Positions 1 to 64,000 of a DNA stretch of 64,000 nucleotides are shown in pieces. Within the stretch, counting starts at the first letter, position 1, and each line of letters starts with the position of its first letter. The notes under the pieces are model-generated. The model was not told where the DNA came from, ran no database searches, and worked only from the letters and a program-made list of their open reading frames with translations. Made by a program: the position numbers and the translations under genes. This DNA comes from an uncultured delta proteobacterium (GTDB lineage: Bacteria > Desulfobacterota > Binatia > Binatales > Binataceae): positions 66,335 through 130,334 of the forward strand of contig CAWESZ010000001.1 of NCBI GenBank assembly GCA_963811865.1, given 5' to 3'.

Positions 1-1042
1 TCAGTTCGGGGGCTGAAGTCCGGCGCGGCTCCAGGCCGTAGGCCGGGGTTCCCGTGCCGGATGGGGGAGGCGCGAAACTGTCGTCCCAGAGCTGGTAGCG
101 CACTCCGATTCGCCGCACGAGGTCCTGCTCGGCCACCAACGCATGCTCGGCATCGAAAGTCGCGGCCGTCTGCCAGTGGCGCAGCAGGTTGCCGTCCTGC
201 GAGAAGAGCCGCTCCTGATCGGAGACATCCGAAACGGATCCCCCGATCGAATCGGGAACTTCCAGCGACCAGAAGGGGTCCTCCAGCAGGACGCTCCGCG
301 TGCGGCCGTCACTGTCCTCGCTGCCCTGAGCCACCAGATGCCAGTGCGTTCCGAGGACGCGTGGATCCTCGTAGCCGATGAAGTCCACGTTGCGATAGCG
401 CTCGCTGCTGAAATAGGCCTCAGCTTGCTTGCCGAATCCGAACAGGTTGCTCTCGCTGATGCCGGCCTCGCCGACGAGATGCCCGCCGCCGATAGTCGAG
501 AAGCCCAGCAGCGGGTCCAGCGTCCACGCATCCTGAGTGAGCACGGTAACCTCGGCGTGCTCCGGGTCGGTCAGGCGCTCGGTGACGGATGCGTCGCGCA
601 GGAACACTAGCGAGCGCAGATTGCGCTCGGTTTCCTTGAGCAGCGACAGCCTGAGCGGCTGGCCCTCCTTGAACAGCAATTCACGCTCGATCACCGGGAG
701 CTGGGTCTTGAAGTGGATCCGGTTGGCCCAGCCCGCGATATCGAGTTCGTGCGGGCCGGTCCACCGCCGCAGCCGCGAGCCGAACGAATACTCATTGAGC
801 GACGTGGAGTCGCCGAGAATTCCCGCGTGCTTCTCCTCGGAGTTGAAGACGTTCTCGCGAACGATCGTAATCCGATCTATGACCGGCGTTGACGACGCGA
901 TCGAAGGCGGTTCTTCGCCGATTTGCGCGCGCGCGATCGCGCAAAGCCTCGGGAGCGGCGCCGCAAGCAGCGCGAAACTCGCGACGGAAAAGATGGCGGC
1001 GCGCCGCAGCGAATGTACCCCGACACGCAGCCCCGCAGCCAT
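1..1042 (-). CDS. Omp85/BamA-TamA-like outer membrane protein with POTRA domain (3' end runs off window)
   Basis: Not in the ORF track because there is no stop in the window. Minus frame from ATG 1042 reads signal peptide, then VIDRITIVRENVF...WANRIHFKTQLPVIERELLFKEGQ...ETERNLRSLVFLRDA...VTVLTQDAWTL...ESNLFGFGK, typical of POTRA plus the start of an Omp85 barrel. Confidence 0.75.
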   Translation of the reverse strand, partial: MAAGLRVGVHSLRRAAIFSVASFALLAAPLPRLCAIARAQIGEEPPSIASSTPVIDRITIVRENVFNSEEKHAGILGDSTSLNEYSFGSRLRRWTGPHELDIAGWANRIHFKTQLPVIERELLFKEGQPLRLSLLKETERNLRSLVFLRDASVTERLTDPEHAEVTVLTQDAWTLDPLLGFSTIGGGHLVGEAGISESNLFGFGKQAEAYFSSERYRNVDFIGYEDPRVLGTHWHLVAQGSEDSDGRTRSVLLEDPFWSLEVPDSIGGSVSDVSDQERLFSQDGNLLRHWQTAATFDAEHALVAEQDLVRRIGVRYQLWDDSFAPPPSGTGTPAYGLEPRRTSAPEL

Positions 1043-1132
1043 GCCCGGATGCTACCACCCGATACAAGCTACGGCGACGTGCTTTCTACCAACTAGAAAC
1101 AACCAGACGTTTCAGACCGGCGGCCTGTTCAG

Positions 1133-1154
1133 GTATATGCCGTACATATACAAT
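1133..1154 (+). promoter_or_regulatory. Inverted repeat GTATATG-N5-CATATAC overlapping a TACAAT -10 box; probable BrnTA autorepression operator
   Basis: Perfect 7-bp arms at 1133-1139 and 1145-1151, just upstream of the brnT ATG (1165). Confidence 0.6.
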
Positions 1155-1164
1155 GGTTGCGCGG

Positions 1165-1467
1165 ATGGAATGGGCGGACAGGTTGGCGGAGTGTGACGGC
1201 TTTGATTGGGACGCCGGCAATGTCACGAAGATTTGGGAGAAGAACCGAGTTGCTGCCGGAGAATGTGAGGAATTGTTCTTCAACCATCCGCTGGTGGTCG
1301 GCAGCGATGAAGGCCATTCCGCGAGCGAGGAGCCTTTCTATGCGCTGGGGCAAACCGACCGGGCGCGGCTTCTGTTCGCCGCCTGCGCGATTCGCGGACG
1401 CCTGATTCGGGTCATCTCAGCCCGGGACATGAGCCGCAAGGAAAGGAGAATCTACCGCTCGACATGA
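1165..1467 (+). CDS. brnT: BrnT family toxin
   Basis: GFDWDAGN...HSASEE..YALG...RIRVISARDMSRKERRIY-type signature; overlaps the antitoxin start (ATGA). Confidence 0.9.
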   Translation: MEWADRLAECDGFDWDAGNVTKIWEKNRVAAGECEELFFNHPLVVGSDEGHSASEEPFYALGQTDRARLLFAACAIRGRLIRVISARDMSRKERRIYRST

Positions 1468-1724
1468 AGAAGCCGGTGCCCAAATTCAGGAACGAGGACG
1501 CCGAGCGGGAATTCTGGGCGGCGCACGACTCCGCCGAGTTCATCGACTGGCGCAAGGGCAAGCGCGTTACGCTGCCGAACCTGCGCCCTTCCTCGCAGAC
1601 AATCTCGCTGCGCCTGCCGCGACCGATGCTCGAGCGGCTCAAGCTGCTGGCCAACAAGCGCGACGTGCCCTACCAGTCGCTGTTGAAGGTGTTCCTCGCG
1701 GAGCGGCTCAAAGTGGAGGATTGA
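1464..1724 (+). CDS. brnA: BrnA/CopG family antitoxin
   Basis: PKFRNEDAEREFW..HDS and C-terminal ribbon-helix-helix ISLRLP...LKLLANKRDVPYQSL. Confidence 0.88.
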   Translation: MKKPVPKFRNEDAEREFWAAHDSAEFIDWRKGKRVTLPNLRPSSQTISLRLPRPMLERLKLLANKRDVPYQSLLKVFLAERLKVED

Positions 1725-1748
1725 GCCCTGCGAACTCAAGAAATGGGA

Positions 1749-2600
1749 CTATTTCCTGAACAACTCTCGTTGGCCGCTCGGGGCGATCCTCTTGATGCCC
1801 TTCCAGATCTTTAATCCAGCGGAGTCGTGAGAGAAGAATAGCAGGTGATACATTGTGGTATTCTGGTCGTTGCGAATCTCGGGATCCGACGTGTCATGAA
1901 AGCACAGCCCGAGCGAGGAGACCCTCTTCCTGAAAGACGAAACCCAGTCCCGGTCTAGTTGCAGCTCCTCGCGGCTGGTGAGCTTTCCCAGAGCGCGCTT
2001 GGCGAGCGGCAGCTCGCGCCAACTCCTGTCGCCCCAAAAGTCGTCCATGGGACTCTGGGACTGCTGAGCGAACCGGGCCAGGTTGCGGCGAATCCCGATT
2101 CCGCTCGGAAAGAGATAGAGAAGGTCGACCCGTCGGCTCGCCAGGAGTCTGAGCGTCTCAAACCTGACCTCCAGGCCTTCGGGATCGACAAAAGCCAGGC
2201 CAAGTGTCTTGGCCGACACCTGATCCACGACCTCCCGGACCGTCAGATTGCAGTCACCGCGGCTGACGCTGGTACGCGACCGATCTTCCGGTGAGATCCG
2301 CTGGTTGAGCGAGGCGATGTTGTCGGGCGTGAGATCGCCCAGAAACAGATGATCGAAGCGCGGGTTAGCGCCCAGAGCGATTAACGGCGAACCTTCGAAT
2401 TCTTCGCCCCTCTCGTCAACGCACACGCCCGGGCCCGCGAGCAGATCGATGTAGACAAGTCGCTCCCATTTCCCTTCTCGCCGTTTGGGCGCCATCGCAG
2501 TCATGAACCCGCCAGCGTACTTGCTCAGGTACGTGAGTTTCTCGCGAGTCCAAGCGCCGCTTGCGCGCGCAGGCAGACCATCCCGCGCGAGCGCACTCAC
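1749..2600 (-). CDS. tcmP: Three-Cys-motif partner protein TcmP (SAM methyltransferase-like fold)
   Basis: WTREKL..L..Y, YIDLLAGPG, GSPLIAL, GDCN, FVDPEG, YHLLFFS motifs; coupled to DUF5131. Confidence 0.85.
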   Translation of the reverse strand: MSALARDGLPARASGAWTREKLTYLSKYAGGFMTAMAPKRREGKWERLVYIDLLAGPGVCVDERGEEFEGSPLIALGANPRFDHLFLGDLTPDNIASLNQRISPEDRSRTSVSRGDCNLTVREVVDQVSAKTLGLAFVDPEGLEVRFETLRLLASRRVDLLYLFPSGIGIRRNLARFAQQSQSPMDDFWGDRSWRELPLAKRALGKLTSREELQLDRDWVSSFRKRVSSLGLCFHDTSDPEIRNDQNTTMYHLLFFSHDSAGLKIWKGIKRIAPSGQRELFRK

Positions 2601-3361
2601 GGAGAACTTACGGCCAATCCGCTGGGATTCACTCGCGGCGAATTCGGGAGTTGGCTCCAGGTCATGCCCTCAAGCTCCCGGCCGTTCGCTTTCGGAGTTC
2701 GGCCACCCCACTGTTTGAAAAAGAACGACACCCCCGCGTGCAGGCACTGATCGCGAATTCGCGTCGCCCATTCCGGAGCCATCGGGCGGTGACCTGAGCC
2801 GCTCTCTCCGCCGACGATCACCCAGTCGATTCCGGAAAGATTCAGCGGCCCGAGGTCCTCGAGCAGGGGTTCGATGGAGAGAAATCTCAGCGCGGCGTTC
2901 GTATGGCGGAGCGTTGCGATGCGCAGCAGGCCATGCTCGCGATCCTCGACGCTCACGCCGAACCAGACGTTGGGGAGCCGGCCAAGCCAGCAGAGCTTCC
3001 TGTTCAGCAATTTCTGCATGCGCTCGTGGCGCTTGGTGAGCACCTGAAACGTGTGCCAGTTCGCTTCCCGCATCACGCGACCGACTTCGGCGACGTACTC
3101 GATCGGGATTTCAGGATGGAAAAGGTCGCTCATCGAGTTGACGAAGATCCGCCGCGGCGCACGCCACTGAAGCGGCAACGTCAACTTTTCAGGAACGAGG
3201 CGAAGATCGAAGCCTTGCTCGAACGGATGACCGGGAACGCCGCGGAACCGTTCGGCGAAGGTTTCGGCGTAGCAATGCTTACAGCCGGGGCTTACCTTCG
3301 TGCATCCCCGGACGGGATTCCAGGTCGCGTCCGTCCACTCGATTTGAGTTCTATCGGCCAA
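2597..3361 (-). CDS. DUF5131 / phage Gp37-Gp68 family radical-SAM-like protein
   Basis: TQIEWTDATWNPVRGCTKVSPGCKHCYA (CX6CXXC), FVNSMSDLFH, SIEPLL, WVIVGGESG, FFFKQWGG; TTG start at 3361 inferred. Confidence 0.9.
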   Translation of the reverse strand: MADRTQIEWTDATWNPVRGCTKVSPGCKHCYAETFAERFRGVPGHPFEQGFDLRLVPEKLTLPLQWRAPRRIFVNSMSDLFHPEIPIEYVAEVGRVMREANWHTFQVLTKRHERMQKLLNRKLCWLGRLPNVWFGVSVEDREHGLLRIATLRHTNAALRFLSIEPLLEDLGPLNLSGIDWVIVGGESGSGHRPMAPEWATRIRDQCLHAGVSFFFKQWGGRTPKANGRELEGMTWSQLPNSPRVNPSGLAVSSP

Positions 3362-3461
3362 AGTCGCCGCGCACCACGAGGCGAATATATAGCGAACATA
3401 TAAACGGAGCAATCAGGCTCATCCCTGAGCCCGCGTGGATTGCGCCCCTTTCAGTTCGCGA

Positions 3462-4601
3462 CTACCCCAGCAGCGACTTGGCGACGCTCTCGCGATGGAT
3501 CGGGGCGTTGCCGAAGTTGGCCTCGCCGGCCAGCGCGCGGCGATGGAACAGATGCATATCGTGCTCCCAGGTGAAGCCGATTCCGCCGTGCACCTGGATC
3601 GCCTCGCTGGTTACATTTTTCGCCATGTCGGAGGCATAAGCTTTGGCCATCGGCACCGCGGTGGCGGCTTCGGCCGCACGCTCTTCGACGGTCCAGCAGG
3701 CGAAGTAGGTGAGCGAGCGCGCGTTCTCCACCGCGACCATCATGTCGACGCACTTGTGTTTGACGGCCTGGAAGGAGCCGATCGGCTTGCCGAACTGCAC
3801 GCGGGTCTTGGCGTACTCGACCGACAGGTCCAGCGCCTTTTGCGCCGTCCCGACCATCTCGGCCGACAGCGCAGCGGTCGCGATATCGAGGGTGCGGCGC
3901 AGGATCGGCCAGCCCTGATTTTCCTTGCCGAGGATGTTATTCGCCGCGACCGTGACGTTGTCGAATTTCACATGGCAGAGCCGCCGCGTCTGATCGACCG
4001 TCTTGAGCTGCGTGATCGTCACGCCCTTGTCCTTGGTGCCCACCAGCACGAGAGTGATTCCGTCTTCGGGCTTGGAGCCCGCGCCGGTGCGCACCGCGAC
4101 GGCCATCCCGTTGGCGACGTGCGCGTCGGGCACGAAGAATTTTTCGCCGCTGATCACGTAGTCGGTGCCGCGCTTGGTGGCCTTGAGCTCGATTCCGCCG
4201 GCATCGAAACGGCCTGCGGCTTCGGCCAGCGCGAGCGTGCCGATAAACTCGCCCTTCGCCATCCGGGGCAGGAGGTTCTTCTTGAGGTCCTCGCTGCCGC
4301 CCTCGATCGTGAGCGGTACGCCGAGCAGCGCAGAGGTGAAGAAGGGGCCCGGAACCAGCGCCTTACCCGCTTCCTCGGCCACGACCGTCATGTCGAGGAA
4401 GGTGCCGCCCTGGCCGCCGTACTGTTCGGGAATCAGCAGCGCGGGCCATCCCAGCCCGACGATTTTCTTCCAGAAGCCGTCGTCGTGAGCGGTATCGTGC
4501 GCCATCATCTTGCGCACGAACGTGGTCGGGCAATTGTCGGCCAGAAAGCGCTTGGCCGCATCCCGCAGCATCTCCTGCTCTTCAGAGAATCCGAAGTCCA
4601 A
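3462..4601 (-). CDS. Acyl-CoA dehydrogenase family protein
   Basis: MDFGFSEEQEMLRD, ISGEKFFV, RVQFGKPIGSFQAVKH, AIQVHGGIGFTWE. Confidence 0.95.
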   Translation of the reverse strand: MDFGFSEEQEMLRDAAKRFLADNCPTTFVRKMMAHDTAHDDGFWKKIVGLGWPALLIPEQYGGQGGTFLDMTVVAEEAGKALVPGPFFTSALLGVPLTIEGGSEDLKKNLLPRMAKGEFIGTLALAEAAGRFDAGGIELKATKRGTDYVISGEKFFVPDAHVANGMAVAVRTGAGSKPEDGITLVLVGTKDKGVTITQLKTVDQTRRLCHVKFDNVTVAANNILGKENQGWPILRRTLDIATAALSAEMVGTAQKALDLSVEYAKTRVQFGKPIGSFQAVKHKCVDMMVAVENARSLTYFACWTVEERAAEAATAVPMAKAYASDMAKNVTSEAIQVHGGIGFTWEHDMHLFHRRALAGEANFGNAPIHRESVAKSLLG

Positions 4602-4776
4602 CTTTAACTTCCTCCCGTATTTTACCGCCGGATGGTCTTCCGCGCCCGGACGCCGATAACCCCCATGCGTCGGCGCTGGAATCCACGGTAGAATCCAGAT
4701 GTTCAGCTATCATTAACGCTTTCGACCGTGCAAGCGCGAACATGGCGCCCTATACTGGAGCGCCGGAGACCCTGAA

Positions 4777-5589
4777 ATGGCAACGGATTCTATCGGCCGC
4801 GAGGCGCGTCATTCCGACCACAAAGCTGTGGTGCGCGAGGAATTCACGCGACAGGCCGAGGCCTACGCAGCGGCAGGCCCGATCAAGGATCCCGAGCGGC
4901 TCAAGCGGCTGGTCGAAGCGGTGAATCCCGCTCCGGACGCGCGCGTGCTCGAGGTCGCGACCGGTCCGGGGCATGTCGCGATGGCGTTCGCGGCGGTATG
5001 CCGCGAAGTGGTCGGGCTCGACCTGACCGCGGCGCCAATCGCGATCGCGAATCGGGCCGGACGCGCGCGGGGTCTGGAAAATGTCCGCTTCGAGGTCGGC
5101 GACGCCGAGCATCTGCCGTTCGCCGCCGGCGAGTTCGATATCGCCCTGTGCCGCTTCGCGTTCCATCATTTCGAGAATCCGGCGATCGTGATCGCCGAGA
5201 TGACCCGCGTGTGCCGCGCCGGCGGCTCGGTTGCGATCGAGGATCTGATCGCGAGCGAGCATCCGGAGCGCGCCGCCTATCACAATCGCTTCGAGCAACT
5301 GCGCGATACCTCGCACACGCGCGCAATGCCGCTAAGCGAGCTGGCCACCATGATGGCGAGCGCGGGACTCGAGATCGTGCAGTTCCATTCAGATCGGATC
5401 GTCAACTCGGCCGAGCTCTGGCTGGAGAACGCGCAGACGCCACCCGATCGCGCGGCCGAGACGCGCGCGATGCTCGAGCAAGACCTGCTTCACGACTTGA
5501 GCGGCACTAATCCGCATCGTAAGGACGGCGCGCTGTATTTCACCCATCGGACGGCGACTTTGATCGGGCGCAAGCTCGCGCGCGGGTAG
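4777..5589 (+). CDS. Class I SAM-dependent methyltransferase (UbiE/Methyltransf_11-like)
   Basis: VLEVATGPG, GDAEHLPF..FD, CRFAFHHF. Confidence 0.9.
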   Translation: MATDSIGREARHSDHKAVVREEFTRQAEAYAAAGPIKDPERLKRLVEAVNPAPDARVLEVATGPGHVAMAFAAVCREVVGLDLTAAPIAIANRAGRARGLENVRFEVGDAEHLPFAAGEFDIALCRFAFHHFENPAIVIAEMTRVCRAGGSVAIEDLIASEHPERAAYHNRFEQLRDTSHTRAMPLSELATMMASAGLEIVQFHSDRIVNSAELWLENAQTPPDRAAETRAMLEQDLLHDLSGTNPHRKDGALYFTHRTATLIGRKLARG

Positions 5590-5613
5590 CCATTCGTTGC
5601 GGAGTGATTTGAT

Positions 5614-6792
5614 TCAGATCTTCTCGGAGACCAGCGCCAGAACGCCCGAATACTGAAGCAGTCCGGTGGCGCCACCGATTGGCCCAATCTCGAAGCCGGT
5701 GAAGCAGCCCGCGAGCGGAAAGCGCCCCAGGTACTGGCTGATATACGCCGAGTCGTGATCGGGAATGCCGTACAGTCCGGCGCCGCGCGAGACGCAATCG
5801 AAGTACAGCCCGAAGGCCGGCGGCTTGGGGTTGCGCGCGCCCAGCTCTTCCAGCGTCGTCTTGAGGTCGCCGCGCGCGCGCTCACCGTCGCGGAGCACCA
5901 GCGCGATCGCGTCGCCGACCTGAGGCCGATGAGCCACGGCCAGCACGCCATGCTCGCGGCTGGCGCCGGTGATATTCCGCACCAGAAAGTGGCCGCGCTC
6001 GATCCGTTCAGCGGCGGGGTCGAGCGGCACCCCGACGAAGACGAACGCCAGCGCGCGGCGCAGGTCTTCGGCCAGCGGACCGGCGGCCTCGGCGAACACC
6101 TCGAAGGCCGGGCGGCCGTCGAGCTCGATCAGGACGTTGTCCCGCGCCGCGGTCACGCGATGCGTCGCGCCGATCGGCGTGCAGGCAAGCGTCGCGCCGA
6201 TATTCAATTCGAAGTCGCCCGCGAGCAGCATCGCCGCGACCGCGTTGGAGCTGACCACGTCGCCGCAGAACTGGAAGGTCTCGCCGATCGAGCCGTCCTC
6301 GCTCGCGCCGCCGCCGACGATCGTAACGGCGGGCAGTTCGCGGGCGAGCGTGGCCAGAAAAGGATCCGGCTCGAAGTTGTAGGTGTCGGGGAACAAGCAG
6401 AGCAGCTTGCTGGCGCCCGGCTGCGCCTTGATCACGGTGGCGAGTTCGGCCGCGGCCTGCGCCGCGCGCCCCCGAATCGGTGCCGAGAACAACCGTTTGG
6501 CGCTGATCGCGCTGCCGCCGAAGACCATCACCGCGACGCCCGGACCCGCTTCGATCTCGCGCCCCAAAGCGATTACGCCCATCGCGCCGCATCCGGCGAT
6601 CTCGCGGGTGCGGGCTTCGCTGGCGACGGTGCGCGTAATCAGGGGAAACGCGGCCCCGTGCGCGCTGGTGGCAAAGCACAGCACGCCCTCGGCGCGCGAC
6701 AAGCCGGCCTCGGCCAGAGCCGCGGCGGTGGCCTCGCTAGCGGCGGTGCGCGGGTTGGTCGCGGTCGAGTGTCCGGCTCCGGCGCGGATCAA
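5614..6792 (-). CDS. FIST N/C domain sensor protein
   Basis: IAGCGAMGVI, VGGGASED, VLIELDGRPA, FLVRNI, YFDCVSRG, GCFTGFEIGP. Confidence 0.88.
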   Translation of the reverse strand: MIRAGAGHSTATNPRTAASEATAAALAEAGLSRAEGVLCFATSAHGAAFPLITRTVASEARTREIAGCGAMGVIALGREIEAGPGVAVMVFGGSAISAKRLFSAPIRGRAAQAAAELATVIKAQPGASKLLCLFPDTYNFEPDPFLATLARELPAVTIVGGGASEDGSIGETFQFCGDVVSSNAVAAMLLAGDFELNIGATLACTPIGATHRVTAARDNVLIELDGRPAFEVFAEAAGPLAEDLRRALAFVFVGVPLDPAAERIERGHFLVRNITGASREHGVLAVAHRPQVGDAIALVLRDGERARGDLKTTLEELGARNPKPPAFGLYFDCVSRGAGLYGIPDHDSAYISQYLGRFPLAGCFTGFEIGPIGGATGLLQYSGVLALVSEKI

Positions 6793-6800
6793 ATTCCCTC

Positions 6801-8264
6801 CTAACGACTGCCGAAGATCTTCAGCAGCTCGACCATCCGCTCGATGCCGCCGTGCAGATGGGCGATCGAGATGCGCTCGTTGCCGGCGTGGATCGTGCGC
6901 GATTCCTCGGGCGTGGACTCGATCGGGATAAACCCGTAGGCCACCAGGTCGCTATCACGAAAGTAGTGACTGTCGGTGAATCCCTCCAGCATCGTGGGCA
7001 CCACTTCGGCGTGATCGCGCTGCGCCGCCAAGGTGCGGATGGCGGTCATCAGCGGCGATTTTTCCGGCGACGAAATCGGTGGGAAATTCAGAATCTCCTG
7101 AATCCGCACGTGGTCGTCGTCGATCAGCTTGCTGAGCGTCTTGATCATCGCCGCCGGCGTGTCCCCCGGCAACAGCCGGCAGTCCAGCTCCGCGGAGGCG
7201 GACGACGGGATCACGTTGGTCTTGTTGCTTGCCGCGAGCACGGTGGGCGTGATCGTGTCGCGCACCCACGCGTTCTGCTCGGGCTGCGCCAGGAACTCGC
7301 GGCTGAACGCCGGGTCATGCAGCGCCGTCCGCAGGTCCATCAGCTCGCGCGGTCCGTGATCGATCTCCGTGGTCACCCGGAAATAATTCTGCACCAGCGG
7401 CAACACCTTGATTGGCGGGCGATACGCGATGATTCGATCCAGCGCCGTCACCAGCCGCGTGACCGCGGTCTGTTCGGGCGGCGACGAAGCGTGACCGGAG
7501 ACGCCCTCCGCGGTCAGCCGCAGCCAGAGCGGAGTTTTTTCCGACACCGAGACCTCGTAGAGCAGGGGCTTGGTCGGCACCGCGCGGATGCTGCCGCCCT
7601 CGTTGAGCAGATAGCCGGCGTCCGAGATCACGTCGGGCTGGTTCGCGACGAGCCATCCGGCGCCCTTCGCGCCGCCGGTTTCCTCGTCCGCAGTGGCCAG
7701 GAACAGCACGTCGCGATCGAGCAGGATCCCGGCGCGCTTGATCGCCAGCATCGCCATCAACTCGATCACGCCAGGGCCCTTGTCGTCCAGCGCGCCGCGC
7801 CCCCAGATCTCGCCGTCCTTGACCAGTCCGGAGAAGGGCGGAACGAGCCAGTCTTTGGGATCGGCGGGCACCACGTCCATATGACTCAGCAGCACGATCG
7901 ACTTGCTATGCTTGCCGATCCCATGCAGGCGCGCGGCGATTACGGCGCGCCCGGGCTGCGGCTTCCAGATGGTCGCGGGAATCCCGTCGGCGAGAAATTT
8001 CTCGCGCAGCATATGGGCCGCTGGCTGTTCGTTGCCGGGCGGATTGGAGGTGTCGATCCTGATGTACCGGCTCAGGAGATCGGTGGCTTCCGCGGTCACC
8101 TGATCGTAATCGATCGCCTTCGAGGCGCCGTGCCCCGGATGCGCCTGCGACGGCGCCGGCGTCGGCTTCGCTTGACCGCCGCGCGCTGGAGCAGCGACCG
8201 CGAACATCGCGGCCGTCACCGCCACAATCGCGATACGCCCGACGACCCCGATGATGCGCCTCAT
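6801..8264 (-). CDS. Secreted M20/M25/M40 metallopeptidase
   Basis: Signal peptide; IDTSNPPGNE, LSHMDVVPA, WGRGALDDKG, ADEETGG, NEGG, IHAGNERI. Confidence 0.92.
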   Translation of the reverse strand: MRRIIGVVGRIAIVAVTAAMFAVAAPARGGQAKPTPAPSQAHPGHGASKAIDYDQVTAEATDLLSRYIRIDTSNPPGNEQPAAHMLREKFLADGIPATIWKPQPGRAVIAARLHGIGKHSKSIVLLSHMDVVPADPKDWLVPPFSGLVKDGEIWGRGALDDKGPGVIELMAMLAIKRAGILLDRDVLFLATADEETGGAKGAGWLVANQPDVISDAGYLLNEGGSIRAVPTKPLLYEVSVSEKTPLWLRLTAEGVSGHASSPPEQTAVTRLVTALDRIIAYRPPIKVLPLVQNYFRVTTEIDHGPRELMDLRTALHDPAFSREFLAQPEQNAWVRDTITPTVLAASNKTNVIPSSASAELDCRLLPGDTPAAMIKTLSKLIDDDHVRIQEILNFPPISSPEKSPLMTAIRTLAAQRDHAEVVPTMLEGFTDSHYFRDSDLVAYGFIPIESTPEESRTIHAGNERISIAHLHGGIERMVELLKIFGSR

Positions 8265-8418
8265 GCCCGACCCTCTATCGTATCGTCGCGGCCATCACAA
8301 ATGTCCGCGATGCGTCCCGAACCGATCTTATCCGCCGGGGCCCGCCGAAACGTGCTATGCGTGACCGCGGCGACGCCGGTTCGCGCAAGCCCTGAAATTT
8401 CCGCCTCCGCGCGCGACG

Positions 8419-8459
8419 CGCGCCGATCGTGGGGCTGATCGCGCAGGAACGGCGCGATC
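8419..8459 (+). repeat. 41-bp orphan copy of nth coding sequence (partner 11097-11137)
   Basis: cgcgccgatcgtggggctgatcgcgcaggaacggcgcgatc versus cgcgccgatcgtcgggctgatcgcgcaagaacgccgcgatc; three mismatches, all synonymous ([13 protein letters not shown]). Confidence 0.75.
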
Positions 8460-8542
8460 GTCAAGCGACCGCGACGAGCCGCTTCGGAATGCTCGCGGAA
8501 CCCGGTTGCGATTTTAACTCCGAGATAGCTATCGTTAACTCT

Positions 8543-10898
8543 GTGACTGGCTGGCGACCTGGACTCTCATCTACTGCCGCGATCAGCAAACGCTTTCACT
8601 TCAGAGCGATCGCGGCGGCTGCCCTGATCACCGGACTTCTGCAACCGGGGACTGCACTTGCGGCTCAAAGCGCGTTGCGCATTAAGCCCGCAAGTCTGAA
8701 CTTTGGCCGCGAAGTGTTCGCCGTCTCGGGAGCCGCCGGCAACCCCGAGCCCGTCACGATCTCCAACCCCAAAACGAAAGCCGCCCTGCCACTCACAATC
8801 GCGAATTTCTCGATCGGCGGGCCCAATAGCGGCGACTTTAGCGTCGCTGATCCGAACATATTGTAAGGGCATGACTCTGGCGCCAGGCGGGAGTTGCGCC
8901 GTACAGGCGAGCTTTGCACCCACGTCGCTGGGCAAGCGCGTTGGCACGTTCAGCGCGACCGACGCTGCCGGCAACAGTACCAGGCCGGTTACGCTGAACG
9001 GCATGGGCGTCAGGGGCGCCTTGCTGTTCTCGACGCCACAGCTCCTGTTCGGAAGAGTTCAACTCGGTTCGTCGAGCGCTGAGATCGTGAGCCTGATCAA
9101 CGACAACCCGGTGGCACTCGACGTCGCCGGCATCTCCACGGAAGGAACGGGGTTCACAGCCAGCCCGGACTGCAAGGGCGTTTTGGCTGGCGGCGGCGGA
9201 ACCTGCGAAGTTCTGGTCACCTTCAGTCCGATCGATGCTGCGAAAACTGCCAGTGGAACCCACGTGAGCGGGAGCCTCGTAGTTGCCGACGACGCCCAAA
9301 ATAGTCCACAAGCGGTCAAGCTGTCCGCAGTAGCGTTTGGCCCCGCGGTTGTTCCGACTCCGACGCCGACGGCTACTTCGTCTCCGACTCCATCTTCGAC
9401 TCCGACGCCCGTTCCCGCTCCCACCGCCACGTCCAGTCCGGCTCCCACGGCGACGCCGTCTCCAATTCCAACCGCCACTCCGTCTCAGACTCCGACCGCA
9501 ACACCCACGCCGACTCCGACTGCTACTTCAACGCCCACTCCATCCCCAGCTCCATCTTTCACGGCAACGCCCACGCCGAGCCCGACGGCTACCGCGACTG
9601 CAACTTCAACTCCAACTCCGACCCCCACGCCGACTCCGACGCCGACCCCCACCATGACCCCGACTCCGGAAATTTCCCTGAATCCCAGCTCGGCCGTCGT
9701 CGGCGGTCCAGGCTTTGCAATGAGTGTCAGCGGGACAAGTTTCCCGGCCGACGCCATCGTCCAATGGAACAGGAGCGCGCGGTCGACCACCTTCGTTTCC
9801 AGCACGCAACTGCAGGCATCTATCAACGCCACCGACATCGCGACGGTCGGCTCGAACCTGGTCTCAATCTCGAGCGCTTCATCCGGCGGTGCCATCGCTA
9901 CGTCGACCTTCTTTACCGGGAGTACCGGCGGAGATGGATTCGCCGAAATAGTGGTGAACCAGCAGTCCAATGACCTGGTCTCCGATCCGGTCCATCAGGT
10001 GATCTATCTTTCAGTGCCCAGCGACGCAGGAGCCAACGGGAATACTATCTCGGTGCTCGATCCGGCCACCGGCACGGTTACGTCGTCGCAGTTCGCGGGC
10101 AGCGAACCGGACCACATCGCCATCTCCGACGACAGCCAGTTCCTGTATGCGGGCCTCGACGGCTCCGCCTCCGTTCAGCGTTTTATCCTACCCACCCTGA
10201 GCCCGGACATAAGCTATTCGCTCGGCGCAGACTCCTTCTACGGTCCATACTTCGCGCTGGATCTTCAGGTTGCGCCGGGCGCGCCCCATACGACTGCCGT
10301 CACGCTTGGCAATACCGGTGTCAGCCCTATGGCAGAGGGAGGAATAGTTATTTTTGACGACGCTATTGCGCGGCCCACGACGGCCCCAGGATTTAACCGC
10401 GGTCTCTCTCTTTTCGATTCGCTTCAATGGGGATCAGATGCCACGGCACTCTTCGCAGCCAATGATGAAGACACAAACTTCGATTTCTACACGCTGTCGG
10501 TAAATTCGACTGGCGTCACGCTGGACACCGACTACGAAAACCGGTTTTCCGCTTTTCCCAACCACATTCACTTCGATCGCGGCACCGGGCTTATCTACTC
10601 CGACGATGGCCACATCCTCGATCCCTCCAACGGAGCACCGGTCGGCGTCTTCGCGGCCTCCGGTGTGATGGTGCCCGACTCGACTTTGAATAGTGCCTTC
10701 TTCGTATTCGCAGGAGGCACGCCTGGCACGTTCACAGTCGAATCCTTCGACATGACGCACTTCACCCCCATCAACTCGCTCAACCTCTCGAATGCGAGCG
10801 GCTCTCCTACTCGCTTGATTCGTTGGGGAAACAATGGCGTGGCCTTCAACACCAGCGGCGGACAAGTCTACTTAATCGGCGGGAACTTCGTGCATTAG
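8543..10898 (+). CDS. Large secreted protein: two ASH/choice-of-anchor-D Ig domains, Pro/Thr linker, IPT/TIG domain, beta-propeller (one frameshift near 8860)
   Basis: ORFs 8429-8866 and 8703-10898 join at [15 protein letters not shown]; signal peptide; PASLNFG...C..F.P motifs; PTPT tract; C-terminal [11 protein letters not shown] propeller. Start approximate. Confidence 0.75.
9352..9668 (+). repeat. Pro/Thr/Ser low-complexity coding repeat (PTPTPT linker)
   Basis: Repeated ccgacg/ccgact/cccacg hexamers encoding about 100 aa of P/T/S/A. Confidence 0.9.
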
Positions 10899-10983
10899 AG
10901 CCCCGGACCTTCGGCGATTTCGCCCGATAGCCGGCCGTCGCGGGAGTCGCGGCGCTCGCGTCATGTGCTAGAAGTCGGAGCCG

Positions 10984-11692
10984 TGGCGACTCGAGACCCC
11001 ATCTCGCGCCGAGACGGAAGCGCCGATCGTCCGGGATCACGCCGCGCACAGTCGGTGCGATCCTGCGCGTGCTGCGCCGCAAGGCCCCGGATGGAACGCG
11101 CCGATCGTCGGGCTGATCGCGCAAGAACGCCGCGATCCGTTCCTGACCCTCATCGGATGCATCCTGAGCCTGCGCACCAAGGACCAGACGACCGAGGCGG
11201 CCTGCGCGCGGCTGTTCGCGCGCGCCGCCACGCCCGCGACGATCCTGCGCCTGAACCGGCGCACGCTCGAACGGCTGATCTATCCGGTCGGCTTCTACCG
11301 CACCAAAGCTAAAGTGATACTTGCGATTTGCCGCGACCTCATCGGGCGCTTCGGCGGCGCCGTCCCCGCCACGATCGACGAGCTTCCTGACGCTCGGCGG
11401 AGTCGGCCGCAAGACCGCAAACCTGGTCGTCACCGAGGCCTTCGGCCGGCCCGGCATCTGCGTCGACACCCACGTCCATCGCATTTCCAACCGCTGGGGT
11501 CTGGTCAAATCGAAAACGCCCGACCGCACCGAACTCGCCCTGCGCGAATCCCTGCCGCGCCGCCACTGGCTCGAATACAACGGCCTGCTGGTAGCCTTCG
11601 GCCAGACCATCTGCCATCCAACCTCACCTTGGTGCTCGCGATGCCCAATCGAACCGGCCTGCCCAAAGCTCGGAGTGGTACGCTCACGATGA
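10984..11692 (+). CDS. nth: Endonuclease III (two apparent frameshifts, near 11090 and 11385)
   Basis: [29 protein letters not shown], Hh[23 protein letters not shown]-terminal CX6CX2CX5C Fe-S motif. Start approximate. Confidence 0.88.
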
Positions 11693-11966
11693 CCCAATCG
11701 CCGCGGCAGCGGACGGTGTTGACAGCACGGGCCGGCACGGAGGCCGGATAATCCGCTCGCTCCGGTGGTGGGCGGTTTTGAGAATCGGATGGCTGGCAGG
11801 GACGCCAGCCACTACCCTGAGCAGAGACTCCTACATTGGGGTAGTGGCCGGCCTCCGTGCCGGCCATCTCACTCCAAATCCCTACCACTCGCGCCGCAGA
11901 CCACTGGTCTCCGAGCCCGTTCACACGTAGGCTGCCCGCAGCGCCGCGACATTGCGCGCGACCACA

Positions 11967-12808
11967 ATGACCACCGCAGTCTCGATCATCCTGCTCGGAT
12001 TCTTTCTCGGCGTGCGCCACGCCAGCGACGCCGACCACGTGATCGCGGTCAGCACGATCGTAACGCGTCGGAGCAGCGCCGGTCTGGCAGATCCTGATCG
12101 GAGCGCTATGGGGCGTCGGCCACACGCTCACAGATCGCCGCAGTCGGCGCCGCGATCATCTTGTTCAACGTCGTGATTTCGCCGCGCGTGGGCCTCTCGA
12201 TGGAACTGGCGGTCGGCGTGATGCTGGTCGCGCTCGGCCTGTCGAACCTAAGCGGCCTCACGCAACGAGTGACGTCTGCCCTGACGCCAGCGGCGTCCGG
12301 TGCGCAGCCGCCCGCGTCGCCCGGCGCGCAGCCGCCGCCAGTCCATATGCATCCGCACGCCCACGGCGACTACGTCCACACGCATCCGCACGGCCACGGT
12401 CCCGAGCTTCACGGCCATCGCGAAGACGACACGCCGGCCGCGCGTCTGGACCGGATATTCGGCGGGCTGGGCGCGTACCAGGCTCTGCGGCCGCTGGCCG
12501 TCGGTCTGGTTCACGGTCTCGCCGGCTCGGCCGCGATCGCCCTGATGGTGCTCGCGACGATCCGCGACCCACTCCTCGCGCTAGGCTATCTGCTGGTCTT
12601 CGGAATCGGCACGATCGTCGGCATGATGCTAATCACGCTCGCAATCGCGCTCCCACTAACAGCCGCCAGCCGCCGCGTCACCCAAATCAGTCACTACCTG
12701 CCGCTCGCCTCCGGCGCACTAAGCCTCACGTTCGGCCTGTTCGTAGTCTACCGAATCGGAATCGTCGACGGCCTGTTCACTTCGCGCCCCCACTGGATTC
12801 CGCGATAG
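11967..12808 (+). CDS. High-affinity nickel/cobalt transporter (NiCoT/HoxN-UreH-like), frameshifted near 12080-12150
   Basis: GVRHASDADHVIAV signature, WGVGHT, His-rich loop HMHPHAHGDYVHTHPH, GLVHGLAGSAA. Confidence 0.85.
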
Positions 12809-12817
12809 CGCCCATTA

Positions 12818-13430
12818 TCAGGGAACGACACCAACGAGGACGAGCGGCACGGCTGGCACCCCGCGACCCTGGCGAAGTACGTTGTAAAGCTCACGTTCGT
12901 AGTAGCCAATGCCGGACGACATTTTCCCCTGAAGAATCCTTCATCGGCAGAATCTCCACGCCTACATCGATCACGTCCCCCACGAAGAAGGCCATATGCT
13001 TGACGAACAGATCATACGCAACGAATGAGTACTTGCCGAACTGGACTTCAACAGCGATCCGCTTCTTCACGAAATCGGTCTGGTTGAATGAATAAATCGG
13101 TTTGCTTCCGGTTGCTGCGATCTCTGCCTTCTGCTCGTCGGGCGGGAGATGCATTGTTTTTCGGATCAACTTCGCATTCTCAGTAACCCAGTAGGCCGTA
13201 ACCTGCTCGTTCCATCCGCGCTTCTTGAACCCGTCCTTCATCTCCTCGTTCATCGCAATCGGCGAATAGAGCATCTTACCCGCCTTCCGTTTCTCCTTCG
13301 AAGCCTTCGTGCGGCAACGCTCCGCATCGACCAATCCAACGACCGTCTCGATCTCGCCCCAGAGAGCCCGATGATGTACCAGCAAGAATTCGTGACCGTT
13401 CAGGTGGGAATACAGCGCAGCAATCTTCAT
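12818..13430 (-). CDS. BglII/BstYI family type II restriction endonuclease (frameshift near 12935)
   Basis: YSHLNGHEFL, QTDFVKKRIAVEVQFGKY (PD-ExQ type); C-terminus MSSGIGYYERELYNVLRQGRGVPAVPLVLVGVVP continues in another frame to TGA at 12818. Confidence 0.85.
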
Positions 13431-14326
13431 CGATGCCCGCCATAGGGCTTGGCCGGGTCATAGACCGGCTTGCCCATTGGCCGAGTGCGTAACAATCCCG
13501 CGCGAAGCTGGTGGACTCTTTCCCAAGCGAGATCGATGTAATCTTGCACGTTGTCGCAACCATGGCCGACACGGCCATGCTTGATCGCAGCGATCACGCT
13601 GGAGCCAACGCCGACATAAGGATCGAAAACGCTGTCGCCGGGATTGGTCAGCGCGAGCACCAGCCGCTCGACCAATTCAATCGGAAACTGACAGGGATGC
13701 GGCGTTTTCTCGATATGATTGTTCTTGACGTTGGGGATGACCCACACATCGCCGGGGTTCTTCCCCTTGGGATTGCACGACAGCTCACCCCGCTTTGGCC
13801 CTTTGAAGTAGCGTTTACCTGGATACTTCGAGGGGACCCGAATCGGGTCGAGGTTGAATGAGTAGTCGTCGGTTTTTGTAAACCACATGATTGTTTCGTA
13901 ACGGCCGGACAGGCGCTTCGAGCAATGCAACCCATGCTCGAAATGCCACACGATGCGGTTACGCAGCTTGAGGCCGTGGTCTTTGAAGACCCGATAAAGC
14001 GGAATATCAAGTGGGACGATCTCGCCGTTGTGAACGTGGTTCCCCACTTGCCAGCAGACCGACCCCTCGGGGTGGAGCAGGCGAACGCACTCCGCAATCA
14101 CGCGGGCCTGTTGCTGGATATAATTTTCCAGTGGCGAGCGCCGCTCGTAGGCTTTGCCGATATTGTACGGCGGCGACGTGACGATCAGCTTCATGCTCGC
14201 GTCGGGAAGCGAGCGCATGAACGCCAGATTGTCCTGACAGACCAGAACAGATGCCTTGTCCGTCTGAAGACGCGCGACGTTGAGCGGAAGGGTTAGCTCG
14301 ACTGCCTGTGCTCGATCACGCGTCAC
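13427..14326 (-). CDS. Site-specific DNA methyltransferase (N4-C/N6-A, beta class), partner of the BglII-like REase
   Basis: Catalytic TSPPYN precedes the SAM-binding VFDPYVGVGS; HPCQFP motif; overlaps the REase start. Confidence 0.92.
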   Translation of the reverse strand: MTRDRAQAVELTLPLNVARLQTDKASVLVCQDNLAFMRSLPDASMKLIVTSPPYNIGKAYERRSPLENYIQQQARVIAECVRLLHPEGSVCWQVGNHVHNGEIVPLDIPLYRVFKDHGLKLRNRIVWHFEHGLHCSKRLSGRYETIMWFTKTDDYSFNLDPIRVPSKYPGKRYFKGPKRGELSCNPKGKNPGDVWVIPNVKNNHIEKTPHPCQFPIELVERLVLALTNPGDSVFDPYVGVGSSVIAAIKHGRVGHGCDNVQDYIDLAWERVHQLRAGLLRTRPMGKPVYDPAKPYGGHR

Positions 14327-14880
14327 CTCGCCACCTCACATGGAGAATTCTTAGCAAAAAGCCCGGCCGGCCGCTATCGGGGAATGCGACCGACCCTCAA
14401 CAGCGCTGATTCAAACGTCAGCCCCTCCATCGCGTCAATGACTTGCCGCCCCGGCACGTCTCGTCGATAGCGCGCCGCCGTAGGCCAACATTGGTCCGGC
14501 TGGGCAGCTAATTGGCATCGGGGTCGCGCTTGCGCAGACCAGCAATCAGGACATGCAGTCAGTGGTCGGTTCGGTAAAGACCTTCAATCAGTCCGCGGGC
14601 AAGCAGCTCACGAGCGTGATTTCGCACACTCAGGGCGCAACGCTGCCGGGCTCTTACGCCGCTCATTATACTCTTTTGCATCTACGAATCCCTGGCCCTC
14701 GGGTTGCCGCTGCACAACCTTCAAACGATGCTCGCCAGCAACGAGATGGCTATAGCAGCCGCACATGAGCTGGCGGACTACTGAAACACACGCATACTGA
14801 AAATTGTCGTGCTTAGACCGCGGATGATTGCCCAGCGCATTTTGAGGGGAGACTCGCCTAGTCTTGAAGCGGCGCGCAGT

Positions 14881-15063
14881 CGTGTCGATCAGCCGCTGCG
14901 GGCGCGGGTCGACCCAGAGAGAGTTCTGCCTCTGATTCATTATGCAGCCGAAGCCGGTCCGCGCGCCGGGATCGGCGTAGCCGAGCGAGCCGCGCGAATG
15001 GCCGAACGTGCGCGGATTAGGTCCGAGCGCGGGCCGGCGGGTGCGACAGCCCGAAGCCCAATG
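14881..15063 (-). pseudogene. Degenerate copy of the 3' end of the serine hydrolase gene (partner 18264-18451)
   Basis: Translates ALGPNPRTFGHS..GSLGYADPGARTGFGCIMNQRQNSLWVDPRPQRLID versus ALGPNPRSFGHSGAGGSLGYADPDARIGFGYVMNQRQNSFWVDPRAQRLID. Confidence 0.85.
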
Positions 15064-15073
15064 GAACGCCACT

Positions 15074-15109
15074 CCCCTCTCCAGAAGGGAGAGGGGCTAG
15101 GGGGTGAGG
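15074..15109. repeat. REP-like palindromic element (CCCCTCTCC-N5-GGAGAGGGG...GGGGTGAGG)
   Basis: Hairpin plus GGTGAGG tail; same design as 16078-16114 and 22127-22186. Confidence 0.7.
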
Positions 15110-15131
15110 TTCTCACCTCCAACTCAGGACG

Positions 15132-15335
15132 CTAGCTTTCCACTCTCCGGGGAACAGCCCCGGCAGCCAGCGCGAGGCCAACCTGGCCGGGAACGCCAGC
15201 CGCGGCGGCGCGCGCGCGCCTTCTGATCCGAGAACGCTTTTCGCGATGAGTGCGGCGACGATGCGCCGCGCATGGCGGTCGGTTGTCCCCAACACGGTGC
15301 CTACTTCGCCACGCGGCAGCTCGCCTCGATCCGCG
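15132..15335 (-). pseudogene. C-terminal fragment of a Fic-family protein (winged-helix tail)
   Basis: RGELPRGEVGTVLGTTDRHARRIVAALIAKSVLGSEGARAPPRLAFPARLASRWLPGLFP resembles Fic C-termini; no Fic catalytic motif or N-terminus. Confidence 0.55.
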
Positions 15336-15368
15336 CGTCGGGATCGCCGTAGCCCAACGGTCCGCCGC

Positions 15369-15397
15369 TTGCACATTTTAAGGTACAGTAGTACCAT
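15369..15397 (+). promoter_or_regulatory. Sigma70-like promoter TTGCAC-N17-TACCAT with operator GGTAC-N4-GTACC
   Basis: Palindrome at 15382-15395 overlaps the -10; toxin ATG at 15410. Confidence 0.6.
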
Positions 15398-15409
15398 ATA
15401 AGGCACACG

Positions 15410-15766
15410 ATGACAGAAAGACCGGCAGCCGCGCAAAGTCCCGTTGATTTTTTACCGCCCGCGGTCGGGACACCAGCCTGTGCGGGAGTGGCTGAAGGAA
15501 CTGCCGGAAGCGGAGCGTCAGGCTATCGGGAAAGATCTGTTGCGGGCGCAATGGCGATGGCCGGTGGGCATGCCGCTGTGCCGCCCGTTGAAAAACGGGC
15601 TGTGGGAGGTCCGTACAGACCTGCCAACGAAACGGACGGCGCGCGTGCTGCTCTGCCTCTACCGCGAGCACTTGGTCGCGCTGCACGCGTTTATCAAGAA
15701 AACCGCACGACGCCGGATGATGACTTGGCATTGGCGAGAAAACGCCAGAAGGAGCTAGAGCGATGA
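15410..15766 (+). CDS. RelE/ParE (Gp49-like) toxin, two apparent frameshifts
   Basis: FYR..SG.QPVREWLKEL, WPVGMPLCRPLKNGLWEVR, LHAFIKKT..TPDDDLALARKR across frames. Confidence 0.82.
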   Translation: MTERPAAAQSPVDFLPPAVGTPACAGVAEGTAGSGASGYRERSVAGAMAMAGGHAAVPPVEKRAVGGPYRPANETDGARAALPLPRALGRAARVYQENRTTPDDDLALARKRQKELER

Positions 15767-16043
15767 GCAAGAAGCATATGGGTTCCAGCATCGATGATTT
15801 CCTCAAGGAGGAGGGAATCTTTGAAGAGGCGCAAGCACAGGCGGTCAAGGAGGTGGTCGCGTGGCAGCTCGCCGAGGCCATGAAGAAGCAGAAAATCTCC
15901 AAAAACAAGATGGCCGCGCTGCTCAAGACCAGCCGCACCCAGGTTGACCGCCTGCTTGATCCGAAAAGACGACATCACGCTCTCAAGCCTGCAGCGGGCG
16001 GCGGCGATGGTCGGCCGCCGGGTGATCGATCGAGCTGGTCTAG
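15763..16043 (+). CDS. XRE-type HTH antitoxin, apparent frameshifts near the 3' end
   Basis: HMGSSIDDFLKEEG, MAALLKTSRTQVDRLLDP, ITLSSLQRAAAMVGR..IELV. Confidence 0.82.
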
Positions 16044-16077
16044 GGCCGGGGAAGGCGCCAGGCTCTCCGATTCCGCA

Positions 16078-16114
16078 CCCCTTCCCGTACTTAGGGAAGG
16101 GGCCGGGGGTTAGG
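16078..16114. repeat. REP-like palindromic element (CCCCTTCCC-N7-GGGAAGGGG-CCGGGGGTTAGG)
   Basis: Perfect 9-bp stem; same family as 15074-15109; lies between convergent genes. Confidence 0.7.
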
Positions 16115-16122
16115 TCCTCTCC

Positions 16123-17061
16123 CTATCCCTTGCTGCGCTGGTCGTAAGAGATGGAATAAGCCGCCGATCGGGCCAGTAGAATCGGATCGCCCGAGAGTTC
16201 GATGCCGTCCGTCAGGTTGGTGGGGTCGAACACGAGGCGGCGCTCGTCGGCCGCGCCCGTTGGAGAGATGCCGGTCACCTCGAGCCGCCCCAGCTCGACC
16301 AGGGGCCGGTCCGCCGGCCAAAGGGCGGTGGCGTCGTCCGTGGGATCGCCCTCCGCAGCCAATTGCAACAAGAGGCGGAACCCAACCGCGCCATTCCGTA
16401 GGCGGCTCTCCAGCTCCTCGCGCAGGAAGTTCGCGTTGCGCTTCCCCGCATCGTCCGGGGAGAGATAGGCTTCTCCCGCTTCGGGCATCCAGCGATAGCG
16501 GCCGAACCGGCTGGTGCCATCCGCAGCCGTAAACCGGAAGGCGTGTTCCCCATGATAGCTGGCCTGACCGTAGCTGGCCGGCACCGGCTTCTTCATCAGG
16601 CGCTCGATGAACGCGCCGGTGGCAGGATGACTGCCCAGAAAGCGGGGGACCGCATCGGGCGCCGGCTGGCCGCTGACCGGGTCCGGGAGCTGTGCCCGCA
16701 GGAACGCCAGAAAATCCTCAGGCGTCCGCACGAGAAACCCTTCGATCGAGAGCGCCAGGATGTCGGCGCTCTTGCCACCGGGTAACTGAAATTTCACCGC
16801 CACCGCTCGCGCGTTGGGGACGCCATCGTGAACGTCCGGATCCCCGCTCGAATTGGAGAAGCGCACGACGGTTGGGATCGCCTGGCCTTGCAGGTGCAGC
16901 GCCCGGCTCACGCGGCGAGCATCTGGTGCACCGCGAAACGTGCCCGAGCAGACGAGGCCCTTGGCGTGGACGGGACGGAACCCCGGATGCGAGCCGGCAA
17001 GCGCCCGCATGGTCTCGACGATTTGAGCGATAACGGTTGCCGATGCGGCAGATTCTGACAT
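16123..17061 (-). CDS. srpA: Catalase-related peroxidase (SrpA-like small catalase)
   Basis: GFRPVHAKGLVCSGTF, VRFSNSSG, DATALWP, FDPTNLTDGIELSGDPILLARSAAYSISY. Confidence 0.88.
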   Translation of the reverse strand: MSESAASATVIAQIVETMRALAGSHPGFRPVHAKGLVCSGTFRGAPDARRVSRALHLQGQAIPTVVRFSNSSGDPDVHDGVPNARAVAVKFQLPGGKSADILALSIEGFLVRTPEDFLAFLRAQLPDPVSGQPAPDAVPRFLGSHPATGAFIERLMKKPVPASYGQASYHGEHAFRFTAADGTSRFGRYRWMPEAGEAYLSPDDAGKRNANFLREELESRLRNGAVGFRLLLQLAAEGDPTDDATALWPADRPLVELGRLEVTGISPTGAADERRLVFDPTNLTDGIELSGDPILLARSAAYSISYDQRSKG

Positions 17062-17362
17062 TGTGGGTCTCCTTCCTGGTTGGAGAACTTGACCTTGAGC
17101 CAGACCTCGACTCGAGATGCGCGACGTGGTTCGGGGGCATTCTATCGCGAACGATAGTGCAGTCTATATTCGATGTTAACGCCCAAATCTGGCGCCATGA
17201 ATGTCCGCTTCCATGACCGCCAACACGTAAGGTGTACCTGCCGCGAATCACTACATTTGTAAAATGTTCCTTCCGGGTTCTCGGCCGCATCTCATGTTTA
17301 TTGGCTAATTTCCGGCACGCGCATTGCTGTTATTCCCGCTGAGGGCCTTAGAGGACCTTAAT

Positions 17363-17968
17363 ATGAAGAACGAAAACAATGATTCTAAAGGTCGTTTCCT
17401 CTCTCCGAGAACCCTCATACTGGGCGGAGCGGCAATCCTTCTATTGCCGCTCGTCCTCGCGGCGTGCAGTAGCCGGGCACGCACGACACCATCCGCGCAG
17501 GTAGCGAGCGCGGGTTCACTGCCTCAGGACAGAACCGGGGACAAAATCCTGTTACACGGCTTGCAGTTCAATCCGGATGGTTCGGAAATCCGAAAAGCTT
17601 CAGATCCGGTGCTTGACTCGGTGGCTGACATCCTGAAACGCGAGCCGCACACCATGGTCTACGTCGATTCGTACTGTAACCCAACGGGTGGCAAACAGTT
17701 GAACAATCGCCTGTCGGACGATCGCGCGGTCGCCGTGGTGACCTATCTCGAACATAAAGGAATCGCCTCCGATCGCCTCATCCCGCGTGGATTCGGCGCC
17801 ACGGATTTCGTCGCGAGCAATGCTACCGCAGACGGGCGTGAGCAGAATCGCCGCGTCGAGCTAAGGCTGGTACCGATCAGTCCGGAGGCCAGCGCATCGA
17901 AGGCGAACGATTCGCTGTCGCATCGAGTCTTCTCCCGCCTGTTCGGAAGCTCGTCTCAGGGTTCGTGA
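17363..17968 (+). CDS. OmpA/Pal-like peptidoglycan-binding lipoprotein
   Basis: Lipobox LAAC; NNRLSDDRAVAVVTYL, GFGATDFVASN, NRRVEL. Confidence 0.88.
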   Translation: MKNENNDSKGRFLSPRTLILGGAAILLLPLVLAACSSRARTTPSAQVASAGSLPQDRTGDKILLHGLQFNPDGSEIRKASDPVLDSVADILKREPHTMVYVDSYCNPTGGKQLNNRLSDDRAVAVVTYLEHKGIASDRLIPRGFGATDFVASNATADGREQNRRVELRLVPISPEASASKANDSLSHRVFSRLFGSSSQGS

Positions 17969-18043
17969 GCAGTTGACGGCATCGAAGGTGGCGCTGCTTG
18001 TCGGCGCGAAGTGATCTCCGGACGAATGCGCGTCAGGACCGGT

Positions 18044-18235
18044 TCAGTTCGCTGGAGTCTGACCGATCACTTGCCCATTGGCATCGTGGCACTGCGCGGT
18101 GACGTTTTGCCAGAACAGAGCAGTAAAAACCGTACGCTCGCAAGTGCTGCCGTCCGGCATCGTCGTGCTCGCAGTATGTGCGCATCCGAAGAGGGCGAGC
18201 AGCGCGAGGGTGAGCAGGAGCGGAACGTAACGCAT
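18044..18235 (-). CDS. Small putative lipoprotein (63 aa)
   Basis: Hydrophobic signal with LFGC lipobox; starts 4 nt after the hydrolase stop. Confidence 0.55.
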   Translation of the reverse strand: MRYVPLLLTLALLALFGCAHTASTTMPDGSTCERTVFTALFWQNVTAQCHDANGQVIGQTPAN

Positions 18236-18239
18236 CGCC

Positions 18240-19403
18240 TTACTCCTGGAGCGACGCGTAGACCGCGTCGATCAGCCGCTGCGCGCGCGGGTCGACCCAG
18301 AACGAGTTCTGCCGCTGGTTCATTACGTAGCCGAAACCGATCCGCGCGTCGGGATCGGCATAGCCGAGCGAGCCGCCGGCGCCCGAATGACCGAACGATC
18401 GCGGATTTGGTCCCAGCGCGGCCGGCGGCTGCGAAAGCCCGAAGCCCAATGACCAGCGCGTAGGGATCATCAGCACCGCGTCCGGCCCGTTGGCCTGCTC
18501 CATGTAGCAGCGCTCGATCGCGGGCGGGCTCAGCACGCGGATTCCGTCGACTTCTCCGCCGCGCGACAGGGCGCCATACAGACGCGCCAGCGCGCGCGCC
18601 GTGCTATGGCCGTTCGCGGCCGGAATCTCTGCGCCGCGCCATCGCCGGGAGTTGGCCGTCTCGGGCCGCATGATTGTGGCCGGGTTTGCAATTGCCCGCG
18701 CGGTTATCGACTCGGGATTCTTCACGATCTCCGCAAAGAGATCGGGCTGCCCCGGCGAGGGCGGCGGCTCGCCGATGATCGACGCGACCCACGCGTCATG
18801 CTTCGCGTCGAGTCCGATATGACAATCGAGACCGAGCGGCGCGGCCAGTTCCTCGCGAAAGAAAGTCCCGAGACTCTTGCCGCTAACGCGTCGCACGACC
18901 TCGCCCACCAGCCATCCGAAGGTGAACGCGTGATAGCCGTGGCGCGTGCCCGGCTCCCACCACGGCCGCTCCGCCGCGAGCGCGGCAGTCATCGTCGGCC
19001 AGTCGTAGATCGCATCCGGCTCCAGCGTGGCACGGATCGCCGGCAACCCAGCGCGATGGCTCAACAGAAATTGCACCGGCAGGTTCTGCTTGCCGGCCTC
19101 CGCGAACTCGGGCCAGTATTTCGCCACCGGCGCGTCGAACTCGAGTTTGCCCTGATCGGCCAGCCGATGGGCGCACATTGCAGTGAGCCCCTTGCTCGTC
19201 GAGTAGACGTTGACGATCGTGTCGCGCGCCCACGCCCGGCTGCGGCTTAAGTCGGTATATCCGCCCCACAGGTCCACCACCGGCCGCCCGTCGAGCGTCA
19301 CCGCAACCGCCGCGCCCACCTCGCCGTGCGCCTCGAAGTTCGCGGCGAACGCCGCCTTCACCCGCGCGAAGCGGCGCTCACATTCCCCGTCGATCAAGCT
19401 CAT
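18240..19403 (-). CDS. Serine hydrolase / beta-lactamase family (EstA-like)
   Basis: SxxK (YSTSKG), LLSHRAGL, WEPGTRHGYH, FGHSGAGGS. Confidence 0.93.
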   Translation of the reverse strand: MSLIDGECERRFARVKAAFAANFEAHGEVGAAVAVTLDGRPVVDLWGGYTDLSRSRAWARDTIVNVYSTSKGLTAMCAHRLADQGKLEFDAPVAKYWPEFAEAGKQNLPVQFLLSHRAGLPAIRATLEPDAIYDWPTMTAALAAERPWWEPGTRHGYHAFTFGWLVGEVVRRVSGKSLGTFFREELAAPLGLDCHIGLDAKHDAWVASIIGEPPPSPGQPDLFAEIVKNPESITARAIANPATIMRPETANSRRWRGAEIPAANGHSTARALARLYGALSRGGEVDGIRVLSPPAIERCYMEQANGPDAVLMIPTRWSLGFGLSQPPAALGPNPRSFGHSGAGGSLGYADPDARIGFGYVMNQRQNSFWVDPRAQRLIDAVYASLQE

Positions 19404-19407
19404 CGCT

Positions 19408-21123
19408 TCAGACCGCCGGGATGCGCCGAATCAGCACGCTGCGGATAAAGCGCGGATCGATCACGCGCTCCGGTTCGAGATCGGCCAGCTCGTCTTCGAG
19501 AATGTTGAGGCACGAATCGACGAAGCCGGAACTGCGCGCGCGCAGCGCCCCGTCGACCCGCGCATCAATCGCATCGGCCACCAGCTTGCGAAACGAATCG
19601 GAGAGCTGCGCGGGACGGCCGTTCTGCGTCATCGTGGCGGCATGCATCGCGTTGAGCCGGTCGGGCTCAATCGGCTCCAGCACCAGCGTGGCGTCGAGCG
19701 CCTGACGCGCGAGCACGGTGAGCAGAATCTGGCTCAGCATCACGTCGTGGCCGGCAATCTGCGAACGGAAGGCCAGCGACCGGATATCGAGTCCGAGCAG
19801 CGCGCGGAAGAATTCGGGGAGCGCGTCGAGCTGCTCGAGCATCGCATAACCCAGATGCAGGTCGCGGATCGCGCGGAAGTCGCGCATCGCGACCGAGCCG
19901 TCGCCGTCGAGTCCGCCGTAGAACTGCGGCATCCGCCCCAGGAAGCCGGCCAGCGCCTCGCGATAGGGCGAATCGAGATACGGAATCTCGCGCGGCCGCG
20001 CCCCAAGTCCGAATGCGGTCACGGTCGCCTCGGCGCGCCCGCGCAGATCGATCGTGAGACTCACGCCGAGCCGGAACAGCAGCTTCAGCGGCGTGTCGCG
20101 CAGGTTCTCGATCGCGACGCTGAGCTCGCCGCCCGCCAGATGCTCCAGTCCGAGGTTGAGCAGATTATGCGTCATCTCGACCGCGACCCGCACCGCGTCG
20201 ATATCGCCGAAATCCACCTGCCGTGCAACCAGCACCTGGTTCGCGACCATCGCCATCTCGCTGCGCAACTCGCGCCTGCCCTGGGCGGCAAACCCGGCGG
20301 TTAGCGCCGCGTTGAACAGCGAGTTGTCGGCCTCGAGCAGCGCGGGTGCAGTCTCGGGCGGCAGCTCGTTGCCGGCCGGGAGTTCGTCGCGCGTCGGCGC
20401 GACGTAGGTCGCGCGGATTTCGCGGAACTGCTGCGGATCCACGTACGCGAATACATCCTGCGCTTCGAAAAAGTCCGGAAAGCCGCGATCGGCGAGCCGC
20501 GCGATGCGATACGTGTAGGCCTGCTCTTCCAGCTCGGCCTCGATCCCCCAGTAAATTTCCTCCATCAGGCTGGCGTAATATTTATAGTCGCGCTCGAATG
20601 CCTCTTCGAGGAAATCCTGAATCAGCGCCAGCGTCGCGTCGTGGCGGATAAACTCGATCAGGTAATGCTCGTCGAACTGGACGAAGGTGTCGAAGGGCAG
20701 GTCGCTCGCTTCGGGCTCGTCGACGCGATGGACCCGCAGATATTGGCGCAGCAGCAGCGCGACCAGCTCGAGGTCGCATTCCATCAGCGCGTCGGTGATG
20801 GGCTTGCGGCCCTCTTCGGCCATCGCCTCCAGCCAGTCGCGCATCCGATCGAGGTTGGGCCGGTCGCGGTCCCAGCAGTCGAGGTCGAACAGCCCCTTCA
20901 CCTGCTCCGGTATCGCGAGGCTCAACAGATCGCCGGCGTCGGCGTGACCAATTTCCTTCAGCGTGTAGAAAAGGGTTTCGGGTGTGAACGATTGCACGAG
21001 GCGCTCGGCCTCGGGCGCAGACAGGATCAGGTCGCGCTTCTGGCGCGCGGGCAGGCCGTAGAGAAACTCGAGCTTCTCCTGGAAGGGGAGATTGAGAAAC
21101 TTTTCCTGTCTGCCGGTACCCAT
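19408..21123 (-). CDS. DUF6178-like conserved hypothetical protein
   Basis: Long codon-biased ORF; FDLDCW..D, ELEEQAY..R..RLAD.GFPD resemble DUF6178. Confidence 0.7.
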   Translation of the reverse strand: MGTGRQEKFLNLPFQEKLEFLYGLPARQKRDLILSAPEAERLVQSFTPETLFYTLKEIGHADAGDLLSLAIPEQVKGLFDLDCWDRDRPNLDRMRDWLEAMAEEGRKPITDALMECDLELVALLLRQYLRVHRVDEPEASDLPFDTFVQFDEHYLIEFIRHDATLALIQDFLEEAFERDYKYYASLMEEIYWGIEAELEEQAYTYRIARLADRGFPDFFEAQDVFAYVDPQQFREIRATYVAPTRDELPAGNELPPETAPALLEADNSLFNAALTAGFAAQGRRELRSEMAMVANQVLVARQVDFGDIDAVRVAVEMTHNLLNLGLEHLAGGELSVAIENLRDTPLKLLFRLGVSLTIDLRGRAEATVTAFGLGARPREIPYLDSPYREALAGFLGRMPQFYGGLDGDGSVAMRDFRAIRDLHLGYAMLEQLDALPEFFRALLGLDIRSLAFRSQIAGHDVMLSQILLTVLARQALDATLVLEPIEPDRLNAMHAATMTQNGRPAQLSDSFRKLVADAIDARVDGALRARSSGFVDSCLNILEDELADLEPERVIDPRFIRSVLIRRIPAV

Positions 21124-21281
21124 ACGTCACTAGCCATTTTGGCGGAAAGTACTCTCCGGCTCCATTCCTGATCAAGCAACGATTCGACAATTCTGATTTT
21201 CAACCCAGCCCCATTTTTCGCTTCGCAGCTTGACGAGACTTCGCCGAGGGCGTAAGCGGCAGGCTGCTTTCCCCGGTTGAC

Positions 21282-22103
21282 TTGGCTTTGGCAAAGCGTC
21301 GCATCCATCACGCGATTCCGGTCGCACTCACGATCGCGGGCAGCGATCCGTCCGGCGGCGCCGGAATCCAGGCCGATCTGAAAACCTTCGCCGCGCATCG
21401 GGTCTACGGCTTCTCGGCGATCACCTGCGTGATCGCGCAGAACAGCGCGCAGGTCGGCAAGATCGCGCCGGTGAGTCCGCCGATGGTCACCGCGCAGATC
21501 GCCGCGGTCGTCGCGCAATACCGCCCCGACGCGATCAAGATCGGAGCGCTCGCGACCGCCCCGATCGTCGAAGCGGTGGCCCGCGCGATTCGCCGACTAC
21601 GGCTGCCCGCGCCGGTGGTCGATCCGGTGATGGTCTCGTCGAGCGGCAAGCGGCTAATCACCAAGTCGGGCGCGGTGGCGCTCCGCGCAAAGCTGATCCC
21701 GCTCGCGCGCATCGTGACGCCCAACCTCCCCGAAGCCGAAGCGCTAAGTGGCATCAGGATCGACGGCCTCGATTCGATGCGCGCCGCGGCCCGCGCGATA
21801 GTCTCAATCGGCGCACACGCGGTAGTGATCAAAGGCGGGCATCTAACCCCGAACGCACCCGCACTCGATCTCTTCTACGACGGCCAGAATTTCATCGAGC
21901 TGAAAGCCGAGCGCATCCCCGGCGGGCACCAAGTTCACGGCACCGGATGCGCCTTCTCCGCAGCGATCGCCGCCTCGCTAGCCCGCGGCGAGTCGCTCGA
22001 AAACTCCGTCCGCCGCGCCAAGGCTTTCGTCACGCGCGCAATCCGCCGCCAAATCACAATCGGCCGCGGCCGCCCAATGCCGGATCATCTGCTCCTGTTC
22101 TGA
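21282..22103 (+). CDS. thiD: Hydroxymethylpyrimidine/phosphomethylpyrimidine kinase
   Basis: [49 protein letters not shown]. Start uncertain. Confidence 0.95.
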
Positions 22104-22126
22104 CCGCCCGGCTTCGGATTTGAGCA

Positions 22127-22186
22127 CCTCTCCCGCTCGGCTGCGGGAGAGGGCGGCGGCTCGGCTACTGCCGAGCCAGGTGAGGG
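22127..22186. repeat. REP-like composite hairpin element downstream of thiD
   Basis: CCTCTCCCGC-N6-GCGGGAGAGG stem, second stem GGCTCGGC-TACT-GCCGAGCC, then GGTGAGGG. Confidence 0.7.
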
Positions 22187-22360
22187 TGCAGCGACTCGAC
22201 CGTGAAAGCTGCATTGCGCCGCGAGTTGGCCGCGGTGGCATGCTCTCTGCCTTTCAGCCGGCTCGACGGTTGACAGCGATCGTGCGTCGGCCTATATCTA
22301 ACCGTCATGCAGGTTAGATGATCGAGGGGCGTGAATTTGCTCCCCCGAAACGGAGGAATC

Positions 22361-22813
22361 ATGAATCTGGAAGGTGGATGCGCGTGCAGAGCTATGCGCT
22401 ACAAATTGACCGCCGGTCCGCTGATCGTTCACGCCTGTCACTGCCGGGACTGTCAACGTCTGACCGGCAGCGCGTTCGTGATCAACATCTGGATCGAGCA
22501 GAAGTTTGTTGAAGCCAGCGCCGTCCCGAAGTCATTCAGGCTGCCCGGCGGCAGCGGGCAACATCACGACGTATTCTTCTGCGACACCTGCGGGACCTAC
22601 CTGTGGAGCCGCTATCACGGTGCGCCCGGCGATGCCTTGTTCGTTCGCGCCGGGACCCTCGATAATCCGGACGCGGTCAGGCCTGATGTTCACATCTTTG
22701 CGAAGAGCAAGCAGCCGTGGCTGAATCTTCCAGAGAATGTGCCGGCGTTCGATTCCTTCTACGCGATCGACAAAATCTGGTCAGCCGAGAGCAAGCAACG
22801 GATAGGCCGGTAA
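22361..22813 (+). CDS. GFA (CENP-V/Mss4-like) family Zn-binding protein
   Basis: EGGCACRAMRY, CHCRDCQR, FCDTCGT, HIFAKSKQPW. Confidence 0.92.
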   Translation: MNLEGGCACRAMRYKLTAGPLIVHACHCRDCQRLTGSAFVINIWIEQKFVEASAVPKSFRLPGGSGQHHDVFFCDTCGTYLWSRYHGAPGDALFVRAGTLDNPDAVRPDVHIFAKSKQPWLNLPENVPAFDSFYAIDKIWSAESKQRIGR

Positions 22814-22828
22814 AGGTGGTTTTATGGC

Positions 22829-23703
22829 TCAGCGGCGTAATCCGGTCAGCAGCACCGCGGACTGCGGAATCGCCACCAGATGGTGCCGCATCGCGATCGC
22901 ACCGAACAGCGTGAGCAGCGCCGCGGCGATGAATGCCCAAGGCTCGTGCGAAATCAGAATCAATCCCAGCGGCGCGATTACGCCGCCGATCAGTCCTGCG
23001 TACCGCGTCGCCAGCTCGGCGCGTGTGAAGCGCGCCGCGAGCGCGTTGCGTATCTCGTAGGTCACCGCCAGCGTCGCGCACAGATCGAACCCGAGCAGCA
23101 TCGCCAGTGCGGCGCGCAGGCTGCGCGCGGCGGGTTGCACTTCGAGCAATCCGGCGGCGGCGAGCGCGAACGCGGTCCCGAGCGTGCCTGCGGAAATCGA
23201 CAACTCCGCGCCCAGCCAGCGCGCGTCCTTCCATCCGGGCTGCGCGGTCGTGCTCAACAGCACGCCCTTGTACGCGGCCGTGACCAGCGCAGCGGCCAGT
23301 CCCAACGCGGCGACCGGCAGGCGTATAGCCGCCGACGCGCGCACGTCGAAAATCTCGCGAGACCACTGCACGAGGGCGAGTGCTGCGAAAGCGTTGGTGC
23401 TCCAGGCACCTAACGACATCGGCGAGCCAGGCTTGAAGACGCGGAGCATATGCAGGAAACGCAGCGGATCGCCGAGATCGAGAATCAGGCAGATCAGGTC
23501 GCACAGCACCAGCGGGAACGCGACGAGATAGCCGGCCCGGATCACGGGCCGATAGGAATCCGGCGCGATCAGATCGCATAGCGCCGCGACCGCGAAAATT
23601 CCGGTCGCGATCGCGTTCAGCGATAAGTCCGCAGTGACCCATCCGTGCCACGGCGGCGCCTTCGTGATTACGCGAGCGGACGCAGCGTCCCGTTATCCGA
23701 CAT
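22829..23703 (-). CDS. nrfD: NrfD/PsrC family membrane anchor of formate dehydrogenase (frameshift near 23670)
   Basis: KAPPWHG, LILDLGDPLRFLHMLRVFKPGSPMSLGAW, YKGVLLSTTAQPGW. Confidence 0.8.
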
Positions 23704-24593
23704 GACTCGCCAGCGCGATTGCGACCGCCGCGATCCACACGATCGCACCCAGCGCGGCGCGCGCGTAGTCGCCGGCGACGTGACGCTGCGGCCTCCCTTG
23801 GCGCGTCGGGCAATCCGTAGCGCGAGGGACGGTCGAGCAGCAGGAAGAACGCGCCCAGCGCCGAGTATTCGCGCGTCGGCCGGTCGCCATACAGGTACGC
23901 GTCGCCTACGCCGCGCCGATGCAACTCCTCGACGCGACTTGCCCCGCGCGCTCGCGCAGTTCCTCGAGCGGCCCGAACTGGATCGATTCAGTCGGGCAGG
24001 CCTTGGCGCACGCGGGCAGTAGGTCGTCGCGCTGGCGGTCGTAGCAGAGCGTGCATTTGTGCGCGTGGCCGTCGTGCGGGCTGCGCGTGATCACGCCGAA
24101 CGGGCACGCCGCGACGCAGTAGCCACATCCGTTGCAGATGTCGTTCTGGATATAGACGTTCGCGAACTCGTTGAAGATCAGCGCGCCGGTCGGACAGACC
24201 GCTTCACACGGCGCGGCGCTGCAATGCTTGCAAACGTCGCTCATCATCAGCCAGCGGCCTTCCTTCGATTGCGCCAGCAGTGCGTCGAGATCGATTGGCG
24301 TTTCCGGAACCGGCACGACCGGCGGCAGTCGCGGCGCTCCCGTCCCGCGCCGGGAACTGCTCGATAAAGACCACGTGCCGCCAGGTGGTCGCGGACAGCG
24401 TCTTCGTATTGTCGTAACTGTTGCCGGTGAACTCGAACCCGTCCGACGGCAACTGGTTCCACTGCTTGCACGCGACTTCGCACGCCTTGCATCCGATACA
24501 CAGCGTCGTGTCGGTGAAGAAGCCCATCGCGGGTTTCGCCGCCGGCGGTTCGGGACGCCTGAACGGATAGAGCAGCTTCGAAATGATGCTCAT
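23693..24593 (-). CDS. fdnH: Formate dehydrogenase Fe-S beta subunit (several frameshifts)
   Basis: FFTDTTLCIGCKACEVACKQWN, DVCKHC..APC..VCPTG, DICNGCGYCVAACPFG, KCTLCYDR..PACAKACPT across frames. Confidence 0.88.
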
Positions 24594-27500
24594 CTGATTT
24601 CCGCTGATCTTCCCGCCGCGCCGCCACAAGCGATCGAGCATCGAGCGCCGTCGCATCTGGCGGCCCTCGGGCTGGGCGCAATGCGGCGTGTCGGGAATCG
24701 GCGCGCTGCCGTACGGTCGCGGCGCCGGCGGCAACGGCTGCGCGCGCCGGATATTTTCGAGGCGTCCCGCGCGGACCTCGCACGTGAACGCCTTGGCTTC
24801 GTGCATGCTCACGTTGGCGTCGGTCTGCAGCGCGATCAGGTCATTGGCGATCGCGCCGACGGTCTCGCCGGCGTAGCCCCAGTGAATCGGGATACCGATC
24901 TGATGGGCCGTGCGGCCGGCGACGATCAGCGGCTTGATCCTGCGCGTCACCATCGCGCGCGCCTCGATCGCGCCGCGCGGCGTGCTCACGACCATCCAGC
25001 CGCGATGCTCGATTCCGCGTTCGGCGGCCAGTTCGGGGCTCAGCTCGACGAACATCTCAGGCTGCAGCTCGTTGAGCCAACTGTTGAAGCGGCTCATCGG
25101 ACCGCTCAGGTAATGCTCCGTCAGCCGATAGGTAGTCGCGACAATCGGGAAGGCCGGATCGCGCGGGATCGCGAGCTGATTGAGCGGCGACGGAAACTCT
25201 CGCAGAGTAGGATTAGTCTGCGTTTTGTAGAGCGCGTTGCTGAACGGCGATTCGCGCGGCTCGTAATGCGCGGGCAGCGGCCCGTCCTTGAGCCCGTTGG
25301 GCGCGAACAGCCAGCCGCGGCCGTCGGGATGCATGATAAACGGCGCGTCGCCGGCCAGCGCGTCCATCCCGCGCGCATCCGGCGCGGGGCGATAACCGGG
25401 CGGCTTGAGCGGATCGAAATCCGGCACGTCGAAACCGGTCCACTGCTTTTCCGCCTCGTCCCACCACAGCAGCTTCTTGCGTTCGGACCACGGACGGCCG
25501 TCCGGATCGGCGGAGGCGCGGTTATACATGACACGCCGGTTCTGCGGCCAGGCGAAGCCCCAATCAGGATACGTCGATCCACGCAGCTCCGGATTGCGCG
25601 CACGCGCCCGATTGAGGTGCTCCTCGGGAAATACGCCGCTGTAGATCCAGCATCCGCACGCGGTTGTTCCGTCATCCTTGAGTTCGGCAAAGCCCTTGAG
25701 CAGCGCGCCATCGACGATGCGCCGCCCGTTGATCTCTTTGAGCACCTTCTCGATATCCGGTTCGTCGGCGATCCGGCTGCTGCGGCCGTCAGGCAAAACC
25801 GTCGGCCCGTCGGCAGCGTAGTCCCAGGTGAGCGCGCGAATCGGGCGGTCGCGCTCGAGCGCGGAGTCCTTGTAGAGCTGTTTGAGCCGCAGCCCGAGAT
25901 GGTAGATGAACCACGCATCGGAGCGGCAATCACCGGGCGGATCGACCGCCTTGTCATGCCATTGCAGGAGCCGTTCGGTGTTGGTGAGCGTGCCGTCCTT
26001 TTCAGCCATCGACGCCGCGGGCAGGAAAAAGACCTCCGTCTTGATCGTACGTGGATCGCTCACGCGCGGATCGGCGTACCAGAAGTTCGCGCTCTCATGC
26101 TCGAACCAGTCGCGCACCACCAGCCAGTCGAGATTACGCAACGCGGCGCGGTTCAGCTCCGCGTTGGGCGCGCCCGCGGCCGGATTCTGCCCGATCAGGA
26201 ATAGTCCCTTGATCGCGCCCTCGTACATCGCAAAGGCTGTGGCAAGTTCTGAGTAATCGCCGTCAACCTTTGGGAGGTAGTCATAGCAATAGTCATTTCC
26301 GGCGTCGGCTGCGTCGCCGTACCAGGCCTTCAGCAAGCTCACGATGAACTTCGGCAGGTTGGCCCAATAGCCCATCGTCGCCAATTCCCGCCAGAAGCCG
26401 GCCGCGCTGCTGCGATTCGCGGCGGCGTAGCCCCGCCCGCTGGCCAGGTAAGCGTGGAGGTCAGCGTGCGCCTCGGCCGCGAGCGGTTGCGTAAGATAAC
26501 CCGGCAGCAAATCGTAGAGGGTGGAGATATCGGTCGATCCCTGGATACTGCAATGACCGCGCATCGCCATGATTCCCCCGCCCGGGCGCCCCATATTGCC
26601 CAGCAGCAACTGGATAATCCCGGCGGCCCGAATCATCTGCACGCCGGTCGAATGCTGGGTCCATCCCAACGCGTAAACGATCGCGGCGGTCCGCTCGCGT
26701 CCGGAGTTGCGGCACAGCAGCTCGGCGACGCGGATGAATTCCTCGGCTTTGCAGCCGCACACCCAGGCCACCAGGTCGGGCGTATAGCGGGCGAAGTGCC
26801 GTTTCAGGAGTTGGAAGACGCAGCGCGGATGCGCGAGCGTGGGATCGGTCGCGATCGCGCCCAAAGCGTCGTCCGTGGCTGCGCGCTCGTAGCCCCAGGC
26901 GCCAGGCTTGGTTTCGTAGCGGCCCGAGGACCTGTCGAAGCCGGCGAATAGCCCGTCGAGTTGTTCGGCGCCGGCGTATTCCTCACTGATTATAGTCGAA
27001 GCATTAGTGTAAGTGAGTACGTAGTCTTTGAACCATCGGTCGTGCTCGATTATATAGTTGATAATGCCGCCCAGAAACGCGATATCCGAGCCCGCGCGAA
27101 TAGGTACGTATACGTCGGCCATCGCGGAGGTGCGGCTGAAGTGCGGATCGACGTGGATCAACGGCGCGCCACGTTCGCGCGCCTTGAGCACCCATCGGAA
27201 GCCCACCGGATGCGCCTCCGCCATGTTCGAGCCCATGATCAGGATGCAATCGCTGTTGGCGAGGTCACGCTGAAAAGTGGTCGCCGCGCCGCGTCCGAAG
27301 GAGGCGCCCAGACCGGGCACCGAGGCGCTGTGTCATATGCGGGCCTGATTCTCGATCGAGAGAATTCCCAGGCCGCCGCTGAAGAGCTTCTTGATGAGAT
27401 AGTTTTCCTCGTCGTCGAGCGTCGCGCCCCCGAGATGCGCGAGGCTCTTCAGATGGTTGACGCGGAGCCCGTTCGGATCGCGCTCGACAAAATCGGCGTC

Positions 27501-27896
27501 GCGCGCCGCTTTCGTCAACTGCGCGATCCGGTCCATCGCCCAGTCCAGCGGCCGCTCCTCCCAATGATCGCTATAGGGCGCGCGATACTTGACGCGCGTC
27601 ACGCGATGGGGATTCGAGACGAGTTGGAAGGTGTTGGCGCCCTTGGGGCAGAGTGTGCCCTGGTTGATCGGGCTTTGCGGATTGCCCTCGATATCGATGA
27701 CCTGGCCGCCTTTGGTGTACACGAGCTGGCTGCATCCCACCGCACAGTACGGGCAGACGCTGACGCTCGCGGTCGCGCCGCGCAGCCGCGAGTGCTTGTT
27801 GACGGTGTCGGGACTGAACGACTTGAGATGTTGCACGAGTCGAAGCGCCTCCCGCGCGTTAGCGAGACGATGGCACTCCGCGAGCGATCGGGGCAA
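24590..27896 (-). CDS. fdnG: Selenocysteine-containing formate dehydrogenase alpha subunit
   Basis: CPYCAVGC...LCPKG; ENQARI-TGA(27333-27335)-HSASVPGLGASFGRGA continues in frame into ORF 24204-27320 (RGHCSIQG, TYRLTEHY). Both ends approximate. Confidence 0.92.
27303..27335 (-). promoter_or_regulatory. Sec UGA codon and bacterial SECIS hairpin
   Basis: UGA, 11 nt, then GGUGCCC-GGUCU-GGGCGCC stem-loop; the GGUCU loop matches the enterobacterial fdh SECIS design. Confidence 0.85.
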
Positions 27897-27908
27897 GATC
27901 AGCCTGCT

Positions 27909-28736
27909 TTGGCGGTCGAGCCGACATCAGAGGTAAGCCGCGTCGTCGCGCACAAGTGGCGCGCCGGATCGATGCGTGCCGAGTCCGCGGCGCTGGCGGT
28001 CGAGGAGCCGCTGGAGATCCGGCTCGGTGGCCGACGCTTTACGGTTACGATGCGCACGCCCGGCCACGACGAGGAACTCGCCGCCGGCTTCCTGCTCGCG
28101 GAGGGCTTCATCGCTTCGCGCGCCGAGCTCGGTGAGATCCGCCGCGTGCGCGGGCGGCGCAGCGCAGATCAGCCCGACAACATCATTGACGTAATACTGG
28201 AAGTGCGCTCGACCGAGCTGCGCGAGCGGCTGAAGCGCAACTTTCTCACCTCGTCGAGTTGCGGCGTTTGCGGCAAGACCAGTATCGAATCGTTGCAGCG
28301 GCGGATCGCTCCGCTTGGAGATTCGCTACGAATTCCGGCGGCGACGCTGCTCAGGCTCGGCCCGCGGATGCGCGAGGCGCAGCTCACCTTCACCGCGACC
28401 GGCGGACTTCACGCCGCCGCCATCTTCGATCGATCCGGGAGTCTGCGCGTAATTCGGGAGGACGTCGGCCGTCACAACGCGGTCGATAAAGTGATCGGCC
28501 GCTGCGTCATGGATGCGACACTGCCACTGGCCGATTCCGTGATGACGGTGAGCGGGCGGGCGAGTTTCGAGATCGTGCAGAAGGCGGCCGCCGCGGGAAT
28601 TCCCGTGCTGGCCGCGGTCTCGGCGCCGTCCTCGCTGGCGGTGGAACTGGCCGAGGAACTTGGCGTGACGCTGATCGGCTTCATGCGTGAGGCGGGATTC
28701 AACGTCTACACGCGCCCCGAGCGTATCAGCGGATAG
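27909..28736 (+). CDS. fdhD: Formate dehydrogenase accessory sulfurtransferase
   Basis: AVEEPLEI, MRTPGHDEELAAGFL, SSCGVCGK, TGGLHAA, EDVGRHNAVDK, SAPSSLA. Start is TTG 27909 or ATG 27972. Confidence 0.95.
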   Translation: MAVEPTSEVSRVVAHKWRAGSMRAESAALAVEEPLEIRLGGRRFTVTMRTPGHDEELAAGFLLAEGFIASRAELGEIRRVRGRRSADQPDNIIDVILEVRSTELRERLKRNFLTSSSCGVCGKTSIESLQRRIAPLGDSLRIPAATLLRLGPRMREAQLTFTATGGLHAAAIFDRSGSLRVIREDVGRHNAVDKVIGRCVMDATLPLADSVMTVSGRASFEIVQKAAAAGIPVLAAVSAPSSLAVELAEELGVTLIGFMREAGFNVYTRPERISG

Positions 28737-28776
28737 CGATGGGCCGGCTGCTCGCCTTTGGCCCGGTCCTGCATAA

Positions 28777-30111
28777 TCACATCCCGAGGCTAACCGGCGA
28801 CAGCGGATTGGCGGCGGTTATTGGGCTGCCGTTGGCAAGCGAGGAATAGTTATTGCCGATCGTGGCGTTGCCCGTGAAATCAATAGTGTATGCGACCAGT
28901 ATCGTGTAGGTGCTGGACGAATTCCCGGTGTACTCGATCTCAGTGGTCGGAAAGTAGAGCGTGCCCTCATACAGCGACGACGCATTGCCGGTCAGGTTGT
29001 TTGGGTTGGCCGAAGCTGTGGCGCTCGAGATGGTCCGGTCCTGGAAAAACAGGATGCCGGCGTACGTGCCCGAGGTCGGCGCAGAAAGCGTGGTCTGATC
29101 GTTGCCCGTTATGGTAACGCCCTTGTAGGTCGAAGAGGTCCCGGTCAGGTAGATAAAGACGCCGGCGCCTGTAATCGTGGAATTGCCGGTCACACTGATC
29201 CCCCCGCCGTTGATAATGTAGGTTCCGGGATTGAGGGTCAGATTGACGTTGCCGACGAGCGTGATGCCCCCGCAATAGACGCCCTGGCTGATCGTCAGGT
29301 TCAGGTTGCCGGTCTGCGAGTAGTTTGTGTACGTGCAACTGCCGACGCTGGGCTCCGGCAACGAGGCGAGCGGGTCGCTCACCGAGGACATTCCGGTGAT
29401 CGGGGTGGGGCTAACGTTGATGTTGCCGGTAAAGCTATAGTTCCCAACGACGCCGATCTGAGTGCCCGTTGCCGTGATATTCCCGGTGGCCGAAAACGCG
29501 GAAGAACTGCTGGAGTTGTCGAGCATCCCGCAGGCGGTGCTGATGGTCTGATTGCCCACGATCTGGATCGCGCCTGAGGCCGAGGGGTTCAGAGCATAGA
29601 TGCAGGCCGGCTGGCCCGAGGGCGAGGCGGTCGCACTGGCCGTGACGGTCACGGTTTTGATTCCGACGGCCGCCAGCAGGAAACTCGGCTGCGTCTGCTT
29701 GATGTCCACCTCGACTGCGCCGGCGGTGTTTTGAAAGGGACCGCTCGCGGGCGCGCCAATCGTCACGGTCGTGGTTACGTTGCCGACCGTGCCGGCCGTA
29801 AAACCGTTGGTGGTCGCGTCGGCCTGGGCCGCCGCGACCTCATCGGAGGAGTTACCCGACGACAACTCTTTGGCGGCCGCTATGGCCGCCGCATCGGCTG
29901 CGGTCTGCATCTGGCGCTTGAGACTTTCGAAAAACCCGACGTCGATCACCAGCGCGGCGAATCCCATGATGCTGGTCATCATCAGGGCGACCAGGATGAG
30001 CGATTGCCCCGATCGACCGGAGCGTCGACCGATCCGGCTGTCGGCAAAAGACCTCGCCGCACGGCTGCGCGGCGCCCGGGTGGCCACGCGTTTGCCAGCG
30101 CCAATGTGCAT
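28777..30111 (-). CDS. tadG: TadG-like pilus-associated protein (Tad N-terminus plus TGN-repeat beta-rich domain), copy 2
   Basis: Prepilin-like GQSLILVAL..., IDVG...QTAADAAAIAAA; CIYAL, PGTY, AGILFFQDR, GTLYFP. Confidence 0.8.
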   Translation of the reverse strand: MHIGAGKRVATRAPRSRAARSFADSRIGRRSGRSGQSLILVALMMTSIMGFAALVIDVGFFESLKRQMQTAADAAAIAAAKELSSGNSSDEVAAAQADATTNGFTAGTVGNVTTTVTIGAPASGPFQNTAGAVEVDIKQTQPSFLLAAVGIKTVTVTASATASPSGQPACIYALNPSASGAIQIVGNQTISTACGMLDNSSSSSAFSATGNITATGTQIGVVGNYSFTGNINVSPTPITGMSSVSDPLASLPEPSVGSCTYTNYSQTGNLNLTISQGVYCGGITLVGNVNLTLNPGTYIINGGGISVTGNSTITGAGVFIYLTGTSSTYKGVTITGNDQTTLSAPTSGTYAGILFFQDRTISSATASANPNNLTGNASSLYEGTLYFPTTEIEYTGNSSSTYTILVAYTIDFTGNATIGNNYSSLANGSPITAANPLSPVSLGM

Positions 30112-30181
30112 TGTCCCATCCCGGGAAGAGGACCACGCGCTAAAGTGCGTGCGCTCTCCCGCGTCCCATCGTGATAAACCA

Positions 30182-30210
30182 CAGGTAGACTTAACCTACA
30201 ACGTGGTCAA
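30182..30210 (-). promoter_or_regulatory. Promoter TTGACC-N17-TACCTG with palindrome GTAG-N7-CTAC
   Basis: Same geometry as 32753-32781. Confidence 0.55.
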
Positions 30211-30363
30211 CAGAGGGTGACACGCCTGCGCGGCAGAGGTGCGCAGGAGCCAAATGGACTTGATTGTGCTCTTCAGCGGCGGGCTGGGACAGGCCGGGCT
30301 CAGGCGCGGCGCGGGCCGCAATCCGTAAGCGTATCCCGCGCGCTTAAGGCGGTCGCTCCAACG

Positions 30364-30810
30364 TCAGCGATCGATGACCATCTGCGAGGTGCTGCTCATC
30401 GTGATCGGACTGGGACTGATGATAGGCATCACGAAGGTGAACAGGTATTGGACCTGGACCTTGACCGTGCTGCCGGGGGTGTTGTTGGGACTCCAGGTGG
30501 GAGTGACCGTCACAGTGCCTGTCAAGCCCGTCGCGATACCGGTAATGGTGCTGGTCAGCGCGGAGTAATTACTGGAGCTGACCGGACTGGAGCTGGTGCT
30601 GCCATGGACCGCCGCGTAGCGGGTCCCGACGCGCGCCGCGTAACAGACCCAATTATACGCGTACACCGCGGTCGACATATTGATGATCCCGAACAGCAGC
30701 AGGAGCATCGCGACCATTTGGATCGCGGAATCGAGCATGGCCTGACCTGACTGGCCGGCCCGCCCGCGCCGCCCTGCCGCCGGCGTTCGGTTCTGGATCC
30801 TGGAGCGCAC
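30364..30810 (-). CDS. tadE: TadE-like pseudopilin
   Basis: SGQAMLDSAI...LLFGII...AARVGTRYAAVHG. Confidence 0.82.
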   Translation of the reverse strand: MRSRIQNRTPAAGRRGRAGQSGQAMLDSAIQMVAMLLLLFGIINMSTAVYAYNWVCYAARVGTRYAAVHGSTSSSPVSSSNYSALTSTITGIATGLTGTVTVTPTWSPNNTPGSTVKVQVQYLFTFVMPIISPSPITMSSTSQMVIDR

Positions 30811-30814
30811 GCCG

Positions 30815-31315
30815 TTACTGCTCCCGCATCACGGCGGTGCCGGTGAGCGAGACCGTGTGGGGAAGTCCAGGATAGTTAATCAGGGTGGTGAAGGTCCCCG
30901 AGGTAACGACCTTGACGTAGACCCGTTTATCCGAGCACGAATTTGTGGTGCTGCACGAAAAAGATGCGCCCGTTGGGCATTGGCAGTACTCCGATGCGGT
31001 GGCCGACACTCCGCTGATTCCTGCCGCGTCGTTGGTGGCGGCGGTCTGCATGGCGGTCAGGTTGGCTGCGGTGGTCGCGTTCTGGGCGCCGTACTGCACG
31101 CCCGCCCGCGCCGCATTGTTGAGCGCGATCGACATGTAGAAGACCCGGCCGAGATCCGCGCTGCCGAGCAGCACGATCGCCAGGACCGGAGCTATCAGCG
31201 CCAGCTCGACCGCGAATTGGCCGCGACGCGAGGCCCAGCGCCGGATGCTGCGCACTCCGCTGTCCGGCGTTACGTCAGACCGCTGCGCGTCCTGGGCCCG
31301 GCCCTGCATAGTCAC
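30815..31315 (-). CDS. tadE: TadE-like pseudopilin
   Basis: RGQFAVELALIAPVL...DLGR...AARAGVQYG, C-x-C motif. Confidence 0.85.
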   Translation of the reverse strand: MTMQGRAQDAQRSDVTPDSGVRSIRRWASRRGQFAVELALIAPVLAIVLLGSADLGRVFYMSIALNNAARAGVQYGAQNATTAANLTAMQTAATNDAAGISGVSATASEYCQCPTGASFSCSTTNSCSDKRVYVKVVTSGTFTTLINYPGLPHTVSLTGTAVMREQ

Positions 31316-32595
31316 TCCCCGAGGCTTACCGGCGACAGCGGATTGGCGGCGGTTATGGGGCTGCCGTTGGCAAGCGAGGAATAGTTATTGCCGACCGTGG
31401 TGTTGCCCGTGAAATCAATAGTGTACGCGACCAGTATCGTGTAAGTGCTGGACGAGTTCCCGGTGTACTCGATCTCAGTGGTTGGAAAGTACAGCGTGCC
31501 CTCATATAGCGACGACGCATTGCCGGTCAGGTTGTTTGGATTGGCTGAAGCGGTGGCGCTCGAGATGGTCCGGTCCTGGAAGAACAGGATGCCGGCGTAG
31601 GTGCCCGAGGTCGGCGCAGAAAGCGTGGTCTGATTGTTGCCCGTTATGGTAACGCCCTTGTAAGTCGAGGAGGTCCCGGTCAGGTAGATCGTGACGCCGG
31701 AGCCTGTAATCGTGGAATTGCCGGTGACGTTGAGCCCCCCGCCGCTGATGATGTAGGTTCCGGGATTGAGGGTCAGATTGACGTTGCCCGTTAGCGTGAT
31801 GCCCCCGCAATAGGTGCCCTGGCTGATCGTCAGGTTCAGGTTGCCGGTCTGCGAGTAGTTCGTGTACGTGCAACTGCCGACGGTGGGCTCCGTCAGCGAC
31901 GCGAGGGGGTCGGTCACCGAGGACATTCCGGTGATCGGAGTCGGGCTGACGTTGATGTTGCCGGTGAAGCTATAGTTCCCGACGACGCCGATCTGGGTGC
32001 CCGATACCGTGATATTCCCGGTGGCCGAAAATGCGGAAGAGCTGCTGGAGTTGTCGAGTATCCCGCAACCCGTGCTGATGGTCTGATTGCCGACGATCTG
32101 GATCGCGCCTGAGGCCGTGGGGTTCAGAGCGTAGATGCAGGCCGGCTGGCCCGAGGGCGAGGCGATCGCACTGGCACTGACGGTCACGGTTGGGATTCCG
32201 ACGGCCTTCAGCAGGAAACTCGGCTGTTGCTGCGTGATAGTCACCTGGACTGCGTTGGAGGTGCTTGCAAAGGGACCGCTCGTGGGCGCCCCAATCGCCA
32301 CAGTCGTCGTTACGTTGCCGACCGTCCCGGCCGTGAAGCCGTTGGTCGTCGCGTCGGCTTGGGCCGCCGCTACTTCGTCGGAGGAGTTGCCCGACGACAG
32401 CTCTCGAGCGGCCGCCAGAGCCGCCGCGTCGGCCGCGGTCTGCATCTCGCGCTTGAGGTTTTCGAAATATCCGATGTCGATCACGAGCCCGGAGAATCCC
32501 ATGATGCTCGTCATCAACAGGGCGACCAGGACTATCGACTGGCCCGATCGGCCAGGGCGTCGAAACTTGATTCTGCTCGCGAAAGACATAGTCAT
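31312..32595 (-). CDS. tadG: TadG-like pilus-associated protein, copy 1
   Basis: Near-identical paralogue of 28777-30111; GQSIVLVAL, QTAADAAALAAA. Confidence 0.8.
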   Translation of the reverse strand: MTMSFASRIKFRRPGRSGQSIVLVALLMTSIMGFSGLVIDIGYFENLKREMQTAADAAALAAARELSSGNSSDEVAAAQADATTNGFTAGTVGNVTTTVAIGAPTSGPFASTSNAVQVTITQQQPSFLLKAVGIPTVTVSASAIASPSGQPACIYALNPTASGAIQIVGNQTISTGCGILDNSSSSSAFSATGNITVSGTQIGVVGNYSFTGNINVSPTPITGMSSVTDPLASLTEPTVGSCTYTNYSQTGNLNLTISQGTYCGGITLTGNVNLTLNPGTYIISGGGLNVTGNSTITGSGVTIYLTGTSSTYKGVTITGNNQTTLSAPTSGTYAGILFFQDRTISSATASANPNNLTGNASSLYEGTLYFPTTEIEYTGNSSSTYTILVAYTIDFTGNTTVGNNYSSLANGSPITAANPLSPVSLGE

Positions 32596-32752
32596 GCGAC
32601 TCGGGGGTGAGTGCGCGGCCGGTCGGAAGGCACCGCGGATCGCCGCAGTTTTACGACCCTGAACTCCACTTCAATGTCCATTTGTGCCGCCTCCCGAAAA
32701 TCGCCGCCCGGCGAGACCCCGGACGCTCTCCCCGGCCTCCATCCTGAAACAT

Positions 32753-32781
32753 AATGTAGGTTTTCCCTACGAATTAGTCAA
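32753..32781 (-). promoter_or_regulatory. Promoter TTGACT-N17-TACATT with palindrome GTAGG-N5-CCTAC
   Basis: Near-consensus -35 and -10 upstream of the tad operon; the palindrome overlaps the spacer and -10. Confidence 0.6.
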
Positions 32782-32879
32782 GAGAGCGCTCCGCCGATGC
32801 GGCGGCTGCGGGGCGTTCGGGTTGTGGCGATAGCGGGCTTTGGCCGCCGGCGTGCTTCAAACCTGGGCGGGGGCGGGGC

Positions 32880-33356
32880 TCACGCGCGATCCGGGCCGCG
32901 GCCCGTCGCGATGCCCAGGGCCCGGCTCAACAGATGATCGACGCTGGCCCATCCGGGGCCCGCCACCAGCAGCCAGACGAAGGCCAGCGCATAGAGGGGC
33001 TCGTCCAGCTCGACGAAGTCGTCGAGGCCGGCCACGCTCTTGAGCTTCACGGTAATGACGGCGACCGCCATGTTGATGATCATCGGGATCGAGACCAGGC
33101 GGGTTCCCAGGCCGGCGATGGTCAGCGCGCCGCCGATACATTCGGTGTAGGCGGAGAGCGCGGCGTTGAAGGCCGGATCCGGTATGCCCCACTGCGTGAA
33201 GCGGGCGGTGAAGGCGTCGAGGTTGTGGATTTTGGCCCATCCGGTCTCGAAGAAAAAATATCCGACGAACAGGCGGGTCAGCAGCAGCGCGAGCCAGTCG
33301 AGCGAGGAGACCCAGCGCCGCAGCGTGATGGCCAGATCGATCAGCCGGTTTGGCAT
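32880..33356 (-). CDS. DoxX family membrane protein
   Basis: LLTRLFVGYFFFETGWAK, ECIGGALTIAGLGTR, GPGWASVD. Confidence 0.9.
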   Translation of the reverse strand: MPNRLIDLAITLRRWVSSLDWLALLLTRLFVGYFFFETGWAKIHNLDAFTARFTQWGIPDPAFNAALSAYTECIGGALTIAGLGTRLVSIPMIINMAVAVITVKLKSVAGLDDFVELDEPLYALAFVWLLVAGPGWASVDHLLSRALGIATGRGPDRA

Positions 33357-33623
33357 TGTAAGCACCTCTTCTCGCAGTCGAGCCGCGTGCGGCCGGAGGC
33401 CGCTCAATTCGGACCGGCCGGACCGACATTCCGACCGATACGAAGAGTAGCATTTGCGCGCCGGCCACGCTGATTGGGCGAACCGGTCTGAGCAGCCTGC
33501 GGCGGCCGACCCTCCAATGCTGGACAAATTGCCGGGATCGTTGTACCCGCGATCAGTTGTGCTCATGATCGTGAGTGTCGGCAATCACTTTTGCTCGCCG
33601 CCATGGAGTTCGCCGCACGCGCT

Positions 33624-34550
33624 ATGAAATTCTCGCTCATCCTCGCGACCGTCGGCCGGACGGCTCAACCGGCCTGCTTCCTCGCCGCGCTGGATCGGCA
33701 GATCTATCGCGATTTCGAGCTGATCGTGGTCGATCAGAATCCGGATGATCGACTCGGTCCCATCCTCGAACCATACGCCGGCAAGTTGGAGGTGAGACGA
33801 CTCCGCTCGGCGCCCGGCATTTCGCGCGCGCGCAACGTTGGGCTTGCGGCGGCCAGCGGACAGGTGGTGGGATTCCCGGATGACGATTGCTGGTATCGCG
33901 CGGAATTGCTGGAAGACCTGAACGCAGTCTTCGCGGCGCGGGCGGAACTGGCAGTGGTGTGCGGCCGGATGGTGAATCCGGCCGGACTGCCATGGCGGAG
34001 GATGCCGTCCCGGAGTGCGAGCCTGAACCGGTACAATCTTTTCCGCCGCACGACCTCGGCGGCGATCTTCATCCGCCGGGCGATGTGCGAATCAGTCGGT
34101 CCCTTCGACGAGACGTTCGGCCTCGGCGCAGGCACACCCTGGACGGGCAGCGAGGAACAGGACTACCTGATCCGCGCGCTCAAGCTGGGCGCCGGCGCCG
34201 AGTATTGCACCGACATCGCAATCCATCACAAGGAACCGCTCGCGGCGACCGATCCGGCGACGCTGGCGCGCGAGTACTCCGCGTCGCGCGCGTTCGGACG
34301 GGTGCTCCGCAAGAACCACTATCCTCGCTGGTTCATCGCATATCTTCTGGGTCTCTCCGTTGCGGGTGCGTTGGTCTCCTTGGCGCGCGGCGATCGCGAG
34401 CGAATGCGGCGCTATCGGAGCGGCTTCGAAGCCAAACTGCGGGGATGGCGCGATCGCGGCAATCTCTCGGCGGACCCGTTTGATATGCTCGACGACACGC
34501 CTGATACGCCGGCGCCGGAGCATCGAACGACGCGTGATTCGGTCCCGTGA
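33624..34550 (+). CDS. GT2 family glycosyltransferase
   Basis: FSLILATVGR, ELIVVDQN, ARNVGL, FPDDDCWY, GPFDETFG, EEQDY. Confidence 0.9.
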   Translation: MKFSLILATVGRTAQPACFLAALDRQIYRDFELIVVDQNPDDRLGPILEPYAGKLEVRRLRSAPGISRARNVGLAAASGQVVGFPDDDCWYRAELLEDLNAVFAARAELAVVCGRMVNPAGLPWRRMPSRSASLNRYNLFRRTTSAAIFIRRAMCESVGPFDETFGLGAGTPWTGSEEQDYLIRALKLGAGAEYCTDIAIHHKEPLAATDPATLAREYSASRAFGRVLRKNHYPRWFIAYLLGLSVAGALVSLARGDRERMRRYRSGFEAKLRGWRDRGNLSADPFDMLDDTPDTPAPEHRTTRDSVP

Positions 34551-34826
34551 TGGTGCGCGTCTCGGTTATCATTCCAGTTTACAATGGAGCGGCGACGCCG
34601 GGCTCATTCTTGTCGACCCCGCCGGCGCCGCGCAGAGCTGCATCAGGTTGTTGCGATTGAGTCCGCTGCATCTTTTGGGTTGGCGCTATGCGCGAGCATT
34701 GTTCCGCCCGCGTGCCAGGAAGTTGCCGGCCAGAATTTTCCGGCCGGCGATCACGCCGCGCCGCGGCAAGATCACCGGCACGTGACGCGCGCGCTCGGAG
34801 TTTCCACTAGCCCGGGTTGCATCGAG

Positions 34827-36005
34827 ATGAAGCGCATTTTGATCGTCGGATCCAGGCTCGAACCGCCGGGCGGAGGGGAAGGCCTGCTGGCGTGGATCAT
34901 CGAGGCGCTAAAGCACGACTATCGGCTGAGCGTGTTGACGTGGACTCCAGCCGATCTCGAGGGATTGAACCGGTTTTTTGGGACCGAGCTTTGCGCTTCG
35001 GACGCCGAATTCATGATTATGAACCCGCTGATCCAGGCCATCGCGCAGAAATCGCCGACCACGATGGCTCGGCTCAAGGATCATTATCTAGGCAAGCGCA
35101 GCCGCCGGATCGCAGACCGGTTCGATGCCGTTCTAACCGGCGACAACGAGGGTGACGTCGGCTCACACGGTATCCAATACATCCACTTTCCAAGAATCCT
35201 ACGGAACGGGGCCGCACCTGAGGGTCACTGGTGGTCGGCGCCCGCGATCCGGGCGTATACCGCGATGAGCGACCGCCTGACCGGGGTCTCGTGGGAACGG
35301 ATGCGCAGGAACCTCACGCTGGTGAACTCGGACTTCACGGGACGAAGGGTCCGGGAATTGCACGGCATCGAGACCCTAACGGTATATCCGCCGGCGATCG
35401 GCGAATTTGCGGAGGTGCCTTGGGAGCGGCGCAAGGATGGATTCGTTTGCATCGGGCGCATCGTACCCTACAAGCGGGTCGAGCTGATGATCGAGATTCT
35501 GTCCGCGGTCCGGGCGGGCGGGCCACAAGTGCATCTCCACGTGGTCGGAAAGGCAGAATGGCCCGGCTACGTCGCCTCGATCCGCCGCCTGGTTCAGGCC
35601 AACGCGTCCTGGGTCCATCTGCACGAAGAAATATCGCGCCCGGAGCTTGTCGAGTTGATTGCGAGTCATCGCTACGGCATCCACGCGATGCTTGACGAGC
35701 CCTTCGGCATGGCGGTCGCCGACCTCGTCAGCGCCGGATGCATCACCTTCGTTCCGAACCGCGGCGGGCAGGTCGAGATTGTCGCCAACGACGAGCGTCT
35801 GATTTACTCCTCGCGCGAGGACGCGGTGAACAAGATTCTGCAAGCGATTCGCGAACCGGACTATCAGGCGAGCCTGCGCAATCATATCGCGTCGCGCCGC
35901 AGCTTGTTCGGGGCCGAGCGGTTCGTGAGCCGGATTCGCGAAGTGGTCGGCGACTATCTCCGCGAGCGGCCGGCGGGGGGCGCGGCCCGGGTTGAGTCGA
36001 GATGA
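34827..36005 (+). CDS. GT4 glycosyltransferase, ALG11-like (copy 1)
   Basis: GGGE, QYIHFP, VNSDFT, VYPP, IGRIVPYK, YGIHAMLDEPFGMAVAD...NRGG. Confidence 0.85.
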   Translation: MKRILIVGSRLEPPGGGEGLLAWIIEALKHDYRLSVLTWTPADLEGLNRFFGTELCASDAEFMIMNPLIQAIAQKSPTTMARLKDHYLGKRSRRIADRFDAVLTGDNEGDVGSHGIQYIHFPRILRNGAAPEGHWWSAPAIRAYTAMSDRLTGVSWERMRRNLTLVNSDFTGRRVRELHGIETLTVYPPAIGEFAEVPWERRKDGFVCIGRIVPYKRVELMIEILSAVRAGGPQVHLHVVGKAEWPGYVASIRRLVQANASWVHLHEEISRPELVELIASHRYGIHAMLDEPFGMAVADLVSAGCITFVPNRGGQVEIVANDERLIYSSREDAVNKILQAIREPDYQASLRNHIASRRSLFGAERFVSRIREVVGDYLRERPAGGAARVESR

Positions 36006-37201
36006 AGCGAATTCTGTTCGTCCAGCTCAGGATTGACTCGGTGGGCGGTGCCGAAGGTCTCGCCGCCTGGATTCTCGAGGCCCTCAAGCCCGACTATCGT
36101 CTCACCCTGCTCACTTGGGAGCCGGTGGATTTCGCGGCCCTGAACCGGTTTTTCGGGACCGAGCTTCGACCCTCGGAAGTCGAAGCCACGACCGTCAAGC
36201 CCTGGATAGTGCGGCTGGCGAAGATGCTCCCAACGCCGATGGTCAGGCTCCGATATCTCTATTTGTTTATGCTGGCACGGCGCCAGGCCGAGCGCTTCGA
36301 CGCGGTGATTACGGCCGCTAACGAAGCTGATCTCGGGCCGCGCGGAATTCAGTACGTCCACTTCCCGGAAATGTTGTCGAAAGAAACTGAAGCGCTCCGC
36401 TGGTACCACTCCTCGGCCGCCGTGCGCGCATATGAGGCGATCGGTGAACGCCTGACCGGGTTCTCGATCGACCGGATGAGGCGCAGTCTCACGCTGGCCA
36501 ACTCGGAGTTCACCGCGCGCGCGGTTCGCGAGGCGTTCGGGATCGAGCCACTCGTGGTCTATCCGCCGGCGGTCGGCAAGTTTGCGGACGTTCCCTGGGA
36601 TCAGCGCAAGGACGGCTTCGTATGCATCGGGCGGATCTCCGGTGAGAAACGGATCCAACTCATGATCGAGATTCTCGCCGCGGTGCGGCGGGCCGGGCCG
36701 CAGGTGCATCTCCACGTGGTCGGCAAGCTATTCGACGCCGGCTACCTGGACTCGATCCGGCGCCTGGTTCAGGCCAGCGCGCCTTGGGTCCATCTGCACG
36801 AGAACCTATCGCGCCCCGAGCTCGCCGAGTTGATTTCGCGTCACCGCTACGGGATCCACGCGATGCTTGACGAACCCTTCGGCATGGCGGTCGCCGAGCT
36901 GATCAGTGGCGGCTGCATCACGTTCGTTCCGAACCGGGGCGGGCAGGTCGAGATCGTGGGCAACGACGAGCGTCTGATTTATTCTTCGCGGGAGGACGCA
37001 GTGAACAAGATTCTGCGGGCGCTGCGCGAACCGGACTATCAGGCGAGCCTGCGCAATCATGTCGCGTCGCGGCGCAGCTTGTTCGGGGCCGAGCGGTTCG
37101 CAAACCGGATTCGGGAGGTGGTCGGCGATTATTTTCGGCGCCGTTCGGCGCCGGACGCGAGCGTCTCGGCGCAGCACTCGGCCGCCGCACCGGAACGATG
37201 A
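36002..37201 (+). CDS. GT4 glycosyltransferase, ALG11-like (copy 2)
   Basis: GGAE, QYVHFP, ANSEFT, VYPP, IGRISGEK, YGIHAMLDEPFGMAVAE (EX7E). Confidence 0.85.
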   Translation: MKRILFVQLRIDSVGGAEGLAAWILEALKPDYRLTLLTWEPVDFAALNRFFGTELRPSEVEATTVKPWIVRLAKMLPTPMVRLRYLYLFMLARRQAERFDAVITAANEADLGPRGIQYVHFPEMLSKETEALRWYHSSAAVRAYEAIGERLTGFSIDRMRRSLTLANSEFTARAVREAFGIEPLVVYPPAVGKFADVPWDQRKDGFVCIGRISGEKRIQLMIEILAAVRRAGPQVHLHVVGKLFDAGYLDSIRRLVQASAPWVHLHENLSRPELAELISRHRYGIHAMLDEPFGMAVAELISGGCITFVPNRGGQVEIVGNDERLIYSSREDAVNKILRALREPDYQASLRNHVASRRSLFGAERFANRIREVVGDYFRRRSAPDASVSAQHSAAAPER

Positions 37202-38404
37202 AACGCATTCTATTCGTTCAACCGACGCTGAGCCCGCCGGGTGGCGGCAATGGGCTCGCAGCCTGGATGATGGAGGCGCTGAAGCACGAATATCGCATGT
37301 CGATGCTCGCGTGGAGCCCTACCGATCTGGCTGCCGTCAATCGGTTTTTCGGTACCGACCTCCACCCCGCCGATTTTGAGCTTCACCTCATAGAACCCTG
37401 GATAGTGCGTCTGGCGGAGATGTCGCCGACCCCGATGAATCTGCTCAAGGACCACTATCTTTCCCAGCGGTGCCGTCGAATCGTCGACGCGTTCGAGGCC
37501 GCGATCGGCGCCAATAATGAAGCCGACCTCGGCCCTTGCGGCGTTCAGTACGTACACTTCCCGAAGTTTCTCATCGACCGTCCCGACATCGACTTGCGCT
37601 GGTGGCACCGCGTCACCGCTTTGGCAGTCCCGATGTACCACCGACTGAGTGAGCGTCTGACCGGATTCTCCGCCGCCCGGATGCGGCGAAACCTCACTTT
37701 GGTAAATTCGGACTTCACCGGACGGCGTTTCCGTGCGGTGCACGGCATCGAGGCAGTCACTCTGTATCCGCCGGCGGTCGGCCTATTTCGGGACGTGCCA
37801 TGGGAAGAGCGTAAGGACGGGTTCGTTTGTATCGGCCGATTTTCCGGGGAAAAACGGATCGAGCTGATGATCGATATTGTATCGGCGGTGCGTCAGGCCG
37901 GGCCGAAAGTTCATCTGCACGTAGTGGGCAGCCGGGACTGGGACCTCGAGTACTTCGAGAAGATTCGCGCTCTGGCCAAGGCCAACGCGTCATGGGTCTC
38001 TATCCACGAGAACCTTCCACGACCGGAGACTCCTTGACCTGATTGCCACTCACCGCTTCGGCATCCATGGGATGCACGAAGAACCCTTCGGCATGGCCGT
38101 AGCCGACCTCGTAAGTGCCGGTTGCATCACCTTCGTCCCCAACAGCGGGGGGCAGGTGGAGATCGTGGCCGACGAGCGGCTGGTATATTCGTCGCTTCCG
38201 GAAGCGGTGGACAAAATCGTCAGAGCGATTCGCGATCCGGAGTATCAGATGAGCCTGCGCAGCCACGTCGGAACCCGCAAGAGTCTGTTTCGTTCAGAAA
38301 AGTTTGCGGCGCGCCTGCGGAGCATAGTCGAAGATTTTCTCGGCCAGCGGACGGGGGGCGCGTCCAGGCGGCACTTAGACGCTGCGCCGGGCGCTGGAGA
38401 GTGA
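37198..38404 (+). CDS. GT4 glycosyltransferase, ALG11-like (copy 3; frameshift near 38030)
   Basis: ORFs 37198-38037 and 38072-38404 join through RPE/LLDLIATHRFGIHGMHEEPFGMAVAD...NSGG. Confidence 0.82.
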
Positions 38405-38464
38405 GACTAGCGCTTGCCGTGCCGGGCTGAAGATCGTATTTCCAGCTTGAAACGGACCTGACAC

Positions 38465-39343
38465 ATGAACGCTCGAAGGTATCTCCGGCGCCTCTATACG
38501 CGCCTGCCAGTCGTGCGCGAAATCAGGCAGATTCGAGATGCCGTGCTCGAGATGCGCCGCGATATGCGCAAAGTAGCCAGCAAGGAATTGGTCGAATTGC
38601 TTCAGTTTTCGATTCTGCATGAGCCACGTTATGCCGACCCCAAGCGATTGTTACGCTTTGCCCATCAGACCTACTCACAAAACGGGGAAGACGGCATGAT
38701 TGCCGAGGTTTGCAGGCGTATCGGCACGCCATCCATGAAGTTCCTCGAAATTGGGGTGGGCAATGGGCTCGAGAACAACACCTTAGCATTGCTGATGAAG
38801 GGCTGGCAGGGTTGGTGGGTCGACATCGATCACCGCGGGATGGCTGCGATCGCTTCGACCTTCCGCCGTCAAATCGCCAGTGGGCAGCTAACCACCCTTA
38901 CGGCCACGGTTACGGCAGAAAATATAGAATCGCTGCTCGGCGGCCTGGGTGTTCCCAAGGAATTTGACGTTCTGTCCCTGGACATCGATCGGAATACTTA
39001 CTGGGTATGGGCCGCAATGGCCAGCTATAAGCCGCGGCTTGCGGTCATCGAATATAACGCATCGTTCCTTCCAGACGTTGACTGGAAGATCGGCTATCGG
39101 GCCGATCGAGGCTGGAACGGGACCTCGGATTTTGGCGCAAGTCTGAAAGCCCTGGAACTGCTTGGCCGCCAACTGGGATATTCTTTGGTTGGGTGTGATT
39201 TCCTGGGAGTGAATGCTTGTTTTGTCAGGACAGATCTTTGCGGCGATAAGTTTGCCGAACCCTTTACTGCCGAAAATCACTACGAGCCGCCTCGGTATGG
39301 CCTGACCTCGCGACAAGGGCACCCAGCTGGATTTGAGTCCTAG
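38465..39343 (+). CDS. FkbM-like methyltransferase-fold protein of glycan loci
   Basis: YSQNGEDG, FLEIGVG, DVLSLDID..YWVW, PRLAVIEYN, GASLKAL, GYSLVGCD. Confidence 0.7.
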   Translation: MNARRYLRRLYTRLPVVREIRQIRDAVLEMRRDMRKVASKELVELLQFSILHEPRYADPKRLLRFAHQTYSQNGEDGMIAEVCRRIGTPSMKFLEIGVGNGLENNTLALLMKGWQGWWVDIDHRGMAAIASTFRRQIASGQLTTLTATVTAENIESLLGGLGVPKEFDVLSLDIDRNTYWVWAAMASYKPRLAVIEYNASFLPDVDWKIGYRADRGWNGTSDFGASLKALELLGRQLGYSLVGCDFLGVNACFVRTDLCGDKFAEPFTAENHYEPPRYGLTSRQGHPAGFES

Positions 39344-39520
39344 CAGGCTCTTGAAAAAGGATTTTCACGGCCTGTTCCTTCACTGTTATCTTTCCCAGAG
39401 GGAGAGAAGATTAAGCAAGGAAGCCCGATCCTTCGACAGCTCAGGACAAGGTTTCATGCAGGGTCTTGAGAGCGTGCATTCTTCCAGCTCATTTGGTCTT
39501 ACTTTCTCAACACCCTGCTA
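39341..39520. mobile_element. MITE-like element (about 180 bp) with IS5/IS1182-style terminal inverted repeats
   Basis: Left end TAGCAGGCTCTTGAAAAA; right end reverse complement TAGCAGGGTGTTGAGAAA; CTAG/CTAA flanks; no transposase; internal TCCTTCGACAGCTCAGGAC motif. Confidence 0.65.
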
Positions 39521-39565
39521 AGGTATGATGCCCCGTAAATGATCATGGACCGGCGAGTTTATCCG

Positions 39566-40915
39566 CTAGGGTTCGGGAGGGCCAGAAGGAGACCTCGCGC
39601 CGGCTTCCGCCACGCGGCGCCAGAGGCAGCCGAGGGCCTGGCCGAACCGCTGCGCCGCGTGGCCCAGCCGCCCCGCTCGCAGCTCGTCCATGCCGCGCCC
39701 GAACTGCTGCCGCGCGTCCAGCGGGCGTTGCACCTCGGAGAGCAGGCGCGCTCGTAGCGCGACGTCGTCGGGTGCGGTCACCAGTTGAACCATCAGGCGC
39801 CCCCACGGGTCGAAGCCCCGCTCGAAGTCCAGGAAGACGAGGCCCCGCCGGGTCCGCACGACCTGCAGGTCGCACACGACACGAAGCGGCAGGCCCGCGA
39901 GCGGTCCGTCGCGCAGGCAAAGGTCGCCGATGCGCCGGATCTCCAGGCACTCGCGGCCCGTGAAGTGCTTCCGCCGCCAGTAAAAATGCACCACCGGGCC
40001 GGCGAAGAGCTCGGGATCGTAAGGATAGACGAAGCCATGCTCGGGCGAGACTTCCAGCCACGTGGAGGCCGCGAACGGCTGCGTGCGCACGAACCGCTGT
40101 ACCTCCTCCTCCACGCGGAGCACGTCCGGGTGCGCCCGCGGTCCGCGGTACGCCTTGGCCCAGAACCGCTCTTCCGTCTCCTCGCGCTGCAGCAGGTGGA
40201 ACACCACTTCGGGACAGAGGTCGCCGATGCCGGCGCCAAAGGGGATTGGCTGGTCGTCCTCGCCCTGCACCTCGATCAGCCGCTTGTCCTCGGGGTTGGT
40301 GGCGACCGTGCGGCGGTATGTCGCCAGCGGCCGATAGCGGTAGGCCGGCTCGAGCGGACCCACCAGCTTGAAAAGGGTCCGCCGGCCGCCTTGGTACGGA
40401 TACGTGGCGAGGACGCGCCGCCAGCGCGCCGCGGAGAAAAGCTCGTTCCACATCGCGTGATCGCTGGGCCAGAGCTGGCCCATCAGGTGGCGCCACGGCC
40501 AGAGGTCGGGCTCCGTGAGCGAGCCCATGTCCACCATCACCACCGGCGCCCGGGCCAGAAGCTGCGCGACCAGTCGCTGCACGAACCCGGCTCCGCGCAC
40601 GAGCAAGTGGTGCGCGACGTTCAGCAGCAGCACCGCGTCGGTCGCGGGCAGCGCCGCCGGATCCAGGGTCAAGAGGTCCGCGCAGCGCAGTTCCAGCCCC
40701 GGGTGACCGGCGGCAGATGGCGGATGCCGGTCGTAGCCGATGGCGTGCGCGGCGTGGCCGCTCTCCAGCAGCGCCAGCGAGATGCGCGCATCGTTACAGC
40801 CCAAGTCGAGGACGCGAGAGCCGCGGGGAAGGACTTGCCGGATCGCGCCGAGTCGGGCCGCGAGCGCCTGCGTGGCGCTGGGAAGCCCGTAGTAATCCTG
40901 CGGGAACTGGTCCAT
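39566..40915 (-). CDS. Methyltransferase plus kinase-like fusion protein (WbdD-like architecture), copy A
   Basis: N-terminal RVLDLGCN..., LLLNVAHH; C-terminal FWAK, DLQVV...GLVFLDFE; helical tail. Confidence 0.6.
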   Translation of the reverse strand: MDQFPQDYYGLPSATQALAARLGAIRQVLPRGSRVLDLGCNDARISLALLESGHAAHAIGYDRHPPSAAGHPGLELRCADLLTLDPAALPATDAVLLLNVAHHLLVRGAGFVQRLVAQLLARAPVVMVDMGSLTEPDLWPWRHLMGQLWPSDHAMWNELFSAARWRRVLATYPYQGGRRTLFKLVGPLEPAYRYRPLATYRRTVATNPEDKRLIEVQGEDDQPIPFGAGIGDLCPEVVFHLLQREETEERFWAKAYRGPRAHPDVLRVEEEVQRFVRTQPFAASTWLEVSPEHGFVYPYDPELFAGPVVHFYWRRKHFTGRECLEIRRIGDLCLRDGPLAGLPLRVVCDLQVVRTRRGLVFLDFERGFDPWGRLMVQLVTAPDDVALRARLLSEVQRPLDARQQFGRGMDELRAGRLGHAAQRFGQALGCLWRRVAEAGARSPSGPPEP

Positions 40916-40920
40916 GGGAC

Positions 40921-40963
40921 CGGTCAGGAATTTCGTGTTTGAGCCAATGGTTGGTCGGTCAAT
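40921..40963 (-). promoter_or_regulatory. Conserved upstream element with TTGAC -35 and imperfect palindrome (partner 42525-42567)
   Basis: cggtcaggaatttYgtgYttgagccaRtggttgRtcRgtcaat is retained before both paralogues. Confidence 0.5.
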
Positions 40964-41179
40964 TTCACTACGAAGTGGTCGTATGCCTTGAGCGTCGACC
41001 TTGACCAGCTTAATTCACGCCAGCCGGCCACGCGGCCAGGACCTCGTCGCCCCGCTGGAACTGCGATTGATTCGTATTGCGCGCCGGTGCGGCGCTCCGG
41101 AACGATCTGTTTGTCTCCCCAGTTCCTGGAATTGAGCCGCAGCCAACGGGCCTCTTTTCGCTCTGCCAGCGCCGATCGC

Positions 41180-42520
41180 TCAGGGACCAGGTTGGCAATA
41201 TTGTTCAGGCGTAGGTTCTCGGCGCCGGAGGTTGCCGAGGGCTTGACCGAACCAGTGCGCCGCGTGGCGCAGCCGCCCGGCTCGCAGCTCGTCCACGCCG
41301 CGCCCGAACCGCTGCCGCGTGTCCACCAGCCGCTGCACCTCGGAGAGCAGGCGCGCCCGTAGCGCGACATCGTCGGGTGCGGTCACCAGTTGAACCACCA
41401 AGTCGCCCCACGGGGTGTGCTTCCGCTCCCAGTCCAGGAAAACGAGGCCCAGCCCGGTCCGCACCACCTGCACGTCGACCACGAAGCCCAGCGGCAGTCC
41501 CGCGAGTGGTCCGTTGCGCAGGCAGAGGTCGCCGATGCGCCGGATCTCCAGGCACTCGCGGGCCGTGAAGTATCTCCGCCGCCAGTAGAAATGCACGACC
41601 GGGCCGGCGAAGAGCTCGGGATCGTAGGGGTACACGAAACCATGCTCCGGCGAGACCTCCAGCCAGGTGGAGGCCGCGAACGGCTGCGTGCGCACGAACT
41701 GCTGCACCTCCTCTTCCACTCGGACCGCGTCCGGGTGCGCCCGTTGTCCGCAGTATGCTTTGGCCCAGAACCGCTCTTCGGTCTCCTCGCGCTGCAGCAG
41801 GTGGTACATCACATCGCGACGGAGGTCGCCAAACCCGGGCCCGAATGGGACGGGCTGGTCGTCCTCGCCCTGCACCTCGACCAGCCGCTTGTCCTCGGGA
41901 CGGTTGCCCCTTATGCGGCGGTACGTCGCCAGCCGCCGATAGTGGTAGGCCGGCTCCAGCGAACCCACCAGCTTGAAGAGCGTGCGCCAGCCGCCCTGGT
42001 ACGGATAAGTGACGAGGGCGCGCCGCCAGCGCGCCGCGGCGAAGAGCTCGTTCCACATAGCGTGGTCGTTGGGCCAGAACTGGCCCATCAGGTGGCGCCA
42101 CGGCCAGAGGTCGGGCTCCGTGAGCGAGCCCATGTCGACGAACACCACCGGCGCCCGGGCCACAAGCTGCGCGACGAGCCGCTGCACGAACCCGGCTCCA
42201 CGCACGAGCAGGTGGTGCGCGACGTTCAGCAGCAGCACCGCGTCGGCCGCGGGCAGCGCCGCCGGATCCAGGGTCAAGAGGTTCGCGCAGCTCAGCTCCA
42301 GCCCCGAGTGGCCGGCGGCAGATGGCGGCTGGCGGTCACAGCCGACGGCCTGTACGGTATGGCCGCTGTCCAGCAGCCCCTGGGAGATGCGCGGATCGTT
42401 GCAGCCCAGGTCCAGGATGCGAGAGCCGCGCGGAAGGACTTGCCGGATCGCGCCGAGGCGGGCCGGAAGCGCCTCCGTGGCACTGGGAGGCCCGTCGTAA
42501 TCGTGCAGGAACTGGTCCAT
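41180..42520 (-). CDS. Methyltransferase plus kinase-like fusion protein, copy B (tandem paralogue)
   Basis: Colinear with 39566-40915; RILDLGCN, FWAK, DVQVV...GLVFLDWE. Confidence 0.6.
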   Translation of the reverse strand: MDQFLHDYDGPPSATEALPARLGAIRQVLPRGSRILDLGCNDPRISQGLLDSGHTVQAVGCDRQPPSAAGHSGLELSCANLLTLDPAALPAADAVLLLNVAHHLLVRGAGFVQRLVAQLVARAPVVFVDMGSLTEPDLWPWRHLMGQFWPNDHAMWNELFAAARWRRALVTYPYQGGWRTLFKLVGSLEPAYHYRRLATYRRIRGNRPEDKRLVEVQGEDDQPVPFGPGFGDLRRDVMYHLLQREETEERFWAKAYCGQRAHPDAVRVEEEVQQFVRTQPFAASTWLEVSPEHGFVYPYDPELFAGPVVHFYWRRRYFTARECLEIRRIGDLCLRNGPLAGLPLGFVVDVQVVRTGLGLVFLDWERKHTPWGDLVVQLVTAPDDVALRARLLSEVQRLVDTRQRFGRGVDELRAGRLRHAAHWFGQALGNLRRREPTPEQYCQPGP

Positions 42521-42726
42521 GAGACGGTCAGGAATTTTGTGCTTGAGCCAGTGGTTGATCAGTCAATCGACCGTGGACTTTAGTGCCTAATCGGGTTGTC
42601 GTCTATCTACCGTCAGTAAGTCATTTGGTCAACCAGAGCAGCTCCCCCCATGCGATCTGCCGTCCCACCCTGGAGATTCCGGCCGCGATCGGGGTCGCCG
42701 AGCTGAGCCTCGGGGACTGCATCACG

Positions 42727-43541
42727 TTAGTTCCGGACCGCGGCGCGAGCTAGAACCAAGGTATCTTCCGCAGTTGCTCGATGCGGTTTCGGATGGATCG
42801 ATACTGCCGGTTTTTTTCCCCCTCCCGTCGTCTTCCTGCGTTTCTCCCCGAATGCGTCGTCGATATAGCGGATCGCGGTTACGGCTGTTTCCGGATACAG
42901 TCTGAGAAGTGCCTGACGCAGCGGCTCCTCGCTCGTGATGAGATCGTCGTACTGCACCGTTTCTCCGGGGAGCCTGGAGAGGACGTCGTCGGCCCGAATC
43001 AGGCCCCGGATCATGGCGTCCCGGCAGAGTATCGCGGTCGCCTGGCCATGCCATCTCCTCCGCAGCAAGCGTCGCGCGGCGGAGGCCCAGATGTAGCTAT
43101 CGGCAATCTGTTGCCGGGCCGAAGACGAAGGAGCCTCCGGCGGCGCTGCGAATCGCGGGTAATGCCATCCCTGCCGTTGCATGGCGAAGCCGACGCCGGC
43201 GAGGTCCCGCCGGATCTTCAAGATGCAGAAGTTTCGCAGCCCCGCCCATTCCGCGACGACAAAAGGGTTGACCACATCCTTGTAAATGGAACCTTCCGGA
43301 TTGGCGGCTTGATCCAAAAAATCCATGACGTGGCTGATTTCGCGGGGTCGCGCTCTCTGATCAGAAACTTGCGGCTCGACTCGGACAGCTTCGGCCACGT
43401 GCTCAACGCATACAGATCGTGATTGAGTATTTCGCCGTTGGTAACCCAAGGAGGGGCCTTCAAACCGAGCGCGTCGCGGGCCACGCGAAACGTATCGGTC
43501 GACAGGGAGCGGGGCAAGGATAGGATGAACAGCGATTTCAT
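42727..43541 (-). CDS. Sulfotransferase-like protein (frameshift near 43340)
   Basis: N-terminal FILSLPRSLST resembles the 5'-PSB loop (PRSGT/ST); GEILN; ILKIRRD; VQYDDLI. Confidence 0.5.
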
Positions 43542-43588
43542 ATGCAGGAGAAATCCACGGGCTCTACCCCGCTTCAGCGCTCGGCCCG

Positions 43589-43689
43589 CTCAGCCGGCGG
43601 AGCGCGTTTCGCCTGCGGTCGCCATCCGGCGGAATTCGTCGACATCGCGCATCAATTCGTCGTAGCGGCCGCACGCACGGATCCGACCG
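43589..43689. repeat. 101-bp direct repeat of the ABC transporter 3' end (partner 46954-47054)
   Basis: Five mismatches, all synonymous third positions. Confidence 0.9.
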
Positions 43690-43908
43690 AAGCCCGACTC
43701 GATCAGTGCGACATGCCGGTCGGCAAGCTCTCGACACGGCGCATGAAGCGCGAGCTCGGGATCGACGTTGAAGACCACGATCGCGGCCCGCGCTCGGTTC
43801 ATCGGGCGGAATCTGCGAAAGTATCGTATCGAAGGTTTCCAGCAGATAGTCGCGCTTGCGCCGCAGGGTTGGTATGCCGATCACGAATTTGGCGCTCGTT
43901 GATGCCAT
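43590..43908 (-). pseudogene. GT54/MGAT4-like N-terminal fragment fused to a copy of the ABC transporter C-terminus
   Basis: FVIGIPTLRRKRDYLLETFDTILSQIPPDE/RARAAIVVFNVD...ELADRHVALIESG, then GRIRACGRYDELMRDVDEFRRMATAGETRSAG, identical to the ABC protein end. Confidence 0.6.
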
Positions 43909-43985
43909 GGCGATTGCGCTCCGCGCGTGGCGCGGAGCCGACGCGGTATCAACCTAAACCGATCCGTGCCGAAAGCGCCAGTTCC

Positions 43986-44050
43986 GTTGCGCCGCTGATC
44001 GCGAAAATCCGAGCTGCTCCACGCTTCGGGAGTCGGCTGCTCAGCCGGCG
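43986..44050. repeat. Diverged direct repeat (partner 46898-46964) bracketing the GT-C gene
   Basis: gttgcgcc..gcgaaaatccRagctgctcca..cgcttcgggaRtcggc..ctcagccggcg in both places. Confidence 0.65.
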
Positions 44051-44526
44051 TGGTGCTGGCGACGGGCTTGTTCTATGAGATGATCATCGCCGGCCGTTTC
44101 GCAACTTACGGCTTCGAGGCTGCGAGGTTTGTCGAGGCGGGAGCCGACTTTTGGCAGTCTTGGGCTGCGACGTAGTAAATTCCGGTGTACATGTGGTTTC
44201 TGGTCTGCTCCGCGGCGCGCTTATCGCGCACGATTGGTTGCCCGATCGAGCCGAGTTTGGCTAGTGTGGCCCCCGATGCGGGCGGGTGAAGCGGCGCGGG
44301 AAGGCGAAGCGGGCGCCGTCTTCGGGCCAGGCTTCTGTTACGGTCCGCGTTACTGGGTACCGCTGCCTCCGTGGTTCGCGATCGGATGGAACAGCGCCGG
44401 GCGCGCCCTGCGGGTGGTATCCTCGGTTCTCGCAATCGCGGGAGCCGTGTTCGCCATCTCCGGAATTCTTCGTTGCCCCGAGATGTTCGCCGGTCCGCCG
44501 TGGTCCGCATTGTTTTGCGCGTCCTG

Positions 44527-46711
44527 ATGCCCAAGCTTGGGCATAATGCCGACGGCCCCCGAGGAGTCTGGAACAGGCTTCTCTCGGACCGCGGCGGGTT
44601 CGCCGAACTGGCGATCTATCTTCTACTTTCCATCCTGTTCTTTGGGCGCGGCCTGATCGGGCACTTGGCAACCTTCAATCTGGGTCAGAGCAAGGATTCC
44701 GGGCTTTTACATGTGGTGCCTGCTCTGGCTCCCCTACGCGATCAGCCATCGGATAAATCCATTCTTCACCGATTTGATTTGGGCGCCGGGCGGCGTCAGT
44801 CTCGCTTGGACGACCTTCATACCGCTGGTGGCTCTGGCCGCGTACCCGATGACCGCGACGTTAGGACCGATCGTAACCTACAACATTCTATGCCTGATCG
44901 CCCCGGCGCTCGCGGGCTGGAGCACATTCATCCTTTGCCGCTACCTCACAAAGCGTTACTGGCCGTCGCTGGTTGGCGGCTATCTCTTCGGTTTCTCGCC
45001 GTACATGGCCGGCCAGATGAACACTCATCTGGTCCTGGTGCTGATCTTCCCGATTCCGCTCGCGGCGTATCTGGTCGTGCGGCGGGCCAACAGCGAGCTC
45101 GGACGGCGCCCGTTCGCGATCCTGCTGGCGCTGGTGCTGGTGGCGCAGTTCCTGATCGCGCTGGAAACCTTCGCGACCATGACCTTCTTTGGCGGGGTCG
45201 CGATGCTGCTGGCCCTGGCGATCGCAAAGGGCGAACTCAGGCGGCGAGTGTACTCGACACTTCAAGATGTAGCGGTGGCCTACGGGCTGGTCGCGATCGT
45301 CCTGAGTCCCTATTTCTACTATCTGTTCGCATTCGGAGTCCCGAGCGGATCTCCCTACCCGACCGATATCTTTTCCGCCGATCTGCTGAACTTTCTGATA
45401 CCCACGCCCGCAAATCTGGCGGGCCAGCTCGACTGGTTCGCCAGAATCACGGGCGAATTCACCGGCAACCTCGGTGAAGCCACCGCCTACCTGAGCCCGG
45501 GCCTGGTCTTTATCGCCGCGGCGTTCGCGTATTCGCACCGGCGGGATTTCAGCGGAGCGCTGCTCGCCGGATGGCTGCTGATCATCTGCGTGGCCTCGAT
45601 GGGAGTCGTGCTCCACGTCGACGGGCAGAAGATGCTACCGCTGCCGTGGGCACTGGTTTCCCATTTGCCGCTTATCGACAAGGCTCTGCCGGCGCGATTC
45701 ACTCTGTTCGCTTTTCTGGATCTGGCCGTGATCGCCGCGCTGTGGCTCAGCGACGCGCCCCCGCACTCGATCTTCCGGCCGGCGGTGATACTCGCGACGA
45801 TCCTCCTGATGCTGCCCAACCTGGATGCGCGGGCGTGGGTGAATCCGGTCGATCTCCCGGTCTTCTTTTCCAGCGGGCTCTACCGTCAGTACCTGCGGGA
45901 AGGCGAGCTGGTGCTGCTCCTGCCGACCGAGGGCAACGACAGCATGCTGTGGCAGGCGGCGTCGGGAATGTACTTCCGTATGGCCGACGGCTACGTCGGG
46001 CCCGATCCGGTCGGCTTTACGCGCTGGGAGCCGAAAGAGGGCCGTGCTCTGCTGCCCTTCCTTGCCAGCCACGACATTACCGCGATCGTGTTGTGCAACC
46101 AGTACTGGAACTCCGGTAGATTTTTCGGCCCCCTCTCGTTTGAGTTGGTTCCAACCTCCGCGACGCTTTGGAGGCCGTACCTGTCGCCATTGAAGGTCGA
46201 TCCGGTCCGCGCCGGCGATGTGCTTGTCTATCGGATTCCAACTGAGGTCCTCGCGCAGTACAAACCTGCCGGTAGCTGCTCCCCAGCCGCCGATGCGGCA
46301 CTGAGGGCCGGCGCTGAGACCCCGATATGCAGTTTCTCGGCGACACCCCCGGCTAAAGACCGGCCTTGGCACGCCTTCATGGAGTGGCACGCCGTCGTGG
46401 CGAATCGGGGTTCGGAACTGGGCAGAATCCGTTGCACGATCGGCAACGGAACCAACGACCTTGTGACCGCCGAAACCTTTCTGTTCGGCAACGAAACACG
46501 TACCTGGCATCTGACCGCGAGCGCATCGCGTGCCGGGGCGGCGTTTAGGAAAAATATGGCGCAGCAGTGGACCTGGAGGTGCGAGGCCGATCGGAACCTC
46601 ACAATCCTTCCAACGCGTTCTTCATCTGAAATCTCCAACATCGCTCTCAGTTTCCGGACAGGCGACTGGTCCCCTACTTCGGCGCTCCACAGGCGCGATT
46701 CCGATTTCTGA
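44527..46711 (+). CDS. Multi-TM GT-C-fold glycosyltransferase-like membrane protein (frameshift near 44705)
   Basis: First TM, then D..(Y)MWCL.W...NPFFTD.IWAPGGVSLAW, GGYLFGFSPY, SADLLNFLIP, LPARF, SMLWQA. Confidence 0.7.
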
Positions 46712-46954
46712 TTCCGCATGGTAACTCTTGTGACCGACAGCGATTGGCGGCCGTGCGGCGGGCGCGTCTGCGCGCCACTTCGGGCGCGCCGCCGGGCGCC
46801 GGAGAGCGTGGCTAACGCTCGTCGCGCTGACTGAAGATCGGGTTGGGCCGGGGAAAACCGCCCGCGGATAGAGACGCCGGCGGAATATGGAACTCCAGTT
46901 GCGCCACAGGTAGCGAAAATCCAAGCTGCTCCAGCGCTTCGGGAATCGGCCTAC

Positions 46955-48736
46955 TCAGCCGGCGGAGCGCGTTTCGCCTGCGGTCGCCATCCGGCGGAAT
47001 TCGTCAACGTCGCGCATCAATTCGTCGTAGCGGCCGCACGCGCGGATTCGGCCGTCGGCGATGAAGACCAGCCGATCGCAATGCCGGACCGTGGCCAGGC
47101 GATGCGCGATTACGAGCAGGGTCTTGCGGCCCTGCAGCGACTCGATTGCGCCCGTGACGTCGGCCTCGGTGGCCTGGTCGAGCGCGGAGGTAGCCTCGTC
47201 GAATACCAGCAGGTCGGGATCGTGATAGAGGGCGCGGGCGATTCCGACGCGTTGCCGTTCGCCGCCGGAGAAGCGCACGCCGCGTTCACCGACCACGGTG
47301 TCGAGGCCGGCCGGCAGCGTGGCGATCAACTGCTCGAGTTGCACCATCCGGACCACCGCGCGCACGCGCTCAAGGCTGATCTCGGCGTCGGCGAGGCCGA
47401 ACGCAATGTTGCGGGTCAGGCTGTCGTCGAGCAGAAAGATCGATTGCGACACGTAACCGACGCGATGCTTCCAGGCGAACCGCCGATCGGACAGGTCCTG
47501 CCCGTCGATCAGGATGCGCCCGGATGTGGGTCGCAGCAGTCCGACCAGCAGGTCGGCGAGCGTGCTCTTGCCCGCGCCGGTGGGTCCGACGACCCCGATT
47601 GATTCGCCGCGCCGAATCGTCAGCGCGATCTCATGCAACACCGGATGCTCAGCCTCGGCGTAGGCAAACGACACGCGCTCGAATTCGATCGCGGTGTGGA
47701 GCATCACCGCATGGCCGTCATCACCGTTCGCGGGGCCGCGCTCGAGGTCGGCGATGAGCAGATAGTCGTCGTGGAGCTTGGTGGCCGAACGCGCGGCGCC
47801 GCGGATCTGGTTGACCCGCCACGCGATCCGGTTGACGGATGGAACGATCCGGAACGCGGCATAGGAGAACAGCGCCAGCAGCGGCAGCCCTTCGCTGCGG
47901 ACCGCGCCCTTAGCGCTCAGCAGCGCGATCACTACCAGCGCTCCGCCCACGAACAGGGTCTCGGTGAACAGCGGCGCGCTGGCCTCCATGGTTTTGGCGA
48001 GGTATCCGAGTTTCAGGATGCCGCGCAGCTTCTGCTCGAGTGCGCCGGCAAAAAACTCCTCGCCGCCGAACACCTTGATCTCCTTTACGCCGCCGAAGGC
48101 TTGCTGGAGATCGCGCAAGAATCCCCGCGACAACTGGTCCTGTCCGTGTCCATAGCGATCGGCCATCGTGCGCGTGAGGCGCAGCAGCAAGGCGAGTCCG
48201 CCGCCCAGAAGGCATCCGGCGATCAGGGTGATCTTCGGCGCGGTATACAGCAGCACCGCGGCGATGCTTGCGGCGGCCAGAATTTCCGACGCCACGGAAA
48301 CCGCCGCCGACATCCCTTGCTCGCAGACCCGGTCCACCGCGGTGTCCACGTTCCAGATCAGGTCGGCGGAGTTGCGGCGCAGATGGAAGGGGTAGGGCAT
48401 CGCGAGATAACCCCTCATCATCCGACTTTTGAGCGCGACCACTGACTCGCCCACGACCTTGTGGCTGAAGTATTCCATGCCCAGCGCAAACAGGTTCTTG
48501 ACCAGATAGAAAAGCGCGACCAGTCCGGTCAACGCGACAGTCTGGGCCTGGGCGCTATGCCACGGCAGGATCGCTGCGATCCTTGAAACGACCGGCAGGC
48601 GTGCAATCGCGGGCGGGTCGCTCATGATCTTGATCAGCGCGAACACCGCCGCGGCGGCGACCGCCTCAAGCGTGCCGCGCAAGAACGCGATCGGTGTGAG
48701 TATCGCCCACCGCCACCGGATCGCGCCGGGCAACAT
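46955..48736 (-). CDS. ABC transporter TMD-NBD fusion, PglK/WlaB-like putative LLO flippase
   Basis: PY.FHLRRNSADL, GGVKEIK, AAFRIVPS, Walker A GPTGAGKST, GERGVRFSGGERQR, FDEATSALD, IAHRL. Confidence 0.85.
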   Translation of the reverse strand: MLPGAIRWRWAILTPIAFLRGTLEAVAAAAVFALIKIMSDPPAIARLPVVSRIAAILPWHSAQAQTVALTGLVALFYLVKNLFALGMEYFSHKVVGESVVALKSRMMRGYLAMPYPFHLRRNSADLIWNVDTAVDRVCEQGMSAAVSVASEILAAASIAAVLLYTAPKITLIAGCLLGGGLALLLRLTRTMADRYGHGQDQLSRGFLRDLQQAFGGVKEIKVFGGEEFFAGALEQKLRGILKLGYLAKTMEASAPLFTETLFVGGALVVIALLSAKGAVRSEGLPLLALFSYAAFRIVPSVNRIAWRVNQIRGAARSATKLHDDYLLIADLERGPANGDDGHAVMLHTAIEFERVSFAYAEAEHPVLHEIALTIRRGESIGVVGPTGAGKSTLADLLVGLLRPTSGRILIDGQDLSDRRFAWKHRVGYVSQSIFLLDDSLTRNIAFGLADAEISLERVRAVVRMVQLEQLIATLPAGLDTVVGERGVRFSGGERQRVGIARALYHDPDLLVFDEATSALDQATEADVTGAIESLQGRKTLLVIAHRLATVRHCDRLVFIADGRIRACGRYDELMRDVDEFRRMATAGETRSAG

Positions 48737-48801
48737 CGCGAAGGACCTGCCCAGAGCCTCGGAGGGCGGGAAAGCGGGAACTCCGACGGTCTGATGGGCC
48801 G

Positions 48802-50016
48802 CTACTCAAGTCCGATCCTCCGGGAGTTGCTAACCGTTTCCTCGACGATCGATTCGAGTTGCGTGCCGAAGGCCGCTTTCGAGAACTTCCCGGCTACGTG
48901 CTCCCGGCCGGCCCGGCCCATCCGCTCGGCTCTCGCCGGGTCGCTCGCCAGGATGGCGAGGGCGGCGGCAAAGGCGCTGGGCTGGGGCGGACAGAGAAAG
49001 CCGGTAATTCCGTCGATGATAGTCTCCGCCGGTCCGCCGTTGTTGACTGCTACCACCGCCCTTGAAGCCGCCATTGCTTCCAGCGGACCGTAGCCGAAAT
49101 GCTCATACTCAGGGGTATAGACCACGCACCGGCAGCGGGAAAGGAGGTCCCGCAACTCGCGATCGTCCGGCGAGGGCCGAAAGACCACCTGCGCCGCCAC
49201 TGCGCGGCTCCGGGCCAGCGCTTCGAGCTCGCGCAGCGTGCGGGTGGGCTCGGCCGCGCGCGGATCCAGGCCGCCGGCGATCACCAATCGCAGCCGAGTG
49301 AAGATCGCCGGGGGAAGGGCACGCTCGAGCGCGGCCAGCGCCTCGATCGCGAGCCCCACGTTCTTTCTGGAATCGAAGCGGCCGATCGAGAGCATCGTAA
49401 TCGTAGCATCGTCCGCGCCGTCGCCATTGCGTGCCAGGCTGGCGACCTCGACCCCGGGGTAAAGCAGTTGCGGAACGCCCAGGCGCGGGAAAGTGCGCGC
49501 CATCACCGACGCGGTGAAGCGGCTGTTCGCGAGCACCCGATCGGCCATCCCGGTGGAGACTTTTTCCGACCAGTCGATCGGGGCGCGATACCAGCGGTAG
49601 AGACCGCCGCGCTGCGGGGCGAGCAACTGGTCGGGGAAGTGGCAGTAGAAAATGATCCTGGCCCGCGTCATCAGCCGCAGTATCGGAATCGATTGCGATA
49701 CCACGTCGGCGAAGATCACGTCGAAACGGTCGCGGCTCAGCGCCAGACGCGAGGCCGCGTAGCACGCCCGGCCGATATTGCACGGCGCCAGCAGCCGGCC
49801 CGCGATTTGAAGCGGCAGGAAGTCTCCGTAGGCGCGGACGTCGAGGCTGCCGTCGCGGGCGCGCTCGAAACAATGCTCGCGGTCCAGATGCGAGGTGACA
49901 ATCGTGACGCGATGGCCGGCCTGCTGAAGACAGCTTGCGGCGTCGAGCACCAGGCGCTCGGCTCCGCCCACCCCGAGTTGGGGATGGACGAACCCGATCC
50001 GCAATGAGCGTCTCAT
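48802..50016 (-). CDS. alg2: ALG2-like alpha-1,3/1,6-mannosyltransferase (GT4)
   Basis: FVHPQLGVGGAERLVLDAA, HCF, GDFLP, IFYCHFPD, YRAPIDW.E..TGMAD, NSRFT, LVIAGG.D, VYTP..EHFGYGPLEAM, AVNNGGP.ET, TGFLC, colinear with eukaryotic ALG2 motifs as recalled. Confidence 0.88.
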   Translation of the reverse strand: MRRSLRIGFVHPQLGVGGAERLVLDAASCLQQAGHRVTIVTSHLDREHCFERARDGSLDVRAYGDFLPLQIAGRLLAPCNIGRACYAASRLALSRDRFDVIFADVVSQSIPILRLMTRARIIFYCHFPDQLLAPQRGGLYRWYRAPIDWSEKVSTGMADRVLANSRFTASVMARTFPRLGVPQLLYPGVEVASLARNGDGADDATITMLSIGRFDSRKNVGLAIEALAALERALPPAIFTRLRLVIAGGLDPRAAEPTRTLRELEALARSRAVAAQVVFRPSPDDRELRDLLSRCRCVVYTPEYEHFGYGPLEAMAASRAVVAVNNGGPAETIIDGITGFLCPPQPSAFAAALAILASDPARAERMGRAGREHVAGKFSKAAFGTQLESIVEETVSNSRRIGLE

Positions 50017-50034
50017 GACAGGCCGGCGCGCCGG

Positions 50035-51279
50035 TCAAGCCGCAAAAACTTGAGCCGCCTCGGCATTCCATCCCTCGCGCCACGAGAGCCGGGGTTGGCT
50101 CTGGACCTGGGCGCGCAGCCGATCGAGCAGCGGCGTATGATCGGGAAATCCCTCGAACAATTCGTAGAGCTGGGCTGCGAGCTGTTCGGCGTCGGCGAAC
50201 AGGAGGCCATTGCTGCCGTGGCGCACCTGCTCGGCGAGGCACGGGCCGTAGTCCAGCGCGCATACCGGCACTCCGGCTCCGAACAGGTCCGCGATCTTCA
50301 TCGGCAGATCGACTCCCGAGGCCGACCGATGACACGAAACGCCGAGGTCGGCCGAGCCCAGCAGTCGGGCGTAATCTTCAGCGACGAGCCACAGCGTGCG
50401 CACCTGAATTCGATGCAGAGTCAACTTGCGGATTTCCGGTTCATAGTGATCGCGCAGCGGGCCGCGGCCGGTGATGAGAATCAGCAATTCGCCGAAGCCG
50501 CCGGCGGATCGCTGCCGGGCGATTTCGTCGCAGCGCGCTGCTGCCTGGATCAGAATGGAAATGTCCTCGTCCGAGGTCCAGCTCGTTGGGCATACGATGA
50601 TCGCGGGCCGCCGGCCATCGTCCGGCCACGGCGCGACGCCGTCCAGGATGCGGCGCAGCAGCGCGGACCGCTCCGGTGGCGGCGTCGGCACGAACATCGC
50701 GGCCGGACGGTCATACAATACGGCGGCGCCGGGAATCTGCCAATTCGCGCTAAGCTCGGAGTGCATCGCGCGCGAGACGCACAGATGCGCATCGGCGCGG
50801 CGCCCGAAGAACCGCTCGTGCGATCGCAGCAGCCGCACCGCCCAGTGCTCCCGTCCCAGCCTGAGCGCCAACATCGCATGGCTGAAGTTATGCCAGTCGA
50901 TTACGAGCCGCGCCGATCGCAGGCGCGCGGCGATCAATGCGATCACCAGGGTTGGGACGGCGGGCGGATTCTGCACCAGGACTACGTCGGGCTTGCCGGT
51001 GATCAGCAGAAGTTTCCACAGCAGCTTCAGGCTCTGCCCGCACAGCCGCACGAATTGCCAGGCCACGAACACGAACCCGGGCAGACGGCGCGCAGCCGCA
51101 ATCGGGGCGCGCATGAGATGCAGCGTGATCCGCGGATGATCGCTGACCACCCGAAACGGCGCCGCCCCTGCGTACGCTATAACCTCCACATCTCGGCCCG
51201 AATCGGCCAATGCCAGCGCGTGATACTGCATGCGGGGACTCCGGCCGAAAGCCCCAAGGACAACAATCGCTACTCGCAT
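50035..51279 (-). CDS. alg1: ALG1-like chitobiosyl-PP-lipid beta-1,4-mannosyltransferase (GT33)
   Basis: VVLG..GRSPRMQYHAL, VQNPP, IDWHN, LYDRP, TSWT.DED, ITGRGPLR, WL.AEDY..LLGSADLGV..H.S.SGVDLPMK, are the diagnostic ALG1 motifs as recalled. Confidence 0.9.
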   Translation of the reverse strand: MRVAIVVLGAFGRSPRMQYHALALADSGRDVEVIAYAGAAPFRVVSDHPRITLHLMRAPIAAARRLPGFVFVAWQFVRLCGQSLKLLWKLLLITGKPDVVLVQNPPAVPTLVIALIAARLRSARLVIDWHNFSHAMLALRLGREHWAVRLLRSHERFFGRRADAHLCVSRAMHSELSANWQIPGAAVLYDRPAAMFVPTPPPERSALLRRILDGVAPWPDDGRRPAIIVCPTSWTSDEDISILIQAAARCDEIARQRSAGGFGELLILITGRGPLRDHYEPEIRKLTLHRIQVRTLWLVAEDYARLLGSADLGVSCHRSASGVDLPMKIADLFGAGVPVCALDYGPCLAEQVRHGSNGLLFADAEQLAAQLYELFEGFPDHTPLLDRLRAQVQSQPRLSWREGWNAEAAQVFAA

Positions 51280-51519
51280 GTGGATCGGGCGGCGACTTGA
51301 GGCGCGCAAAGCTCACGGCCGTTTCGCTGCCTTCCCGTTGATAAGGTTCGCGGCCGATCGTGTCAACCGCCCTCGAATCGCGCGCGCCCTTGCGGTAGAT
51401 CCATCCTTTGGGGTACCAGAGTCTTCGAAACTTCCCTTACAATGGCGCTGTTTAGCCTATTCGATTCGGATTGTGCACGGCGAGGCGGAGAGATCTTGGA
51501 GATGGGGATCCGGCGATGA

Positions 51520-52812
51520 GTGCGCGCGAACCCTATGGTGGCGCGGTCTTCCTTCGTGAGTAAGGTTTCCATTCAGGATCCTCGCGCCTTGACTGCCCGG
51601 CAGTCCGCGGCGGCGCAGATTGCAGAAACCTCGCCGCATCGCGACGGCGTGTTCCATGCGTCCAACGGCGCCGGCCGCAACCAGGCTTCGTCTGGCGTCG
51701 CCCACCCCCGGCGGATCGCAATCGCGGTCGGTGGCACCGCCGGCCACACCTACCCGGGACTTGCGCTTGCCGAGAACTACGTCGCGGCGAGCAATCGCGT
51801 GCAGATCCTGATCTTCGGACGTGAGGACAGTCTCGAGTCGCACGCCGCCAGCCGCGGCGGCTACCGGTTCGCGGCGATCGCGGCCTCGCCGATGCTGCGT
51901 GAGCGAATCTCGGGAAAGGCGCGTGCGCTGGCGAATCTCACCGCCGGCTTCGTTCGCGCCCGGGCGATCCTCAAGGCTGAGCAGATCGACCTTGCGATCG
52001 GCTTCGGCGGTTACGCTTGTGCGGGAACCCTGCTGGCAGCGCGCTCGCTCGGCCTGCGCACGGTCATCCACGAGTCCAATCCGGCTCCGGGTCTCACCAA
52101 CCGGATCCTCGGCCGGCTGGCCGACCGGATCTGCGTCGCATTTGAGGAAGCCGGCAAGATGTTTCCCCCAGCGCGCACGGCGGTGACCGGCACTCCCACT
52201 CGCGAAGAGATCACAAGACTGGCCCGCGAGCCGCGCGGCGCTCCGGGCCCCGATCGTTCTGCGCGAATTCTGGTCACCGGCGGCTCGCTGGGCTCGGCGT
52301 TTCTCAACGATCACGCGCCGCGCCTGCTTGGGCTCGTTCGGCAGAGCGTCCCGGGGCTGGAGGTGCTGCATCAGACCGGGCATCAGACCGGCCACGACCA
52401 GGCGGACCGGGTACTCGCCGAGTACGCTGGCCGGGGCGTGACGGCGCGCACCGCGCAATATCTTGAGGACATGGCCGAAGCCTACCGATGGGCCGATTTC
52501 GTGATCTCGTGCGCGGGAGCGACCACGCTTGCCGAGCTTGCGTTCACGGGCCTGCCCGCGCTGGTGGTTCCGCTGCGTTCGGCCGCCCGCAATCATCAGT
52601 TTGATGCCGCCCGCGCCTTTTCCGCCCGGACCGGAGCCCGCTGGTCGGCTGAAGAGGCTTGGAACCCGGAAGATCTCGCCGCGGACATCGCGTCGGTGCT
52701 GCGCGATGGCGAGGTCTGGATGGCCGCATCGAATCGCATTCGGAGTTTCGCTACTCCGGGCGCCGCTATGGCCGTGATCGCCCGCTGCGAGGCGTTGCTG
52801 AACGGCGCCTGA
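51520..52812 (+). CDS. murG: MurG-like GT28 UDP-GlcNAc:lipid-PP-sugar transferase, outside a dcw cluster
   Basis: GGTAGH.YP, GFGGY, HESN..PGLTNR, TGGSLG, ADFVISCAGATTLAEL, HQ. True start probably downstream of 51520. Confidence 0.85.
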   Translation: MRANPMVARSSFVSKVSIQDPRALTARQSAAAQIAETSPHRDGVFHASNGAGRNQASSGVAHPRRIAIAVGGTAGHTYPGLALAENYVAASNRVQILIFGREDSLESHAASRGGYRFAAIAASPMLRERISGKARALANLTAGFVRARAILKAEQIDLAIGFGGYACAGTLLAARSLGLRTVIHESNPAPGLTNRILGRLADRICVAFEEAGKMFPPARTAVTGTPTREEITRLAREPRGAPGPDRSARILVTGGSLGSAFLNDHAPRLLGLVRQSVPGLEVLHQTGHQTGHDQADRVLAEYAGRGVTARTAQYLEDMAEAYRWADFVISCAGATTLAELAFTGLPALVVPLRSAARNHQFDAARAFSARTGARWSAEEAWNPEDLAADIASVLRDGEVWMAASNRIRSFATPGAAMAVIARCEALLNGA

Positions 52813-52851
52813 CGGCTATGCCGGCGCGCCCTTATCTTGCGCGCGTCTGGT

Positions 52852-55809
52852 TCACGTGCCGGGTGAGGGCGCGGCGGGTTTCGGGTTCGTGCCTCCGCTG
52901 CTCGATCTCCCCAGGTCCGGCCAGTTGATCTTCCACGTGGTCACGGTTTCGCCGTTGATCACGGTGGCCTCGTAGACCTTGGTGAAGAGCGTGCTGTAGA
53001 CCCCGTCGAGCAGCGCCAGCCGCGTGAAGGCGGAGCGGATCAGATTCGATGGGCCGACCAGGGCCTTCGATTGCGCCGGGTCCACCATCACGGCCAAGTC
53101 CTGGTCAGTCGGAGAATCCACCGGATGCTCGGCGATCTCCTTGTCGCCTGCGATCAGCACCGTCGCAGGTGTTCCTTCGCGCTCCTGAACCTTGCCGTCT
53201 TCGGACAGAAAACGAATTTTCAGCGTGGTCCCGGTGTCGCGATAGACGAGGCCGGTCACCGTCGCGCTCTGAGATAGTGGCAGGTTGGCAGTGCAATCCA
53301 GCTCGCCGCTGGTGAGACTGTCGCACGGAATCCATCCGCCACGGAGGGTCTCTGCCGGCGCGATGAAGCGTTGTGCGTCTTCCTGCGAGTGCAGGCCGCG
53401 CACCTGTTGAAAGAGCGCGCGCGCGTCCGCCGGCGGCATCCCGAAGCGAGCGGCCAGATCATCAACCGCGGCGGCTTCCGGTATCGAGCGGTCGTTCTGA
53501 TAAGCATAAGCGCGGCGGAAATCCCAGTCGCCGAGCTCAGCCCACTTCGAGTGCTCCATTTTGGTCGAAAGAATCAGGTACGCGGGCGGCGCGTCGCAAT
53601 GGCTCGAAGCCAGCACGCTGGTCTGCGCTGCCTCGCTCAGCCCAGCGAGCGCCAGGCGCTCCCTGGCGGCGGCCAAGTCCAGGCCCGCGATCTCCTGCAC
53701 CATCGATTGAGCCGCTACCGGATCGAGACCCTGCGCGATCAATTTGCCGTAGGCTCCCATTTTGCCCTCAGGCTCGGGCGTCGCGTCCGATCCGCAATCG
53801 AGCATCCGCAGCACGCCCACCGCCTGGTTGTCATTCGGCGCCAGCAGCGCGCGCGACAGCCAGTACGGTATGTGCGTCGACAGCGAGCCGCCGTCCGCCG
53901 CGACGCGCCGCTCCGCCGCGTACTTGATCCAGTATCCATAATCCCACCACGCGTTGATGATCGCGTTGGGCGGGCTCTGCTCGCGCAAGTCCTGCAGCGT
54001 CGTCCACCAGGCCTGGTTGATGACGGGCATGTAGTTGCGCGCCTCCAGATAGCCGGCTTCGGCGGGCACAATTATCCACGCGGCCAGCACCACGAAGACC
54101 GCGGCGCTCACCGGCGCGGCGTAGCGGGTTTGGCGCTCACGAATGAGCCGGTCGATCCATCGATGCGTGCGGCCGGGGATCGCGCCGAATGCGATCGCAA
54201 AAGGCGCGGCGAGCAGCATCAGGAAACGCTCGGCCGAAAAGCCCACGTACAGCGCGGCGCAAAACCAGGCGGTCACAATCAACGCCGCGCTCCGATCCTC
54301 TTCCCGCGGATCGGCATTCGGCATCAGATCGATCAGGATGGCCACCGCGATGGGCGCACCGATCAGCGCCGGAAGTTGCCAATTGTTCGTGAACGAGGCG
54401 GTCAGGCCATGCCGATAAAGACCCGCCGCGCCGATCAGCAGGGCGAACTCCCACCACCTCCAGCGCCGGTTCGGGAGCGCCAACAGCAGCAGACCCAGAC
54501 CGCCCGCGAGCAACACCCACTCGCCGCCCATCCAGCGGGCTGGGTCGCTGCTCTTGAGCTCGGCGACGATCGACAAACTGCCCGGCCACACCCTTTCGCG
54601 GGGCGGACTCGCAGGCGTGCCCACAACCACGTTCGGCCTGGCCGGGTGAATGTGCAGCGCCGCAGAAATCGGTCCCGCAATACTTCGGGCGGTCGCGAAG
54701 TACGAGGCACCGGCCAGCGAGGTCGTAATCCACGCCGAAAAGTAGAAGACGGCGACCACCACCGCCGCGCGCCGGACTCCGGCTCGCGATGAAGTCTCCG
54801 CGCGTGCCTTGCGCAGCGCCAGCTTGATCGACTCGAAGAGCAGGTTCGCGAGCAGCGCGATCATCAGGACGCCATAGGTGAACGGCCATCCACTCCATGA
54901 GGCGGCGTGCAGGCCGGCGAACACCGCGCCCAGCATCGCGTAGGCGATCGATCGCCGCGACGACCGCGCAGCCGACGCCTCGATCAACGCCCAGACCATG
55001 AACAGCGGGAGGACGACATTCCAGACGTTGTCGTCGCTCCCCAGGCTCCGCATCAGGAAGAGCGGGTTGAGCCCCACCACGATCGCGGCGCAGAGACCGC
55101 CCAAATTGCCCGCGACCCGGCGCCCGATCGCGAAGGCGGGAAGCACCCCGAGCATCCCGATCAACACCGGCACCAGGAAGGAGCCGGCGGGAATCGGAAA
55201 CCCGGGTCTGAACAGAGCGATCAGGCGGTTGAGCGCGATAATCGCGGCGATATGCAGTGACCGGTGATAAACGTTGGTCCGGCCGACCTGCGCGTTGGTG
55301 TAGGTGTCGCGGCAGACGCCGTCCACGACGCGATCGCAGGTCGTTCCGGTGTGCAGATAGTTGCGGGCCATTCGCAGCCAGTGATAGCTGTCGTAGTCGC
55401 CCAGGAAGACATACTCGCGGCCGTCATCGCCGGTATAGCGGAATTCCGACGCGAGCCGGTCGACCATCTCGCGGTCCCACTTCTGGTATTCGTCGGGATG
55501 CTCCTTAATCCACTCGCTCACCGTTTGATCGATCGTGGCGCGCCGCTGCGGAATGTCAGCCGGCACTTGCGCGTTGACTTCGGCGGTGATCCTTTCATGC
55601 AGCCGGACCGCGGCCCGGCTCTCGGCGCCGCCCAGAGCGAGGGGCAACAGCCGCACCCATCCGACCAGCGCCATCGCGCCGATTAGCAAGCCGATGCGAA
55701 TGATACGATCGGGCGTGCCGGTTTCGCGAAGCCGTTGGTGCGCAGCGGCAAACCGGGATGGAGAGCGGCCAGCGGTGGGAGGATTCTCAGCGGCGGGATT
55801 TCCACTCAT
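52852..55809 (-). CDS. stt3: STT3/AglB/PglB oligosaccharyltransferase
   Basis: GDYDSYHWLR, many TMs, RSLGSDDN, IVAEL, ERF, WWDYGYW, ADGG. Confidence 0.9.
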   Translation of the reverse strand: MSGNPAAENPPTAGRSPSRFAAAHQRLRETGTPDRIIRIGLLIGAMALVGWVRLLPLALGGAESRAAVRLHERITAEVNAQVPADIPQRRATIDQTVSEWIKEHPDEYQKWDREMVDRLASEFRYTGDDGREYVFLGDYDSYHWLRMARNYLHTGTTCDRVVDGVCRDTYTNAQVGRTNVYHRSLHIAAIIALNRLIALFRPGFPIPAGSFLVPVLIGMLGVLPAFAIGRRVAGNLGGLCAAIVVGLNPLFLMRSLGSDDNVWNVVLPLFMVWALIEASAARSSRRSIAYAMLGAVFAGLHAASWSGWPFTYGVLMIALLANLLFESIKLALRKARAETSSRAGVRRAAVVVAVFYFSAWITTSLAGASYFATARSIAGPISAALHIHPARPNVVVGTPASPPRERVWPGSLSIVAELKSSDPARWMGGEWVLLAGGLGLLLLALPNRRWRWWEFALLIGAAGLYRHGLTASFTNNWQLPALIGAPIAVAILIDLMPNADPREEDRSAALIVTAWFCAALYVGFSAERFLMLLAAPFAIAFGAIPGRTHRWIDRLIRERQTRYAAPVSAAVFVVLAAWIIVPAEAGYLEARNYMPVINQAWWTTLQDLREQSPPNAIINAWWDYGYWIKYAAERRVAADGGSLSTHIPYWLSRALLAPNDNQAVGVLRMLDCGSDATPEPEGKMGAYGKLIAQGLDPVAAQSMVQEIAGLDLAAARERLALAGLSEAAQTSVLASSHCDAPPAYLILSTKMEHSKWAELGDWDFRRAYAYQNDRSIPEAAAVDDLAARFGMPPADARALFQQVRGLHSQEDAQRFIAPAETLRGGWIPCDSLTSGELDCTANLPLSQSATVTGLVYRDTGTTLKIRFLSEDGKVQEREGTPATVLIAGDKEIAEHPVDSPTDQDLAVMVDPAQSKALVGPSNLIRSAFTRLALLDGVYSTLFTKVYEATVINGETVTTWKINWPDLGRSSSGGTNPKPAAPSPGT

Positions 55810-55910
55810 CCGGGCAGACGGCCTCGCGTACCACTATGATCGAGCGGGCCCGGCTTGTCATCGGGGTTGCGAATCGGCGGAGTCCGCCGCACGCACTGAT
55901 TTAGTGGTCG

Positions 55911-56525
55911 TCAGCCGAGCGCGCGCGCGATCAGCCGGTACATCGATTGTGCCAGGCGAGTCGCATCGCCTTCATCGCTGGCCAGCGTCACGCGCCCGAG
56001 CTGGAAAGCCAGCGCCACGACCAGATGGGCGAGCGTCTGCGGCTCCGCAATCGGCGCTGCGCCGGCGCGCGCTTCGCCGAGCGCCGCCGCGACCGACTGG
56101 GTCAGATTGAGGTAGCCCTGAGCTTCAATCGGCGGTCCGTCTTCAAGCAGCAGCCGCGTCCGCCGGGGCGATTCGGCCCAGAATTCCGCCGCGCCGCGGA
56201 TCATCGCGGTGACCATCTCGGCGGCGGACAGCGCGGGCTTCAGCCGCCGCCGCCAGCGGCTCAGGATTTCCTCCACCGCGCGCCGGCCGATCGCCTTGAA
56301 GATCGTGCGCTTGTCCTCGAAATGCAGATAAAAGGTGCCGGTGCCAACGTCAGCCGCCGCCGCGATCTCGGCGGTGCTGACCGCGTCGTAGCCGCGCGCC
56401 ATGAACAACTCCAGTGCGGCGTCGAGCAGGCGCGCGCAAGTCTCCTGCTTACGGCGCTCGGTGCGCGTCAGATCGCCCGGCGCGGGCGCGGCCTCGTCAA
56501 ACGCGATGCGAGTCGCGGGCCGCAT
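55911..56525 (-). CDS. TetR/AcrR family regulator
   Basis: RLLDAALELFMARGYDAVSTAEIAAAADVGTGTFYLHFEDK; start overlaps the upstream stop (TGATG). Confidence 0.92.
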   Translation of the reverse strand: MRPATRIAFDEAAPAPGDLTRTERRKQETCARLLDAALELFMARGYDAVSTAEIAAAADVGTGTFYLHFEDKRTIFKAIGRRAVEEILSRWRRRLKPALSAAEMVTAMIRGAAEFWAESPRRTRLLLEDGPPIEAQGYLNLTQSVAAALGEARAGAAPIAEPQTLAHLVVALAFQLGRVTLASDEGDATRLAQSMYRLIARALG

Positions 56526-57628
56526 CAGGAAATCTTGTGGACCACCTTGCGTTTGCCGGCGTTGATTTCCTTGAGGTAGCGGATGCCTTCTTCCGCGACG
56601 TCCTCGCCGATCAGCCGATCGCTCTCGACGGCGAGCTCTTCCATATCGACCCACGCCGCGTAAACCGGTTTGGTGCGCTCGCTGATGATGTCGGACTTGA
56701 GCAGGGTCTTGATCAGCACGCGGAAGATATTGGTGCCTTCTCTCATCGCCTTGCGACGATCGGCGTCGGTGAAGGCCTCCATCATCGCGCTGCGAACCCA
56801 TTGCCAGTCCAGTCCGAACTGCGGATAGATGTCGCGCTTCTGCTCGGAGTTGACCAGATTGAGCACCAGGATACTGAAGCATTCCGCAGCCCAGTCTTCG
56901 ACCGCGTGATGTTCGCTCTCGGGCAGCGTGGGGACCGTGGCATGTGCCCACAGCTTGCCGAATTTGTGATGGAACGCCTCGTCGGTCATGACCAGTTGGC
57001 AGGTCCGGCGCAGCAGCGGGTCGTTGGCCTTGGCGTGCAGGCCCGTGAACGCGCCCATCGCCAGCCCCTCGACCAGCATCTGCATCCCGACGATCTTCTC
57101 GTAGACGATGTCGCTCTCGACGACGCTGCCGAGCAGCTTGCCGAGCGTATCACCCACCTTGTTCACGCGGCCGCCGAAGCGCGCCGCGATATAGTTGCTG
57201 AAGGCGCGGACGTGGCGGGCCTCCTCGCGCGCCTGGTTGGCGGCATACTCCTGCGCGCCCGGATCGACGAAGATGTCGCAGAGGCTGGAGGAAAGATTCA
57301 GCGCACCCTGCTCGCCGTGCAGGATATTCGAGAGCATCCAGCGCAGATTCTCGTTGGCGAATTTTACCTTCTGGCTCTCGGTGAGCTTGTCGGCGACCGC
57401 GGTGTGCAGCTCGGGGAAGAAATCCAGCGGCATCAACGGCTGGTCTTCCGGCCACGGCGTGCTGAAATCGACGTAGTCGCGATCGTCCGGGTTCCAATAA
57501 TGCTCCTCGGTGCGCGCGATGATCTCGTCGAAGCGATTCGAGCGGCGCATATAGCGCGTGGTTTCGATCATGACCGGAAAGTCGCCGCGTTTTACGGCGT
57601 CGTAGCTGGGGTCGTACGTGGACGTCAT
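56525..57628 (-). CDS. Ferritin-like di-iron protein (AurF/desaturase-like)
   Basis: HGEQGAL, EEARH, VEGLA, DEAFHH di-iron ligands. Confidence 0.85.
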   Translation of the reverse strand: MTSTYDPSYDAVKRGDFPVMIETTRYMRRSNRFDEIIARTEEHYWNPDDRDYVDFSTPWPEDQPLMPLDFFPELHTAVADKLTESQKVKFANENLRWMLSNILHGEQGALNLSSSLCDIFVDPGAQEYAANQAREEARHVRAFSNYIAARFGGRVNKVGDTLGKLLGSVVESDIVYEKIVGMQMLVEGLAMGAFTGLHAKANDPLLRRTCQLVMTDEAFHHKFGKLWAHATVPTLPESEHHAVEDWAAECFSILVLNLVNSEQKRDIYPQFGLDWQWVRSAMMEAFTDADRRKAMREGTNIFRVLIKTLLKSDIISERTKPVYAAWVDMEELAVESDRLIGEDVAEEGIRYLKEINAGKRKVVHKIS

Positions 57629-57681
57629 CGGGATCCTCCCTCAAGCGGCGGCGCACGCCACCGCGTCATAACGGCGCAAGT

Positions 57682-57720
57682 TGACGATTCTTCATTACTG
57701 ACGATTCGTCAGCCAGTCAA
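57682..57720 (-). promoter_or_regulatory. Promoter TTGACT-N17-TAATGA with tandem TetR-type operators
   Basis: Perfect palindrome CTGACGA-T-TCGTCAG (57698-57712) and imperfect copy TGACGA-T-TCTTCA (57682-57694). Confidence 0.75.
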
Positions 57721-57797
57721 GCGGCGGCGGAACGCGCGACGACTGGCGCCGCCTGCCGCGAGCAGTTCGGCCGATCTTCAGATCGTCGATGCGGCGA

Positions 57798-64000: not shown

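Follow-up and report, generated by a model that had tools for sequence, protein, structure and literature searches.

The locus lies in a 64,000-nucleotide stretch of contig CAWESZ010000001.1 (assembly GCA_963811865.1, from an uncultured member of the Binatia), which we refer to as the window. Its minus strand carries, at positions 48802-50016, a gene for an ALG2-like GT4 glycosyltransferase of 404 aa (P0001; Pfam Glyco_transf_4 and Glycos_transf_1). Its reading frame is unbroken over the entire length, and GC contents of 0.69/0.51/0.81 at the three codon positions fit a real gene in a genome of 65% GC. The stop codon of an ALG1-like glycosyltransferase gene, the product of which is a predicted beta-1,4-mannosyltransferase (50035-51309, minus strand; Pfam GT4-type domains), lies 18 bp ahead of the ATG on the same strand, and 65 bp beyond the ALG2-like stop codon starts the gene for a 593-aa ABC exporter half-transporter (46955-48736, minus strand; Pfam ABC_membrane and ABC_tran). 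Beyond the ALG1-like gene are a divergent MurG paralogue of family GT28 (51520-52812, plus strand; 430 aa as called, with an uncertain start; N- and C-terminal Pfam Glyco_transf_28 domains) and an oligosaccharyltransferase of the STT3/AglB/PglB family (52852-55809, minus strand; 985 aa; Pfam STT3 and STT3-PglB_core), so that the oligosaccharyltransferase, the exporter and three glycosyltransferases are found within 9 kb. An ORF at 51457-52596 on the minus strand was rejected as a gene, being rich in arginine, lacking any family match and overlapping the GT28 gene on the opposite strand.

A phmmer search with the ALG2-like protein against 1.84 billion protein representatives gave 779 matches at E <= 1e-30, and among those looked up the best is ALG2 from the liverwort Riccia (E 6.5e-100), a similarity that chance cannot account for. 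Thirty matches out of the top 150 were looked up. Eleven of these have named eukaryotic sources, with E values from 6.5e-100 to about 1e-73 and identities of 40-49%; six bear the ALG2 name (Riccia, Chlorella, Pilobolus, Dimargaris, Schizosaccharomyces and Trichuris), and five are unnamed ORFs from eukaryote transcriptomes. Identity to eukaryotic ALG2 is about 39-49% across nearly the full length, is 44-46% with named ALG2 proteins and, for Riccia ALG2, amounts to 44% over 409 columns (BLASTP, E 4e-123). In the reverse search of the genome with Riccia ALG2, the ALG2-like ORF comes first at 4.5e-104, followed by the second match at 7.7e-12, making it the reciprocal best hit in its own genome, in which the nearest GT4 paralogue matches the ALG2-like protein at only 7.7e-24. 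Two trees (FastTree, 132 rows; IQ-TREE, 45 rows), with seven other GT4 proteins as the sole outgroup, place the query in an ALG2 group of bacterial and eukaryotic sequences; the seven other GT4 proteins are outside this group on long branches (support 94 and 84). The phylogeny called for by the first-pass annotation thus groups the query with ALG2 and apart from the other GT4 enzymes of the genome. The AF2 model shows a confident GT-B fold (pLDDT 91.8). A fold search with this model returned only generic retaining GT4 enzymes (GlgM, MshA, BshA, PglA and PimB'), and no ALG2 structure was found in the PDB copy by either fold or sequence search, so the fold confirms the GT4/GT-B assignment but cannot give specificity. 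The ORF is a bacterial member of the ALG2 family, and the ALG2 homology proposed earlier is borne out by the full-length alignment, the reciprocal best hit, the motifs and the trees.

Since an identity of 44-49% with ALG2 of plants and algae is high for a comparison across domains, the gene might have been acquired recently from a eukaryote, or might be eukaryotic sequence contaminating the assembly, rather than being a native pathway gene. However, the contig is bacterial with 65% GC, and the gene has native codon-position GC and forms part of a tight bacterial operon. In several Binatia genomes and one Acidobacteria-labelled genome, relatives with 48-84% identity occur in this same cluster. 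In addition, the 11 eukaryotic rows of the ALG2 tree form one clade amid several bacterial lineages (SH-aLRT 87). We regard such a eukaryotic provenance as very improbable.

The four motifs previously picked out as following eukaryotic ALG2 are all present in the translation, at residues 11-27 (HPQLGVGGAERLVLDAA), 123-129 (FYCHFPD), 143-159 (YRAPIDWSEKVSTGMAD) and 300-315 (YTPEYEHFGYGPLEAM). [quoted passage not shown] The EX7E motif (EHFGYGPLE, residues 305-313) keeps both glutamates, E305 and E313, which are invariant in an alignment of 40 bacterial and eukaryotic ALG2 sequences, and the query retains all 29 columns that are invariant in this alignment. The conserved Val of EX7E (consensus EHFGIVPLE), however, is Gly in the query. 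This position is Val in 10 of the 11 named eukaryotic proteins and Thr in the other; 14 of 120 near relatives of the query have Gly, and relatives that are 70-83% identical to it keep the Val. In human and bacterial ALG2, replacement of this Val by Ala reduces activity without abolishing it; inactive archaeal homologues are described as typically having Ala or Gly at this site (bioRxiv 10.1101/2025.10.15.682550).

The protein could thus be ALG2 by descent with an activity that has changed or been reduced through drift of the EX7E Val to Gly, so that it would add a single mannose, form another linkage, or use another sugar or acceptor. Gly does stand in place of a conserved Val, at a site where Ala and Gly are tied to weak or absent activity, and the four bacterial ALG2 homologues assayed in vitro were themselves uneven, with two strong, one weak and one inactive (bioRxiv 10.1101/2025.10.15.682550). 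The gene is also optional in the cluster (see below). Conversely, the G-rich loop, both glutamates and the 29 invariant columns are kept, the gene is intact and in operon position, and the occurrence of Gly in 14 of 120 close relatives suggests a tolerated change rather than decay. We consider a changed activity improbable and think that the protein probably acts as an ALG2.

Taken together, the protein resembles eukaryotic ALG2 of the dolichol pathway (CAZy GT4) in full-length similarity, GxGGAER, the EX7E glutamates, the FYCHFPD and YRxPxD blocks and the GT-B fold, and also in its pathway place straight after an ALG1-type enzyme. It differs in being encoded by a bacterial operon gene, in the Tyr-Gly of EX7E where the eukaryotic enzymes have Ile-Val, and in a weaker hydrophobic stretch near residue 80. 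The first-pass annotation had also set the query apart by the lack of the C-terminal hydrophobic tail of eukaryotic ALG2. The tail is indeed missing by Kyte-Doolittle analysis, but the same test detects it in only 4 of the 11 named eukaryotic proteins, so that its absence here is not unusual.

The upstream gene likely starts at the ATG at 51279, giving a protein of 414 aa, and its relatives have 398-414 aa. Many of the 120 listed relatives of this protein (P0002) bear the JGI name beta-1,4-mannosyltransferase, and no eukaryotic source name is found among these 120. Its Atlas (language-model) neighbours include clusters of eukaryotic chitobiosyldiphosphodolichol beta-mannosyltransferase. We take its DLPMK block to resemble that of eukaryotic ALG1. 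The genome has one copy of this gene, and a search of the PDB gave no relative of the protein. Its designation as ALG1-like is a prediction from the source names, the language-model neighbours and the preprint, rather than from an alignment with eukaryotic ALG1 of family GT33.

The ABC exporter matches the NCBIfam models for MsbA (1.8e-82) and PglK (1.2e-71), both under their cut-offs, and has PglK (6.8e-60) and MsbA (1.3e-54) as PDB matches. Its gene trails the ALG genes in related loci as well, and the protein is a candidate flippase for a lipid-linked oligosaccharide. The MurG paralogue scores 245.8 bits with the MurG model TIGR01133, narrowly below the cut-off of 250.25. The MurG proper of this genome adjoins FtsW, scores 280.9 bits and shares 31% identity with the paralogue. 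The paralogue is kept beside the ALG1-like gene in relatives and is a candidate enzyme for the formation of lipid-bound chitobiose (GlcNAc-beta-1,4-GlcNAc).

The 985-aa neighbour has the traits of the STT3 family: an STT3 membrane domain (86 bits with Pfam STT3; cut-off 24.5), the WWDYG motif and conserved acidic residues. Among NCBIfam models, it fits the archaeal STT3 model (1.3e-14) better than PglB (4.1e-4), and its WWDYG (WWDYGYW) aligns with that of Pyrococcus AglB. Residues D138, D140, D259, E417, D623 and G625 and the WDxGY are invariant in all seven orthologues and are presumably the counterparts of the PglB and Stt3 catalytic residues. The model of this protein, from a seven-row alignment, is of low confidence (pLDDT 62.6), and all 19 Foldseek hits at E <= 0.001 are oligosaccharyltransferases. 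This enzyme and the MurG paralogue, two neighbours absent from the first-pass annotation, strengthen the ALG2 reading.

The ALG2-like gene is probably co-transcribed with the ALG1-like and ABC exporter genes. Neither the 18-bp nor the 65-bp gap flanking it contains a terminator-like site, and scans for sigma-70 promoters and terminators gave counts at the level of shuffled sequence. A complex prediction for the ALG1-like and ALG2-like proteins, each with an alignment, scored 0.00, which speaks neither for nor against an interaction.

The earlier observation that the ALG1-like, ALG2-like and ABC genes follow each other in this order is real, and the order recurs in related loci and in six of the nine ALG2-like genomes of a class sample of 121. 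Five further loci (L010, L012, L014, L015 and L016) have the set of oligosaccharyltransferase, GT28, ALG1-like, ALG2-like and ABC genes, and two (L013 and L018) have the oligosaccharyltransferase, ALG2-like and ABC genes. In the class sample, the ALG2-like gene is present in nine genomes, all of which have the ALG1-like gene and seven the transferase. Half of the 18 sampled genomes with an ALG1-like gene lack the ALG2-like gene, and in these the ABC gene directly follows the ALG1-like gene. The ALG2-like gene is an optional accessory module of the cluster, which means that the pathway works without ALG2 and that the end product is not necessarily the eukaryotic core.

The components of the cluster could also serve another end, in which the lipid-linked oligosaccharide made by the ALG-like genes would be destined for a surface polysaccharide, an LPS-like glycolipid or an S-layer glycan, with the STT3 enzyme acting on another acceptor or being only loosely linked. 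Bacteria ordinarily use WecA, MurG-like and GT4 enzymes and MsbA-like exporters in making envelope glycans, and the 34 PMT_2-type GT-C matches in this genome, 31 of them above the cut-off, indicate that many lipid-linked glycans are made. The distribution of the transferase, however, follows that of the ALG1-like gene closely: 16 of the 17 class genomes with the transferase have an ALG1-like gene, at most 7 kb from the transferase in 12 of the 16, and only one of 103 genomes without an ALG1-like gene has the transferase. There are exceptions, as two genomes (G038 and G252) have both ALG-like genes and no match with this transferase query, and in the L009 genome the ALG2-like gene is about 1 Mb away from the transferase and ALG1-like pair. 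The retention of the acidic residues and WWDYG in all seven transferase orthologues again argues against a surface glycan as the end product, which we think unlikely.

Further sugar-handling genes are found elsewhere in the window and the genome, which is 75% complete. An uncharacterised GT4 family, "fam1", is represented by three copies in tandem at 34584-38404 on the plus strand (tblastn with fam1 of related loci; Pfam Glycos_transf_1). The third copy (37198-38037 and 38072-38404) is frameshifted, its tblastn match being split between two frames. Members of fam1 are beside the cluster in L009, L010, L012, L014, L015, L017 and L031-L035. No ALG11 counterpart was recognised alongside the cluster, and identification of fam1 as ALG11 was not adopted, as its relatives have only generic names in the sources and it has a very long branch from ALG2. 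Immediately upstream of the fam1 genes is a GT2 glycosyltransferase gene (33591-34550, plus strand; Pfam Glycos_transf_2 8.7e-18, weak NCBIfam matches), the participation of which in the glycan pathway is uncertain. The window has no WecA-like initiating gene, the best and nearest being on contig C5; in relatives L013 and L031-L035, such a gene is within the cluster, and in L013 it is immediately ahead of the transferase. For GDP-mannose supply, a search with TIGR01479 gave sub-cut-off matches only.

The pathway that we propose has six steps. The WecA-like phosphotransferase would transfer GlcNAc-1-P to the lipid, presumably a bacterial polyprenol rather than dolichol; the MurG paralogue would add the second GlcNAc, and the ALG1-like enzyme a beta-mannose, generating the acceptor for ALG2. 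The ALG2-like enzyme would then use GDP-mannose to attach the branching mannoses, first alpha-1,3 and then alpha-1,6, to Man-beta-1,4-GlcNAc2-PP-polyprenol, after which the fam1 GT4 enzymes might append further sugars. Finally, the completed glycan on its lipid would be flipped to the periplasmic side by the ABC exporter, and the STT3-family oligosaccharyltransferase would transfer it to asparagine residues of exported proteins. We consider it likely that the ORF, as an ALG2-family enzyme, adds the alpha-1,3- and then the alpha-1,6-linked mannose within such an N-glycosylation pathway. With a close relative of ALG2 beside an ALG1-like enzyme, an oligosaccharyltransferase, a MurG-like enzyme and a lipid exporter, this Binatia soil bacterium probably glycosylates proteins with a mannose-chitobiose glycan resembling that of eukaryotes. 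A Man3GlcNAc2 product would be expected from the enzymology of other bacterial homologues, three of four of which converted Man1GlcNAc2-PP-phytanyl to Man2- and Man3-GlcNAc2 (bioRxiv 10.1101/2025.10.15.682550).

In the same preprint, three of five bacterial ALG1 homologues, a Binatia protein among them, are reported to produce Man1GlcNAc2 and to complement yeast alg1; its ALG2 homologues are from Gammaproteobacteria and Polyangia, and its ALG1 homologues include the Binatia protein (Xu et al., bioRxiv 10.1101/2025.10.15.682550). Our protein is of the same kind, comes from an uncultured bacterium as well, has the two signature motifs and would be expected to catalyse the same reactions; it may be identical or near-identical to one of the tested proteins, though it has Gly at the Val site found to be important in that study. 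The authors argue by enzymology for a bacterial origin of ALG1 and ALG2, report that functional relatives were not found in archaea, and are silent on the role of the enzymes in bacteria; the words operon, gene cluster and STT3 do not occur in the main text, in which flippase refers only to eukaryotic RFT1 (bioRxiv 10.1101/2025.10.15.682550). The activity of bacterial ALG1 and ALG2 homologues has already been shown, and what the locus adds is their genomic association with an oligosaccharyltransferase, an ABC exporter and a MurG paralogue. We did not find the link to a transferase in the literature searched, and publications on Binatota/Binatia or on eukaryotic-like bacterial N-glycosylation gave no description of such an ALG-transferase cluster.

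Among known systems, the cluster resembles the Campylobacter pgl locus (PglB, PglK, PglC and PglA/H/I/J) in cytoplasmic assembly by GT4 enzymes, flipping by an ABC half-transporter and transfer by a single-subunit WWDYG enzyme of the STT3 family. Unlike in Campylobacter, the glycan is predicted to be based on GlcNAc2-Man instead of bacillosamine and to be assembled by ALG1/ALG2 relatives and a MurG paralogue, and the 985-aa transferase is only distantly similar to PglB. With archaeal Agl pathways that have a chitobiose core, such as that of Sulfolobus (AglH/Agl24/AglB; eLife 2022, PMC8993221), the cluster would share a start with GlcNAc2 on a lipid and an end with a single-subunit transferase; here, however, a bacterial MurG paralogue would add the second GlcNAc, and ALG1/ALG2 relatives the mannoses.

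How eukaryotic N-glycosylation arose is still debated. In 2016, ALG1 was described as being of unknown origin (Lombard 2016, PMC4973528), and no prokaryotic relatives of it were known at the time. The locus offers a testable role for ALG1 and ALG2 in bacteria: a conserved cluster with a transferase, a candidate chitobiose synthase derived from MurG and a flippase predicts bacterial N-glycosylation with a eukaryote-type core, and the optional ALG2, in half of the sampled ALG1-bearing genomes, shows that the pathway is modular. More tentatively, and with somewhat less than even confidence, we suggest that N-glycosylation of exported proteins with a glycan based on the eukaryotic GlcNAc2-Man core, extended to Man3 where ALG2 is present, is native to Binatia and certain other uncultured soil bacteria and proceeds via a one-cluster assembly line of WecA-like enzyme, MurG paralogue, ALG1, ALG2, ABC flippase and STT3-type transferase. 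If true, this would be a living bacterial counterpart, and possibly the source, of the cytosolic ALG13/14-ALG1-ALG2 module of eukaryotes. Confirmation would establish a third kind of bacterial N-glycosylation chemistry, supply soluble or peripheral bacterial enzymes for producing Man3GlcNAc2 glycoproteins in E. coli, and give studies of eukaryogenesis a concrete candidate donor pathway.

A search of sequencing runs matched the locus to nine soil metagenome DNA runs with small word shares, and no RNA run was among the matches. As further support for the reading, metagenome gene calls include three fusions of ALG1-like and ALG2-like proteins (P0396, P0156 and P0132) and one fusion of WecA-like and ALG2-like proteins (P0198).

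At 48802-50016 on the minus strand, a 404-aa open frame carries both halves of a GT4 glycosyltransferase (Pfam Glyco_transf_4 and Glycos_transf_1), and its codon-position GC (0.69/0.51/0.81) is typical for real genes of this 65% GC contig. The first-pass annotation had read it as an ALG2 homologue, and the motifs quoted there (HPQLGVGGAERLVLDAA, FYCHFPD, YRAPIDWSEKVSTGMAD and YTPEYEHFGYGPLEAM) are all present in the translation. No NCBIfam model matched the protein at cut-off, and a sequence search of solved structures returned generic GT4 enzymes as the nearest, with no ALG2 among them. A phmmer search of 1.84 billion representative proteins gave 779 matches at E ≤ 1e-30, the best 150 of which range from 1e-129 to 6e-70. 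We looked up 30 of these 150, and 11 have named eukaryotic sources. Six of the 11 bear the name ALG2, from Riccia fluitans (E 6.5e-100, 46% identity), Chlorella vulgaris (E 1.9e-90, 49% identity), Pilobolus, Dimargaris, Schizosaccharomyces octosporus and Trichuris; the other 5 are transcriptome ORFs (Cantina, Vermistella, Pygsuia and two MMETSP transcripts). The remaining 19 are metagenome proteins, several of them nameless, some named alpha-1,3/alpha-1,6-mannosyltransferase by JGI and one in the same cluster as a Candidatus Binatia protein. Among the 120 closest relatives listed, 45 carry a JGI ALG2-type name, and the NCBI entries with names are Candidatus Binatus or Binatia.

By BLASTP, the protein is 44% identical to the Riccia protein over 409 columns and 39% identical to fission-yeast Alg2. 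A reverse search of the window's source genome with the Riccia protein recovered this ORF at 4.5e-104, with the next best match at 7.7e-12, and the next GT4 paralogue in that genome matches our query only at 7.7e-24. Eukaryotic ALG2 clusters rank second and third for the query in a protein-language-model atlas.

Phylogeny, one of the checks proposed in the first-pass annotation, groups the query with ALG2 and apart from 7 other GT4 proteins of its own genome. These 7 were included in a FastTree analysis together with 125 representatives of 370 to 530 aa, shorter and longer ones having been dropped beforehand. The 5 eukaryotic sequences that had names by then all fell within one clade of 68 rows (support 96), and 4 more, later named eukaryotic, within an enclosing clade of 82 rows (support 94); the query lies outside that enclosing clade, among Binatia-type sequences. 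For 45 selected rows, a quick IQ-TREE search with the 7 other GT4 proteins as the sole outgroup separates the 38 ALG2-type sequences from that outgroup, whose members sit on long branches, and unites the 11 eukaryotic sequences in a single clade (SH-aLRT 87) amid several bacterial lineages. Since the deep branches of this tree are weakly supported, we draw no donor or recipient for the gene.

Full-length alignment, reciprocal best match, motifs and trees together bear out the proposed homology, demonstrating that the gene is a true bacterial member of the ALG2 family. According to Xu et al. (bioRxiv 10.1101/2025.10.15.682550), the eukaryotic reactions are carried out by 3 of 4 bacterial ALG2 homologues and by 3 of 5 bacterial ALG1 homologues, one from Binatia, and the authors make the case that both enzymes came from bacteria. 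The gene described here adds a new member to a family in which bacterial enzymes have been shown to be active. Lombard 2016 (PMC4973528) regarded ALG1 as being of unknown origin and reported that Alg13/14 most closely resemble bacterial proteins.

A 40-row alignment yielded an AlphaFold model with a GT-B fold (pLDDT 91.8), which Foldseek places next to retaining GT4 enzymes. Two ALG2 signatures given in the preprint of Xu et al. (bioRxiv 10.1101/2025.10.15.682550), GIGGAER and EHFGIVPLE, read GVGGAER and EHFGYGPLE in the query, and GxGGAER is found in all 11 eukaryotic proteins. The sixth position of the EX7E motif is Val in 10 of the 11 and Thr in the other; it is Gly in the query, a state shared by 14 of 120 near relatives, whereas Val is retained in relatives at 70-83% identity. 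Because a Val-to-Ala change in EX7E reportedly lowers ALG2 activity (bioRxiv 10.1101/2025.10.15.682550), this Gly is a real caveat on the predicted activity. The C-terminal hydrophobic tail is indeed absent, as had been noted from the sequence; by the same test it is present in only 4 of the 11 eukaryotic proteins, so its absence does not set the bacterial protein apart.

The previously described order alg1, alg2, ABC also holds, with small gaps. The ALG1-like gene (50035-51309, minus strand) ends 18 bp before the ALG2-like ATG, and an ABC half-transporter resembling MsbA and PglK (46955-48736, minus strand) starts 65 bp past its stop; neither gap contains a terminator-like site. ALG1-like relatives are 398-414 aa long, which makes the ATG at 51279 the likely start, and many carry the JGI name beta-1,4-mannosyltransferase. 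The putative ALG1 assignment draws on these source names, on the Binatia ALG1 of Xu et al. and on eukaryotic ALG1 clusters among the protein's atlas neighbours. Divergent from the ALG1-like gene lies a MurG paralogue (51520-52812, plus strand), 31% identical to the genome's housekeeping MurG, which adjoins FtsW and passes the MurG cut-off, with the paralogue falling just under it. Convergent with this paralogue is a 985-aa oligosaccharyltransferase of the STT3 family (52852-55809, minus strand) with a WWDYG motif; all 7 orthologues compared keep its acidic residues and WWDYG core unchanged, and a fold search with a weak model gave oligosaccharyltransferases for all 19 matches at E ≤ 0.001.

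We compared 13 related loci from species genomes. Transferase, MurG paralogue, ALG1-like, ALG2-like and ABC genes occur together in four (L010, L012, L015, L016); L014 has the first four of these genes, its contig ending before any ABC gene. L013 and L018 combine transferase, ALG2-like and ABC genes, with a WecA-like gene directly before the transferase in L013, and L017, from an Acidobacteria-labelled genome, has ALG1-like, MurG-paralogue, WecA-like, accessory GT4 and ALG2-like genes. Among 121 genomes sampled evenly across the class, an ALG2-like gene (E ≤ 1e-60) occurs in 9, the transferase in 17 and an ALG1-like gene in 18. Every one of the 9 ALG2-like genomes also carries the ALG1-like gene, immediately upstream in 6, and 7 carry the transferase; 16 of the 17 transferase genomes have an ALG1-like gene, within 7 kb in 12 of the 16. 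Phylum-wide, only 2 of 151 sampled genomes have the ALG2-like gene. One 7.4-kb contig labelled Terriglobales (L019) carries an ABC gene 89.6% identical to the window's exporter, suggesting that a contig from Binatia ended up in an Acidobacteria bin.

Five further Binatia loci (L031-L035, from G214, G205, G160, G234 and G143) contain WecA-like, transferase, ALG1-like and accessory fam1 GT4 genes but lack an ALG2-like gene; 3 of them have the MurG paralogue and 4 an ABC gene, which lies directly after ALG1-like in 3 of these 4. ALG2 is thus an optional module of the pathway, slotted in between ALG1 and the exporter. Metagenome gene calls predict ALG2-like fusions to ALG1-like, WecA-like or part transferase sequences (P0396, P0156, P0132, P0198, P0199), which may be true fusions or run-together calls.

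ALG1, ALG2 and exporter form a conserved, probably co-transcribed unit within a larger, predicted N-glycosylation cluster. As predicted from its genes, the bacterium would put a eukaryote-type glycan core on proteins, which would be a new variant of bacterial N-glycosylation. In our literature search, no paper described a native bacterial cluster that combines ALG1/ALG2 with a transferase, and the main text of Xu et al. mentions no operon, gene cluster or STT3 (bioRxiv 10.1101/2025.10.15.682550).

Three tandem fam1 copies (34584-38404, plus strand) and a GT2 gene (33591-34550, plus strand) lie about 9 kb away, and in relatives fam1 is found along with the cluster. The third copy (37198-38404) is split in two frames near 38030-38070, through a frameshift or an assembly error. 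Between fam1 and the ALG cluster sit two paralogues of 449 and 446 aa (39566-40915 and 41180-42520, minus strand) with weak methyltransferase matches; in L009, another related locus, as in several metagenome proteins, fam1 GT4 is fused to a methyltransferase domain, a hint of methylated sugars. Convergent with the exporter is a 666-aa gene (44711-46711, plus strand) with good coding signal, no Pfam match and no counterpart beside the cluster in related loci. TadE/G-like pilus assembly genes (28777-32595, minus strand) and a large NHL-repeat protein (61335-64000, plus strand) flank the glycosylation region. For the PMT_2 GT-C family, the genome gives 34 matches, 31 over cut-off, an unusually large set of lipid-sugar-dependent glycosyltransferases; one lies near the transferase (57798-59420, minus strand). 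Elsewhere in this genome, MraY of the cell-division cluster (G000:C2:49424-49982) matches as two separate pieces and contains a single in-frame TGA, possibly an assembly frameshift or a sequencing error.
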